Source: Phoronis australis (lineage: Eukaryota > Animalia > Phoronida). Taken from it: a stretch of DNA of 64,000 nt. The stretch is from contig NMRA01000172.1 in the NCBI GenBank assembly GCA_002633005.1, positions 489,303-553,302 of the forward strand. The letters are read 5' to 3'. Positions 1-64,000 of the stretch are shown piece by piece. The notes under the pieces were generated by a model. The model saw nothing but the letters and a program-made list of their open reading frames with translations, made no database searches and was not told where the DNA came from. How positions within the stretch are numbered: the first letter of the stretch is position 1; the number at the start of each line of letters is the position of its first letter. Made by a program: the position numbers and the translations under genes.

Positions 1-193
1 TTCATATTATATCGTTTACAGCGGATGGATCCAATGTCTTACCAGGCTGATATTTTGGTGTTTCTGGAAGGTGCATGTTTGAGCTACCACAATTTTGTGA
101 ATGTTTTACAGTTTCTGACACACTATTTCTGGAAGGCATTTTTGTGTCAAGATTACGTCATTCGATGATCACTGTGACAGAATTATTGATTTT

Positions 194-1518
194 AAATCAG
201 TTTTGGTCGGTACCTCTAACACCTAGTGTTTTGTTTTCAACAGCATTCCGTGGATGAGATTTTTGGGATTTCTGATGGGCCAAACCCAAAATGTATTTGT
301 TTGTCATAAGCCATTTAGCTATCAGTGGTTTGCACTGAACCCTGTGCAATATTTTTATGTTGTAGCTAACTCAGTTTGACAGCCATTCTAAGACAACCAA
401 AGTTACCCTTGAAGCATTCAGCTTTCACTGGCGTGATTTTGCGTGGAATAGTATAATCTTTGTTTCTGGGCAAGGAACTTGGTTTACGGAGCACACGCCT
501 GGGTTCCATTCTCATGCAACATACTACTGAGACATTTCCGGAGAGATCGAATTTTCTCCCGTGGGGCAACATTCTAGTTGCATGCAACAAAATGTTTATT
601 TGAGCATGTGCAAAGAATTGGAAAACCACCAAGTAAATTATCATGATGACACTAATACCTCATTCTGAAGGTCCTTCTTTGCCCCAGCGGATATCAGCGT
701 TTTCACAACATCCGGGTCCGCTGAATGAGCTGCCTCCATCAAGGCTGTGGTGCATGCCTGTAAAGAATTGCGCAATATTGATATACAATAGAGCCATTTT
801 GACTCACTTCTCAATGAGAAATACACGAGCACTCCAATTTCATCTTCGTCATTTTTTNTAAATCAGTTTTGGTCGGTACCTCTAACACCTAGTGTTTTGT
901 TTTCAACAGCATTCCGTGGATGAGATTTTTGGGATTTCTGATGGGCCAAACCCAAAATGTATTTGTTTGTCATAAGCCATTTAGCTATCAGTGGTTTGCA
1001 CTGAACCCTGTGCAATATTTTTATGTTGTAGCTAACTCAGTTTGACAGCCATTCTAAGACAACCAAAGTTACCCTTGAAGCATTCAGCTATCACTGGCGT
1101 GATTTTGCGTGGAATAGTATAATCTTTGTTTCTGGGCAAGGAACTTGGTTTACGGAGCACACGCCTGGGTTCCATTCTCACGCAACATACTACTGAGACA
1201 TTTCCGGAGAGATCGAATTTTCTCCCGTGGGGCAACATTCTAATTGCATGCAACAAAATGTTTATTTGAGCATGTGCAAAGATTTAGAAAACCACCAAGT
1301 AAATTATGACACTAATACCTCATTTTGAAGGTCCTTCTTTGCCCCAGCGGATATCAGCGTTTTCACAACATCCGGGTCCGCTGAATGAGCTGCCTCCATC
1401 AAGGCTGTGGTGCATGCCTGTAAATAATTGCGCAATATTGATATACAATAGAGCCATTTTGACTCACTTCTCAATGAGAAATACACGAACACTCCAATTT
1501 CATCTTCGTCATTTTTTT
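194..1518 (+). repeat. Near-identical ~660-bp direct duplication joined at a single N (858)
   Basis: 194-857 versus 859-1518, differing by a few SNPs and indels. Confidence 0.9.
659..757 (-). CDS. Duplicate copy of ankyrin exon 1319-1417 (probably a haplotypic or assembly duplicate)
   Basis: Same 33-aa translation. Lies in a ~660-bp block repeated across the N at 858. Confidence 0.4.
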
Positions 1519-1604
1519 CAAATTGGTCTTATCGACAAGTCTGTTTATTTAGTCAAAATCATCAAAACCATGGATTTGAACACACAAGCACACGCACACA
1601 CACA

Positions 1605-1641
<37 letters not shown>

Positions 1642-4600
1642 ATTCCAAAAGTTGAAAGCCAACAGAAAATTCGCTTGATACGTTCAAGATAAAATCTCAA
1701 AAACACTACTGCAGTTTTCTGAATTATCATTTCGTTTCCTTTTATGTGGACTTTCAGTAAAAATCGTAAAAATCTTATTGTTAGGTAGTCCTTCACACAA
1801 ACGTGGAACTTTAATAAAGCTCAATTCCTCAACCTGGTTTGAAGAACACTCCATAAAGCATGGTATGTTAAAGTGTCATATGAATCCGCTCATTCGTTTC
1901 TGAGATATGATGTTCCGAACTTGGACATTTTTCTAGGGTCTCACATAAGGAATGTAGGCTAACGCCCGGTAGTATCTTCGGTGCTCCAAATCAATGAATT
2001 TGGCCTACTTCAAAGTTGTTTTTGTCGTCGACATAAGCATCGTGTCATTTTCACATTAATAGTTAGATACGGTGGCACCGGTGTGCATTCGAGCGTAAAA
2101 TGAAACGTCCCGTGGAATTTGTAAACTGCTGTCCTGTTGTAGTACGAGACTGGTTTTTGAGTAGGCCTGGTGGTTATTTCTGGACTATCAGTATGAGCTT
2201 TACTTAAGAATTTAACGTTTTACGAGTGTCCAATTTATTTAAACACGGAAGTGAGTTGAGCAAAATCGCCAATCCAAATCCCGACCATGAGTTGCAGACG
2301 AAGTACTTGCCGGAAGTAAAGCGTGCCATGTCTGCCAAGTTTCGCTAGTGAATGATGACGTCACGGCTTAATCGTAAGATCACAGATTTCGTCCATTGAA
2401 AAGATACGGAGTTGGCGGTCCATGTACTATAGTCTATAATTCCACGACGTCTAATCGATTTTTCGGCCTTCAATCATTTTCTAAGGAGCTGCAGACATCG
2501 TGTTCTGCGCAGTGTCCGATACACATGAGACTTCTGACCAATCAGATACAAGCGTCCCCAGAGAGCACGCGCGGCTGACAGAAGTGAACAAACGTAATTC
2601 ACAAAAGATGAGCATTACTCCCATGCTCATTCAAAAGTGGTGTGATCCATTTTCTTTGTTAACGGTAACACCAAGAGAAACCTGGGGAAGGCCTACCGAA
2701 CGCGATGCGCGTCACCATGGTCTCATCTTGCCTTCTGCATACCATCAAGCATGGGGTCGACGGCGGTGGCGTTCTCGTGCGAAAGCCCTTTAAGTCACCA
2801 AGGTACCACAGAATGTACAAATAATAGTCACCAACGTTACTTACATTGTACTTATGGTTAATGTTTGCCCCACTGTTGACCATTTTTCGGACGTATTTAG
2901 CGTCGTTGATACAGCAGCTAAAAATTAGTGACGTCATGCCATCCTGCAACACAACAAGAACACATTCAATATATCTGCAAGCCTTCGAAAATTTAACAGC
3001 TTTGACGTATTAAACAATTTCCAATTCATTTAAGGGAAAACAGATCGACTGGCCCTATGACGAACAATGCAATGAAAACCACCAAATAGGCCTATTACTT
3101 TTTAAGACCCTATTAGGGCACTTAACTTATTCTGAGAACGACCAGGTCGATCTTCACTGACATGTCGGTGAAATGAGCCGGCGGGAACGGGCAACTTTCT
3201 TAGTTTGCACTTGATGGCTCCAGATTTAAGGCTAAAAGTTCGAGTCTGATCTCGAAATTTCGAGTTTTTACTCGAAATCTCGAGTTTGTAGCTCGAATCC
3301 AGTAGGGGTCGTCAAATGCGAACGTGCACTGGAAACTTGTAAGAAAACCGTAATTTTCTCTGGTACAGACTAATAGCCACATGTCTTGAATTTGAGGAAG
3401 TAGACCGGTAAATTCTAACAGTAGTTTCAAATTTGATTTGAAGATTAGACCCAAGGCCCTGAAATGTGTCAATTGTCCTTCGTTGCAACTTGTGCACTTA
3501 CACCATAGTCATTCGGCCGAAACTTGATAAGCTCTTTTGCCAACTTTTGATTTCAAAAGTTGTGATAGAAGCAAACAACACACATCACAATCACCTAGAA
3601 ATATTGTTGACGTTTTAAGTTGGCATTGTTCTCTTTAAGACTTGCCTTGTGATGATGAGGTAGTTAAATAGGTCATGGATCATTTAGTAAGCTCCACTCT
3701 CAATGGTTAATATCTGGCTAATATGGTTTACACTAATCAATGAAAAGCAAGGTCACATGTATAGAGCAACTTCCTGCATGCACGTTTCCAGCCCAGTTTC
3801 TTGGATTTGCTATCTAACTTTATATTGAACTTCTAGCCAAGAACTGATATTGCGTATAGTAGCTGACAGTATTTTGGAAAGGTGTAAAAAAAAGCCTGCA
3901 GTGAAATAAAACAAACACGTTTATTCAAGAACTCGATGCATTTGTAAAGGTTTTATATCGAAATTTGATGATTTATTGGTGTAAAACGATGAATTCAAGC
4001 GATAAGTTGACACACTAGTAAGCATGTTGTGAACGGCTGAACAGACCGCGTTCGAACCGATTACGTCATTGGTTAATTTCAACACCTCGAGTCCGTCTGC
4101 CGTCAGGTGTAAGGTAAAACAACTGAACTTGCTGTAATCGAGTGGAACTACTCGATCTAAATTGATACATTATAGGTTGTTTTTGGGTGGCATTCTCCTT
4201 TGATATAATACATCATGTCTTGGAAAGACTTAAGATTTGAACCAAATCTTATTAAAAACGAATCGTGTGCTTACAGTGTAGGTCCACATAAACTCATTGA
4301 ACACTCTACAGCAATGCCTTTTAGGGAGGCCACTNCCTGTGCGTACTCTGCCTCGTTATACTCGGGCTCAAACATGTACCCACCCACTGAATGTCCGTGA
4401 AAAAATTCCTCGTCACCACTGCTGTGAAAAAGGTCTCCGTCACTCACACTACTGTCACTGTGATACGGGTCACCGACTCCAGCCATATACAGCTTACAGC
4501 ACACTAAACAAACCCTAAATCCAACGTAGTTGAGTTCTCTACTAACCTATCTTGCCGCAGAATACTCGCCGATAGAAAGTGGTGGCGACAATGGTTGAAA

Positions 4601-6484
4601 AACAGCACAAAACAAAAGTAGAATAGAACAGATTCGCACGGTAAAGTCAACGCAAAACCAAGTGGCGGGAAACGCTTGCCTCCTAAAACGTCACTTCCGG
4701 AGTAGCGGACGAGTAATTAATAAAATTACGATAAGCTGTAATTAAGTGGAAAATATGTCTAGGATAACCAACCAACCTTATTTTAGCTCAAAATGACATG
4801 GAAAAGGTTGCCTTCGCCTTTAAAGATTAGACCCAGGGCCCTGAAATGTGTCAATTGTCCTTTGTTACAACTTGTGCACTTACACACCTTAGTCATTCGG
4901 CCGAAACTTGATAAGCTCTTTTGCCAACTTTTGATTTCAAAAGTTGTGATAGAAGCAAACAACACACATCACAATCACCTAGAAATATTATTGACGTTTT
5001 AAGTTGGCATTGTTCTCTTTAAGACTTGCCTTGTGATGATGAGGTAGTTAAATAGGTCATGGATCATTCAGTAGCTCCACTCTCAATGGTTAATATCTGG
5101 CTAATATGGTTTACACTAATCAATGAAAAGCAAGGTCACATGTATAGAGCAACTTCCTGCATGCACGTTTCCAGCCCAGTTTCTTGGATTTGCTATCTAA
5201 CTTTATATTGAACTTCTAGCCAAGAACTGATATTGCGTATAGTAGCTGACAGTAAGAGTATTTTGGAAAGGTGTAAAAAAAGCCTGCAGTGAAATATAAC
5301 AAACACGTTTATTCAAGAACTCGATGCATTTGTAAAGGTTTTATATCGAAATTTGATGATTTATTGGTGTAAAACGACGCATTCAAGCGATAAGTTGACA
5401 CACTAGCAAGCGTGTTGTGAACGGCTGAACAGACCGCGTTCGAACCGATTACGTCATTGGTTAATTTCAACACCTCGAGTCCGTCTGCCGTCAGGTGTAA
5501 GGTAAAACAACTGAACTTGCTGTAATCGAGTGGAACTACTCGATCTAAATTGATACATTATAGGTTGTTTTTGGGTGGCATTCTCCTTTGATATAATACA
5601 TCATGTCTTGGAAAGACTTAAGATTTGAACCAAATCTTATTAAAAACGAATCGTGTGCTTACAGTGTAGGTCCACATAAACTCATTGAACACTCTACAGC
5701 AATGCCTTTTAGGGAGGCCACTAAAATAATTTGGGCAAGGCTGCCTGCATTCTAACATGATTGACATTAAGCCTAACATTGGTAATCATGACCTTGAAAA
5801 CGTCTGGTTACCATGGTAACGATACCCAATTCAGCTTAGTACACAAGATTCAATTCAATCTTGCCTGCTTTCTAACGTGAGTTTGCTGTCAAACCTGGAA
5901 TTTCTGGTTTCAACTGGCAAAATAACTGGTCACCATGACAACGATGCGTATTCCAGCTTGGCGACCCCTTAGTTTCAAGGGGGGGCCTGACTATCAGTAC
6001 TTTGATCATGGTTTCCTGCTTCTAACGTGAGTTTGCCATCAAGCATAAAATTACTGATTTTGGCCTGCTGACTAACTGGGCGTGATTAACTGATATATCA
6101 CCTGCATTGTTTTTTAAAGATGTAACCTACCGATCGAGCAGTTGAGTCCACATTAAGCAGCTCCAGTTCATCTAACTGGTCGTCGTCAAAAGTCACATAC
6201 GGTACGATGTTTGTGGTTTTCCGAATTTTGCACAATTCTGAAACTAATTTCTTAAAATCGGCAAATTTGATTCCTTTTCCTTTGATAACCTTTTTCCTGA
6301 CACATTTTAGAAAAACCGCATCAGTAGAATTGGCGCGTCCGTCTTTTGCCGTATTCGTGTTCAAACATCTTGTAGAACCTGATTGAAATGTATCTTTGAA
6401 TTCCACATCTAGCTCAAACGAATCTTTGTCGTCATCTCCGCAGTCCCACCCGGTTACGGCAGAAACCCAACCGACGGTCGACAT
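1150..6484 (-). CDS. Ankyrin-repeat protein, divergent from the RNase L-like gene; 3' end uncertain
   Basis: Exon 6131-6484 (ATG, 118 codons, donor gtaggt). Two 99-nt phase-0 ankyrin exons: 2845-2943 (DGMTSLIFSCCINDAKYVRKMVNSGANINHKYN) and 1319-1417 (ACTTALMEAAHSADPDVVKTLISAGAKKDLQNE). Tentative terminal exon 1150-1239 (NVAPREKIRSLRKCLSS...stop), or the gene may continue beyond the window. Confidence 0.6.
1579..1639 (+). repeat. (CA)n microsatellite
   Basis: Direct reading. Confidence 0.95.
3441..5722 (+). repeat. Near-identical ~895-bp duplication (3441-4334 versus 4823-5722) next to the N at 4335
   Basis: Both copies run from aagattagaccc to ttagggaggccact, with scattered SNPs and a small indel. 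Confidence 0.9.
4336..4823 (-). mobile_element. Terminal fragment of a Kolobok-like DNA transposon, truncated by the gap
   Basis: Begins on the minus strand TTAA|AGGCGAAGG at 4823-4811. Absent from the duplicate block, which has TTGA at 3438-3441. Encodes an acidic N-terminus ending GYMFEPEY. Confidence 0.45.
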
Positions 6485-6773
6485 TATAAGCAATAGCTCT
6501 ATAAAATTCAAATATGACTAGCAAAAATTTAAACCGCTGATTATCAAACACTTTATGCTCTGAAAAACGTTGCGTTCGCAGTGAGATCTAAGTTATTATT
6601 TCTTGCATTTATTGCGTCACATATACAAATGTTTGACCGCACAAACAAGACTAAACGATCATCATAGTTAAGAACGCGCACAGAGTGGCATTGTGCCGGA
6701 AAACGTGAAGTTTGAGATATTTATTTTGCACTATATCGTGACCAAAATTTTGTCGAGATTTACTCAGGTTGCG
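6485..6773. promoter_or_regulatory. Putative bidirectional promoter between the two ankyrin genes
   Basis: The predicted divergent start codons are only ~290 bp apart; inferred from geometry alone. Confidence 0.45.
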
Positions 6774-9700
6774 ATGGCATTGGAGAAGAATCCATTGCTA
6801 TGCAAACATGGAATCTCTTTGATCAGCTGCGGATCGTGTTCAACCAGAGAGAATATGCTTCATTTCTTGAGAAAAGGTGAACAACGTCAGGGTGAAATGA
6901 ACAGTGTACGACTGCTGGACCAAGTTCTTCAAGACTCCTCTCTTTCAGTCATGTGTAAAGATGAACTGGTAAAACTTAGATATTTTTGCTGTCGTGAATT
7001 ACATATGACATAGTGCATACAAACACTCATTTTTGCACAACTCAGGTGCTGACGGCAAAAGTGATGCAACCGAGTGACTTTTAAAACATGAGCCACACCA
7101 CCGATAAGTACGTTTTGAACAACCATAAGCAGCACCAGCAAATCCCCTGTTTAGTCCCATTTTATTGATGAAAACGCAGTACAGGAATACTTAGCCTTCA
7201 TACAGCTAGCTGGTTGGCTAACAGTAAAGTTCCCTTCTGACATGATCATAGATCGCCACCTGCTGCATCACATTGGTGAGCTACAAATAACATAGGTCGA
7301 GAAAATAAAACTTTAGTAACACAGGTGCCAGAGATGCACATTTCCGTTAAATCCAACTGGTTACTGCACTGTACACATACATATATAAGATGAAGGTAGT
7401 CGTCTTTGAACTTCAACAAAAACAATAATGCGCGTCAAAACACAGTCACGATTGTCAAACAAAGCTATTTCTTTCACTTGAATCCGCCTCGACTTTGAAT
7501 TTACACACATTTTCCGAGTTTTATAAGTTTGACTAGTTTTCAGACTACGCTGGTTTGGCTGCCTTCAGTTCTATATAATTCTGTACAGCATACGAAAATT
7601 ACCGAGCGCTCTTTGGACGAAGTCTGTCGAGAAAAATGAGAACACGCAAGACCATGCAAAATCGCGCGAGTGTTTCGCGAGTATACTCACTGGAGTAACC
7701 AAATAAAATGACGGCTACTGAAGTGATTAGTTGGTGAGACTGCAGTGTTGAATTATGGGATAGCATGCATGAATTATTAGATGTAACTCGCTGTTTCAGT
7801 TAAATGAAATTATCTCGCCGCAACTGTATTGTTTTCGTATTGTGTCTCGATGAAGATTTCATCAGAGATAATTACTTCAGTGAGTCGCAATAGCTTCATT
7901 TGACAACTAGGAGTGAGAATTACTTCTCTTTTCACGCGAGCGTGTTTGTTGAAGTTTGAAGATATTTACCTGTATTTCAAATGTAGCGTAGTACTGGTGG
8001 TAGTATAGAAGTGGATCGTTAGGATTTCGATCAAGTGTGGCTTGTTAATAGGACGACATTAAGAACTTGTTGTTTTCGCTGTCGAGAAAATCGAGAGAGA
8101 TATTCATTTCCTTCGCTTTAGAGACCACCCTTGTTGCAACTTGATGTCTCGTGTATACACTAACTGTGTATAAGTTGCTCACCATACAGGTCGCAGATAT
8201 ACGAAAGAAAAATCCTCTATCAGCACCGTTCACCAAGAACACCTTCGCATTCACCTAACGAACTTTGCAGATACATTTATATAGTGTATGTGTCATATGT
8301 TATCTTCGTTGTTACCCGTTGCGGACAGATTTGTAATGCTGCATTTGACAGCCTCCATGCTTACTTCCAGTTCGGGATGCCAGCGCTGTGCCTCGTGTCG
8401 TCTATCGGTCACGAAGAGAGTGTGAAAAAACTACTTCACGCGGGAGCTGACGTCAATTGCGTTGTACCCACGGTACTTTGAATTATACATTTTGAAAACT
8501 CCTAAATCGGCAAGCATGATTATTGCTTTCTGGAAGTTTGACGGATGAGACCAAAGACCACTCACCTCGAACCACAGAATTTCTGTTGTAAGAGAATGAG
8601 AAAGTGATTGGTGCGCAAATTGTACATGTAAATAAAACACAGTGAAATTATAGTGAATCTGCAAAAGTTGTCGTTTATAATGTGCCGCTCAGGTACTGCA
8701 TCTGGAATGTAGTAACTGACAGAACTAGTAATGGTTGAAATCGCCAAAATAAGTTTTGCACCATTCTATAAGCGTGTAGGACGATTCAAGAGTCTGTTTC
8801 ACTATAATGTCGCAACTTTAAGACGTTTTTACACATTATCTAAAAACCAAAATTTATGACTGGCCCTAGTTGCATGAAAATTATTCGCTGGATAGCAGCA
8901 ATGACGTCATTACAACCCGTCTCTTGGGTATTGCTGAACACTGCTTCTGACGTCATGCAGCAATTCAACTTATCCATCATTACTTCTGAAGCTACATGCA
9001 ACCTGAGCCCTGTATCGTTAATTGCCATTTAGACATTTGTTAACGAAACGTCCTAAAGCTTCTAAATTCTATTGAAACATGCATCAGGTCTTCAAGCTGC
9101 TGCCCTCAGAGGCCACTCGTATTATTACGATCTTAATGTCTTGCGTCATAACTTAAAATTAAGGGGGTGCGGATTTTTGAATTTTGATATTTTGTACTTT
9201 GTCTTTGGCCTACAAAATTTGTATTTCACGGAATTAGGTTTGCCGGCACCTCTGGTAACAAAATAAAGTTTACACGGGTCACTAAAAAATCAACTTTTAT
9301 TTAAAGCAACGATTGAAAATTTTTGACAACGGGTTAAATTCCTTGTTTTGTGATACTGTTATTTTTAACGGGCTCACTTATATTCCTAGTTTACCGATAT
9401 TTTGCGTCAGCGAAGGAATAAAAGTATTTTTTCTCGATTCTGACACAAACGACTAAAAAAGGTTTCTAAAGATTACGACTATAAAGGTCGTAAGTTTTTT
9501 AGGTATACGACTCCCAGATCACCAAATGAAAACCCAAGTCACACTTAGCGAGTACATTTACATCTAAGGTGGGATTGATCAGTTGCGGCATTTTTACATT
9601 TTAGGACAAGAACTCTCCGTTGATTTTGGCGACACAGGGAAGGCATATTGAACTTATCAAGCTACTGATTACAGCCGGAGCTAACCTAGCGCATTGCAAC

Positions 9701-12700
9701 AACGTGCGTATGAAGTCATTTCCATGTAGCGGGAGACGTAGAGAATTTCATTGGAGATTGACTAGAGCGTGACTCTCAACCATCTCTTTCATTTTGTTGT
9801 CATCGGCACTCTTAACAGAAGCGTTGACCGCAGATTCAGAATAGTTACTTGACATGCTGTAATATCAAGACAATTGCGAAATATCAAGAAGAGATTAATT
9901 CAAACACTGAAACTATCAAACTCAAGTTATAAACGTTGCGTCCGTATCTCACGGACATCAACTCAGGGGCGAATCCAGAATTTTGAGTTAAGGGGGGGCA
10001 GGACAGAGTATTGGCCAGGATTTTGTCTGCCAGACTTTGGCACCCCCGAACTGCCAAATGGAATCTGGCAGAATTCTAGGTGGGCGATGGCCCCCTTGGC
10101 CCCCCTCTAAATCTGCCACTATGTATTGACCTCCAAATGAAGTTCTGGTGCGGTAGATCAGCGGTGGTTCTGTCCCATCTCAGACCACCATCTTATTGAG
10201 AGCTGGTTTCTCCACGCGTTCATGTAGTGTCCCCTTAACCTCTTCACTAAAACAGTAGTCTCCCCAATCCGAGATAACGACATCCTTGGTTTCAAAATCG
10301 TGTCTTGCTCTGTTGAGATGACTACGTGCAGTCGTATGTGGTCCCATAATTGTGACCATGAATTGCTGACACACAATCACGTTCAAGTACTGTTTCGTAT
10401 CAGCAACATATCTGTCTGAACACTGAGACGCCGTGCGCTACACACCATATACTCCATGAGACTTGATCCCCTTCGGAGCTCAATGCAAGCCCAAATTGTC
10501 GCAACAACCCAAATTGTCACAACTTCGAATTGCGACAATTTGGGTCAGCGCTGCCCATGATGAATTCACCAGTTGGGTTTTTCTTGTAATACAAACTGTT
10601 TAAATGTCCTCTACTCACACCGAAGAACCGAAATAATAACTGTCACCGAGGAGTCCATCAAGAGACCCAAGTCAACTATCTTCAACAGAAAGCATGCCTA
10701 ACAACATTAGAAATACCAAACCTGGAAAACCCCATCTAGAGCCTTTCGTCAAGATATGGAATACCTACCGTTATGAAATTTGTCTTACACTCTTCCTTCT
10801 ATAGTACATGTGATTTCAGTGCCATATACGACAGCGGTATTTAGTCTAAAGCTGGTAATGTAACTAAGGAGCCATAAAGAGAGAGACCATTTCTGTGCTA
10901 CGGTAGCACGGTGCATGATATTTCAACTTCCTCACATATGGGACAGGAACATCGCCGATTATATACAAAATAACTTGATTTTTTGTGAATTTATGTAGAA
11001 CGCAACCCTGTCAAGAACGACTGTAGATAATGAGCACATTAACCTGCGGATGTGCTTCGTTTGTTGAAATTTATGTTACACCCGAGTATCCAAGCAGACG
11101 TGACGCGACTGAGATGAGTGTACATGTAAAAAATGAATCAATTACTGTATTGCATTTATTTCTTCGGTTAAGTAACGTTTCATTGACTGGCGTACGTTAG
11201 CATTTTGTTACTTTCTTGATGTTGTTGAGAAAGTGTGATTTCTCGTTTACAGGAGGGCAACAATGCTTTCATGGTGGCTGTGTCGACTGGAGATGCACAT
11301 CCCGTCAACCTCCTTTGGCAGTATAGGAGTAACTTTAATATTAACCAAGAGAACGTGGTATGGTACAGTGTGCGCTATTAGACTTGTCAAGCGATATGCA
11401 CAAACGAAACCCTTCGTTAACATTGTGCACCTGCTGGTGTATATTATTCAGCAACACTCATGATATTTTATGTCCTAGTAAACATATAGACTTAATTCAC
11501 GCCGACAGGAGGCGCGTTTCAAAACGAGGCTTGCTACGATAGCTCAGTTGACTTATTGGCATAGCTGTATGCTGCGCTGCTTGAACGGCTGTTTTACAAT
11601 TCCTAAGGACGTTGAGATTCGGAAGCGTTGGGTAGTTGACATACGCCGCGACGAAGGAAAATATGTGCGTGTAAAATTTTTAAATGTTTTCGAAAAGTTA
11701 GATCATATTTTAATTGTCGTATCTCGGTTGCCGAGCATCACGACAACGACCGGAGAATTTCCAGCCAGCCAGAAACTACGGATTGAAACATGATGCATTT
11801 TTCTTTCAAAGAAGGACAGGGCTCTCAATCCCTCGATTTTGGGGACAACCATTTCCCTAATTCCCTCTCAAAAATATTGAAAACAATCATGTGAAATTCC
11901 TCCCACGAGGCCTAAAAATTCCCCTAGTGATTGAAAAGTTCTCTCCGGAGTTCAAATCACCTGTAACCATACAGGTGACAATTTGAAAGAGCACAAAATG
12001 CTACTTCAGACAGAGCCTATGAGAGCTTGCAACAGGACGGGGGTGCTATATGGTGATCGGGAGGTAGATTTCCTCCTCACAAGGCGAAAAAGTTCCCCTC
12101 TCAGAAGTCACAGACACTTTTTCATCTCATTTCGATGACCGAGGCCCATGAAGAAACATAATAACCATGCTTGCTCTGTCCAGTTATCTGAAATTGAGTC
12201 ACTAAAACGAGGTTATGCTTTAGATGAACGATTTAGGTGCTTTAATTTTAAAATTCAACTTCGCCCAGATTGATATTTGAAACCTAACACATGAAATAGA
12301 CGTTCATGTAAGAATTATTAAAACCAAGAAAGCAGAATCGATGATCAAATAATTTTTATTTTCAATTACGAGCCTGGTTTTTTGTTTTGATAAAAATATA
12401 TTTAATAACATCAATTATTCTTTCAGGTCAATGACAAATCAACTGTTAGTCCCGGTAGTCCCCACCTCACCAGGCCCTAGGCTGTAGTTGATGTTAATAT
12501 TCTTTATCAACAAATTAAACCAAATGTGTCTAATCGCACATGAAAGCAAAATGCGATGAGCCACCACTGTCGAATAGTCAAATCGTCAACAATACGAGCA
12601 GATGACTTGGTTCGCGTAGAAAGCATTTTTATCAACAAATTTACAAGAAAAAGCTTAACCCTGCATTCAGCATGATACCTAATCCGTAACATTGCGATCA

Positions 12701-15700
12701 CCTCAATTTGGTCATGTTTACTTTTCATGCTTCGAACCTTGTTTTCCGAAAAAACTTATACCCTTTCGTCAGACAATTCTTTGGTACATTGACTTGTTCT
12801 CTATTTTTCTACGTCTCTGCGGTTAATTATCGACACATTTTAAAGATTTAATACCAAGCTTGAACTCGAAAGACCGGCCATTTAACTCACGCAATGTCAA
12901 CTTCTGCTTTGTTTATCGTAGTAAGCCTCGCTTTGGATTTTAATGTCCGCCGAGTGAATTAGGTCTATAGTGTGCCATCATTATCAAGACTACTTTAACG
13001 TTCACAAATGCAGGCCTGGCGTGCGTTCAGTAGCGCTTGGACCTAAGCTAGTACCCAAGCTAAAACCTAGCCAAAGTCACGTGCTTTCATTTGAAATACA
13101 CGGCAATATCTCACGTAATCTCGCGAAGTCTTACTTTTTAGCGAGATTCTAGCGTTACTGGCTATCCAGAGAATACTAGACTCATTTCCGCAATGGTACT
13201 TTTCCTCTCAAATGGCTGGTATTTTTATAGCTTTATGTTCCTCCTATTCACATGTGCGGATTTCAGTCACTGGCAGGTCATTTTCAACCTGGAGAATAAT
13301 TGGTCGTATGACTTTTGTTCGCACATACAAAGAACGTTCACCTCCGAGGGTAATTTGAGGCAAGAGAAATACCCGAATTGTTCCGAATGGCTACAGTATT
13401 TTTTCCATGTCTGGCTCATCCCGAACCTTCTATGGCGTTTTCGTTACTTCAAATTATCGAGGAGACGCTGTGAATTGAGTTCCAGACTCCCCGTTTGGGA
13501 GACCGGGGTTTGAATCCTGGCTTTACTGGCTGACAGTCGAGCATTGCACAGGGGGGTTTCCTAATCCTCTGAGCCCACTCTTACTATTGAATGTATGCAA
13601 GGGAAAGCATGAGAACCTGGATATAATGGCAACGCGATTTTTGGGATTGTGTTAATATTAAATTTATCAAGCCTCGGAAATGTTACATATTTGTGCATGT
13701 GCGAACCAAAACTAGAGAAAAGATTTGGTCAAAATAAAAATCACGCCAAACCACCTAGGTTTGAAAAGAAATGTGCGACGTCATTCTCATTCCGTTGTCC
13801 ACCTGCTGATGTAGTCTAATCTTATTTCACGTTTTGTACTTTTATAACAGAGATGTTTCGGAGCATTTTTTTCATTTTGACAATCGCATGAGTGCTGTCA
13901 CTCTGATTGAAGCTCTCACATGTGGAGATAGGGAATATTACCGTGGGATAATCGGAGGCTACGAAAATACCCGATGTATTCGAGATGGGTCTGGCAAGAT
14001 CAACAAGTCTCATGCACATTACAAGCTAGCTTGGCAGTCAGAAGTGTAGTTCGTCACGGAACTGACCGTTTGGCCCTCTGCGTTTCATCTTTACAGAAAG
14101 GCTATACGGCTATTCATCTGGCAGCTGAGCGACAATGGGAGAGTTGCGTGAACATGCTGATATGTGGTGGAGCTGATAAACAGTGGCAAACATACGTAGG
14201 TACCATCGCCGACCTCACTCTACAATTCATAATATCCACTCAGTTCGAGTAAATATCCAATTTAAGTTGACTAAATACTAGACTCGGAAAAGCATCTACT
14301 TGCAATAAATGATGTAATCCGAGTAGCCGTCCGTAGACCATGTTTTTGCGGGTAAATGAAGACCTGTGAAAAGGCCGCGTTTCGTGAGTATGCTCGGCTG
14401 CTTACTAGCCTATCCTAGCAAAATTTTAGCCACTGATGTGCTTTGTTGGTCAGGTTAAAACGTCGAATTACGGTGTTGAATTCATTAACCGAGGGATATA
14501 ATTCACTGTTTCCCTTCCACGAGCGAAGAGTTTTTGTCGCACGTGCAAACTAACTATTGTGCCTATGGAACTCATCTCCACTGAGCTGCAGTGAAAATGG
14601 TTTCGACTAGAAATAGCTGGTGAAAGGGTTTGAGTTCAGAGAAAAACTTTAAGAGCCAGCCATCCTAGATATTCCCCAGTTCAATGTGTAGAAAAAACAA
14701 CCTTTTCAAGCCTAAACGTTATACCAAAGTGTAACTTCAAAGGGTGATCATCGAACATGAACATCCAATTTGCTATGCCTTTTACATTATTTGGCCCCGC
14801 TACATGAATCAGGGACAGACTTTGACAGAAAACTTGGTGGTACAGTAAAAGCATGCTAATAATTAAGTACAAATACTCTGTCGCATATCCAAATTTTTTT
14901 GTATGAAGATGTACCCGTATCGTTGTAGGACGGATCCACTGCATTAATTATAGCAACCAAAAAAGGTGACAAAAAGACAGTGGAGCGCCTCCTGGCGGCG
15001 TCTGCAAGTGTTGACATAGAGGATAACGTAAGTGTCTTTGTATAACAGAACGTATTTCATCACACATGTACGTGGGTAAACGCACAAACGATGATTTCTT
15101 TTCCAATTATGATAAGATTATGTTGTGTTAATTATTGCAAAAATGTATTTCAGGAGAGTGCAACCGCTCTGTGTTATGCCATAAGAGATAAAAAGTGCGA
15201 CCTTGTCGATTTGTTGATGAAAAAATTATTTTTCTCCAAAGACGACAAGGAAAGTTACGTGAGAGTAAGTGTCGTTGCTTTATTTTTATTTTTCAGTCCG
15301 TTTTAGATTTAATAACATTACACTGTTTTTAGTCAATGTGGAGCGTGTTTGTTCAATAAATTAGTAAACAATAACCTTGCATATTTGACAGAGACGCATT
15401 GACCTCTTGAGGACGAAGACAGTGTCCAACGGCACAATCAGTAAAGAAGATTTCTTCGATTCCATACTTATCCCCGTTATTCAAGAGCTGTGCAAACATC
15501 AAGAATGTCGAGATATCCTGTTTCGGATACGTGCTATGTTCCAGCTGATACCGTTCCTAGACACGTATCTCACCAACGAAGAGGTTGCGCAAAAGACCTT
15601 CATCACCTTATGCATGTTGATGTACGTGTACTCGAGCACGCCCGATTCCAGATTTGTAGACCAGTTTGTCAGTGCCAAAGGACACGAACTAGTCCTAAAA

Positions 15701-18700
15701 AGTCTTTATTTCTACGACGCCAGCAACAGTTACGATCCCAAGATAATTTTCACTGCCTTTATGCCAATCATCAGCATCTATGCTACACTAGAAGGTCGAG
15801 AATGGCTGAAGAAGAATTATTACAAGCTGTCCCAATACTCCACGATTTTCGAAGCCGGGTGTGACATCTCATCCTTTCTGGACTGTTGCCGCGGTAAATT
15901 CATGGGAACATGGCAGAGATTTAAGTGGCACTTCACCAAAACTTCGCAAGAACAGGCTGAGCTTGTCTGTGCAGAGTTATTAGAGAATGAAGAAAGGGAA
16001 AAGGCAAGGGAGCGCGCGAAAAAAGAAAAACGGCGGGAAAAGAGAAAGAATCGAAAAATTCAACAACGTGCAGAGCGTGAATATGCTGAAAAACTTGTAG
16101 ACGGAGATGATTCATTGTTCGATGACGTCAACAATTCTCCCGATTCTCAAAATTGTAGTTACACGCCGAAAGGAAGCGTCATAGCAGACTTTCTCAGTGG
16201 CGTTCAGCAGAAAGTGAAAGGTCTGCTAGGGAAAATACCAGCGTCTCCACCGCGTGATCAGAGGGAGAATGTAGACGACATACAGAAGGTTCAAGAACAG
16301 CATGCAAAGAAGAAACGAAGGAAGAAGAACAAACCGAAGAGAAGCGAAGAGGATGAAGTTTTGTTGAACCACTGTGCAATAAATCCTGTATTCGACAGGA
16401 TACAGTATTCGCCAAAGGTGATAAAGTCACGTACAACTAAAGTACCAAACCTTCCCCGAGTAGAAGACATTATAGAGCCTTGTGAAAATGTTAGTGGTGA
16501 TGCGCCTGAGGTACTAGGGGCTATGGCTACGCCGGAGAGGGTTGGTATCAATTGTAGCAAATTGAGCTTGCCTTGCCTTGTGGCCGGACCAGAACATAAG
16601 GTCACGAAAGATTTACTTGAATGTAATCTCACAAACAGCGGTCTTGTGCCGTTAGACACGTCGTCACCAGTGAAGTCGTACGAACAATATGGTTCAGTAA
16701 ATATGAACGAAAACGCAAGAGGATACCGTAGCCAGGCTCCTCCCAGAGTTAACATATCGCTAGATGACGTAACGGAAGATAGTATGGCTGGACTGTCGCC
16801 CATAGGAACACCCAGGGAGGTAGACACAAACGGCAGTCTAACCAGCAGCTCTATAACTCCTGAGAAGTACGGCATGAGTCCTCGACCAAAACATGGCAAA
16901 CATATCGTTCGTTTTAAGGAAATGAAATGCGATGGTCCACCATCTTCCTACGCGTTTTGTGCAGTAGGCGAGTCTCGTGTGGGCAGTATGTCACCCAGAG
17001 GTCGAACAGCTACTTGGGCAGAAATAACGAAGAAAGATGCTGTCAAAACTAGACCATGGAGTGCAACAAATATTAGGTATGGCTCACATGCTTCAAAACT
17101 TTCACAACCTGTATTCTTCCAACCAAACGACAATTTTCCTAGATCAAAGAAGTCAAAAAGACCGCCGCGATTAAGGCCTTCCCAAGACACGAAGTTAGAC
17201 ATTATTTCTCCTACGAAAGACAGTCGAATCGTTAAGTCAACAAATGCCGTCGAAGGAAAACCAGCCATTCAAAAAGTGAACCTGCGTGACATGAAGATAC
17301 CACTTTCTAGTTTCATACCAGATCTTTCGAGACTTAACAATGAGACAGGTGCAGGTGCTGTTGAAGATCGAGCTACAGAAACTGACAACGAACGAAGAAA
17401 AGATCGAGAGAATAAGTCATACGAACAGCAACGTGAAAAGTCGGTAGAAGTGAGTTGCTATCGCATGAAACGAGATGCGCAGAATACTACAATCGAACAT
17501 GTAGTCGACGTTGACGCAATGGCAGAGGACCCAGACTATGTCCGCATGCAGATGGAGGCACTGGATAACTTCAGCAAAGATTATAAAAACCTTAACTTCG
17601 TTCAAGATGTTAGCGGCTGGCTGTCGGAAACGTCTGACGGTGACGTCAGCAGCGAGAATGGTGTAGAGAAGAAAGAAGGCAGCGTTTCTTCAGACGCAGA
17701 CATGGAAGTTCAACGGATACTTCAGGAAGACGTCATCGTGCACGAAAATAACCCCATTATCTCACCAGTGACTAAGAGTTACCATAATAAATGCACTGCT
17801 CCTCCCGTTTGCTTCTATGATTTTGGCATAAAGACATCTCACGAATTTTACGAGTCGGTTACCGGTGACAGAAAGCTTTTCCGCGACACAAATCTTCTCA
17901 CTGACATTCGGGTGGAAAACATTCCTGTGGCACCAGACGTGGAATTTGCTCGGTTGACACCAGATCCTGATGATGGGTTTTCCAATTTGGATAACACGGA
18001 GTACATATACTATCCCGGAATGGATCACAAAATGCTGCAGATTAGAGGACTCTTCCAGAATACGGCCAACAATCGCTTTCACAAACTGATACAAATGCAG
18101 TTTGAAGCTGCTAACGAGCGCAAAGTTATTGGCGAGATGTCATCGATGGGCAGGTTCTACCAGTCGCGCTTCAGTCCTAAACAATTTGTTCCACCTCCTG
18201 CGGGAAGTCTTTGGTCCAACTGTGGTAATCGGCAGGTGGCAGTAGGTGTCCCAGCGAGCAACGCAGTGGATTGTCGCGACAATGACTCGTCCATAACGTG
18301 GGTTCCTAAAAGTCAGCGTTGGAGATCAATCTTCAAGGAGTTGACGGCTCTGTCGATTGAAACACACACTAAAGTTGGTCCCATATTGTTTCACGCCCAC
18401 AATCAACGCTTCGGTCTAACCAGCAGGTATCGCCAGTAAGAATGATTACCTTATCTAGATTTGAAAGTACCACGAACCTGATATGAGTTGAGTTTCGTAG
18501 ACGTAAGAATCTTGCGAAGAAAGCAAGTGTAATCACGTGCTTTGCTTGTGGTACGTGACAAAATCTCACGATGTTTTGCACGATATATTGCGTTTTCACG
18601 AGGTTCTTGTGACTACGGAACGCACGCTTAACCTATGTCAAACACTGCTTTTTGATTTACACCACTTACCATTGTATAATTGCCCCTTACTCAAAGTAAA

Positions 18701-21700
18701 AATGAATTGTAGTTCGCCATTACTCAAGTCCAACTTAAAAAAGCATAGTTTGCACCCCATTTTACCATAGAGGTCTCTGCTAACAGTCTAAGCGTGTGCA
18801 TTACCGTAACAGTACCACGGAGCTTTCGTTGAGATCTCAGTCGTAGACAACCCTAAGTCATTCAGATCAACCAAATATGTATTGAGCGAATGGCGGAGAT
18901 CGGAAACAAGCAAGGAACTGCGTCACTAATTACCCAATGAGTGATCGTAAACTCCGAGTGCTTTTAACAGACCCAAAGAAGAATTACCTCAGAGAGCTCA
19001 GTAACAATAAAATAAATTAAAGTTGAACTTGTAGGTTTGTTCCTTTTCTGTGGTTGCTTGCCAAAGTAGTTAGAAGCACATCTTGTAGCGACGATGTGAA
19101 TATGAAGAAGGCTGGAAATTATCGAATGTTTATAAAAACGGGTTATGTGGCGAAATTGATCCACTGAAACTAATTGAAGCGTGTCCAGTTAATATTTCAC
19201 GTGGTGCTGGGGATTAACACTGCGCACATAGCCCACGAGGTACGTCATTGATGCAAAAGGTCACCTGTTTTCATATTTTTGTTTCATTTCACATTTACAA
19301 ATTGTCAGTGAATACAACTGCACTTTCTTTAGAGTAGATTATGTTAAAATAGCATTGTCGTTTAGTTCTTGTTATGCATTAGCACAGTTAGGAGCATGCA
19401 AATACATCTTTAAATATAATTTGCGCTCTTACCGAAAGAGGCCTCGGGAGATTATCGAGAATAGAGTTTAATACGGTGTCTTGACCTTGAGAGTCATTTA
19501 TGAGCCGAGCACGAATTGAAACGAGCTATCAATTCTTGCCGAGCCCTACATGTACAATCGCTTCCAACCTAAGTATGGGACGAATGAGACCGTTGCATAA
19601 CCGAAAAAGGTGTTGATCATCAATTATTTGGTAGCTTTTGACAGTAGCTAAGTGTGTTCGTGGAAGCTCAAATAATACGAATCTTCAGTTACTGTTGAAT
19701 CCGTCCGTTTTCACATACACTTTGAATGCTTAACATCTCATTATTTCTCTACTTTTCATCTGAAGCAATCACCGTGTTCTCGTCGGATGAGTCATGTTAA
19801 AAGCTTGTTATCTGTTGCTCTGACTGATATTTTTCATGTCAGCCAAATTATGTCTTTCGAAATTCTTGTCTTTCCAGCAACCATTCCTCAGCTTCCTCTT
19901 ATCTCGGTATATTGGAGGACGGTACAGAAATCTCAGTGCGGCGCATGAGTCTGGATGACTACGCTCATTTAAAGAAAAACTTACCTACCATGCTCTATCC
20001 AGCAGTCAGACACGAGTCGTTGGCCAAGTTTCTGGTATATATATTTACTCTTGATGCTGTTCCAGAAGTTAAACACTGTAGTTTTTTGTGGACCTAGATT
20101 CAGACTATGGCTAAAAGTACATGAGAACACGAAATATCAACAATCGACTAATGTGTCCAGGAAAAGGCTCAAAAACCTTTTTACTTTGCGAATAACATTT
20201 TTAAAGTGAAGCACCTTTCCGAAACGATAAAATGTAGGCCAAAACAGCATAGTTAGTTATGGTCTTGTGTTTTCTTTGTTAAAAAATTGCACAAAAGCAC
20301 GCCAGCAAGAGTAAGCAAGGCTTGAAACACCACGGTTTGCCAAGCGAGTAAAAGCAAATCATTTTGGTAGTCTAGGGTGGCTTTTCTTTTCTGAAAAATG
20401 AAGCAACAAAAGAAAAACCGACATACGGACTCAATTTTCAAAAACTAAATACGGGTCAGAGCCTACTGTGTTGTTGGCCTTATTACTACTATATCTGTTA
20501 TTTTTGCTCGAGAACGTCTCATTGATCGAAATGCTCTATGTGTCATTTCGATGTTTCAGAGTTTGAGACACCCACCCTTGCCTTAATTACATGAACAATT
20601 AATGTTTTAGTTTACAATTGGCAGAAGCAATGTTGGTCGAATAATAGTGGCACGGCAGATAATTACAAAAATCACAAGAATCATTCACGTTGTCATGCAA
20701 CCAACAAAATTGGTCTGTGATTCCACAAAAATGGTGCACCTGGTCCAGCCATGCAGCTCAAGCACACCCGGTGTACTGCAAAAGACACTAGGCCACCTTA
20801 CTGCCTACTTTGCTCTAAATGCACATTCAAAATATAGGCCATTTCCGGTAGCAATCTGGCGTGTTCTTACACAGTTTGGTTGATACAAAAGTACATTAAT
20901 TTTGTATGCATAATCCTCAATTCTAAGTGTCACACAATATTCTGCACCTTGATAGCATGTTTTTCAAATTTTACAAAAGGCATTTAGATACTGAGGACAG
21001 TAGTGCACAATGAAGCTTGAGTGTTTCTGACTACATCTGGCACCATTAATTGAGTAAAATGGACTGCTGTGTTCAAGCTCCGCCGGTATCATAAAAGCGG
21101 CTGAAGATATCAATGAATTACACGACTGTTATGTAACTGCTGTGCTAGCTTCAGGGAAGGTGCTGCTACTTTGGGACATGCAAAGAAATGGGAGATGTCT
21201 CTCAGTCAGAATCTATATTGTGATGTCGGTGTTTGGAAAGACCATAAGAAGGAAGCTGCATGAGAATGGGTTAGGCAGAGCAAGCACTGCTATTTTATAA
21301 CGGCCAAGCACACAGCAGGAGTTGCTCAGAGGTCTGTCCACCACTGCCAGCATGGGCGATTAGATCGAATTCCAACTTCTACGGCGACTACTATAACATC
21401 TTTCCTAGGAACAAGCATTCCTTTGTTCCGACACCCTGGTCAGTAGAATGAGGACATGAACAATGCCAGTTGACAGGCAACAACACGAAGACAGTTCAAA
21501 GCGTCCCGCCTCTTTTACGAATGTCAGACCTGTACACTTCTATGAAGAAAGTCCACTTGCGCTTCAACTCCTGAACTTTTCCTGGTTTAAAATATTTCCA
21601 ACAAATGTGCACATATACACAAGTATTGAAAACGCCACACTTACAAGTAAGCCTGGACGTCTGTAATTTTTCAGCATGCAACAGAAGACGATCATTATGG

Positions 21701-24700
21701 ATACCTGGCTATCGAACTGTGTGAATACAATCTCGAAGAGTACATACAACACATGAGGTCGCGTAACGAGTACGATTTCCGGATTGCGAAGCGACTGGTG
21801 TGGCAGTTCTTGAAAGCTTTACAGTACTTGCATGAAACTTGCCTCGTAGCTCAAAGAAATTTAAAGGTAAGCATGTCAAGAAGGCCAGGACAGCCACTCT
21901 GCACGATTTTATTTGAAACCACTATGGCGTTTACAAGCCTCATAAGCAAGTGTTTTCTTACGTGAGCTGTATGTTGTTTGCTTCAATATGCTTACTTATT
22001 AAGTTAATATTGGACTGCACTATCTAGCCTCAGAACATACTACTCGACACTCTGAACAAGGTGCGACTGACCGACTACAACATTAGCCGCATGACGGAGA
22101 GCGGGCAGACGATTCTTTACGACAAGGGTGTGGGTGAGTCTATCTTAGATATTACACGAAGAAATAGTTTGAATTATTGGAACTAAATCAAGACTCGGTT
22201 GTTAATTATTGTCAAAGCCTTGAAGGATTCTTGGCCTTGATACTCCTTAATAATTGTAGAGAATGTCGTGCACGAATCGGCTTCCAGTCCTCATAGCTTT
22301 TGAAACAAAATATAGGCGTCAGAAAATTTTTGTCAGAAATCGCGAATGCTGAAAAGTGTGCTATCATTAACAAAAATTTTGCACTCAGATAAATTTGATT
22401 GACCACAAATAACTGTCAAACAATTTTTACAATATAATTTTGACCTTTTCCGGCAAGTACAAATACTATTCAAACTCATGACGCGTTCAGATGTCAAGTT
22501 TAAAAAAAGATCGATACGTCGTCTGACCATAAAGCCGATCAGATGCTCACAATTACAGTTCAGAAATGTCTCGTATGCGGCGAGTAATTAGCGTAACATC
22601 ATGTACAAAATGGCAATTACTTGAGCGCCACCATGGTTGAACAGAAACTAGCCGCTAATCTGGTCAAAGGGATGTACGGCTCTCACGGTAAGGCAGTAAA
22701 TCAGGTTGGACGATTAGAAGGCAGCTCAGCCATCTGACGCGTTCACATGTGATTTTTTTCAGACGACAGATAAATCTCTGATACGGTTTGTTGCATGCTG
22801 CTGCCTGACCGGACGGCATGTGAAAGCCTTGTACGTGTACGTAGATGACCAGTACAAACATAAATAAAAACCTTTGATTCGTTTGATCTCAAGTTGGTTG
22901 CAGTTGACCTGTTGAACGCGATCTCATTCACAAAACTCATCGATTTCATGACAGGCTGTAATTGCTGGCGACCAAAAGAGTGCGTGACAAGTGGCCAAGC
23001 TTGGACGGGGACGGCATCCGTAGTAAACTACACGACAAAGTCAGATATCCAGGTAACGGACTTAACTCATGAAAGTAAATCAGACATACATGTAAAGAGC
23101 TTACATACATGTACAACTCGAGAACAACTCTACGTCGAGAAACAACCAAAAATTAATACGATGTTATATCAGGCACTGATACATTCCCCATTAAATCCAC
23201 GAGAAAGGGAAAATAAGTGGTTCCAACAAAACCAGGCAGTTGTGCTTTACTAACCTGGGATGATGTTTGACGGAGTGATGCCCGTGAACGCAAATAATTC
23301 AATTTGGAATGAAATAAGTACCCTCCATTACTGCGATAAGACGCCGCATGGCAGATATATAGTTAAAAAATCAACTCGGACTCGTGAAGACAGAAAGGGT
23401 ACTTTACTCATAGATTGATCAAAGTAGGTTTTTGGATTTACACTATACGGTTTGAATTCGTGAAATACCCATCCACGCCAGGTTGCCGGAATGCTTGTGC
23501 ACTACATTTTGACGGGAGGAGTGCACCCATACGGTGACAACACGTTCGACATAGAGCTGAACATTGCGCGTGGTTGGCCACGATGGCGAAGAATAAATGA
23601 AGAGGCCAACGACCTCATACGGTGGATGTTGTCAAATGAAGAGAAAGAGCGACCCAACATCACACAGACTTTAAGGTACTCATGCATCTATGAAAAACTG
23701 TACATGTAAATAAACATACATCTAGTTTTTTTCGACCATAACTTGTTTTTGTGAAAAAGAGCAATTTAGAAATTAGAGGACCATCTTTTGATCGATAGTG
23801 TACAGCTGCCTTACTTGACGTCATCGAGATTAGCTTTGGTTAAACTCATTAACTACTGCTTACAATTTGAGTTGTAATTCATTGAACAAAGCAATCAATT
23901 ACAATCTGTTACTGGCCTTTGCAGACACCCTTTTTTCTGGCCAGAGCTCAAACGAATGGACTTCTTACATACAGTGGGAAAAGAAATCCTGAGCGAATTT
24001 CAGTACGGGTAGGTAACTTGTCCAATGCATCTGGAATATTAATTGAATTAATTAGACCTTCGGTAGTACGAAACTCAGACGAAAGTTATGGCATTTTGAT
24101 TTTCTCGTACCTGATTTTATTCATAGAGTATGTCCGTTCAGGTGGCAAAATGGTTCACCAAACTTACAGACGTTCAAACCGCAGACGGCTCTGACTAAAG
24201 CACTCTTCAAATTATTGTCGGGCCAGTAAAAATAGACCTTTGCCGGAAGATCTAGATTTAATAGAAAAACACGCGTGTAACTAATTGTTGAAAGACGTTT
24301 GGCATACAAAGCATTCAAAAATCTGTCACGGCTCTTTGCAAAGAAGAGAATATTTATGATCGAAATATGTTGAGAATATATACACAAAACGTGCCGAGAG
24401 TAGCGTACATGAAATAATATCCCACGAGACATTATTCCCCGTATCGACCTCGACTTTCGGTCTCGGTTCGTACGCGGAATAAGGCCGAGTGGGATATTAC
24501 TTCTTGAACGCCAATCGAGGTACGTTTTGTATTTATCCCATGCGCTTCGAATTCCTAAGTTTCTTACATTTTTTTCGGCAGATTTTTCAAATACTTCACC
24601 CAGCCTGTTCAAATGGCGGATCACATCCTAATATGTATGTACTTGCGCGTTAGGCTGCAAGTTTTCTCTGGTAAAAGAAACAGTTTTAAATGTAACGATT

Positions 24701-27700
24701 TATTTCTTGAAAAGAGGTAAGAAAGATGAAAACAACGGCAACTTTGCAGTGAATGTGTAACATCTCTTGGAGCTGGTTAAAAAACAAAATTTGATATTTT
24801 AGTTTCCTAGGAATCGGCGACTGAGTTGCAGACGATATAATATTCAGCAATTGAAAACTGAGACATAAGTGTCTCATAATTAACAGTTTTGTTCCAGATT
24901 TTACGTTTAGGGCCTGGTTGCATGTCGAGTGTTATTTACACTGTTGCAACTGTATTACTTTAAACTATGTTCGGAAAGTTTGAGGATCGAACCGGCTGAA
25001 GACGTCGAGTCGACATTGACCTACCTTTTGAACTTTCCATGTCAGAGGTCACTGTTGAAGTGGTGTGGGAGGTGAATACGGAAAACTTTATTACATGGCC
25101 GTATTTCCCTCGACAGATTCAACGCGTATGGGATAAATCTCTGTATTTTGACGATTAGTCCGAACTTGTCTTTTAGCCCCGCTACTAACAGCGTCATCAG
25201 TGAGAGGCTGAACAATGTCTCCTTCCAGGCGGTGAGCAGAGACTGGGTGAGTTGAGTGAGAGGGTCTTGGGAACATGGGTGTCGGCTGAGTTTGTGTAGT
25301 GTTTAGTTTTGACCTAAGTGGGAATTGATGCGTGAGTCTATGTTGCCAGTTACTAGCTTATCAAGTTATATGCAAAGACGTGGAGGAACCCAACGACTAT
25401 GTCCAACAGCTTTGGGTACAGTATTTTCATCACTCATAAGGGAGAGTTGAAATATTGAAAAAGGGGCGGGTTCGTCCTGCTTTTAGTGTTTACACTGACA
25501 GAGTTAAAAAAACATTTTCTAATAACTTTCATACTCTAGATGTCGCAAATCGACGAACTGTTGCTGGAAGAGATGCGCACGCACCGTAACTACAAAAACA
25601 ACGTGGCCGATTTCCTGCGATTCATTGTCAACTGCCAGACACAATACAAAAACCTGTAAGTCGTTCGCCTCCATTACACGCAGTTATTTGCTAATTGATT
25701 CGTATGCTTTTTTGTACGTCATTTGTCATCTAATTCATTTTTGTATATAAATCAACGTCAGGAGTACTTTGTACCCCTATATAGTTGTCAACATTGAGTT
25801 CTGGAAGTAAAAAATTGCCACGCTCATCTGATCTTGAATTATTGCCGAATAAGCCGGTTTAATTTATTGTACTATTTAGAATAAGGGTGGACCCCTTTCC
25901 TCAACAACAGAATAATGAACTAATGTAGTCAAACAATAATTAAATACAGGTAACAAAGCAACAATCAAACAGGTTAAGAATTTAGATAAAAAATGACGAA
26001 GGATTATGAAAATAGACTAAGGGACGTTAAGTTAAATAAAGAAACGATGCTATTAATAGTGAAAGTATTTACGGTATTGAAAAATGGCATACTTAAGACA
26101 GAAATAGGTGTAAAAATGGGCAAATAAATTGCAGTCTCTTTTTAATATTAAATTTGAAAGCATTAATTCAATCGGACCGTTTAATTTCTGGGCGAAGGGA
26201 ATTCCATATTGCAGCACTGGCATTAAATATAAGATCTCTTGCCGGTCTCGGTTTTAATCATTTTAAATGAAACATTACCAGCAACGGATAAACGTGTAGA
26301 GTTTACAGCTTGACTGCTACTAAATTTGCGTCTGAGATATCTGTTTATGCCACAGGCAGAGAATTTTTTTTTTATTTTCATCAATCTAAGCTTGGAGCAC
26401 AAGTCGTCGACCCAGGTGCCCCTAATTCTAGTACCCATGATAGCCCTGGTGGCTCTATTTTGGATTACCTGGAATTTTGCTTACAAGTGTGTCGCTGGTG
26501 TGTCCCCAAACCGGTAAACAATAATATGGGGCTGAATAATAGAATGGTAGAGTATCTTAAGACTGCTGAGATAAAGAAATTTACCTCGTGGACGTTTTAA
26601 AGTACGCCGATTTTCTTTGACATTTTATTTGTGATGTAATCTATGTGCATAGGTTGGGATCTAAAATAAGGCCCTAGCACTGAAACTTGTCGACACTCTC
26701 AATATGGAACCGTTGATATAAAGACACAATTTCTGTCGTTTAAATTACTAGTGGGTTCCCAACTGCATAGCCTTGGTGCCACAAAGGTTAAGAATAAGTC
26801 TATTTTGAACCAGCCAGTCATGGATAAGGGCAAGCTCATCGTTGAGAGAAGTTTTAAGTTCATTATTGATCCAGCTGTGGACATAATTACAGTGTCATCG
26901 CTGTTGTGGAGGACAGGGGAGATCGTAAACAAAAATAGTGAATAATTGTGTTCCCAGAATGGAACCCTCGAGGAGGTACGCCTTGATAACTGTTGAGTAG
27001 TCGGAGAGAATATCACCGTATTTGGTAGCGTGTTTGCAGTCGTATACGTAGTTTTTAAACCAAAGGAGTTCGTTATCGTTAACTCCATTGGACTGTAGTT
27101 TCCTTAAAAGGATACCATGGTCCACAGTGTCAAAGGCTTTCTTAAGGTCAACAAAACAGCACCTGTAAGCCTCCCCTGGTCCATATTATGGAAGATAAAG
27201 TCAGTAGCGTAAATTTTTGTAGTCAGTGTAGAATGCAGGGAGTGGAAACCGGACTGGTGTCGATAGAAGGGAATTTTCCTCCACGAATTAGTAAACTTGC
27301 TTTTGGACACACCTTTCAAGAATTTTTGGACGTTGCTTGGAAGACCGATATTGGCCATTATTTTTGCAACTGGACTTGTCAGTTGTCACCGTCTTCAAAA
27401 ACAGGAGTAAAGATCGCCATCTTCCAATCACTGTGGCCGTGTCTAAACTCAAATTTATGAAGGGTCTCGGCTATTAGCTGAGAGACCAGTTTCAGTACAG
27501 TTTGGCATAAATGCTTATCGGTGTCACCGGTAACTCACGTCACAGACAATTTGTTCATGTGCCATCTTTAAATCTGCAATTTAGGGTTGGCCAACCCACT
27601 TTAACTATGTTCAAAGCGCTTTCTTGGGTGGCTGATAGTTTCGTTGTTTTGTTGTTACCGGAACTAGAATCTTATTGTGTTAGGGAATATCATGAGAATG

Positions 27701-28095
27701 GACTAAATCGATTTTCATTTTTAGCCAGCTAAATAGCCAAACGTAGTTATAGAAGTGTATGCGGAACAGTGGAACCTCGTAGTTCAGAAAAAATAGAGTT
27801 TTAACTTTGAAATGTGTGTGTGGGTATCCTACATTGCCTGATGACTAACACCTGCCAGAATATTCTCGACCTCGCCACCTAGTATCCCTTGCTCGACGTC
27901 TCATCTTCTGGCAGACGAAAGACAGGAGAAACTTTCCACCTTAGTATATTTTTCAGATCCCCCACGAGTAAATCTATACTCGGCGAAGATCGGCTGTATT
28001 TCCTGCGGAGTTTTCCCGCGCTTTTCATGTCAGTCTACCGCGTCGTCAAGGGAAGTGAGTGGGCAATGAAAATGAGCTTCAGCAAGTTTTTCTAA
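6774..28095 (+). CDS. RNase L/IRE1-like multidomain protein (ankyrin repeats, helical/coiled-coil/disordered insert, pseudokinase, KEN domain), ~1636 aa, 16 coding exons
   Basis: Phase-consistent GT-AG exons: 6774-6968, 8371-8472, 11253-11357, 14097-14195, 14929-15027, 15154-15264, 15392-18435 (alternative donor 18426), 19878-20034, 21675-21866, 22028-22133, 22955-23052, 23482-23675, 23925-24008, 25177-25246, 25540-25655, 27957-28095; total 4911 nt, ending TAA. Five phase-0 ankyrin exons (e.g. KGYTAIHLAAERQWESCVNMLICGGAD). Pre-kinase motif WVPKSQRW (cf. RNase L WKPQSSHW). Kinase motifs YLGILEDGTEISVRR, LAIELCEYNLEEYI, QRNLKPQNILL, KSDIQVAGMLVHYILTGGVHPYG, HPFFW. KEN motifs YKNNVADFLRFIVN and YFLRSFPALFMSVY. 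The first exon is the least certain. Confidence 0.88.
8371..15264 (+). CDS. Ankyrin-repeat exons (five repeats, one per exon) of the RNase L-like gene
   Basis: Phase-0 exons of 99-111 nt: FGMPALCLVSSIGHEESVKKLLHAGADVN, EGNNAFMVAVSTGDAHPVNLLWQY, KGYTAIHLAAERQWESCVNMLICGGAD, DGSTALIIATKKGDKKTVERLLAASASVD, ESATALCYAIRDKKCDLVDLLM. Confidence 0.9.
9964..10120. mobile_element. Short non-autonomous element with GC-rich imperfect TIRs
   Basis: caggggcgaatccaga ... ctaaatctgccact with G and C runs. A similar right end (tagatctgccactg) occurs near 35017-35030. Confidence 0.5.
10130..10400 (-). mobile_element. Penelope-like element, C-terminal fragment of the GIY-YIG endonuclease
   Basis: SHLNRARHDFETKDVVISDWGDYCFSEEVKGTLHERVEKPALNK resembles the PLE endonuclease tail (HL..H.F...DV.ILD.E..WF.RGVKEAI.....KP.LN). 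Confidence 0.6.
11548..11670 (+). mobile_element. Degenerate THAP zinc-finger fragment, DNA-transposon derived
   Basis: SCMLRCLNG.CFTIPKDVEIRKRWVVDIRRDEG matches the THAP pattern C..C...F.FP.D...R..W...IRR. No intact transposase follows. Confidence 0.55.
13016..13160. mobile_element. MITE-like element, same family as 33724-33867 in opposite orientation
   Basis: Reverse-complement similarity over ~145 bp, including ggcaatatctcacgtaatctc. Confidence 0.7.
15392..18435 (+). CDS. Giant 3.0-kb internal exon of the RNase L-like gene
   Basis: Matches the 1010-aa ORF at 15407-18439. Acceptor ttgacag ends at 15391; donor gtaaga starts at 18436. In frame with the flanking ankyrin and kinase exons. Confidence 0.88.
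19878..24008 (+). CDS. Pseudokinase-domain exons (RNase L/IRE1 family)
   Basis: Kinase subdomains are recognisable in order across six exons. VAVK reads ISVR, HRD reads QRN, DFG reads DYN, APE reads PKE; the domain ends RHPFFW. Confidence 0.88.
25177..28095 (+). CDS. KEN (kinase-extension nuclease) domain exons
   Basis: Spliced sequence SERLNNVSFQAVSRDW|MSQIDELLLEEMRTHRNYKNNVADFLRFIVNCQTQYKNL|SPTSKSILGEDRLYFLRSFPALFMSVYRVVKGSEW aligns by eye to the RNase L/IRE1 RNase domain. Confidence 0.85.
26100..27510 (-). mobile_element. Decayed LINE RT fragment (CR1/L2-like) in the last intron of the RNase L-like gene
   Basis: Minus-strand DLKKAFDTVDHGILLRKL, HQSGF, a degenerate GVP..GSILG and SDDT (from YADDT); many frameshifts. 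Confidence 0.85.
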
Positions 28096-28523
28096 GCACC
28101 ACGCCAGCTATAGATGTTCGCAAAGTCACCAACAGATATAGCTAAGAAGGCACGGGCAGTGAACGTCTGAAATGATCCAGATAACACGTTACAGGAAGCC
28201 TAAACACAGGCGGTACGTTGCCCAGAGAGTGGAGTGTACTTCACACCATCCTCACCAACAGAGGACAGCACATTCAAGCACATCTGTGATATTTTATTTC
28301 AGAGCTATTGCATTTTTGCTATTGTATACACACGTGTATTTACAATTCGTTTAGCGATTATAGAAGAAACGTTAAAACACTCTCGTTTTCTCTGATCACT
28401 TACTATCATTTCAATAATACAGTATAGGATATCCTCCGGCTGATCTGTAGATAGGCGAACACTTTTCTTCTCTGGCAGCATGTTTCATCTGCACTATTGT
28501 GATCGCAGAAAAGGTAACTAGTT

Positions 28524-29686
28524 TTAATCAGTTTGCTTTTCACAGATGTATCCCATGCCAATCGAACAGTCACGCTGTATCCATGCGCCAGTCGTCGCGT
28601 TGAGCGCTACGCAGACATACTGTTGGCCTTCACTTCTGTTCGCGCCCCGAAGTTCTGAAGCATCTGAAACATATTATCTCACCATTGAAAATCCGCAAGT
28701 CATTTTAAAGAAAATCGAGAGTTCATTTTATATAAGAATCGTGGTGTTTTCCAACCCACAAATCTAGTAACAGGTACAAGTTTAGTAATTGCAACAATCT
28801 CGCCAGTTTGATACCGTTGAAGTTAATTGCGTTTCTCGATAGAGTTTCAAGTTTAAACTGATCTCAAAATTGCATGATGTTATTTCATGAAAGGGGTAAA
28901 AATGAAACGTCTAATCTGCCAATTTGACTTTCTTGCTACCGAAATAAAACACCGGTTATGATTTTGTTTCATCCAAGTTAACAAGATAATCTTCTTTACT
29001 ACTAATTTGTAGAAGTTGCCGTTACCGTTTGCCCAGTTAGTGAAGATAACGTCATCACCAGTGTTGTCCCATTTAAATTGACTACTGCTGCTTGTTTTGC
29101 TTGCTCCAATCCACAAGCTCGCCACCTTCAGGCTTTCTTCGGCATTACTGACCATCGCCTTTAGAGTGGCCTTCAAATATCTTTGCTCTTTTCCATTGTT
29201 GATGTTAACCAAGTATCCCCCTGATTTCATACAATAAATTGATGCCAGTGACCTGTCCGAGACTGAATCAACAATCATGTAACACGACCCGGAAAAGAGG
29301 GTGTACCCCCAAGAACAGGTTGGTGCCGGTGTTGTGGGTATGACTGCTTGTAGCGAGTTGGCCGCTACCTGACACACGCGTCTGGTTTGATGACAGCACT
29401 TCTTGTTCCTTGCCATGCTCAAAGACACCCTTCTCTTTATCGTCTCCAAGCTGTCGCGAACGTAGCTGTGAAATGCATTGAGGTCGCGTTCCATATTCTG
29501 TAGTCGTGCGTCAATTTTGGACAGAGCCAGTGCATTCCTTTCGTTTAGATCTCTTGCTTCTGAGTCTGTCGGCCTAGCCACTGAGTCAGCTTCAGTAATA
29601 GGAATTACCTCTGATTTTACTCCGTCATAAAGGAACACAAACACGATCCAGAAGGACGACATTCTACCCGCGTTGAACAGTTTCAT
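28524..29686 (-). CDS. Secreted coiled-coil + C-type lectin domain protein, paralogue 1 (~266 aa)
   Basis: Exons 29026-29686 and 28524-28663. Hydrophobic signal peptide and heptad neck (LSKIDARLQNMERDL). CTLD motifs CSWGYTLFSGSCY, YCMKSGGYLVNI, LWIGA, FKWD, FTNW, CVAL...WIQRDCSIGMGYICEK. Confidence 0.9.
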
Positions 29687-31879
29687 GGTGAGCAGGCGCT
29701 TAGTTTGACTGTGCGCTGGTTGTGTGTCAACTCAAAGTTATCTTCCCGAACTCAGCTCCTCAATAAATCATGTACCTGTTTATATGAGAGCAGACGTGAA
29801 CTCTTTGTTTTGAAAATAAACATTTCTTTATCCCGTGACATTGAATTCTGCTCTTTCAGACGTCCTCGATTGTTATGAAAATCAAGTGATTATGCAACTT
29901 TAGGCCGCCTGCTGTGAATCGGGTGCTTTGCAGGATTTGATCTTCTGAAGAAATTGCAATTATGAGTTCAGTTGGACTTATATTGGTTAAAATGTTATCG
30001 GTGAAAACTTTTCCACGTCTCTTGACTGAGGTTTGCCCTGCCCAAGGCCTACATATTCGAACGGTCGCACGGTAGCTAATATTTGAACGCATACCTAATT
30101 TTGAAGTTCGCCATGGTATTGGAGAAATAGATTACGTAGCGGGACGATCAGGGCAATTCAGAGATTGCTGATCCCAATTTCACGTCCCTTGTTGCTATAG
30201 GAATGCGAAAATGTAAACACGATCACTTCAGTATCAGATTTTGTTGTCTGATCAAACACTAACCAAGAACATTGCAAAATTACGTTATTTCACGCTCAAA
30301 TAACTCGAACATTTTTAACTGGATTTCAATAACAGTGAGCGCGCACTGTAACGTAGGAATGGATGCCGTACACACTTATATGTATTGGCAAACATCCTGC
30401 TGAAGATAAACAGAAAGTGCTTTGGCAGCCCTCCTAGACAATACAAGCACGTTTATTCTTGGGGCAGGCGATGACCGGCCACTGATAACTGACTGGTTTT
30501 GGTTCAGCAGCGTATACAAGTTGTCAGCTGTGACCCCGCTGACCCAGCCATCACTCTCATTTACTGTAGATAGGGAATTTCAAAGGTTCCAGTTATTGAT
30601 GATTTATATTAAATACTTAAGAAGTAGTGCTCTGGAGACAATGATTTCGGGCTCACACAGCAAGTGCAAGTTACATGTACTTGTGTCTAGCTTCATGGTC
30701 TACGAATTCTTTTTTGAAACTAATTCAAGTTACAAGCGACAACTCTTGCTTCTTTTGTGGACAAACTAAAGACACTTCGAAGCACTGATTTTGGGGCCAG
30801 TGTGGAAGAGTGAACGTATTTTGGACAACGGTAAAATAAAATGAAACTTTAAACAAAGGAAATTCTTCGTGAGTTGGCACTCCCTTTTACAACAATATTA
30901 TCCCGAACTTTTCTGACCAATGATAAACTTAAAAACATCATTTTACTTTTTGGCAAACAGTAATTTATGTATTGTCAGAAATTAGTTTCGAAAAGATTCA
31001 TTGTGCTCTTAAGCGCCTTTATCAAGTCCATCGAGTAGTGCTCGTAAAAAATCTAAATTTTAATCTTTTAGAAAAGAGATGATGTAACATTGAAATTATT
31101 TTTCTAAGTAACCAGCATGATTAGGTGAATATTTGCGTGAGCGCGTGCATGCATGTGTTAATGTGTGTGTCCTTTTGTAAATGTTGACTTTTTCAATAAA
31201 TGCATAAAAAATTATTGTCATGTACGGCACCTCTTCCATTTTATGGGATTTTCGTGGGTAATGAGATACACACACAAAAGATTACGCGATAACGGTCTCA
31301 CAGAGTAGCATCGTCACAGAGCCGATGTAGAGGTACCGGTTAATCTGCATAGAACGTTTCAAGCAACCAGTAGCTTTGCTAGAAACATAGTTTATCCAAA
31401 ATCAACCGAGCCTACATGCTGCATATGGCGCGTTACATGTATATACCGAGGACTGCGACGAGTACCATTGTACTCAAGTTCCGTGTACCAACCGGGGACA
31501 GCTCAAACAAGCACAACCGTGAATGTAAATTTATTTCAAATTTACATTGTAGTTAACATGTAATTCTAAACACACGCTTTTTTAAAATTCGTATCATGTG
31601 CGCCCCCCTTTGGCGAAATAGGCAAAAAGGTCCTCCTCAGACGCTCGGTACGAGCATGCGTATGGTTATAACATTCGTATTTTCAATCATCTGAAACGTT
31701 AATTTCTTGACAAACTAGCTGGGACAATAACAAAGATAAGGCGTGTAGCAACGAGAGCAAGCGGTTCTTCTGTAACCCGCGCATGCACACGAGCACTACA
31801 TTGTCAACACCAATGCTTTAATACTAGTTGATATGATTTCATCTGCGCTATCTCGATCGTACAGAAAGTTGCGACAGGT

Positions 31880-32964
31880 TTAATCAGTCTGCTTTTCACA
31901 TATGTACCCCATGCCAGTGGAACAGTCACGTTGGATCCATTCGCCATTCGTAGCGTTAAGCGCCACACAGATATTGTTCCTGTTCGCTCTAGGAAGTTCA
32001 GAGGCACCTGAAACAAATATACACACCATTTAATGCGGCAGTCGTCAACAAAACTGATATTTAACTTCGACTACAAAATAGCCTACATAACTGTCGCTCT
32101 AACACTGGTCTCGACTTGCAGGTCTTTTACTCAGAGATGACTGTGTGTTTTGGACTTAATTTCAACGAACAGATAGTTCGCCATTGTTCGATACCATGCT
32201 CGCTGAAAAAACTGACGTGCCGTGACAAGTCATTTTGTGGAGCCTAATATCGAACTGTTAGATCTTTGTAACCCAAAAATGGTCTTGTTTATAATAATTA
32301 CTGTACCTTTTGCCCAGTTAGTGAAGGTTACGTTATCGCCAGTTCTGTCCCACTTAAATTCACCGTCTCTGCTCGTTTTGCTTGCTCCAATCCACAAGCT
32401 TGTTGCTTTCAGTGTTTCTTCGGAATTTCTGGCCATTGCTTTTATGGTAGTTTTCAAAAATCTTTGCTCTCCTCGCTCGTTTACGTTTACCAGGTGACCC
32501 CCTTCCTTCATACACATAATGGATCCTAGCTGCCAGCTTGAGTAGGTATCAACGATTTTATAGCAGGAACCAGAGAAAAGGGTGTACCCCCAATAATTAC
32601 AAGTTGGTGCCGGTGTTGTGGGTATGACTGCTTGTAGCGAGTTGGCCGCTTCCTGACACACGCGTCTGGTTTGGTGACAGCACTTCTTGTTCCTTGCCAT
32701 GCTCAAAGACACCTTTCTCTTTATCGTCTCCAAGCTGTCGCGAACGTAGCTGTGAAATGCACTGAGGTCGCGTTCCATATTCTGTAGTCGTGCGCCAATA
32801 TCGGATTGTGGCAATGCATTCATTTCGTGTACTTCTTTTGCTTGTATCTGTGTCGGTCTGGTCACTGAATCAGCTTCAGCAATAGGAATTACCTCTGAAT
32901 TTATTACGCCATTAAGGCACACAAACGCGATCCAGAAACACATTCTTCTGCTAAACATTTCCAT
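31880..32964 (-). CDS. Secreted coiled-coil + C-type lectin domain protein, paralogue 2 (~261 aa)
   Basis: Exons 32307-32964 and 31880-32007, with the same phase-1 intron after FTNWA. Motifs LWIGA and CVALNATNGEWIQRDCSTGMGYICEKQTD. Confidence 0.9.
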
Positions 32965-33723
32965 AGTGCACTGGAAAGCTAGCAAGCGCTTCGTTTGACT
33001 GTGCCTTGGCTATGTGTGAGCTTAAAAAGCTGCCAAACGGTTATCTCCCCGAGCTCGGTTAGCTCCGCAATACATGTTGGTCACTAACAACATTTTGTCA
33101 AGACATAAACGCTTAGCATTAAAGTAAACAATTCCTAGTTTTCTTACGTTGTTTATCCTTGTCTTTCAAACCTCCTCGATTGTTATGAAACACATCTGAT
33201 GACGCAAATGTAGACCACCTGCTGTGAATGGCGTGCCGCACAGATTGGGATAGCAGAGGTATTTTTGGTGTGGAAAAGTAAGCAATTTTCTTTGATGCCA
33301 CAATGATCCGTGGGTATCCCGGCACCTAGGAAATGGCCACGTCCTGACAGGTTCGCCCTGGTGGGTGTCAGTGGCCAGGGGAGCCAGGAGAATGGCACTC
33401 AAAATTCGAGTTAGATCAACTTTTCTGGTAACCACTTAAAAATCCCAGCGACACCTACTACATGTAGGTCTACTCAGTTCACTGTATGATCCACAGCCAG
33501 ATAATTTCAATGGTGGGGAATTGAACATCAGCCAGCAGCCGGACGGACGGTTTTAACCGTTTGGCCAAAAGTTGAGCTAAATCAACCCAAGAGGTAGCCA
33601 CCTGAAACTGGTTACAAATTATTCAACATAGACCAATGTATTATGAACGGACACCCAGACAAGTTCAGTGGTGGATTACCCTTCGCCAGGCACGCCCGAA
33701 TCTCCGGTTCGGAAACCGGCCTC

Positions 33724-33867
33724 CGTTCAGTAACGCTAGGACCTCGCTAAAAAGCAAGACTTCCGAGATTACGTGAGATATTGCCGTGCATTTCAAATGA
33801 GAACACGTGACTAGGTTTTAGCTTAGGGTCCTAGCTTAGGTCCTAGCGTCTACTGAACGCACGCCAG
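33724..33867. mobile_element. MITE-like element with ~21-bp terminal inverted repeats
   Basis: cgttcagtaacgctaggacct ... aggtcctagcgtctactgaacg. An inverted, diverged copy lies at ~13016-13160. Confidence 0.7.
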
Positions 33868-35292
33868 TTGCATAACAATCCAAAGTCACGTATTCCACGT
33901 GGCGCAGCAATTACATGTCAGACAATTTCAGTGGTGGGGTGTCGGCCTTCCAGATTATATATAATGGGGTCCGAAATTTAAGTGTTAGAAATTACAAAGT
34001 CACTACTATCCGCCCATTACGTACATTGTGCCAACTGGTCAAATCACGTGGCGGGAAACCAAAAATATCACAAATTTTTCTTTAAACTTCAAAATTACTC
34101 AATTATTTCCTACAATAAGTGCTTGTTTCATTGGTTAGATTTTTAGTTTCAACATATACACGGTCTAAAATCTCAAAAAGTGCAAAAATCCTTTGTAGTA
34201 ACGCTTTACACCAGTTGAAAAGACTTTCTCTATCACTATCACGATAGCACGGAAAATTGTGTCAAGTTTAAATCCGCCGGCTGCTCATGTCAGATAAATA
34301 ATCACGTTGGAGCTATTTGCCATTCGTCGTGTTAGGCGCCACGCATAAACTTGTTGATCTTTTCGCCCTACTAGTTTCTGGGGCACCTCGCCATTTAAAG
34401 CTGCCCCAATAAACTCTCGTTACATCAACTGTTGCTGTTGACTTAACAGCAATCTCGCTATGATATTGGTCTCACCTTCGGCTTGCTTCTTACTCTGATG
34501 ATGTTTGGTTTTTGGACTTGCAAAAACTAACAGTTCGTCCCCATGTTTGAGACCATGATCGACGAACAAAATGACCTGCCGTAATAAGTCAACTGTTGGA
34601 ACCTTCAGAAATTACACTTACTTTGACCAAATCTTTGCTTTGACTAAAGAACAATTTGAAATCAGCTTTTGCGACGGTAAGTCGTACAATTTTGTTTTTG
34701 TTTCAGAAGGAGGTTTTATAACAGTTTTAAAACAAACCAAATAATAATTATGAAAAACTCCTATTGTGTCTAATCTACTAAACCTGAATCATTTCTGACT
34801 TTTGTACCAAAAGCCAGAGGGGGGTTCAGGGGTTTAACCCCCCGGACAGAATCAAAAATAAAAATTAGAAAAAAAACGTCTCCAGGAAAACGAAATCAGC
34901 TACAAAAGCCAAAAAACTGGAGGGGAAACCCTCTCTCGACCTCCCCGCTCGGCGGTACGCGCCTCGGATTGGCGCGAACCCNCCCCCCCTTCCCCCCAAC
35001 TCCATTACTGAAAACGTAGATCTGCCACTGAAAAGCCTACACATTACTTTAAAGACTTGCTTACTGGCTGACAAAACTGACATGTGCACTATCATCAAAA
35101 GGTTGAACAAATCAATTATCTGCAAATTTATCTTTTTACGAGTTCTAAATTGAAACATTAGTTAGTTTATTCAAAGATGTCACTCAAAATATAAGCATTT
35201 CGTAATTTTCAGCTCTTTTTGTGCTTCCTTTGTTTTGCTATTAATTTTTTGAAGTTTGTTGGGTTTCCGCGAAAACCCCGCCTATAAAGTAG

Positions 35293-35587
35293 NNNNNNNN
35301 NNNNNNNNNNNNNNNNNNNNNNNNNNNNNNNNNNNNNNNNNNNNNNNNNNNNNNNNNNNNNNNNNNNNNNNNNNNNNNNNNNNNNNNNNNNNNNNNNNNN
35401 NNNNNNNNNNNNNNNNNNNNNNNNNNNNNNNNNNNNNNNNNNNNNNNNNNNNNNNNNNNNNNNNNNNNNNNNNNNNNNNNNNNNNNNNNNNNNNNNNNNN
35501 NNNNNNNNNNNNNNNNNNNNNNNNNNNNNNNNNNNNNNNNNNNNNNNNNNNNNNNNNNNNNNNNNNNNNNNNNNNNNNNNNNNNNNN
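35293..35587. other. Assembly gap (N run)
   Basis: N run flanked on both sides by cccgcctataaagtag. Confidence 0.99.
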
Positions 35588-36644
35588 CCCCGCCTATAAA
35601 GTAGTGCCTCCTCTCCCTTGTGGCGTGCCGGGGTTGAACTGGTTGACCGATGTTTACTTATTCTAACTGTGACTCTTGTGAAAACGTGCTTTGTGTTATA
35701 AGCTGTCTATTGATTCTCAGGCAGTATATATAGAGGCGGCCGGAATAAGATTTTTTCGCGACTGGGATCAACGACACCAGAATGCACCTCTGGTCCTCCT
35801 GCTCGGCCATCAATTCATTGGTGCACAAACCGACACGCCATGACAAGAAAATTAAACTTGTAACTTCCTGAGCAATAACAAACTGACGAGTTCTTTCGAA
35901 GCCTAGGCATCGTTAAATTAAGTGACTGCGGGGAAAATTCGGACTACTTAATTTTATAACGGTAAGTTGTATAAACGAATTGTGGTGGAACGCATGTACT
36001 ACCATCATGCCTTTGATCGGCCAAAATTCAGTACTTAGTTCCTCCGCTCTGGTTCTTTTCTTTCTGGCGAAAGGCGGCTAGCGGCAATTTCGTATCGCAA
36101 ATCAATAGCTAATTGTGATTGTGTGCTTTTATGCAATGCATGGCGATGGAAAAAAATTGCCAATATATGGTTAGGATTCATGTTGTCAAAATCTTGATAC
36201 CTTTCAGTTTTTGGCAATAGTCTAGCTGATATATCGTGATATAGTTTGATGCCCGTTATTCAGTGGAGAAAAATGGTTCTCGAAATTCGGACACGTTATA
36301 TCAGAACATTACCCCTTTTCAATACCTTAACATACTTTTTACCAAAAAATGAGGTTCAGTGCCAACCAGTGCTACGTTGTCAAATAAAGTGTTCATTTAC
36401 TCTGTGTACTTAGTCTTGTCTTTTGTATTAATTCCTTCACATATTTGTCGATAATAGAATCTGCGTTAATGCTTTTGTTCACTGAACTGTCACATACACT
36501 AATGGAAAATAAGGATTACTTACTTTCTCGCGAAGACTGTTTTAGTCCAGTCACAGTGAGGCAACTGAGCCAACGCGACACGGAACATGCACCAGATGTC
36601 GCTTTTTAGAAGTTTCGGTCACATGACCCAGAAGTGTATCCAAA

Positions 36645-48949
<12,305 letters not shown>

Positions 48950-49280
48950 ACTTTTGGAACGTGAATGTATTTGATGTGAGTGCATCTCAGTGGTGTACGA
49001 CACAAGGATTCCTGCATGCGATAAGACAAAGAACCTTGCTGTTTTGTGTGTAGGTGTTTTGAACGAAACTTATCCCTTTGTGGGATCGTTGTGTAAAGAG
49101 AGAAAAGACGACAGTTTTTGCCTTTCTACGTATAACAATCGTGACTTATTCCTAATCTTAAAATTGTTCTTAAAAATTAACTGATAGCAAGATCAGATGA
49201 ATGTAAAATTAGGTTTATGTAGTACGTTTATTGCAGAAATGTTCATCATGTCAGAATTTATGTACTCGATTGTTGGTTGT

Positions 49281-49286
49281 AATAAA
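49281..49286 (+). terminator. Candidate VPS35 polyadenylation signal (AATAAA)
   Basis: AATAAA ~330 nt after the stop codon. Confidence 0.4.
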
Positions 49287-51651
49287 AATTGACATTCAGG
49301 ATTTAGTTCTGCCAGAGGCAAAGGAGAAAATTTAATTCACATAATTATATTCAGAAAGATTAGTTTTAAGTCACTAACATTTGACCTTAAAATTCCCCCA
49401 AACTGAAGAGAAATAAACATAAGCAATCCATGTGCTTCACCAAGTCATGGTGTAATCTTGTAAAGTTTAACCGACTAAATCACTGACAAAAATAATTTAA
49501 AAGATGGCTGGATTTATCTCCGCATTACAATGTATAGTTTTTTATGGCATATAGTATGGAAGCCAACACTAGCATATACTATCTTCCTAATATTACTGTG
49601 CATGTAAGGTAGTTGTCTTCTCTTGGCTTGGTTGCTAGAGTGCATAGTCAATGACCTGTCTCTATTTGATGGTGGTTGTTGTCACGGTGATTTTCTGTTC
49701 TAGCGCGACACGCTAATCTTTAAAAGTTCAGAATCTGTGAGTTTTTCATGTCAATTACTGTTTATTCACAACACTCCTGTCAGCATCATTTATTATTCTT
49801 TGAGCACTCTGCATACACTATGTTTTTTCTCTTCAAATCTTATTACATATTTTACACACTATGCTGTAATAATCATTCGTCTACCAGCCATCCACAACTG
49901 TATCATCAAAACCCCTTGATGGATATTCGTGAAATTTGGCAGACATGTTGCTATACAGATGGGACGGCACAAGTGAATTTTTTGGACTACCATTATACCC
50001 CCTAGTGGCATTTCTTTACATTGGTTCATATAATTATGTTAGTTCCTTCATGGTAATGTATTTAATATGGAGAAGCTGACATCTCCATTTCAGATGGATT
50101 TTATGTAATCTGTGCCTCCTAGTGGCCATTTTGGTGTCGTTTTGGCATCACTTCTCTATCTGCCAAACTGCTCAAAGGATCATTGTCATTGTGAAATCAC
50201 TAAGATGAGCACAGCTGGTGATGATTTTGAGACAGGTCGAACTACAGTAGCACCCTAGAGTATCAAACTTGTTTTTGCCTGGCTTATAAGTTCCTTGAAG
50301 GAGCTTCATGTCATTGGTTGCATGTGTTTCAGTCGAGTATGTCAGACATTGGTTTGATATTGGCAAGTCTTGTGACTTGTCTCCCAAGTGCCAATTTTGG
50401 TTTCCGTTGCATTTCTTTTAGCAAATTCTTTCATGGATGTTCACGAAATTTAGCAAAATACATTTCTACCGAAGAGACAACAGCACTCGTCTTGGTTCAG
50501 ACTGGACTTATGTTATGTGCCCCTACTGGACTTTTTTGTTTTGCGTTAGGATCTCTTGTTAAATTGCACTTGAAGCATTCTTTTGCAGTGCACTCATGGA
50601 CACATTCCATTGCTCTCGTACATTTTTTTAATCAAATATCATGGGTTGTGTGCAGACAAGTACATGTACACCAGTTCTACATTTATGGGCATCAGTGTGT
50701 TTGATGGGGCTGTAACCAATTAGACAGTTACTTTTCAAAGAAGGAGATTACCATCATGTAGTGCTCATCAAGAGCCTCATATTGCATAATATTGGTCATT
50801 TTAAAACCGTTTGCATCAGCATTTCAATGTAACCTATGCTACCAATACGACTCGGATTACTTTTTGTTATGAATCATTCATTTCACTGCAAGGTCTGCGA
50901 ACCCAGACCAGTTCACAGGAATCTGCATAACTTGCTGCATCATAATTCTACCTTCGTTTTTACCTGCTCTCACCTTTCCAAATTTTAGTTGACAACATTC
51001 TTGCAATCATGAGCATTAATATATAATTAATATCCCATAACTAATTAGTAAGAGATTAATAAACTGGAAAATATCAACAGTGAAGAAATAATTGCAGACA
51101 GTCTGGGACTTGTACCAGACGTGCACAAGCCGTTCATGTGGGCCCATTGCACTCATCACCTTGTGAAGGACAGCAATGTATTATTAATGCTTTCGTGAGT
51201 GCAATCGATGTAACGCAGTAAGGTCAATAAAAATATAATATATTTCATATCTTGAGCACAAGCTTGCCAAAGGACTATTAAAAATACAGTCCCATAACAC
51301 TGGATACCAGTGCAATTTGTCTAAGCATATCACAAAAACATTTTACTTGCAATGTGTGTTTATACAACCAACACAAAAGCTTATAAAAGAAACCAAACCA
51401 CAATTAAAGCACAGACATCATCAATACTGAATGTATAACATATTTCTATCTTATCACAAAAGTTTAACAAATGTAAACATGAATCTTCACACTAGTTTCT
51501 AAATTGCAAATATTAAAAGCAATTGCTTTTAGAAACCATGCTGTTGCATCCGTATGTGACCTGGATAGTGTACGCCTGAGTATACAATAAAACGGAAGTT
51601 ACAATTATAGTCCTCATCTTCACAGACTTCTGACTTCACAAGCTTCTAACT

Positions 51652-54600
51652 TTACCATTTGATCTTCCCCGGAATATATTTATCAATGAGCTCTTGATAG
51701 TAAGGCTTGATAGCAGCAACATCGGGCAGTTCATCTGTCTTGGAATAGAGGTCAAATTTGCTGAAAGTTAAACCAAAAATAGCCAATGAGTATAATTAAA
51801 ACCCATCACAATTCAAATTTAAATTATTTAGTATTCTTATTAATAATTATTTATAAAATGGTATTAACATATTAATTAACACTCATACCTATGAATGAAA
51901 CATGAACACGTTAAGAAGTTGTGGCTATCTGCGTTGCGTTGAATAAACTTAACCTTGATTTAGACCCGCTATAAAACTGGTCTCAACTTGTTCCTTCTGA
52001 CATGAGAAGTGATTTTAGACCTTACAAAGAACTGACAGCTCGTTGCTCAGCAAATAAAATGACAATATGAGACAAAAGGAGACGAATTTGAGACCAATTT
52101 CAAAATGAAAAAACTCACCAGTAATGTTGCTTATTAAATGACAACGAAAAGATAACTTTACTTGTCTTTGAGATTTCACCTTAAACACGCACATCAAATG
52201 AAACTTGGTCATCTTTTTACCCTTGTTTTACTATCGATGTATCTTTTGCAAAATTTTACTAAAAAAGGCAAAGTCACATGACCCAATTTAATAATGGGAT
52301 ATTGGTAAAAAGTTAAAATTCAAATTCTACAGGGTTTCTACTTATTCTGAAACTATGTGTTCTAACTGTGTTATAATCTATAATTCTGTAAATACTTTCA
52401 CTCAATACACAGGCTTGTTGATATAGTCCTTCATAATTTTAACACAGCCAAAGCCCTGCCACACCACTGCTACAAATAAACATGTCCAAGGCAGTTCTGT
52501 GACACAAAACGAGAATGTCTTTTCATATTACAAGAAGAGTGATAGTAGACACATAGCTTATAACCATGTGACAACATGCTATGCAATTAAGCAGGATTGT
52601 TGAGACGGAATCAGAATGCTGTCACTTCCTGCGGACAGACTGGTGTCAATAAACATTTGATTTGTCTGAGACAGGTTTGACGATATTTACCAAGGTCAAA
52701 TTTAGTGGACAAAACCACATGCCAAGGGTCCATACAAAACTCGAAATGGCCGGTGACTTTTGCCTAAACTGTAGGTACTGGTATCAGCAGAAAACAATAA
52801 CTGTATAATTACACAGTATGACCATTCTAGTATTGCAAACATATTCCACCCCTGGGCATTCTACCTCTTACTAACTGGAGACCAACAGGTAGACATTTAA
52901 CAACTTTGTGTGCACCAGTGCATTGTAAACACAACAGCCACCACAGTAGAATCTGTGCTTCGCGGGCACCATACTCACTTGAACTCCAGCACCCAGTTGA
53001 GCATTTCATTGTCTTTGTTATTACACAAGTAGTTGTAATCACCACCTGTGTGCCAGGGATAGAACGAGTGATAGCGGATCATGTAGTAGGCCTCCTCAGG
53101 TAGCGTGCAGCCAGCGTTCTTCAGCACCTGATACATATACTCTGTAAGGGTAATAGGTTGTGACTTAGTGACTGGAAAGCAGGCACAAGTTAACAAGTGC
53201 AGTGAGAAGAGTTGCTAGTAATGATCACAGTGCTTTCCAATATTTTTCCATAAATGGCTTAATATTCTGCATTTAAATGTTCCTAGGCAACTAATTGCAT
53301 CCATGCGCTTTTATTCGGAATTTCACGATATTTGTAAAATATAACACACTAATATAGTAAAATATCACCAATTTTGGACATGATATTCAAAAATTGTATT
53401 TTTTCATTTTTCACCAATAGTTGGTATAACCTCCCCACACATATATTTTAAGAACTACATGGTATGATGCAAGTTATTCAGTAGAGAAAACTGGTGCTCA
53501 AAAATCAGGCACGTTACATCCGACCACTTGCCATTTTTCGAAGTATCGTTGCTGTTGGTAGCTATGGTGCAGAACTTGAACATCGCACAGCATCATTCTG
53601 GTGCTACATATCTCTTAGGAAGAAATGAGAAAATAAAATTCCAATTGTCCACCATACTGTGTCCTAAATTGGTGAGATTTTGTCAGACGTAGTTTTTCAA
53701 CAATGGGATATGTGCAAAAAGTATACAAGAGAAGATATTGAGTTCAGATTATACCTTTTCAAAGATTTAGATAGTAGGACCTATGGTTCTAATTTCAGAA
53801 AAATCTCCTCTGACCGTTTTATTTTCAAGGTGTGTTCCACTCCAACCTGGTATGCTTTTATGTTTGATGAGCACAAGTTATACCAGGCCATACGATTTGA
53901 CCAAATACGTGCATTTTATGTTGTCAAAACATAGGAACTTTAACATTCCTGTAGGACTACACACCAGTGATCAAATGTTGCGACCATGAATTCAGTCAAC
54001 CAAAAAGCATCATCATCTTTCCAGCCCCAACAAGCAATAGGTTCCACAACCATACAAAAACGAGATTTGTGTCGATACATGTTAAAGCCAGTGCAGTTAC
54101 CGTACTCGAAAATTAATGTAATCAGTGAAAAGAAAAGGTTAACAAGCGCAACGCTCACAGTGAAATGTAATGCATGCAATATGTGTCTTAGGGCCACTAG
54201 AAGGGGCCGCAGTAGTCGAATCAGCCTAAAAATCAAAATGCGCTGGAGCAATCTCATCATATACTGTGTCACTAGTTTCAATGAAATCCATCAATCGGTT
54301 CTTTAGATATCCCAAAACCCTCATTTCCCAAACAACACTTGAAAAGCCTTTGTTGAGAATAAAATAACAACTAGGAGGTGCTGCACTAGTCAACATTCAT
54401 TCGGTAACCCTTCAATCGATTCTCTACATTATCTGGAAATGCTCTCAAACGAAACAGCCACTAGGAGGCACTGCAGTGGACAAATCTGCCCGGAAATCAA
54501 ATGGTGCTGGGGCATTCACATGATATACCTACGTATCGAGTTCCATAAGATTGAACTCTTCCAATCTCTAGATATCATCCGAAAATGCTCTTCTCCCCAA

Positions 54601-57600
54601 AACAACACTTGAAAAGACCCTCATTGAAGTTTCACTGAAATCAGTCGATCCGTTCTCTAGACATCATCCGAAAATGTTCATCCCTAAAATACAGTCAGGG
54701 GGCAGGGCCTATTGAAAAGTGATATGAACTGTTCTAATGATGCCCTATACCCGTGTGCCAAACTTCACCAAAATCTGACCAGGGGGTTATTGAGATATTG
54801 AGCAAAAACACGGATGCCCGAACACAGAGGCGACAGTATGCAACCACATAATTATAAATATGTGTGGGCGCATAAAAATAAAGTAATGCCAAAGTGTTCA
54901 AGTCGAACTGATCAAAAATTACCATCATGTCCCCACGACATCATAACACTATCCAAACCACAGTTTTCTTCATATATTCCAAGCTTGGAGCTTTAACAAG
55001 AAATTAGAATGATACAAACAAAGCAATTTTCACAACGTAAAACAGACACCAACAATAGCTTTGAGTGCACATTATCTCCACAGAAAAAACTATTCAGTGT
55101 TTTGTTTACAATATATTTCATAAATGAACGCATCAAGCCAAGTGTAGAGGTCTTCAGCTTATCACAACCGCAAGAAAAAAAAGGAGAAACTGAGAGGACA
55201 AGAAAAAATGAAAATCTTGCGACGAAAATCTTTAATTAATAAGGCATGATTCAAAACACAGTCACGTACTTGTAAGCTGGATTTTTGTAGTCTGGGTTTT
55301 CAGTGAAGCTCTTCTTTCCAAACACAATTTTGTCAGAGAAGGCACAACCAACAGGAAAAGTGTCGCCCACCACAGCCCACTGAAAGTAACACCATTCAAA
55401 GGCTAGACGAATAATGCTGTAACTGAAGTTTTAATTTTTGAAAAATGAACTTGTAAGACAAACTCAATGAGATAGACAGAGCATAAATTAAAATTAAATT
55501 CAATTCTACTCACCTGACTGCAAATGGGTAGAGGGTGCATTACATTTTGTTTGCAGACTAGTGAACGGTTTTTATCTCAGTAGTAAAAACAAAAAATAAT
55601 TTTTTGCAAAATAAAAAGTTAGAACCGCACATAAAATATTTTACATGCCAACATACCAATCTCAAAGGGTTAGATGTTAAAATAACAAGTTTGTTTCTCT
55701 GACGCAATACCCCTTTATAGACGCTTTTATTGACTATGCCCAGACTGGAGCAACACTACAGATAGTAGTACATCAAATCAAGCCCAGCTTGTCAATTGTC
55801 AAAAAGTGGGATTTGGACACAGCTTAGGTACATACCTGAGGCTCACCAAATAAGGCCATAACCTTTCCCGCATCATGAATCAGCCCAGTGAGTTGAAACC
55901 ATGGCTTGTCCGGGTGCTTCTCACGGATGCGTTCAGCTGTTTGGTACGCATGCACCGAGTTGGGTAAATCTACCTGTTAATACAAAGACAGGGAAAACCA
56001 GTTGAAATTCATCTTGGAATTCTGAAAAGTCACAAAGAGAATGAGCATGTTTTCATCAATGCTAATTATATCACTTAGTGACTAATAAGTCAATACAGCT
56101 TGGAATTCTGGCACATGTATTTGAGCATTTAAGAGCATGTTCGCGAATGGACCAGGCAGAGGGTGATAAACGCTATGTCATAGATACTCTTTATATTTTG
56201 TCTGTGAGATGACACTAGCCCCACTGATTCCAGACCACCTTTATTTTTTTTCAAAACGCCCCCTTTTGGTTTCCATGGATACTATTTGTTTCCGATAAGT
56301 TTTCAGCCTGGCGGCAGTTCAGTTTTAGTAAAATTCCGACAGTTACGTTACGCAGTGGAAGTAACGTTGAAATATTGAACCTGTGTTATTGATCAGGTGT
56401 GACCTTCGACTACTTTATTCATGAGAATTTAAAAGATTTCAATAATTTTTTGTCTGTTTTTAGAGCCACATAAGATGAGTACTTTTAGTGATTTTTGAAA
56501 CTGTCAAAATTGGCTAAATTCGTATCCCGATATCTCAGCTGGCACAGGTTTCAGAACATTTTAGTGCCAACCAATGTGTTGAGCTATTTTAGGTCTACAA
56601 AATAAGACAAAAAAATTTCCTGGCGCGAACGGATTTCNCGAGTTCATTGCATGGCATACCCCCAAAATAGAGGCTCCCTGATTTCTCCCCCTTAAACAAG
56701 GTAAAATGAGATTGGACTTTACTGTTTTGTTTATCATCCCAAAGGTAACTAAAATGCATAGTATGGTTCAATTCGGTGACATTGGGTTTATCACCCCTCT
56801 GGGCATTTTTGCCTGCTGTGAGCCGTACTTCACTCTTAAGTGTTAATGGTTAAAAAAGAAATGTCTGTGCTTAAAAGTGAAAATAAAGTCAAAGAGAATA
56901 ATCACAGCTGCTTTGAACAATTAAAATCTTATCAGATAAGTCAAGACATTGACAAAATTAAGTATTCACACCACAAACATTAAAAAAATCAGGCTCTGAA
57001 TAACAGACAATCCCATAAATCTGGTACAAGTCAGACACGCACAAGTCACATCTTGGCGTCACTCAAACAACTGTTCTGATTCATGCACTTCTTCATGAAG
57101 TTGAATTCCCCCAAACTCAGATAAAATCCTTCAATCCAATAGAATTTGACTTATCTAAGTTTTCCTCAACCATACTTACATCGGGATCACTTTCATCCAC
57201 CAATGCATCTAATGCATCAATGGCCTCCATAATTGACATTTGAGCGTGATCAAACTTGCCCCACATTGCTCTCTTCTCCTTGACAAACATCACTGATTGG
57301 TTCGTATGCATTTGGTAGTACGTGTTCTTAACATGATCTTTCACGATCACCTGTCAACATATTGAGGGAAACGTACAGGGGAGATAACTAACAGAAGCGA
57401 GTTGAATCATAAATCTCCAACACATGACTAATTTTTACGAATAAGTGTTGTTACACACCAGAAACTCTGTGGGTCATTATATTACCCCGATGACCTTTTT
57501 AAGATCAACAGTCCAATCGAAACACATGTATGCCCAGTTTTTAGCACTGCCCATTAAAATCGACAGCATATACAGGAAACTGCGGAACACACTTCATTGA

Positions 57601-60092
57601 TAAACACTATTATAAAATTCTCGAGATACATTTGGCACAACTCCATTTAGGACGTAGAAATTTATGACACCTGTGTCCGCATATGACAGGGGAGCACTTA
57701 TGCAACTTAAGGCTAGCGTACATTGCAAGTTTATCAAGAGATATCACCATCTATTACAAGCAAGCACGTGCGATCTCACAATGTTTCTCTTGCTTGCACA
57801 CAGCCTGGTTACAGTGATTACACAAAGTAGGATAAGAGATTATAATAACGTACTTCCCATATTACAAGTGAGGTTGATCATGATTACACAATGCATCCTC
57901 TGAGCTCTGGATTTGTTAAAGAAAATCAAGAAACATTTCTCTGTTGAAAAATATCACAAAGGAAAAAATTGTGAACAAGGTGCACTTAAGGTAAAAAATG
58001 TAAAGATGCTAGGCTTGTTACTATTGATCAAAAATGTTCTTTAATTTCAGGCAGACTTTTAAACATTACAGGGTGAATTTTACAAGGTAACCATGCATGA
58101 TCAAAACCACCCACGACATGGGCCATGGCATTTTGCACAAAAAATAGGTTCAACTCAATTGGTTTTAGGTTTTAAGTTTTTAACAAACAAAACAATTTCG
58201 AAAAATGACTAGTAAAAGATCAGAAGCACACTAAAGGTGTTCATCACTCTTTAAATCGGAAACAATTTGGGGAGTCTTGCCTCTCCCCCCCCACCCACCC
58301 AGGACACATTTCTGGTTTAGTCTAGAGCCAGCAGGACTGAACCAGTCAGTCTGATAATAAACTAACCCACTAACTGAACTCAGCACAAAACTTATGATAC
58401 GGTAACTATGATAACCCAAAGACTTATCTGCTACGTAAGCATTAGACAACATTTTGGCGGGGGTGTGATGGCCATACTGCAGTGTTCTCATGCCCACATG
58501 AGTGAAGTTTGATGCACTGCCAGGAATGAGAAGGGCCCATATCTTACACTGAATGAAAGTTGAATTATTTCAATCGAGTAACTTACAGGAGCATTTTGCT
58601 TCCACTTTTAACACTCGATAATCCTGTTCTTGGTGTACATCTAGTTTCTTAACCCAAGTCATTCATTCAAAGATGACTGCAATCTCCACTTATTATTGAA
58701 TGACATGATCCTAATGGAGTACATGGGAGACCTCAAGCAATATTGCTGATGCAAAACAGCTTTATAGTGCTATATGCCACCTTTCTCTGATTAAAACATC
58801 AAAAGTTATACGACCTTATCAAAAATTCTGTGTATTCAGCCAAGATAAAATTTTACTCAGTAGAAGCCATTTCCTTAAAGTAGAAATCTTTCAAAATTTC
58901 ATTTATGACTAAATGCCAATCTTCCAATAACTGTGACATGTTTTATTAAACTTTATCAATAGCAGGACATGAATTCATAACATAACAATTAATGGCAAGA
59001 TGACAAAATTTAGTTATCACGAATGTTCTGGCAAGACGAAATCTCTAAAACGCCGAATGTTAAAGTTATTTCATTCGTTTTGTTCATAAATTCAACTTCT
59101 GAGTTCTTTTGTAAAAATCATCACTGCAAATTTTTAATGAACCCTCTTGTAAAAGTGAATTCAGCAAACAGGATTTGGACTATATTAGTATTACCTCATC
59201 ATAATTTCTCAGGAGCTTATTTTCCTCTTTAATGTCAGGTCGGTATTCAGATGGATCGAAGATGATGACTTCATTCTGAAGAAAACAAAATGAAACCTGG
59301 ATCAAGCCTGTGAGCTTTACATGCTGCAATACAATCAATACTAGTATGCGGATTTAGACCTCCCTACGGACAACCCCAAAAACAGTCCACAAGCTGTTTT
59401 TAAGGCCTCACAGACATTTTTCCTCAAGTGTGCAGTCTCCCCCATACTTGACTTATGACGTACACCCTACCCTAACCCAATGTAAGAACACTATCTTCAA
59501 AATACTACAGTCTGCAATTTACTCAAGGACGGGTAGAGTCAGACATTAGTCATTATAGTCATTTTTACCACACCGCCGGCGCAAAGCTGTACATTTTACA
59601 GCTGTAATTAAGCACCAAGGCTCTCCCAGTAAATCAATACTTTGCGTGGCATATTCCGCGGACCAGCCAGAAATACAATGAAAATAATCTAGCCTGGATT
59701 AACATACGTCAGTCGCCGCGGGATCGAGAACAGTACATCTCGTCATCTCGATAGCCTATACTTGCACTGGCACCTGCCAAGGTGCCAGTAATGTGCTCCA
59801 GATAGAGGACGTTGTCGCTCAAGTAGTTGACTTTCTTGCGACCAATTTTCATAAAAGTGACTTTCACAAGCAAGTTTCCTACAAGTCAGCGGATTCACTT
59901 TCTGCACCCTCTGAGTGGGTTACTATCCTCCTGAACTTTCGCACCTCCTAGTGTCCGTCAAAAAGAAAACAACCCTTGCGCACAGTACCAAGTCCTAAAT
60001 TAATTGTAAGCAGAGGTCCTTTCTTGGGAGATTTTAAAGCAAATTGCGTTTCTGAAAAAGAAAATAGGACCAACTAAACTTACTGTTTCCAT
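51652..60092 (-). CDS. MIOX: Myo-inositol oxygenase (~282 aa, 8 coding exons)
   Basis: Exons 60084-60092, 59195-59275, 57180-57350, 55836-55973, 55270-55379, 54923-54990, 52979-53141, 51652-51760; total 849 nt. Motifs [63 protein letters not shown]. Confidence 0.96.
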
Positions 60093-60699
60093 GATAAAAG
60101 CTCGAGCTACCGGTTGTCAACCACTGTTACTGACGTGATGACGTGCTGAAATTTAGTCGAGCATGACTTATTTGTCAACCCTGGTGTGTTTACAAGAATC
60201 TGGTTGGAACTGGTATTAAGGAGCATACATTAAACGTTGATAAAAAACGACACAGTTTGTACGTCAAGGAAATATAAGCAAGCCATTATAGGCCTAAAAG
60301 TTTTCACAATACATATTGTTGAACAATATATTTAATGCAAGTGTTCTGTGTCTGTTAAAAGGAAAATATAGGTAGTAATTTACTTGCATTGGTTTTCACT
60401 GAAATGCTCCCTAAAAACGCAACTCTGAAATAACCAATGGCTATCAGATTTTATGACACACCTCTTGGCAGTAGTAACTAGGTCGAGGTCGTGAATCAAG
60501 TCAGTCATCCACTCAGCGCAGAAAGTAGGCCTTTACACTATTTCGAAAGTGGCAGAGTACGGTAAAGTGCAGACATTTTAAAATTTCCTCTTTGGTTGCC
60601 TTGGATTGGTGGATGACATGCATGCGTGTATACGTTTGCATTCTTTTAAATTCAGTTCATTATAGGCAGTCCTACCGAGATAAACTGTACAAACAAACC

Positions 60700-63000
60700 A
60701 AGACAACCGTGACCCCTCAACACACAATCCTACGCTACATGCCACAACAATCTTAAAGTATACAACAAGATTCTCAAAAAAAAACTATTGATTCCGCCAA
60801 GCAATCTTACTATTATGACACATTCGAAAAAGGGAAGTCTGACATAAATAAAACATGGGATACAATAAAGACAGTTATGAACAACGGCGTTCGAACAAAA
60901 AATGACACCCCAGAATGTCTTTTACGTTCAGATAACACTAAAACCAGTAACCTACCCGAAATGGCAAGTTTATTCAACACCTACTTTACCCAAATCAGCC
61001 CATCCCTTTCTGAATCAATAACTATGATAAAAACAAGAATTTCAAAGACTATCTTCCCACGCCATGCAAACAGATTTAAGTTCTCTTTCAAACCAATTAA
61101 TAATAAACATGTACTAGATATTATGAAGAGACATGGACACAAAAAATAGCACTGGACATGACAATTTATCATCTAAAATTATCCTTTTATAATTGAACCT
61201 CTCACGACCATCATCAACCAGTGCTTGCACACTGGTATATTCCTAGATGCTCTAAAGATTGCTAAAGGTGATCCCAGTTTTTAAACAACATGGTTTGGAC
61301 CCAGAGCACCCGGGCAATTACACCAGACCCATTTCTATTCTTCCAACAATCTCAAAAATTATAGAAAAAAAATCATCCCGGATAATCAACTTTCAACTTT
61401 CCTAAATGAAAATGATATACTTAATAAATATCAATATGGTTTCAGGAATGTCACTCTACACTGCAGAACTTGCTTCGCTTGAACTTTTAGACCGCATTTG
61501 TTCCCAACTTGATAATGACATGAATCCACTGGTCATCTTTATAGATCTCTCGAAAGCTTTCGACACAATAGACCACCAAATACTCTTGCAAAAGATAAAT
61601 CACTATGGTATTACTGGAGTTGAATATACACTGTTTAAAAGTTATCTCTCAAACCGCACCCAATCGATGTTTCGGCACTAAGTGATACAACTTCCAGTTG
61701 GTTACCAATATCTACCGGAGTTCCCCAAGGCTCTGTCCTTGGCCCACTTCTCTTCCTAGTTTACATAAATGATCTTTCGTTTACTTCTTCCATGGACACA
61801 CTTCTTTATGCTGACGACACTTCCCTCGTCACACGGCCTTACAAACTGACTGAATCTTCCCAACACACTTTACAGCAATCAACCACCATCAACAACAACC
61901 TTAAATCTATTTCAGACTGGTTTCCTGTGAACAAACTTTCAATTAACACATCAAAAAGTAAATAAATAATCTTCCACTACCCCCAAAAGAAAATTGAAAA
62001 ATGTATTATTCCCGCCATCTATATAAATAGCAAAACAATATATCACGTGAACAGTTTTCCTTTCCTTGGTATTACTGTTGACAAAAACCTCTCATGGTCC
62101 CCCCACATTAACCTCATCTCAAACAAACTTAACAATCTCGGTGGACTCTTATACAAATTGAAATCTTATCTTCCTCTTCCAGCTCTCAAGTTGATATATA
62201 ATTCACTTGTCCTTCCATATTTAAACTATTGGCATTGCAACTTGGGGTTTTGGCAACACTAAGAAACTTCAGACAGCCCAGAAAAGAATCCTTAGGAATA
62301 TATCAAATTCCAGTTATAATGCTCACTCTCTGCCCATATGTAAATAACTTCGCCTCCTTCTAGTTCAAGACATCTTTAAAATCTCAACTGCAAAACTTTA
62401 CTACAAATTCCTCAATAATCAGCTTCCTAAGTATTTTTACACTAACAACTTTTTGAGTAAACCCATCCAATATAAGCCAACCAGACACATTAAAACTCCT
62501 ACATACCTGAATCAATACTCAGCTACTATACCGACAATACAACCGAAAATTTTAATTCCTCCGTCCAACAAACTGTCATCAAGAGCCTGTATTAGATTTC
62601 AGATTCCTCGACTTATAAACAACAACGAAATACCAGTCTCTGCTCTAAATACAATAAAAATGCATTCTTTACAAGCATTCTCCAGGTTCTTAACCAATTT
62701 TATTATTAGCAACTACGATCCAGTTTGTCATATTTCCAATTGCTTCATATGTAACAGTATATAATTGTATTCTCAAAATCTCCTGAGCTGTGGCAGTTTA
62801 CTTCTTGGTTCCTGGCGTGTCGGTCGTTTTCAGCACTAATTCACTGTTTTCTTAAGTATTCCTACTGATTTTTGCATTTCCATTTTTTGTTTATCTTGTA
62901 CAGGGGACCTTCTTATTAGCGGTCAATAACCTTTAGACGGCCTCCTAATTGAAATCAAATTTTAAGCAATGTATTATTATTATGTAATGTAAATAAAAGC

Positions 63001-63033
<33 letters not shown>
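60700..63033 (+). mobile_element. Decayed, 5'-truncated non-LTR retrotransposon (CR1/L2-like) RT region
   Basis: Frameshifted RT motifs RPISILPTISKIIEK, FIDLSKAFDTIDH, GVPQGSVLGPLLFLVYINDL, LYADDT, FLGITVDKNLSW. The 3' end has AATAAA followed by a (CT)n tail. Confidence 0.9.
63004..63033 (+). repeat. (CT)n microsatellite at the LINE 3' end
   Basis: Direct reading. Confidence 0.95.
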
Positions 63034-63036
<3 letters not shown>

Positions 63037-64000
63037 CGTCGTTGCTCAATCAGACATTTAACTACGTGGGCGGCGCACCTTAGCTGGTCGGTTGGGGGGC
63101 TGTCCCCACTTTTTTCAGTGCTGCACCGCCCATGAACTACCGTATTTTCTTGCACTAAGAAAACCCCGACGAGCATGTTCACTAGAGAAAAGTAGGTCTA
63201 GACCTTAGTAAAAACTTTGGTCAATGAAGAAGTCTTCTCTTGTCAATCAATGCCCGGATGGCACCATAGACTATAATCTATGATGGCACAAAGCCTCGCA
63301 GGCGTCATACGAGCAACAACTTACTTGATGGAAAGATTTCCAAGGTTACATGTCACCATTCCGAAGGTTTACTACTCCGAAAGTCCACTACTACTCCGAT
63401 CGAAGTTACTGCGAAGGTTCTATACCTCCCGGCGAAAATTCACGACTTCCAATGTACACATTCCGAAACCACTACTAAGCCTTCGACAGCTCATGACTCT
63501 GATTGTCTGCTGTGACGGGTCGGAACTGACATGAGAAACGTATTGTATTTGTGCCCATTTATTAACTATTTAAACGGTGTAAAAAAGTTGAATATTTCTT
63601 AAAACGTTGATTACAAATGAGCTCAGTTGCAATCACTGCCAGTACCTACTGAACTAACGACTCATTCACTCTCAACTGAGCACTGATGCAGCGACAACAT
63701 CGGGTCAAGAATTCAGCGACCATGCAATGGCGGCGGTTTTGAATTTAGACGACTGATTGGGACTCTCCGACTTCGTGAAGACTGGTGAAGGACAGGGTAG
63801 CCTACTATAAGTACATTAAGTTTCGACGCGGCCATGCCCGGGGTTCCGATGGGTGAGGTGTGAAGGGTAGAGGCCCTAAACTAGCTCAGTCACGCTGTGA
63901 AATGATGCGAGTAAAATGTATCGTGGTTGATAATTCATCAATATACCTACTTCATAACTCAAGTACGTACTCATTCATTTCCGTATTCGAAAGACATGCG

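Follow-up and report, generated by a model that had tools for sequence, protein, structure and literature searches.

RNase L of jawed vertebrates (PDB 4OAU, 4O1O) is a cytosolic protein in which ankyrin repeats are followed by a W-x-x-x-S-x-x-W linker, a pseudokinase and a KEN domain. According to the accessible part of PMC5927464, it carries nine ankyrin repeats, its 2-5A pocket requires repeats 2, 4 and 9 together with the kinase N-lobe, 2-5A is contacted by W60, K89, F126, E131 and R155, and mouse RNase L K391R is dimerisation-defective. RNase L is inactivated by H672N (PMC5648034, in the portion available). In IRE1 (ERN1/2, yeast Ire1) a kinase fold is likewise followed by KEN, with the catalytic tetrad Y892, R905, N906 and H910 (PMC9472280, in the section available). 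In the available text of PMC3710099, KEN activity is described as requiring the Arg and the His, HEPN domains without the motif are proposed to be RNA binders, and some HEPN families are discussed as possibly cutting despite an altered motif.

The window is a 64,000-nt stretch of Phoronis australis DNA. Raw-read RNA runs carrying the same species label were mapped to it; two runs (X1, X2) expressed the locus, and exon coverage over the gene was absent from runs X3 and X4. Stranded reads from X1 and X2 supported all 16 introns of a gene of 17 coding exons with its start at 6774 and stop at 28095 on the + strand. The initial annotation had placed the gene between these limits, which stand, but had counted 16 exons. 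The joined coding sequence is 5001 nt (1666 aa) with a single, terminal stop, all domains share one frame as first read, and an in-frame stop lies upstream of exon 1 at 6669. Read joints with GT..AG ends were recovered for 15 of the introns; for the remaining one (25655 to 27957), 86 and 92 reads ran off 25655 into the letters of 27957 onward. The main donor of exon 8 is at 18426, with a minor in-frame alternative at 18435. Joints connect the ankyrin exons through exon 8 to the kinase and KEN exons, and the gene is therefore real, spliced and transcribed as one transcript. From N- to C-terminus, its features are as follows (joints, read joints; E, Pfam Ank):

6774..6968, + strand, exon 1 (aa 1-65), N-terminal cap, final ~20 aa alignable with orthologues
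8371..8472, + strand, exon 2, ankyrin repeat 1 (E 6e-5; joints)
9605..9703, + strand, exon 3, ankyrin repeat 2 (E 1.5e-5; joints)
11253..11357, + strand, exon 4, ankyrin repeat 3 (E 0.06, below cut-off; joints; alignment)
14097..14195, + strand, exon 5, ankyrin repeat 4 (E 7.6e-6; joints)
14929..15027, + strand, exon 6, ankyrin repeat 5 (E 3.9e-6; joints)
15154..15264, + strand, exon 7, ankyrin repeat 6 and link into the helical domain (joints; orthologue alignment)
15392..18426, + strand, exon 8 (3035 nt, aa 271-1282), armadillo-like domain, coiled coil, long linker and pre-kinase motif
15392..15964, + strand, predicted armadillo-type helical solenoid, aa ~271-461 (AlphaFold2 pLDDT 84.8)
15965..16087, + strand, long helix or basic coiled coil (ELLENEERE, K/R-rich thereafter), kept in mollusc orthologues
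17012..17032, + strand, linker motif TWAEITK, aa 811-817 (family count)
18299..18322, + strand, pre-kinase motif WVPKSQRW, aa 1240-1247, aligned to human RNase L WKPQSSHW via shark RNase L
19878-20034, 21675-21866, 22028-22133, 22955-23052 and 23482-23675, + strand, exons 9-13, pseudokinase
23925-24008, 25177-25246, 25540-25655 and 27957-28095, + strand, exons 14-17, KEN domain

Pfam was scanned exon by exon, with single exons as queries. Ank was matched on five exons, the number first proposed, four of them over the curated cut-off; the sixth repeat, on exon 7, rests on orthologue alignment. Pkinase was matched on three exons and Ribonuc_2-5A on two (E 6e-4 each), all five pieces falling under the whole-protein cut-off. 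In orthologues, with which the window KEN aligns collinearly, Ribonuc_2-5A matches exceeded the cut-off (49 and 61 bits). The solenoid model gave VIA Z scores of 13.4 to Armc8 and 13.0 to beta-catenin, which is common-fold level, and a Foldseek search with it returned no match at E<=0.001. Between this domain and the kinase lies a linker of ~730 aa, likely disordered, and exon 8 alone as a homologue query found no match among 7984 scored candidates because the linker is too divergent. Of 32 family proteins, 15 carry a TWAEITK-type motif, where 0.87 would be expected, by a pattern (W-A-[DE]-[VI]) drawn up after four of the 15 matches had been seen; among the same proteins it is absent from all insect rows and the tick row. 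When the KEN exon or the pre-kinase segment was searched alone against PDB sequences, only chance matches came back, RNase L not among them, and an ESM Atlas search returned only generic IRE1-like clusters.

Joint reads numbered 5 to 39 across the ankyrin half and 66 to 129 across the kinase half, as two adjacent genes wrongly joined might produce; the lower counts are, however, accounted for by an internal start inside exon 8 (below), every intron is read-supported, and orthologues hold the ankyrin and kinase-KEN ends within one protein, so the original assignment of both sets of exons to one gene was borne out. A divergent IRE1 would fit the kinase-KEN profile search of the PDB, in which the best matches were IRE1 structures (151-164 bits, against 112 bits for RNase L). 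In contrast to IRE1, the window protein is without signal peptide, luminal domain, membrane helix, HRD, DFG and glycine loop. Its maximum 19-residue hydropathy is 1.29, so a membrane helix is not indicated; this and the Pfam exon scan agree with the initial annotation, as does the kinase-KEN phylogeny, in which a clade of the window protein with IRE1 was rejected (AU test, p 6e-5). Either origin, misjoined genes or IRE1, is hardly credible. The Solemya kinase-KEN region gave a poor AlphaFold2 model (pLDDT 61, pTM 0.39); its fold search placed IRE1 first and RNase L at rank 36, a ranking left unused for this reason.

Relatives were found in Patella, Lottia, Haliotis, Mytilus, Saccostrea, Biomphalaria (LOC106072425), Owenia, a scorpion, a tick and insects. 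They are collinear throughout, with six ankyrins, the armadillo-like domain (conserved family-wide), a basic coiled coil, a long linker, a degenerate kinase and KEN, and the window protein is 31-36% identical to most mollusc members at each end of the protein. For phylogeny, the window protein and 48 of 215 proteins were hand-picked for full kinase-KEN coverage and spread. The family formed one clade with 100/98 support in an ML bootstrap tree under LG+G4, the model also used for the AU values and more prone to long-branch effects, and with support of 99 in a quick mixture-model tree; the window copy is a third branch, separate from the mollusc-annelid and arthropod groups. By sequence comparison, the gene belongs to an old, protostome-wide ankyrin-armadillo-pseudokinase-KEN family of molluscs, an annelid, chelicerates and insects. 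Database labels of its members are uncharacterised, hypothetical or a misleading best match. A literature search, in which subscription papers were thinly covered, found no description of the family or the linker motif; the family is apparently undescribed, and clades C1-C4, D or E of PMC10400998 may already include members.

The domain order and the linker would suggest a genuine RNase L whose nuclease is switched on by 2-5A, with an invertebrate OAS upstream. The RNase L-like order of ankyrin, pseudokinase and KEN in an invertebrate-type family, with no membrane helix, was confirmed by Pfam, joints and collinear orthologues. The W-x-P-x-S-x-x-W linker is shared, WKPQSSHW being present in PDB chain 4oau_C, but it is not diagnostic, since kinase-KEN proteins of lungfish, teleosts and Lingula likewise contain W-x-x-x-S-x-x-W. 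Shark RNase L (XP_078074076.1, P0195) is 27% identical to the window protein over 427 kinase-KEN columns, and equivalents of RNase L W632, Y655, D661 and N668 are retained. The catalytic positions differ: R667, N668 and H672 correspond to V1612 (25627), N1613 and Q1617 (25642), Y1600 being kept, and the R-x4-6-H motif of KEN/HEPN active sites is not present. The dimer lysine of strand beta-3, K392, is replaced by R1303, the change that blocks dimerisation in mouse RNase L, although Lys is found in 26 of 45 family rows. For the 2-5A pocket, we take N65 and Q68 to be further RNase L contacts. In the best register, W60, K89, F126, E131, R155, N65 and Q68 correspond to N102, N131, Y170, L175, T199, L107 and Q110, and at most one of the seven is identical in any of four ankyrin registers. 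The pocket also needs repeats and N-lobe together (PMC5927464, accessible part); the RNase L ankyrins abut the N-lobe directly, whereas the six of the window protein are separated from the kinase by ~980 aa of armadillo-like domain, coiled coil and linker, the first of these being absent from RNase L. The initial annotation noted neither this intervening stretch nor the lost catalytic residues.

In the ML trees the window protein falls outside RNase L, which is represented by a single row on a long branch; with that row, the AU test did not reject the window protein with RNase L (p 0.073) or the family with RNase L (p 0.36). OAS genes are listed for oyster, limpet, Lingula and acorn worm in the available part of PMC6307210. 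By the ankyrin profile of the family, shark RNase L reaches 71 bits, below the 74-83 bits of unrelated ankyrin proteins. With nuclease Arg and His, dimer lysine and six of seven 2-5A contacts missing and a separate family in the ML tree, neither RNase L membership nor the proposed 2-5A-type effector role was upheld, and we regard a true, 2-5A-activated RNase L as very improbable. A more speculative reading, for which we hold out little expectation, is that the ankyrin-pseudokinase-KEN chassis predates jawed vertebrates: the family would be RNase L's invertebrate sister and go back to a bilaterian ancestor with ankyrins already joined to kinase-KEN; it would sense a different small messenger or a protein signal and trap RNA without cutting, with the ankyrin-less isoform from the internal promoter as a regulator. 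If this is so, the view that ankyrins joined shortly before jawed vertebrates arose, and separately in other lineages, would need revision.

Cytosolic 'IRE1-like' kinase-KEN proteins of lungfish, teleosts, amphioxus, Lingula and hemichordates (P0083, P0022, P0023, P0099, P0104, P0101, P0214) mostly share the W..S.RW linker with the window protein. In lungfish and some teleosts they further carry ankyrins at the N-terminus, together with a helical region and a lysine run, as in the family, but no homology was detectable between that helical region and the family armadillo domain (hhalign probability 0.3%); the hemichordate P0101 has a GT4-conflict domain instead. Most retain HRD, DFG and R-N-x3-H and look active by these motifs, unlike the window family.

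In the pseudokinase of the window protein, VAVK is replaced by ISVR, HRD by QRN and DFG by DYN, and the glycine-rich loop is absent. Across the family the kinase catalytic Asp is present in one of 44 rows, and R-N-x3-H is kept in none of 38, whereas 99 of 124 kinase-KEN proteins outside the family have it. In the window protein both enzyme domains have lost their catalytic residues. Because the RNA-cutting and messenger-binding residues are missing, we favour, by a modest degree of belief, a cytosolic double pseudoenzyme that likely acts as a scaffold binding RNA without cutting it. Identity at both protein ends together with a KEN domain nearly invariant among molluscs argues for a retained non-catalytic job; RNA binding is likely, judged solely from retained residues. 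The ankyrin and armadillo domains would take up a protein partner or sensor input, the W-A-[DE]-[VI] motif would dock a conserved partner, and the pseudokinase-KEN unit would grip RNA through the retained Tyr, Asn and basic residues; alternatively, that unit may associate with and tune active kinase-KEN paralogues in pseudoenzyme fashion.

The KEN residues could instead serve a ligand- or partner-gated nuclease of non-canonical chemistry, using Tyr, Asn and, in molluscs, His, or another set, with the window copy weakly active. Y1600 and N1613 are retained here, His is found in 22 of 38 family rows (molluscs keep it, whereas the window copy has lost it) and Asn in 27 of 38; given the mollusc His and the altered-motif HEPN nucleases discussed in the available text of PMC3710099, some members of the family may still be active. 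The window protein, however, is without Arg and His, insect members without Asn and His, and ticks without all three, and these differing losses leave no catalytic set common to the family. A nuclease of this kind is considered unlikely, though to be taken seriously.

The double-pseudoenzyme reading, if correct, marks an old, widespread and apparently unstudied animal family with the RNase L layout and both enzyme sites off. Immune gene surveys could mistake its members for invertebrate RNase L, and the residue tests argue against counting them. The family offers a natural test of the origin of RNase L and of the role of a dead KEN domain; its presence in oyster, mussel, snail, tick and beetle makes knock-downs feasible.

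Most of the RNA appears to start within exon 8, next to an antisense transcript, and to lack the ankyrins:

15274..16097, - strand, antisense RNA across the 5' part of exon 8, with molecule ends accumulating at 16097 in X1 and 16082 in X2
16075..16341, + strand, inferred internal start of the dominant sense RNA (sense read depth)

Sense depth rose ~fivefold in both runs at 16.1-16.3 kb, where the antisense RNA begins, passing across 16075..16341 from 19.5 to 84 to 111 in X1 and from 14.5 to 53.5 to 95 in X2. Depth in X1 was still rising further on, to 185 by 17.4 kb, and 3' bias could explain part of the rise. TGACGTCA occurs at 16123, inside the inferred start region, but is weak promoter support because eight TGACGTCA-type sites lie within the first 24 kb. 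The first in-frame ATG past the start is at 16523 (M648); as several out-of-frame ATGs precede it, a short protein from M648 may be made but is putative only. The internal promoter would yield a commoner form without the ankyrin-armadillo module, uncoupled or competing, and dropping the sensor half in this way would be a concrete regulatory handle. The dominant RNA, which retains kinase-KEN, also speaks against the ankyrin-armadillo adaptor and pseudokinase being the working part and KEN a structural cap without RNA contact. Freely drifting surface residues in arthropod KEN domains, several of which (in insects) no longer match Pfam Ribonuc_2-5A, would suit such a cap, but the window protein and molluscs share the R-x-Y-K segment and the Asn, and we think this arrangement rather unlikely. 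The longest ATG ORF of the antisense RNA is 48 aa.

RNA evidence came from four data sets (X1-X4), three of raw reads and one of contigs, carrying the same species label as the window. In runs X1 and X2, stranded reads provided joints for 15 of the 16 introns of the gene at 6774..28095 (+), all GT..AG; at the last intron, 86 and 92 reads exit at 25655 and resume with the letters at 27957. Joined, the 17 coding exons make a 5001-nt frame for 1666 aa whose sole stop is terminal, and a stop codon in frame with the gene lies upstream at 6669. Of 16 exon pieces searched with Pfam, five matched Ank, three Pkinase and two Ribonuc_2-5A. Read-supported exons, a single open frame and these domains therefore establish the multi-exon gene proposed in the initial annotation, with 17 exons in place of 16. 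The kinase and KEN domains recall IRE1; the hydropathy maximum over windows was 1.29, and IRE1, or two genes, is a most improbable account of the locus. Exon coverage was absent in X3 and X4, and expression therefore varies between samples. Two in-frame donors nine bases apart (18426 and 18435) directly follow the pre-kinase segment and were used by 67 vs 19 reads in X1 and 66 vs 18 in X2; the products differ by three residues at the place where the glycine-rich loop would start.

Protein features, in order:
aa 66-260, six ankyrin repeats, one exon each
aa 271-461, helical solenoid, confident predicted fold (pLDDT 84.8)
directly after the solenoid, long basic helix
after the basic helix, low-complexity linker of ~730 aa
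aa 1240-1247, after the linker, pre-kinase motif WVPKSQRW
after the pre-kinase motif, kinase fold, then KEN domain reaching the C-terminus

The top structural matches of the solenoid model were armadillo proteins, at VIA Z 13.0-13.6, a level common among helical repeats; Foldseek with aa 271-461 returned no match at E 0.001. The linker is likely disordered, judging by its composition and absence of alignment.

Homologues were collected by searching with exon 13 (23482-23675), which led to a snail protein, and with the kinase-KEN region of that protein, which led to 66 proteins; a profile search followed, from which the best 150 representatives were taken. Mollusc proteins resemble the gene product at both ends in collinear alignments (Patella, for example, 35% across aa 44-519 and 34% across aa 1244-1666). 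Species names are available for 30 hits; named members of this ankyrin-armadillo-pseudokinase-KEN family include Owenia, scorpion, tick, stick insect, sawfly and planthopper proteins and no deuterostomes, and amphioxus and hemichordate hits were placed in other groups. None of the papers listed in literature searches describes the family.

In a 49-row kinase-KEN tree the family formed a clade (100/98, 18 rows including the gene product), recovered in two further trees, with the gene product as a third branch alongside mollusc-annelid and arthropod groups. IRE1 fell outside, and grouping the gene product with IRE1 was rejected (AU test, p 6e-5). RNase L formed a long branch within cytosolic kinase-KEN lineages whose branching is unresolved; the clade is separate from RNase L in the tree, yet AU tests rejected neither the gene product with RNase L (p 0.073) nor the family with RNase L (p 0.36). 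The initial interpretation is supported in part: the expected place outside IRE1 was borne out, membership of RNase L was not supported; an invertebrate sister of RNase L with a signal of its own is distinctly unlikely. One hit, the shark protein P0195, is a true RNase L (E 3e-134 against human RNase L). Two hemichordate kinase-KEN proteins, P0101 and P0214, adjoin the family at weak support (83/88). The KEN motif is altered in each, and P0101 also carries a fused GT4-conflict glycosyltransferase domain. A clade of four lungfish and teleost-type proteins (P0083, P0023, P0089 and P0090), supported at 100/99, is a second vertebrate ankyrin-kinase-KEN lineage separate from RNase L; its members have ankyrins, a kinase that looks active and an intact KEN.

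KEN positions were mapped by alignment to IRE1, and to human RNase L via shark RNase L. Cleavage residues named for IRE1 are Y892, R905, N906 and H910 (PMC9472280), KEN is stated to need both R and H of the motif (PMC3710099), and H672N is given as killing RNase L (PMC5648034). The gene product has Y1600, V1612, N1613 and Q1617 at these positions. Among 45 family rows containing the armadillo domain (the gene product and 44 homologues), R-N-x3-H was kept in 0/38 with a complete motif, vs 99/124 other rows; singly, R was kept in 4/38, N in 27/38 and H in 22/38. A nuclease of non-canonical type is unlikely, and so is a purely structural KEN. The kinase catalytic Asp was present in 1/44 family rows, and R1303 occupies the beta-3 lysine position. 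Of the seven 2-5A contacts of RNase L, two of which we take to be N65 and Q68, one was identical in the best ankyrin register and no more in three others; the family's ankyrin profile showed no preference for RNase L over unrelated ankyrin proteins. The other five contacts are as named in PMC5927464, where a Lys to Arg substitution at the beta-3 position, as in R1303, prevents dimerisation of mouse RNase L.

Because the defining residues tested are lacking, the gene product is not classed as RNase L, the membership first suggested for it, and a true RNase L is highly improbable; at most it resembles the RNase L chassis (general layout, PMC4730318) in working. The shared pre-kinase motif, W-x-P-x-S-x-x-W, stands as a likeness but is also present in proteins of lungfish, teleosts and Lingula. 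RNase L is confined to jawed vertebrates by Chu et al. 2023 (PMC10400998), who mention several non-RNase L proteins whose ankyrins are probably independent gains; the family may be among these and is not described in the sections available. In the parts available, Hu et al. 2018 (PMC6307210) list no RNase L for oyster, limpet, Lingula and acorn worm, an Aplysia survey gives both OAS and RNase L as absent (PMC9334734), and an RNase L homologue is named among poly(I:C)-induced Nematostella genes (PMC8476169).

We lean towards a cytosolic double pseudoenzyme serving as a scaffold. Transcript, domain order, residue losses and family are established, and each functional step is a proposal. Its ankyrin-armadillo module would be the input, binding a protein, and the pseudokinase-KEN unit the output, holding RNA or tuning paralogues. 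The linker would offer a docking site at aa 811-817 (TWAEITK type): the pattern [WY]A[DESAQN][VILA][VALT], written after 4 of its 15 occurrences had been seen, lies in the linker of 15/32 family proteins vs 0.87 expected from shuffles, and is absent from the insect rows among the 32. A more abundant short form would dispense with the input module. Joint counts were 5-39 in the ankyrin half vs 66-129 in the kinase half, and sense depth within exon 8 (15392..18426) climbs from ~15-22 to 54-111 across 16075-16600. Antisense RNA spans ~15274-16097, with molecule ends at 16097 and 16082, and the loose read ends listed included no spliced-in leader. The depth step and antisense ends are read as an internal divergent promoter in exon 8; 3' bias may contribute to the rise. 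M648 is the first in-frame ATG past the step, preceded by out-of-frame ATGs, and the predicted short form would retain linker, pseudokinase and KEN. One snail isoform lacks ankyrins in its annotation and begins at the docking motif; this could be a parallel case, or the gene model could be incomplete.

Neighbouring features:
2848-2946, minus strand, ankyrin exon of a second gene (Ank E 0.008)
6128-6478, minus strand, first exon of the second gene, 117 aa, no Pfam match
26898-27185, minus strand, broken LINE-type reverse transcriptase remnant inside the gene's last intron
28880-29731 and 32230-33009, minus strand, two C-type lectin genes with coiled neck, apparently intronless
41452-47696, plus strand, VPS35 exons
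52978-53214, minus strand, myo-inositol oxygenase (MIOX) exons
61639-61962, plus strand, broken LINE-type reverse transcriptase remnant

The second gene (2848-6478) stands head to head with the first, whose ATG at 6774 is ~300 bases away; minus-strand RNA depth in the 6300-6966 bin was ~18-20 in X1 and X2, with none in X3. Both lectin genes, 83% alike over 651 bases, converge on the 3' end of the gene. Palindromes of the CRE/ATF type, TGACGTCA, number eight vs 0.98 expected, all below 24 kb and six within the gene. CpG observed/expected is 0.84-1.03 over the gene and lectins (1-36000) vs 0.39-0.55 over VPS35 and MIOX (36001-60000), a contrast that would fit a mosaic invertebrate methylation pattern. 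Two local duplications of ~97.5% identity, 190-863/855-1523 (joined at an N) and 3437-4334/4819-5722, are possibly haplotype or assembly duplicates.

Follow-up and report, generated by a model that had tools for sequence, protein, structure and literature searches.

An expressed ankyrin/Armadillo-like/pseudokinase/KEN gene in Phoronis australis belongs to an invertebrate clade that has lost kinase and RNase catalytic residues

Results

Structure and expression of the gene

The window (the whole 64,000-nucleotide stretch of Phoronis australis contig NMRA01000172.1 that was analysed) contains an open frame of 1534 codons in 14 exons (Table 1). We mapped four RNA runs carrying the same label (X1-X4) onto the gene and found it expressed in two of the four, with zero reads on the coding exons in X3 and X4. 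All 13 exon joints (13/13) have read support, one of them through loose read ends only: 14 reads of X2 whose loose ends before 14096 match the 3' end of the first exon in the model. Every intron is GT-AG; for those of the kinase-KEN part, each of two runs supplies 66-129 spanning reads. Among 40 of the 60 read differences, the kinase exons contain three, of which two are synonymous and one is Thr/Ser; none lies at a motif.

Table 1. Features of the gene and its transcripts in the window.
Feature	Position	Strand	Evidence and remarks
Probable upstream exon, one ankyrin repeat	8371..8472	+	Pfam Ank E 6e-05; sequence prediction, outside the read-mapped stretches; start codon further 5'
Ankyrin exon	11253..11357	+	Pfam Ank E 0.059; aligns to orthologs
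Ankyrin-region exons (three)	14097-14195, 14929-15027, 15154-15264	+	Joints 8/18, 10/5, 16/14 reads; Pfam Ank E 7.6e-06 (first), 3.9e-06 (second), no match in third
Armadillo-like helical domain, long helix at its end	15392..16030	+	First part of 3-kb exon; model pLDDT 86.7
Charged, polar linker, about 750 residues, predicted disordered	16031..18298	+	Composition
Pre-kinase extension, begins W-x-P-x-S-x-x-W	18299..18426	+	Alternative donor 18435
Pseudokinase: glycine loop lost, beta3 ISVRR, helix C without Glu	19878..20034	+	Read-supported joints, alignment
Pseudokinase: hinge ELC, helix E, catalytic loop QRNLK	21675..21866	+	Pfam Pkinase E 9.2e-05; joints
Pseudokinase: PQN, DYN, activation segment	22028..22133	+	Pfam Pkinase E 0.0097; joints
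Pseudokinase: P+1/APE element CWRPKE, helix F start	22955..23052	+	Joints, alignment
Pseudokinase: helices F to H	23482..23675	+	Pfam Pkinase E 8.9e-05; at most 64% identity to best database matches
Kinase end and first KEN helices (two exons)	23925-24008, 25177-25246	+	Joints 96/76, 120/96, 100/92 reads
KEN exon, degenerate site V-N-C-Q-T-Q at 25627-25644	25540..25655	+	Pfam Ribonuc_2-5A E 6e-04
Last coding exon, KEN C-terminal helices, stop 28093-28095	27957..28095	+	Joint 83/100 reads; Pfam Ribonuc_2-5A E 6e-04
Likely internal two-way promoter inside 3-kb exon	16097..16228	.	Depth step and opposite-strand read ends
Antisense transcript, about 0.8 kb	15280..16097	-	Opposite-strand depth 21-38 over 15360-16063, X1 and X2

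Sense read depth in the 3-kb exon rises from 20/25 at 16144 to 112/72 at 16228 without a listed joint there, and opposite-strand reads stop at 16097 and 16082, suggesting a two-way promoter. AATAAA occurs on the minus strand at 15290 and 15284, near the end of the antisense transcript. We set aside 3' library bias as the cause of the step because depth stays flat near 20 over 14108-16144 and then jumps.

Ankyrin/Armadillo-like head and linker

Ankyrin and Armadillo (ARM)-type folds are protein-binding modules. The best structural matches of the helical domain are ARM-type solenoids (Z 13.7, rmsd 3.5, 168 aligned), a level that repeats can reach through common arrangement, and the region matches no Pfam family at E 0.1. 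Compared with Patella protein P0007, the head is 35% identical over 400 residues (E 1e-61, 136-protein set). A profile of the helical domain matches clade proteins only among the tree rows described below, a partly circular result given that it was built from 31 of those proteins. The linker has no BLAST match to any ortholog linker, and a homolog search with the 3-kb exon yielded none among 6075 candidates. Helical domain and linker together place about 970-1000 residues between the ankyrins and the kinase. The motif that opens the pre-kinase extension is shared by 7 more family rows and by 3 active paralogs, and no IRE1 row has it as aligned. The 1534-residue model has no stretch resembling a membrane helix (best 19-residue hydropathy 1.29; the extreme N-terminus lies outside the model). 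Predicting a complex between the ankyrin/ARM head and the kinase-KEN of the same Patella protein gave a score of 0.00, which is uninformative either way.

The kinase domain lacks its catalytic residues

The spliced frame bears out the motif readings of the first-pass annotation: NHSSASSYLG (19879-19908) in place of the Gly-rich loop, ISVRR for VAVK (19930-19944, Arg codon 19939-19941), QRNLKPQN for HRDLKPQN, split as QRNLK/PQN by the intron 21866/22028, and DYN for DFG (22073-22081). Its broader statement that all canonical kinase motifs are substituted is right for the motifs as words and too strong for their residues: the DFG Asp, the catalytic-loop Lys and Asn, the APE Glu, the helix-F Asp and the subdomain XI Arg survive. 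To its list of losses we add the helix-C Glu, which is absent, and the adenine caps (beta2 Val and beta3 Ala), which are both Ser. Splicing that might restore the Lys and HRD was looked for; donor 18435, the sole well-supported alternative in the kinase (19+18 reads vs 67+66 for 18426), inserts three residues ahead of the glycine-loop region, regains no glycine and restores none of the motifs. The domain thus fits the sequence definition of a pseudokinase, without the beta3 Lys and HRD Asp and with the DFG Asp. The canonical nucleotide pocket (beta3 Lys and helix-C Glu) is absent, with Arg at the first position and no Glu at the second. Sequence searches of the PDB with single exons returned nothing useful.

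Two points of emphasis in the first-pass annotation do not carry over. It gave weight to the Lys-to-Arg change at VAVK, by analogy with RNase L K392R (mentioned in the accessible text of PMC4165196). Many residues occupy this site across 52 family rows (K 22, R 9, L/H/Q/S/D/I/M 21), so the site drifts and, judged from the alignment, the change is ordinary drift; the analogy itself concerns activation of an RNase that the window protein is missing. GCNCWRPKE (22133-22980, intron-split), described as an IRE1-like activation segment, is the P+1/APE element, and its Trp and Glu are common to the whole set, so it is no evidence of IRE1-like regulation.

Survival of the DFG Asp and the catalytic-loop Lys and Asn means that the domain may still bind Mg-nucleotide. 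It could then be a sensor that binds Mg-ATP/ADP without catalysis and switches shape like RNase L or JAK JH2. The hinge Glu/Cys are kept as well, Asn for the catalytic-loop Asp is the state of the ATP-binding JAK JH2 (available portion of PMC4718504), and kinase-dead IRE1 D688N still responds to pocket ligands (available portion of PMC7736581). We nevertheless regard such a sensor as fairly unlikely given the lost glycine loop, the two Ser caps, the beta3 Arg and the missing helix-C Glu, given that the N-lobe is the least conserved part, and given that molluscan rows have lost the DFG Asp in 25 cases and the Lys in 22/25. Arthropod orthologs keep the beta3 Lys in 18/25 and D/E-F-G in 24/25, so some family members may still sense nucleotides.

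The KEN site is degenerate

With an ortholog and the family profile as bridges to human IRE1, alignment places V-N-C-Q-T-Q at the R-N-K-x-H-H site, with Val for Arg and Gln for His, so the Arg/Asn/His set of an active KEN domain is incomplete; the catalytic Tyr is retained. In yeast Ire1, loss of the KEN His lowers activity at least 3e5-fold (accessible part of PMC3149027). The Cys of the site occurs in 41/52 clade rows vs 2/50 others.

Tyr, Asn and His are all present in 24/25 molluscan rows, so RNase death is not beyond doubt family-wide. A kinase-independent RNA-binding or weak RNase protein, doing in invertebrates what RNase L does but responding to another ligand, would fit these rows and also the RNase L-like domain order and common pre-kinase extension. 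We consider it highly improbable: Val and Gln stand in place of Arg and His in the window protein, the His is missing in Owenia and kept in only 1/25 arthropod rows, and the roughly 1000 residues from ankyrins to kinase are unlike RNase L.

An invertebrate clade shares the losses

The window protein groups with uncharacterised proteins of molluscs, an annelid, insects and a scorpion; the named orthologs are protostomes throughout. In the kinase-KEN tree these form a branch of 52/102 rows (SH-aLRT 98), and in a tree with P0024 added a branch of 27/50 rows (99/97). Both trees, which were built without any RNase L sequence, set the clade apart from fungal, plant-like and other IRE1 rows; the place of the window protein within it is weakly supported (81/49).

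The losses recur across the clade when orthologues are aligned, the check that the first-pass annotation had proposed. Kinase Lys, Asp and Asp are all kept in 0/52 clade rows vs 45/50 outside, and KEN Arg and His are both kept in 0/52 vs 43/50. What marks the family in the alignment is the change from HRD to HGN; the QRN of the window protein has the Asn of 43/52 rows and Arg where 49/52 have Gly. Fold residues are retained in at least 90% of rows. An ortholog model (P0027), used for structure comparison in place of the window protein, superposes on IRE1 with Z 34.0 (rmsd 2.8, 351 residues) and on RNase L with Z 29.9 (rmsd 3.6, 351 residues). Identity between the window protein and family members is 0.20 in the N-lobe, 0.39 in the C-lobe and 0.26 in KEN. 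This gradient fits relaxed ATP binding and a selected C-lobe, although many kinases conserve the C-lobe better than the N-lobe anyway.

These data also bear on whether the locus is a decaying gene or a gene-model artefact, as the substitutions at many canonical sites and the coding exons without reads in X3 and X4 might suggest. This view is scarcely tenable and is already refuted by the reads and the family: the frame stays open through all its exons, their joints are read-supported (one by loose ends only), and the 52-row clade has the same losses.

The clade is absent from our matches in flies, nematodes and vertebrates, which is weak evidence of true absence and may explain why it is unstudied. 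Our literature search, in which most matches were judged without full text, found no description of it; the main text of a centipede kinome paper names no IRE1-like kinase.

Discussion

We favor, at a probability of about 0.6, an expressed, correctly spliced ankyrin/Armadillo-like/long-linker/pseudokinase/KEN gene in which both enzyme domains are without catalytic residues and the product is a likely cytosolic scaffold. The first-pass annotation had proposed a doubly dead enzyme kept as a scaffold or sensor. Its first half is supported by the missing kinase Asp and KEN Arg and His. Because the gene is at the same time expressed and old, a non-catalytic role is the best reading; the scaffold is likely, by exclusion.

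An active kinase-KEN ancestor would have lost phosphotransfer (HRD to HGN) before the mollusc, annelid and arthropod lineages split, after which the ATP pocket may have drifted. The folded C-lobe and KEN domain would have been retained as a rigid docking unit, tethered by the linker to an ankyrin/ARM head that presumably binds a second partner. The shorter transcript from the likely internal promoter would supply the docking unit without the head.

The same fold could instead serve an allosteric partner: paired with IRE1 or an active paralog, the dead unit would either block it or complete the dimer. The ortholog model retains the complete IRE1-type fold, and according to the accessible part of PMC3149027 catalytically dead H1061N Ire1 raises the activity of the wild-type protein about tenfold in trans, and a single His per Ire1 dimer is enough. 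Our alignments show nothing equivalent to the charged residues that IRE1 carries around beta3 and after helix C, which have a role in its back-to-back dimer, and we hold such pairing improbable. A more speculative picture, which we also hold improbable, is an old invertebrate sister of RNase L turned from enzyme to regulator. Here the dead kinase-KEN would tune RNA decay during stress or infection by pairing with IRE1 or with a kinase-KEN RNase that is active, the KEN Cys specific to the clade would be a redox or metal switch in the former active site, the two-way internal promoter would set the ratio of head-less to full-length protein, and molluscan members might cleave RNA although their kinase is dead.

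Members of the IRE1/RNase L superfamily are known as active RNases, with a kinase or pseudokinase as the switch. Molluscs, annelids and arthropods split over 500 million years ago, and loss of both activities with the fold kept across all three suggests that the kinase-KEN unit has non-catalytic work to do, of which the scaffold we favor is one form.

Comparison with known systems

The cytosolic kinase-KEN part of IRE1 is the best sequence and structure match of the family; the family profile scores 208 bits on IRE1 vs 140 and 131 on RNase L. Both have a long activation segment with the P+1 Trp and APE Glu, and the HRN of the engineered IRE1 chains 6xdb and 8uvl is the kinase-dead change D688N. 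Unlike IRE1, the window protein carries an ankyrin/ARM head, with no lumenal domain or membrane helix seen within the model, has lost the kinase and RNase residues and lies on a separate tree branch.

RNase L of jawed vertebrates shares the ankyrin, pseudokinase and KEN order and a cytosolic location. Family profile positions 3-391 align on RNase L 322-708, and positions 164-584 of the ortholog model on 333-727, including the pre-kinase extension. RNase L has canonical nucleotide binding and an active KEN domain (available portion of PMC4718504), whereas the window protein lacks the catalytic Asp and the KEN Arg and His. Its ARM-like domain and linker separate ankyrins from kinase, which adjoin in RNase L to form a common 2-5A site.

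The phylogeny of Chu et al. 2023 (PMC10400998) includes, in the text available, ankyrin-bearing kinase-RNase proteins outside RNase L, some with independently gained ankyrins. These resemble the window protein in combining a kinase with the PF06479 domain in animals and in ankyrin gain. That text holds nothing on catalytic loss, an ARM domain or the clade, which may appear unnamed in the paper's figures or supplement. Active non-RNase L kinase-RNase examples in our set are salmon P0087, lungfish P0068, Xenia P0018 and amphioxus P0060. The window protein is neither IRE1 nor demonstrably RNase L, and its clade, as an independent ankyrin fusion, bears on the origin of RNase L.

The gene and its transcripts

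The window holds animal DNA; its plus-strand gene is intron-rich, whole and expressed. Each intron from 18426 to 27957 is spanned by 66-129 reads in RNA runs X1 and X2; the three ankyrin-region introns have 5-18 spanning reads. The spliced frame is open up to a stop at 28093-28095 (1534 codons counted from 11253). For a gene so spliced and open, decay is a hardly credible reading of its lost catalytic residues. The kinase exons hold three read differences (P/P, T/S and N/N) among the 40 of 60 read differences viewed. Runs X3 and X4 have zero depth over the coding exons, and expression therefore differs between samples.

The motifs reported in the first-pass annotation (NHSSASSYLG, ISVRR, QRNLKPQN, DYN and GCNCWRPKE) are all present in the spliced protein. 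They are not an effect of splicing, as the alternative donor at 18435 (37 reads vs 133) adds three residues before the glycine-loop region and brings back no canonical motif. A joint from 23675 to 23931 was rejected as a separate splice; between its two sides stand the opening letters of the following exon, making it the same splice with a mismatch.

Sense depth is ~20 over 14108-16144 and 112/72 (X1/X2) at 16228, a step of about five-fold at a place where no joint is listed. An antisense RNA of ~0.8 kb (15280-16097, minus strand) has one end at ~16097. The simplest reading of the depth step and antisense end is a two-way promoter within the 3-kb exon. Given this promoter, about four fifths of transcripts would be without the ankyrin/ARM head. 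Translation of the short transcript is not assured, because four out-of-frame ATGs past 16228 precede the first in-frame ATG at 16523. N-terminally shortened isoforms are found in databases for Zophobas, Halyomorpha and Centruroides.

Features within and around the pseudokinase gene
Feature	Position	Strand	Basis or remark
Likely two-way promoter inside coding exon	16097-16228	both	Depth step and opposite-strand transcript end
C-type lectin gene with coiled-coil neck	28546-29686	-	Pfam Lectin_C, E 2.4e-08
Second C-type lectin gene with coiled-coil neck, tandem to first	~31900-32966	-	
VPS35 exon	47295-47696	+	Pfam, E 1.3e-17
Broken frame in last intron of pseudokinase gene	26600-27500	-	
Broken frame	60757-62764	+	No Pfam match over 60757-61146
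Near-identical duplicated blocks	200-780 / 860-1500		By eye; single N letters at joins
Near-identical duplicated blocks	3440-4330 / 4820-5720		By eye; single N letters at joins

The first lectin gene and the pseudokinase gene converge tail to tail near 28300; expression of this lectin gene is high in X1 and X2 and ~100-fold lower in X3. The two broken frames resemble reverse-transcriptase remnants of a LINE-type element, and the duplicated blocks may be assembly duplicates of alleles.

Domain anatomy and fold

By Pfam, the upstream exons encode ankyrin repeats, three exons carry kinase pieces, and the final two carry Ribonuc_2-5A. Pfam has nothing for the initial 213 residues of the 3-kb exon, which are predicted to form a helical solenoid (model pLDDT 86.7); the structures closest to it are of the ARM type (Z 13.7, rmsd 3.5, 168 residues; Foldseek E 0.04 at best). 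This ARM-like domain is followed by ~750 charged, polar residues with no match to ortholog sequences. No membrane helix was found in the window protein.

For the pearl-oyster ortholog P0027, a model (pLDDT ~90 across the kinase-KEN part) aligns over 351 residues with each of IRE1 and RNase L. Z is 34.0 for IRE1 (rmsd 2.8) and 29.9 for RNase L (rmsd 3.6); other kinases score well below these (Z 24.4). Alignment reaches back to model residue 164, in a W-x-P-x-S-x-x-W extension, with RNase L only, a comparison limited by IRE1 chains that begin at 560-563. Active fish-type paralogs also contain the motif.

Loss of both catalytic sites

The window protein has no glycine loop and carries Ser at both the beta2 Val and beta3 Ala sites, which form the adenine lid. 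It retains the hinge Glu and Cys, the catalytic-loop Lys and Asn, the P+1 Trp, the APE Glu, the helix-F Asp and the subdomain XI Arg. In terms of the human IRE1 kinase (numbering from the accessible portion of PMC7736581), K599 is replaced by Arg, E612 has no Glu counterpart, D688 is replaced by Asn and D711 remains Asp. RNase L is described as binding nucleotide canonically (PMC4718504, in part). The first-pass annotation had proposed a scaffold or sensor; a nucleotide sensor is an unlikely function for a protein with these substitutions.

In the KEN domain, for which H1061, Y1043, N1057 and R1056 of yeast Ire1 served as reference (PMC3149027, available text), Gln replaces His and Val replaces Arg, and Tyr and Asn are kept. 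The KEN active site is given as ~95% conserved in the accessible part of Anantharaman et al. 2013 (PMC3710099). With this Arg and His lost, we consider an RNA binder or weak RNase very unlikely. A Cys at 25633-25635 adjoins the catalytic Asn, where the IRE1 KEN has lysine; molluscs read N-C-C-L-H.

A single-exon query returned 136 matches among 1.84 billion representatives, and two more searches returned 87 and 25. The long matches share an ankyrin/helical head and kinase-KEN tail with the window protein; named relatives (gastropods, bivalves, the annelid Owenia, many insect orders, the scorpion Centruroides and the spider Argiope) are nearly all labelled uncharacterised or hypothetical. Of 157 domain-covering proteins, 101 were kept as tree rows and 56 were set aside, either as redundant isoforms or as surplus rows of fungal IRE1; P0024, P0168 and P0193 fell under the coverage cut. 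None of the rows is an RNase L or a named animal IRE1; within them, a single branch (SH-aLRT 98) unites the window protein with 51 others. A careful 50-row tree of the same scope separates 26 family rows and P0024 from active paralogs and IRE1 (99/97), with P0024 as partner of the window protein (98/95).

The kinase and KEN catalytic sites are both degenerate, and this state is old. The Lys+Asp+Asp trio is found in 0/52 family rows vs 45/50 rows outside the clade, and the KEN Arg+His pair in 0/52 vs 43/50; because the rows share ancestry, such counts do not stand for independent events. Clade marks are Gly (49/52) and Asn (43/52) in the catalytic loop and, in KEN, the Cys noted above, two residues past the lost Arg (41/52 vs 2/50). 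The HRD Asp is left in 1/52 rows, Sinanodonta P0163. This protein is also the sole family row combining the beta3 Lys with the HGD Asp, and is without the DFG Asp. A uniformly "dead" family is a weakened reading, because arthropods keep the Lys (18/25) and D/E-F-G (24/25) and molluscs keep the KEN Tyr, Asn and His (24/25). The special weight earlier placed on Lys-to-Arg finds no support: the beta3 site reads K in 22, R in 9 and other residues in 21 of 52 rows (a few possibly misaligned), making it an ordinary change.

Outside the clade, soluble kinase-KEN paralogs of lungfish (with ankyrins), salmon, soft coral and amphioxus (P0068, P0087, P0018, P0060) are catalytically intact; the soft coral paralog has two kinase-KEN units per chain. 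Hemichordate paralogs (P0098 is listed with the set) have an intact kinase and an altered KEN. That the window protein is an allosteric partner of an active RNase seems quite unlikely.

A probable scaffold related to IRE1 and RNase L

We favor a scaffold (probability roughly 0.6), in which a protein-binding head and a tether would be joined to a rigid C-lobe/KEN docking unit. The accessible portion of PMC4730318 describes binding roles of RNase L independent of its nuclease. The gene and its clade are real, old and apparently not described so far; the portions of the searched literature available contained no account of an ANK-ARM-pseudokinase-KEN clade. RNase L itself is assigned to jawed vertebrates, and several proteins outside it are stated to have acquired ankyrins independently (Chu et al. 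2023, PMC10400998, in part). Our main finding is a double catalytic loss throughout the family, a variant of the IRE1/RNase L kind.

Follow-up and report, generated by a model that had tools for sequence, protein, structure and literature searches.

Two described systems join a kinase fold to a KEN ribonuclease domain. IRE1 (PF00069 plus PF06479) carries a luminal sensor and a transmembrane helix, and RNase L of jawed vertebrates places nine ankyrin repeats (PMC4730318) ahead of a degenerate kinase and a KEN. Active KEN RNases bear an Rx4-6H motif, and its Arg and His are indispensable: the RNase L mutants R667A and H672A are reported as nuclease-dead (PMC4217177, PMC10400998), and exchanging the Ire1 His for Asn alone costs at least 3e5-fold in activity (PMC3149027). 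RNase L without nuclease activity is also described as still acting as a scaffold together with filamin A (PMC4217177). The motif is given as “mostly conserved (95%)” across KEN domains, and certain HEPN domains without Rx4-6H, those of Swt1 and MtlR, have been proposed as non-cutting RNA binders (Anantharaman et al. 2013, PMC3710099); the available text of that paper names no inactive KEN family. Invertebrates have been described as possessing OAS and lacking RNase L (PMC6307210, PMC9334734). Several proteins beyond the RNase L clade also bear ANK repeats, probably as independent gains (Chu et al. 2023, PMC10400998), although the text consulted from that study names no invertebrate clade among these ANK-PK-RNase proteins and leaves their catalytic residues undiscussed.

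Here, we analyzed a 64-kb stretch of Phoronis australis DNA (the window) and found a gene that is expressed and spliced and has 1,600 codons or more, all on the forward strand. It encodes six ankyrin repeats followed by a helical domain, a lengthy linker, a pseudokinase, and finally a KEN. The intact reading frame claimed in the initial annotation is not visible from the KEN exon alone, but it holds for the assembled allele, in which 16 exons join into 1,600 codons with one terminal stop. Ten 3' joints come from RNA reads, and the six 5' exons were defined by homology and GT-AG ends. The 5'-most coding exon found (8371..8472) holds the first ankyrin repeat and is supported by tblastn with mollusc and Owenia orthologues, a Pfam Ank match (E 6e-5), and AG/GT ends; its 3' end was picked from four in-frame donors rather than from read joints, and neither the true first exon nor a start codon was found. 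The second repeat (9605..9703; tblastn, Ank E 1.5e-5, predicted ends) is followed by a third (11253..11354), which was found by tblastn and has no Pfam match of its own at E 0.01, yet is the most conserved stretch of the protein, with 72% identity to the Owenia protein P0037 across 43 amino acids. The fourth (14097..14195; Ank E 7.6e-6) lies in a bin of low stranded RNA depth, the fifth (14929..15027) matches Ank at E 3.9e-6, and the sixth (15154..15264) is a degenerate repeat recognized from its sequence, AG/GT ends, and tblastn.

A 3-kb exon (15392..18426), established from its open reading frame, the homologue P0001, and read joints, encodes the helical domain, a charged coiled-coil, a poorly conserved linker of about 700 amino acids, and the start of the kinase N-lobe. 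The helical domain is family-specific, and its armadillo-like appearance is a lead only (Atlas scores <0.9). The exon is joined mainly as 18426>19878 (67/66 reads), with an alternative in-frame donor used as 18435>19878 (19/18 reads). The kinase is degenerate at each of its catalytic landmarks: Arg takes the place of the beta-3 Lys (ISVRR) in exon 19878..20034 (read joints, alignment), the catalytic loop reads QRNLK rather than HRDLK in exon 21675..21866 (Pfam Pkinase E 9e-5, joints, alignment) and so has no catalytic Asp, and DYN stands for DFG in exon 22028..22133 (joints, alignment). The activation segment (22955..23052; joints) and the C-lobe (23482..23675; Pkinase E 9e-5, joints) complete the domain, and exon 23925..24008 spans the kinase-KEN boundary (HPFFW) together with the first KEN helix, bounded by joints 23675>23925 and 24008>25177. 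The remaining KEN exons are 25177..25246, identified from reads (24008>25177, 120/96 reads; 25246>25540, 100/92 reads), 25540..25655, and the last coding exon 27957..28095, which supplies the C-terminal helices and the stop (joint 25655>27957, 83/100 reads). Two candidate exons at 24582-24634 and 24898-24923 were rejected, as they lie within a repeat and are skipped by reads, the actual exon being 25177-25246.

The central KEN exon, which contains the helix-loop element and a degenerate Rx4H motif, is 116 nucleotides long with AG..GT flanks and was supported by reads, Pfam, and alignment to orthologues. It translates as MSQIDELLLEEMRTHRNYKNNVADFLRFIVNCQTQYKN plus two bases of the following codon; the peptide quoted in the initial annotation corresponds to 25591-25647. 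Position 25540 is a phase-0 acceptor, and its reading as a start codon was rejected. The KEN assignment draws on two exons that each match Pfam Ribonuc_2-5A (PF06479) at E 6e-4 in consecutive parts of the profile, directly after a kinase domain: the 38 residues of exon 25540-25655 cover profile positions 41-77 (20.4 bits, against a cut-off of 23.3) and the last coding exon covers positions 96-126, each falling below the cut-off alone. The orthologues P0001 and P0037 exceed it, with 49.7 and 60.7 bits. PDB matches obtained with the 38-residue exon by itself (MLA10) were dismissed as chance.

Residue register was established by aligning the exon ungapped to mollusc orthologues, which were in turn aligned to solved IRE1 chains, with IRE1 numbering as given in PMC6399222. 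In this register, the catalytic Tyr is kept (25591..25593, IRE1 Tyr892), the triplet Val-Asn-Cys (25627..25635) occupies Arg905-Asn906-Lys907, with Arg replaced by Val (25627-29), Asn kept (25630-32), and the Cys a family signature, and a Gln codon (CAA, 25642..25644) stands at His910. Where an active enzyme has Rx4-6H, this protein reads V-N-C-Q-T-Q, and the equivalents of both R667 and H672 of RNase L are missing. These alignments bear out what had been noticed from the exon by itself, namely that Arg and His are lost to Val and Gln while Tyr, Asn, and scaffold residues remain. Neither an assembly error nor a His/Gln polymorphism accounts for the CAA codon, for which the reads gave no variant row among the best 40 of 77. 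A DNA contig (X1, record 1) also spans the exon with a single, intronic difference at 25518, although X1 may come from the very sample that was assembled.

Of three raw-read runs, two showed expression: the stranded RNA runs X5 and X6, with mean depths of 80 and 91 over the bin 25585-25689. The third, X7, had no reads on the exons, which we do not take as a sign of tissue specificity. Among the best 40 of 77 variant rows, rows with four or five reads included, none falls in the three KEN exons (325 nucleotides), versus three in the roughly 200 nucleotides of 3' UTR (28096..28300), where variants at 28154, 28198, and 28246 stand at about 50% in both runs. Because their UTR variants are identical, X5 and X6 possibly derive from one individual or pool.

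Comparison with RNase L reveals the same order of ankyrin repeats, degenerate kinase, and KEN, with a membrane segment in neither; the phmmer match runs across kinase and KEN, and for the Solemya orthologue the AlphaFold model resembles the RNase L kinase-KEN fold at TM 0.70. In contrast to RNase L, the phoronid protein has six ankyrin repeats rather than nine, adds the helical domain and the linker between ankyrins and kinase, lacks the catalytic Arg and His, and belongs to a family found in protostomes, from which RNase L is reported absent (PMC10400998, PMC6307210). IRE1 provides the top PDB matches in both sequence and fold and shares the helix-loop element and the Tyr892 and Asn906 equivalents. 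Unlike IRE1, the 1,600 amino acids found begin with ankyrin repeats in place of a luminal sensor and include no transmembrane segment (highest 19-residue hydropathy 1.29), the beta-3 Lys, HRD Asp, and DFG are gone along with Arg905 and His910, and the family falls in a separate clade. It may be among the non-RNase L ANK-PK-RNase proteins of Chu et al. (PMC10400998). We found no published description of its loss of catalytic residues, although the figures and supplement of that study may include the clade. The Swt1 and MtlR domains are likewise HEPN folds without the motif, but here the domain is fused to a kinase and the degeneration extends across an entire clade.

Relatives of the gene occur in molluscs, an annelid, scorpions, and insects, among them the uncharacterized orthologues Ostrea edulis LOC125669248, Owenia CAH1796528, Centruroides LOC111641703, and Zophobas LOC135136562. 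The ankyrin, helical, kinase, and KEN domains are colinear with mollusc and annelid members, and Owenia, scorpion, beetle, sawfly, and octopus relatives share the domain order, with no KEN match in the octopus protein or in two insects tested. We compared 170 rows, of which 42 have no residue at the motif column and three, from hemichordates, were set apart. Arg and His are both in register in 71 of 79 other IRE1-type rows, versus none of 31 mollusc-type rows and none of 15 other family rows (the phoronid included); likewise, the HRD Asp is present in 77 of the 79 and in one of 46 family rows. The family also shares a pseudokinase signature of the HG[N]LKPxN type and, in most rows, the Cys at the Lys907 position. 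With the motif columns removed, a rapid IQ-TREE analysis of 50 chosen rows (LG+G4) recovers it as one clade at SH-aLRT 94, slightly short of the starred level, and FastTree does so at 0.98 with all columns; these trees included no row named RNase L and thus do not place the protein relative to the RNase L clade.

The Val/Gln pair itself does not recur in orthologues: the residues at the two positions vary by lineage. Molluscs have Tyr...His there and keep Tyr, Asn, and His in 31 of 31 rows (Y-N-C-C-x-H, strongly conserved), whereas the phoronid has lost both Arg and His. Most insects retain Arg or Lys and have lost the His; one insect row reads Arg-x6-His and another row Lys-x4-His. Owenia, the scorpion, and P0044, like the phoronid, have lost both, to differing residues, but a gapped phmmer alignment sets a His of P0044 on H910 where an ungapped profile alignment does not, and this row is therefore ambiguous. 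No close orthologue for a Val/Gln or dN/dS comparison was found (one match among 7,990 candidates, one among four, and the best 150 of another listing). Judging from these alignments, loss of the canonical KEN site appears old, with each lineage drifting to other residues. Since none of the 45 relatives compared, most of them mollusc and insect proteins, keeps both Arg and His in place, the gene likely encodes an old non-cutting scaffold protein. Given the conserved mollusc triad, activity may not have been lost across the whole family.

It is quite improbable, in our assessment, that the KEN has retained RNase activity through a rewired site. In that scheme a His at the position of IRE1 Phe889 (25582..25584, from alignment) would replace His910 and act with the Tyr892, Asn906, and Arg902 equivalents, and molluscs would manage with their His, having exchanged only Arg for Tyr. 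F889 is reported to line the same pocket as H910, Y892, and K907 (PMC6399222). The phoronid gained this His where His910 was lost, as the only lophotrochozoan-type family row to have it (30 of 31 mollusc-type rows have Phe), and it keeps Arg at the 902 position, where molluscs have Leu or Val. However, His also occurs there in five of 79 rows with an intact motif, which makes it an ordinary aromatic variant; the phosphate-binding Arg is lost regardless; and Owenia, the scorpion, and P0044 have neither His.

A domain freed from catalysis could also be a vestige, with the ankyrin, helical, and pseudokinase parts doing the work and the KEN serving as a structural cap or being lost in this lineage. 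We regard this as unlikely, although several observations favor it. Upstream of the KEN, a T6 run at 23931..23936 carries one extra T in 50/146 (X5) and 37/113 (X6) junction reads, about one-third in both runs; the variant is seen in RNA reads and is our interpretation of seven letters between joints. The resulting frame, as computed, stops at 25186-25188 and removes the KEN. The lineage-specific residues at the Arg/His positions and the proteins without a KEN match also fit decay, as do rates elsewhere in the family: the KEN/kinase ratio of terminal branches is 1.2-4.1 in six insects, 1.56 in Owenia, 1.40 in the scorpion, and 1.81 in P0044 (the nearest row), and insect KENs share 34% identity compared with 44% for their kinases. 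Against it, the ratio for the phoronid is 0.82, so that the KEN branch does not exceed the kinase branch in length (molluscs 0.33-1.11; five IRE1-type rows 0.76-1.75), although two active-type fish rows exceed 2, which makes this a blunt measure. Identity to molluscs is also comparable for KEN (29-37%) and kinase (28-36%), versus 11-16% for the linker, and the KEN exons are free of variant rows among the best 40 of 77. A single loss-of-function allele is, moreover, commonplace in highly polymorphic marine invertebrates, and the two runs may sample one individual or pool. Within molluscs, the KEN is the better conserved domain (57% versus 39% for the kinase), and the Solemya orthologue, standing in for the phoronid protein, was modelled by AlphaFold (pLDDT 86.7) with the IRE1/RNase L kinase-KEN fold (TM 0.67-0.76).

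Our preferred reading of the sequence evidence, which we hold with modest confidence, is a double pseudoenzyme of ancient origin, with its KEN fold likely retained as a non-cutting dimer or RNA-contact surface, a scaffold rather than a nuclease. Its observed basis is the exon structure, expression, substitutions, family membership, and a KEN whose rate of evolution on this branch does not exceed that of the kinase. We count against it the KEN-deleting frameshift, the accelerated KEN of other family members and the octopus protein without one, and the His at the Phe889 position together with the two insect rows in which Arg or Lys is followed by His. Phosphotransfer requires the HRD Asp. With that residue missing along with the KEN Arg and His, the protein is a predicted double pseudoenzyme. 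Exon 25540-25655 encodes the active-site helix of the KEN in an ankyrin-helical-linker-kinase-KEN protein, and by established IRE1 and RNase L biochemistry RNA cleavage would be absent, so that the non-cleaving KEN first proposed for this exon survives as a prediction. The ankyrin and helical domains, both conserved, would engage a ligand or partner, the pseudokinase-KEN unit would serve as a dimer platform of the IRE1/RNase L type, and the basic, aromatic KEN surface (equivalents of R887, R890, Y892, R902, and N906) could hold RNA or a protein partner uncut. The protein would likely act as a cytosolic non-cutting scaffold, with the motif-less HEPN domains (PMC3710099) and nuclease-dead RNase L (PMC4217177) as precedents.

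It is highly improbable, by our estimate, that the protein tunes an active KEN paralogue, either IRE1 or an IRE1-like RNase that is soluble, as a decoy or by forming heterodimers with it, along the lines of the initial annotation. In favor, Lingula, amphioxus, and teleosts have soluble relatives whose motif is intact, and enzymes of the IRE1 type act as dimers and can form mixed ones in vitro (PMC3149027); however, the window contains no second KEN gene, and the family is so far diverged from active clades that a common dimer interface is less likely. The more specific suggestion of a dominant-negative partner has no support: a His-dead Ire1 protomer first activates the wild type in trans about tenfold and inhibits only at excess (PMC3149027), so that a dominant-negative effect is not the default outcome.

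A bolder extension of the scaffold reading, which we consider distinctly unlikely, would make the family an ancient and so far unrecognized protostome counterpart of RNase L: an ankyrin-sensor/pseudokinase/KEN receptor that gave up canonical cleavage before molluscs, annelids, and arthropods split, that signals or sequesters RNA on ligand-induced dimerization, and that is possibly the partner still missing for the OAS-type second messengers of invertebrates, with a non-canonical site perhaps persisting in molluscs and, through the relocated His, in the phoronid.

KEN domains have been treated as almost always active, on the strength of the 95% motif conservation reported in PMC3710099, and this conserved, expressed protostome family, in which the RNase L domain order comes with a dead kinase and a nuclease site that has degenerated, offers a tangible candidate for a KEN function without catalysis; if the KEN proves vestigial, the finding reduces to ordinary domain decay. 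Some members are annotated in databases as IRE1 or RNase L enzymes, an assignment that calls for caution. Because His is kept in molluscs, Arg in insects, and neither in the phoronid, the family also offers a natural series for the residues that a KEN needs. The degenerate kinase, the His at the Phe889 position, and the frameshift upstream of the KEN are features additional to those of the initial annotation.

The feature at issue is a 116-nt KEN exon (25540-25655, + strand), flanked by AG before and GT after and translating as MSQIDELLLEEMRTHRNYKNNVADFLRFIVNCQTQYKN, in a window of animal genomic DNA that carries spliceosomal introns. Alone, it matches Pfam Ribonuc_2-5A at E 6e-4, a score that misses the threshold given how short the exon is, and the register was set by aligning it ungapped to mollusc orthologues and, through these, to solved IRE1 chains. 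In IRE1 numbering (PMC6399222, in part), the Tyr at 25591 corresponds to Y892, Val at 25627 to R905, Asn at 25630 to N906, and Gln at 25642 to H910; the initial annotation had thus aligned the Arg-to-Val and His-to-Gln replacements correctly, and the loss of both catalytic residues is confirmed. Because the Gln codon is one base removed from His, RNA reads from two runs, X5 and X6, were examined for a variant. Read depth over the exon bin was 80 and 91, respectively, and none of the 40 strongest variant rows (of 77) falls in the KEN exons.

The exon belongs to a spliced gene in which ten consecutive splice joints, from 18426 to 27957, are seen in the stranded reads of X5 and X6. With six ankyrin exons added by homology (8371 to 15264), 16 exons yield 1,600 codons and a single terminal stop, the true first exon lying outside this count. 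Six ankyrin repeats open the known part of the protein; after them come a helical domain (tentatively armadillo-like), a charged segment, ~700 aa of linker, the kinase, and KEN, and the 16 exons encode no transmembrane segment. The kinase is degenerate, with the beta-3 Lys replaced by Arg, HRD by QRN, and DFG by DYN. An in-frame alternative donor (18427-18435) adds three codons by the glycine-loop region of the kinase in about one-fifth of reads (19/86, 18/84). A third RNA run, X7, has zero reads on exons over 13756-28400 and covers repeats as X5 and X6 do, a comparison made without a control gene; tissue- or stage-specific expression is a possible, if uncontrolled, reading of this silence.

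A search with the large exon yielded a single homologue, from oyster, and the kinase-KEN part of that protein in turn recovered 29 mollusc-type proteins plus one from fish. When 1.84 billion representatives were searched with a profile, 940 matched at 1e-30; neither the best 150 of these, which were used here, nor the other databases searched contained a close orthologue of the window protein. The same domain architecture occurs in named proteins of bivalves, gastropods, octopus, Owenia, scorpions, and five insect orders. Together with the window protein these form one clade, both in FastTree (0.98; 118 rows, with 43 that were short or lacked KEN and 9 from redundant molluscs set aside) and by SH-aLRT (94; 50 chosen rows, motif columns removed). 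The window ankyrin region is nearest that of the annelid Owenia (53%, among 15 compared), and on the kinase-KEN tree the window protein falls, weakly supported (85), outside the mollusc-annelid-arthropod group.

Motifs were counted over 170 rows, 42 of them without a residue at the Arg column. Arg and His occur together in register in none of 31 mollusc-type rows (26 carry mollusc names, and isoforms or congeners make some of these redundant), 0/15 other family rows (window counted), 0/3 hemichordate rows (a separate clade), and 71 of the 79 remaining rows; judged by these counts, the family as a whole has lost the canonical site. Of the 46 family rows, one has the kinase Asp, versus 77/79 others. 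The particular Val-Gln pair, which the initial annotation proposed to look for in orthologues, is not conserved, and the residues differ among family rows: all 31 mollusc-type rows have lost Arg and kept His, and the 15 other rows comprise seven with Arg only, one with His only, and seven with neither. One insect has Arg-x6-His and another Lys-x4-His. The mollusc motif Y-N-C-C-x-H is nearly invariant (P0001-P0033), and one might speculate that its Cys-Cys-x-His cluster is a metal or redox site. Three hemichordate proteins (P0052, P0069, P0105) make up another clade, in which the kinase is intact and the KEN motif degenerate, so that KEN catalysis may have been lost there independently; P0069 also bears a GT4-conflict glycosyltransferase domain at its N-terminus.

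In yeast Ire1, the His1061Asn mutant is slower by a factor of at least 3e5 and Arg1056 is the proposed holder of the scissile phosphate (PMC3149027, in part); in RNase L, R667A and H672A each abolish nuclease activity (PMC4217177, PMC10400998, both in part). A KEN that lacks both residues would not be expected to cut RNA through the established mechanism. A model of the Solemya orthologue (pLDDT 86.7; TM 0.67-0.76 to IRE1, 0.70 to RNase L) predicts that the kinase-KEN fold is kept, and the window KEN retains basic and aromatic RNA-facing residues (equivalents of R887, R890, Y892, R902, and N906). Because both catalytic residues are lost while the orthologue fold and the RNA-facing residues are kept, we lean modestly toward a cytosolic double pseudoenzyme whose KEN domain acts as a non-cutting contact surface. 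Its ankyrin and helical domains would receive an input through putative ligands, the pseudokinase-KEN part would offer a platform for dimerization, and KEN would make contact, perhaps with RNA or a protein partner, without cutting. The window KEN also carries a His in place of Phe889, a residue that, like His910, lines the active-site pocket (PMC6399222, in part), as might be expected of a rewired site that retains RNase activity; however, the same His occurs in 5/79 intact-motif rows, and we consider such rewiring quite improbable. The non-cleaving KEN of the initial annotation stands as a prediction from residue loss, but its dominant-negative partner finds little favor, and a decoy or heterodimer partner is highly improbable: the 64-kb window holds no KEN paralogue, and the effect in trans known from Ire1 is activating rather than dominant-negative (PMC3149027, in part).

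That KEN is simply vestigial is unlikely, and the evidence on constraint is divided. Window-to-mollusc identity (KEN 29-37%, kinase 28-36%, linker 11-16%) counts for constraint; mollusc-to-mollusc identity is 57% in KEN versus 39% in the kinase, and three variant rows lie in the UTR versus zero in KEN exons among the rows listed. The KEN/kinase branch ratio of the window (0.82, fixed tree) is in the range of molluscs (0.33-1.11) and IRE1-type proteins (0.76-1.75). Counting against constraint, the ratio reaches 1.2-4.1 in insects and 1.4-1.8 in scorpion, Owenia, and the nearest row, P0044; two fish rows of the active type also exceed 2, which makes the ratio a blunt measure. Octopus and two insects give no Pfam KEN match. 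Most directly against constraint, a second form at the kinase-KEN boundary joint has seven letters versus the window's six, the run 23931-23936 having gained one T; it accounts for 50/146 (X5) and 37/113 (X6) RNA reads. The computed frame would reach a stop at 25186-88 and so remove KEN, and no compensating indel occurs among the variant rows listed from RNA reads. Its frequency of ~33%, versus ~50% for UTR variants, possibly reflects pooling of several animals, a bias in counting, or degradation of the frameshifted transcript.

The window gene is real and expressed, and it belongs to an apparently undescribed protostome family of putative double pseudoenzymes with the shape of RNase L; targeted literature searches, with most subscription journals outside coverage, found no publication on the family or its catalytic loss. 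In function, the likeness to RNase L would extend at most to its non-catalytic side; the catalytic residues do not support calling the protein an RNase L, which has nine ankyrin repeats (PMC4730318, in part) versus six here. Nor is it an IRE1, as it lacks a membrane anchor and its kinase motifs are dead. A non-cleaving invertebrate RNase L counterpart that senses a second messenger is improbable. The accessible text of Chu et al. (2023; PMC10400998) notes that some proteins with ANK repeats fall outside the RNase L clade but does not look at their catalysis, and the family may be among its trees. Pseudo-HEPN domains are already a known idea: in the parts available, Anantharaman et al. (2013; PMC3710099) put conservation of the KEN motif at 95% and suggest that HEPN domains without the motif bind RNA. 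Oyster and Lottia were scored as without RNase L (Hu et al. 2018; PMC6307210, in part), none was found in Aplysia (PMC9334734, in part), and PMC8476169 refers briefly to an "RNase L" homologue in Nematostella.

Elsewhere in the window, two tandem two-exon C-type lectin genes (28528-29731 and 31890-33009, - strand; Pfam Lectin_C) converge on the 3' end of the KEN gene, near which the last bin has some + first-mate RNA depth. Exons of a VPS35 gene lie at ~43232-47696 (+; Pfam Vps35). Ankyrin-like exons at ~390-3000 (-, by homology), with a duplicated block (680-850/1340-1490) and weak similarity to kinases at 393-509 and 1059-1175, may be part of another ankyrin gene that runs off the window. 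Decayed LINE-type reverse-transcriptase fragments, at very high contig depth, occupy 26200-27460 (-, by translation), inside the last intron of the KEN gene, and 60757-62764 (+; Pfam RVT_1 for 61639-61962).
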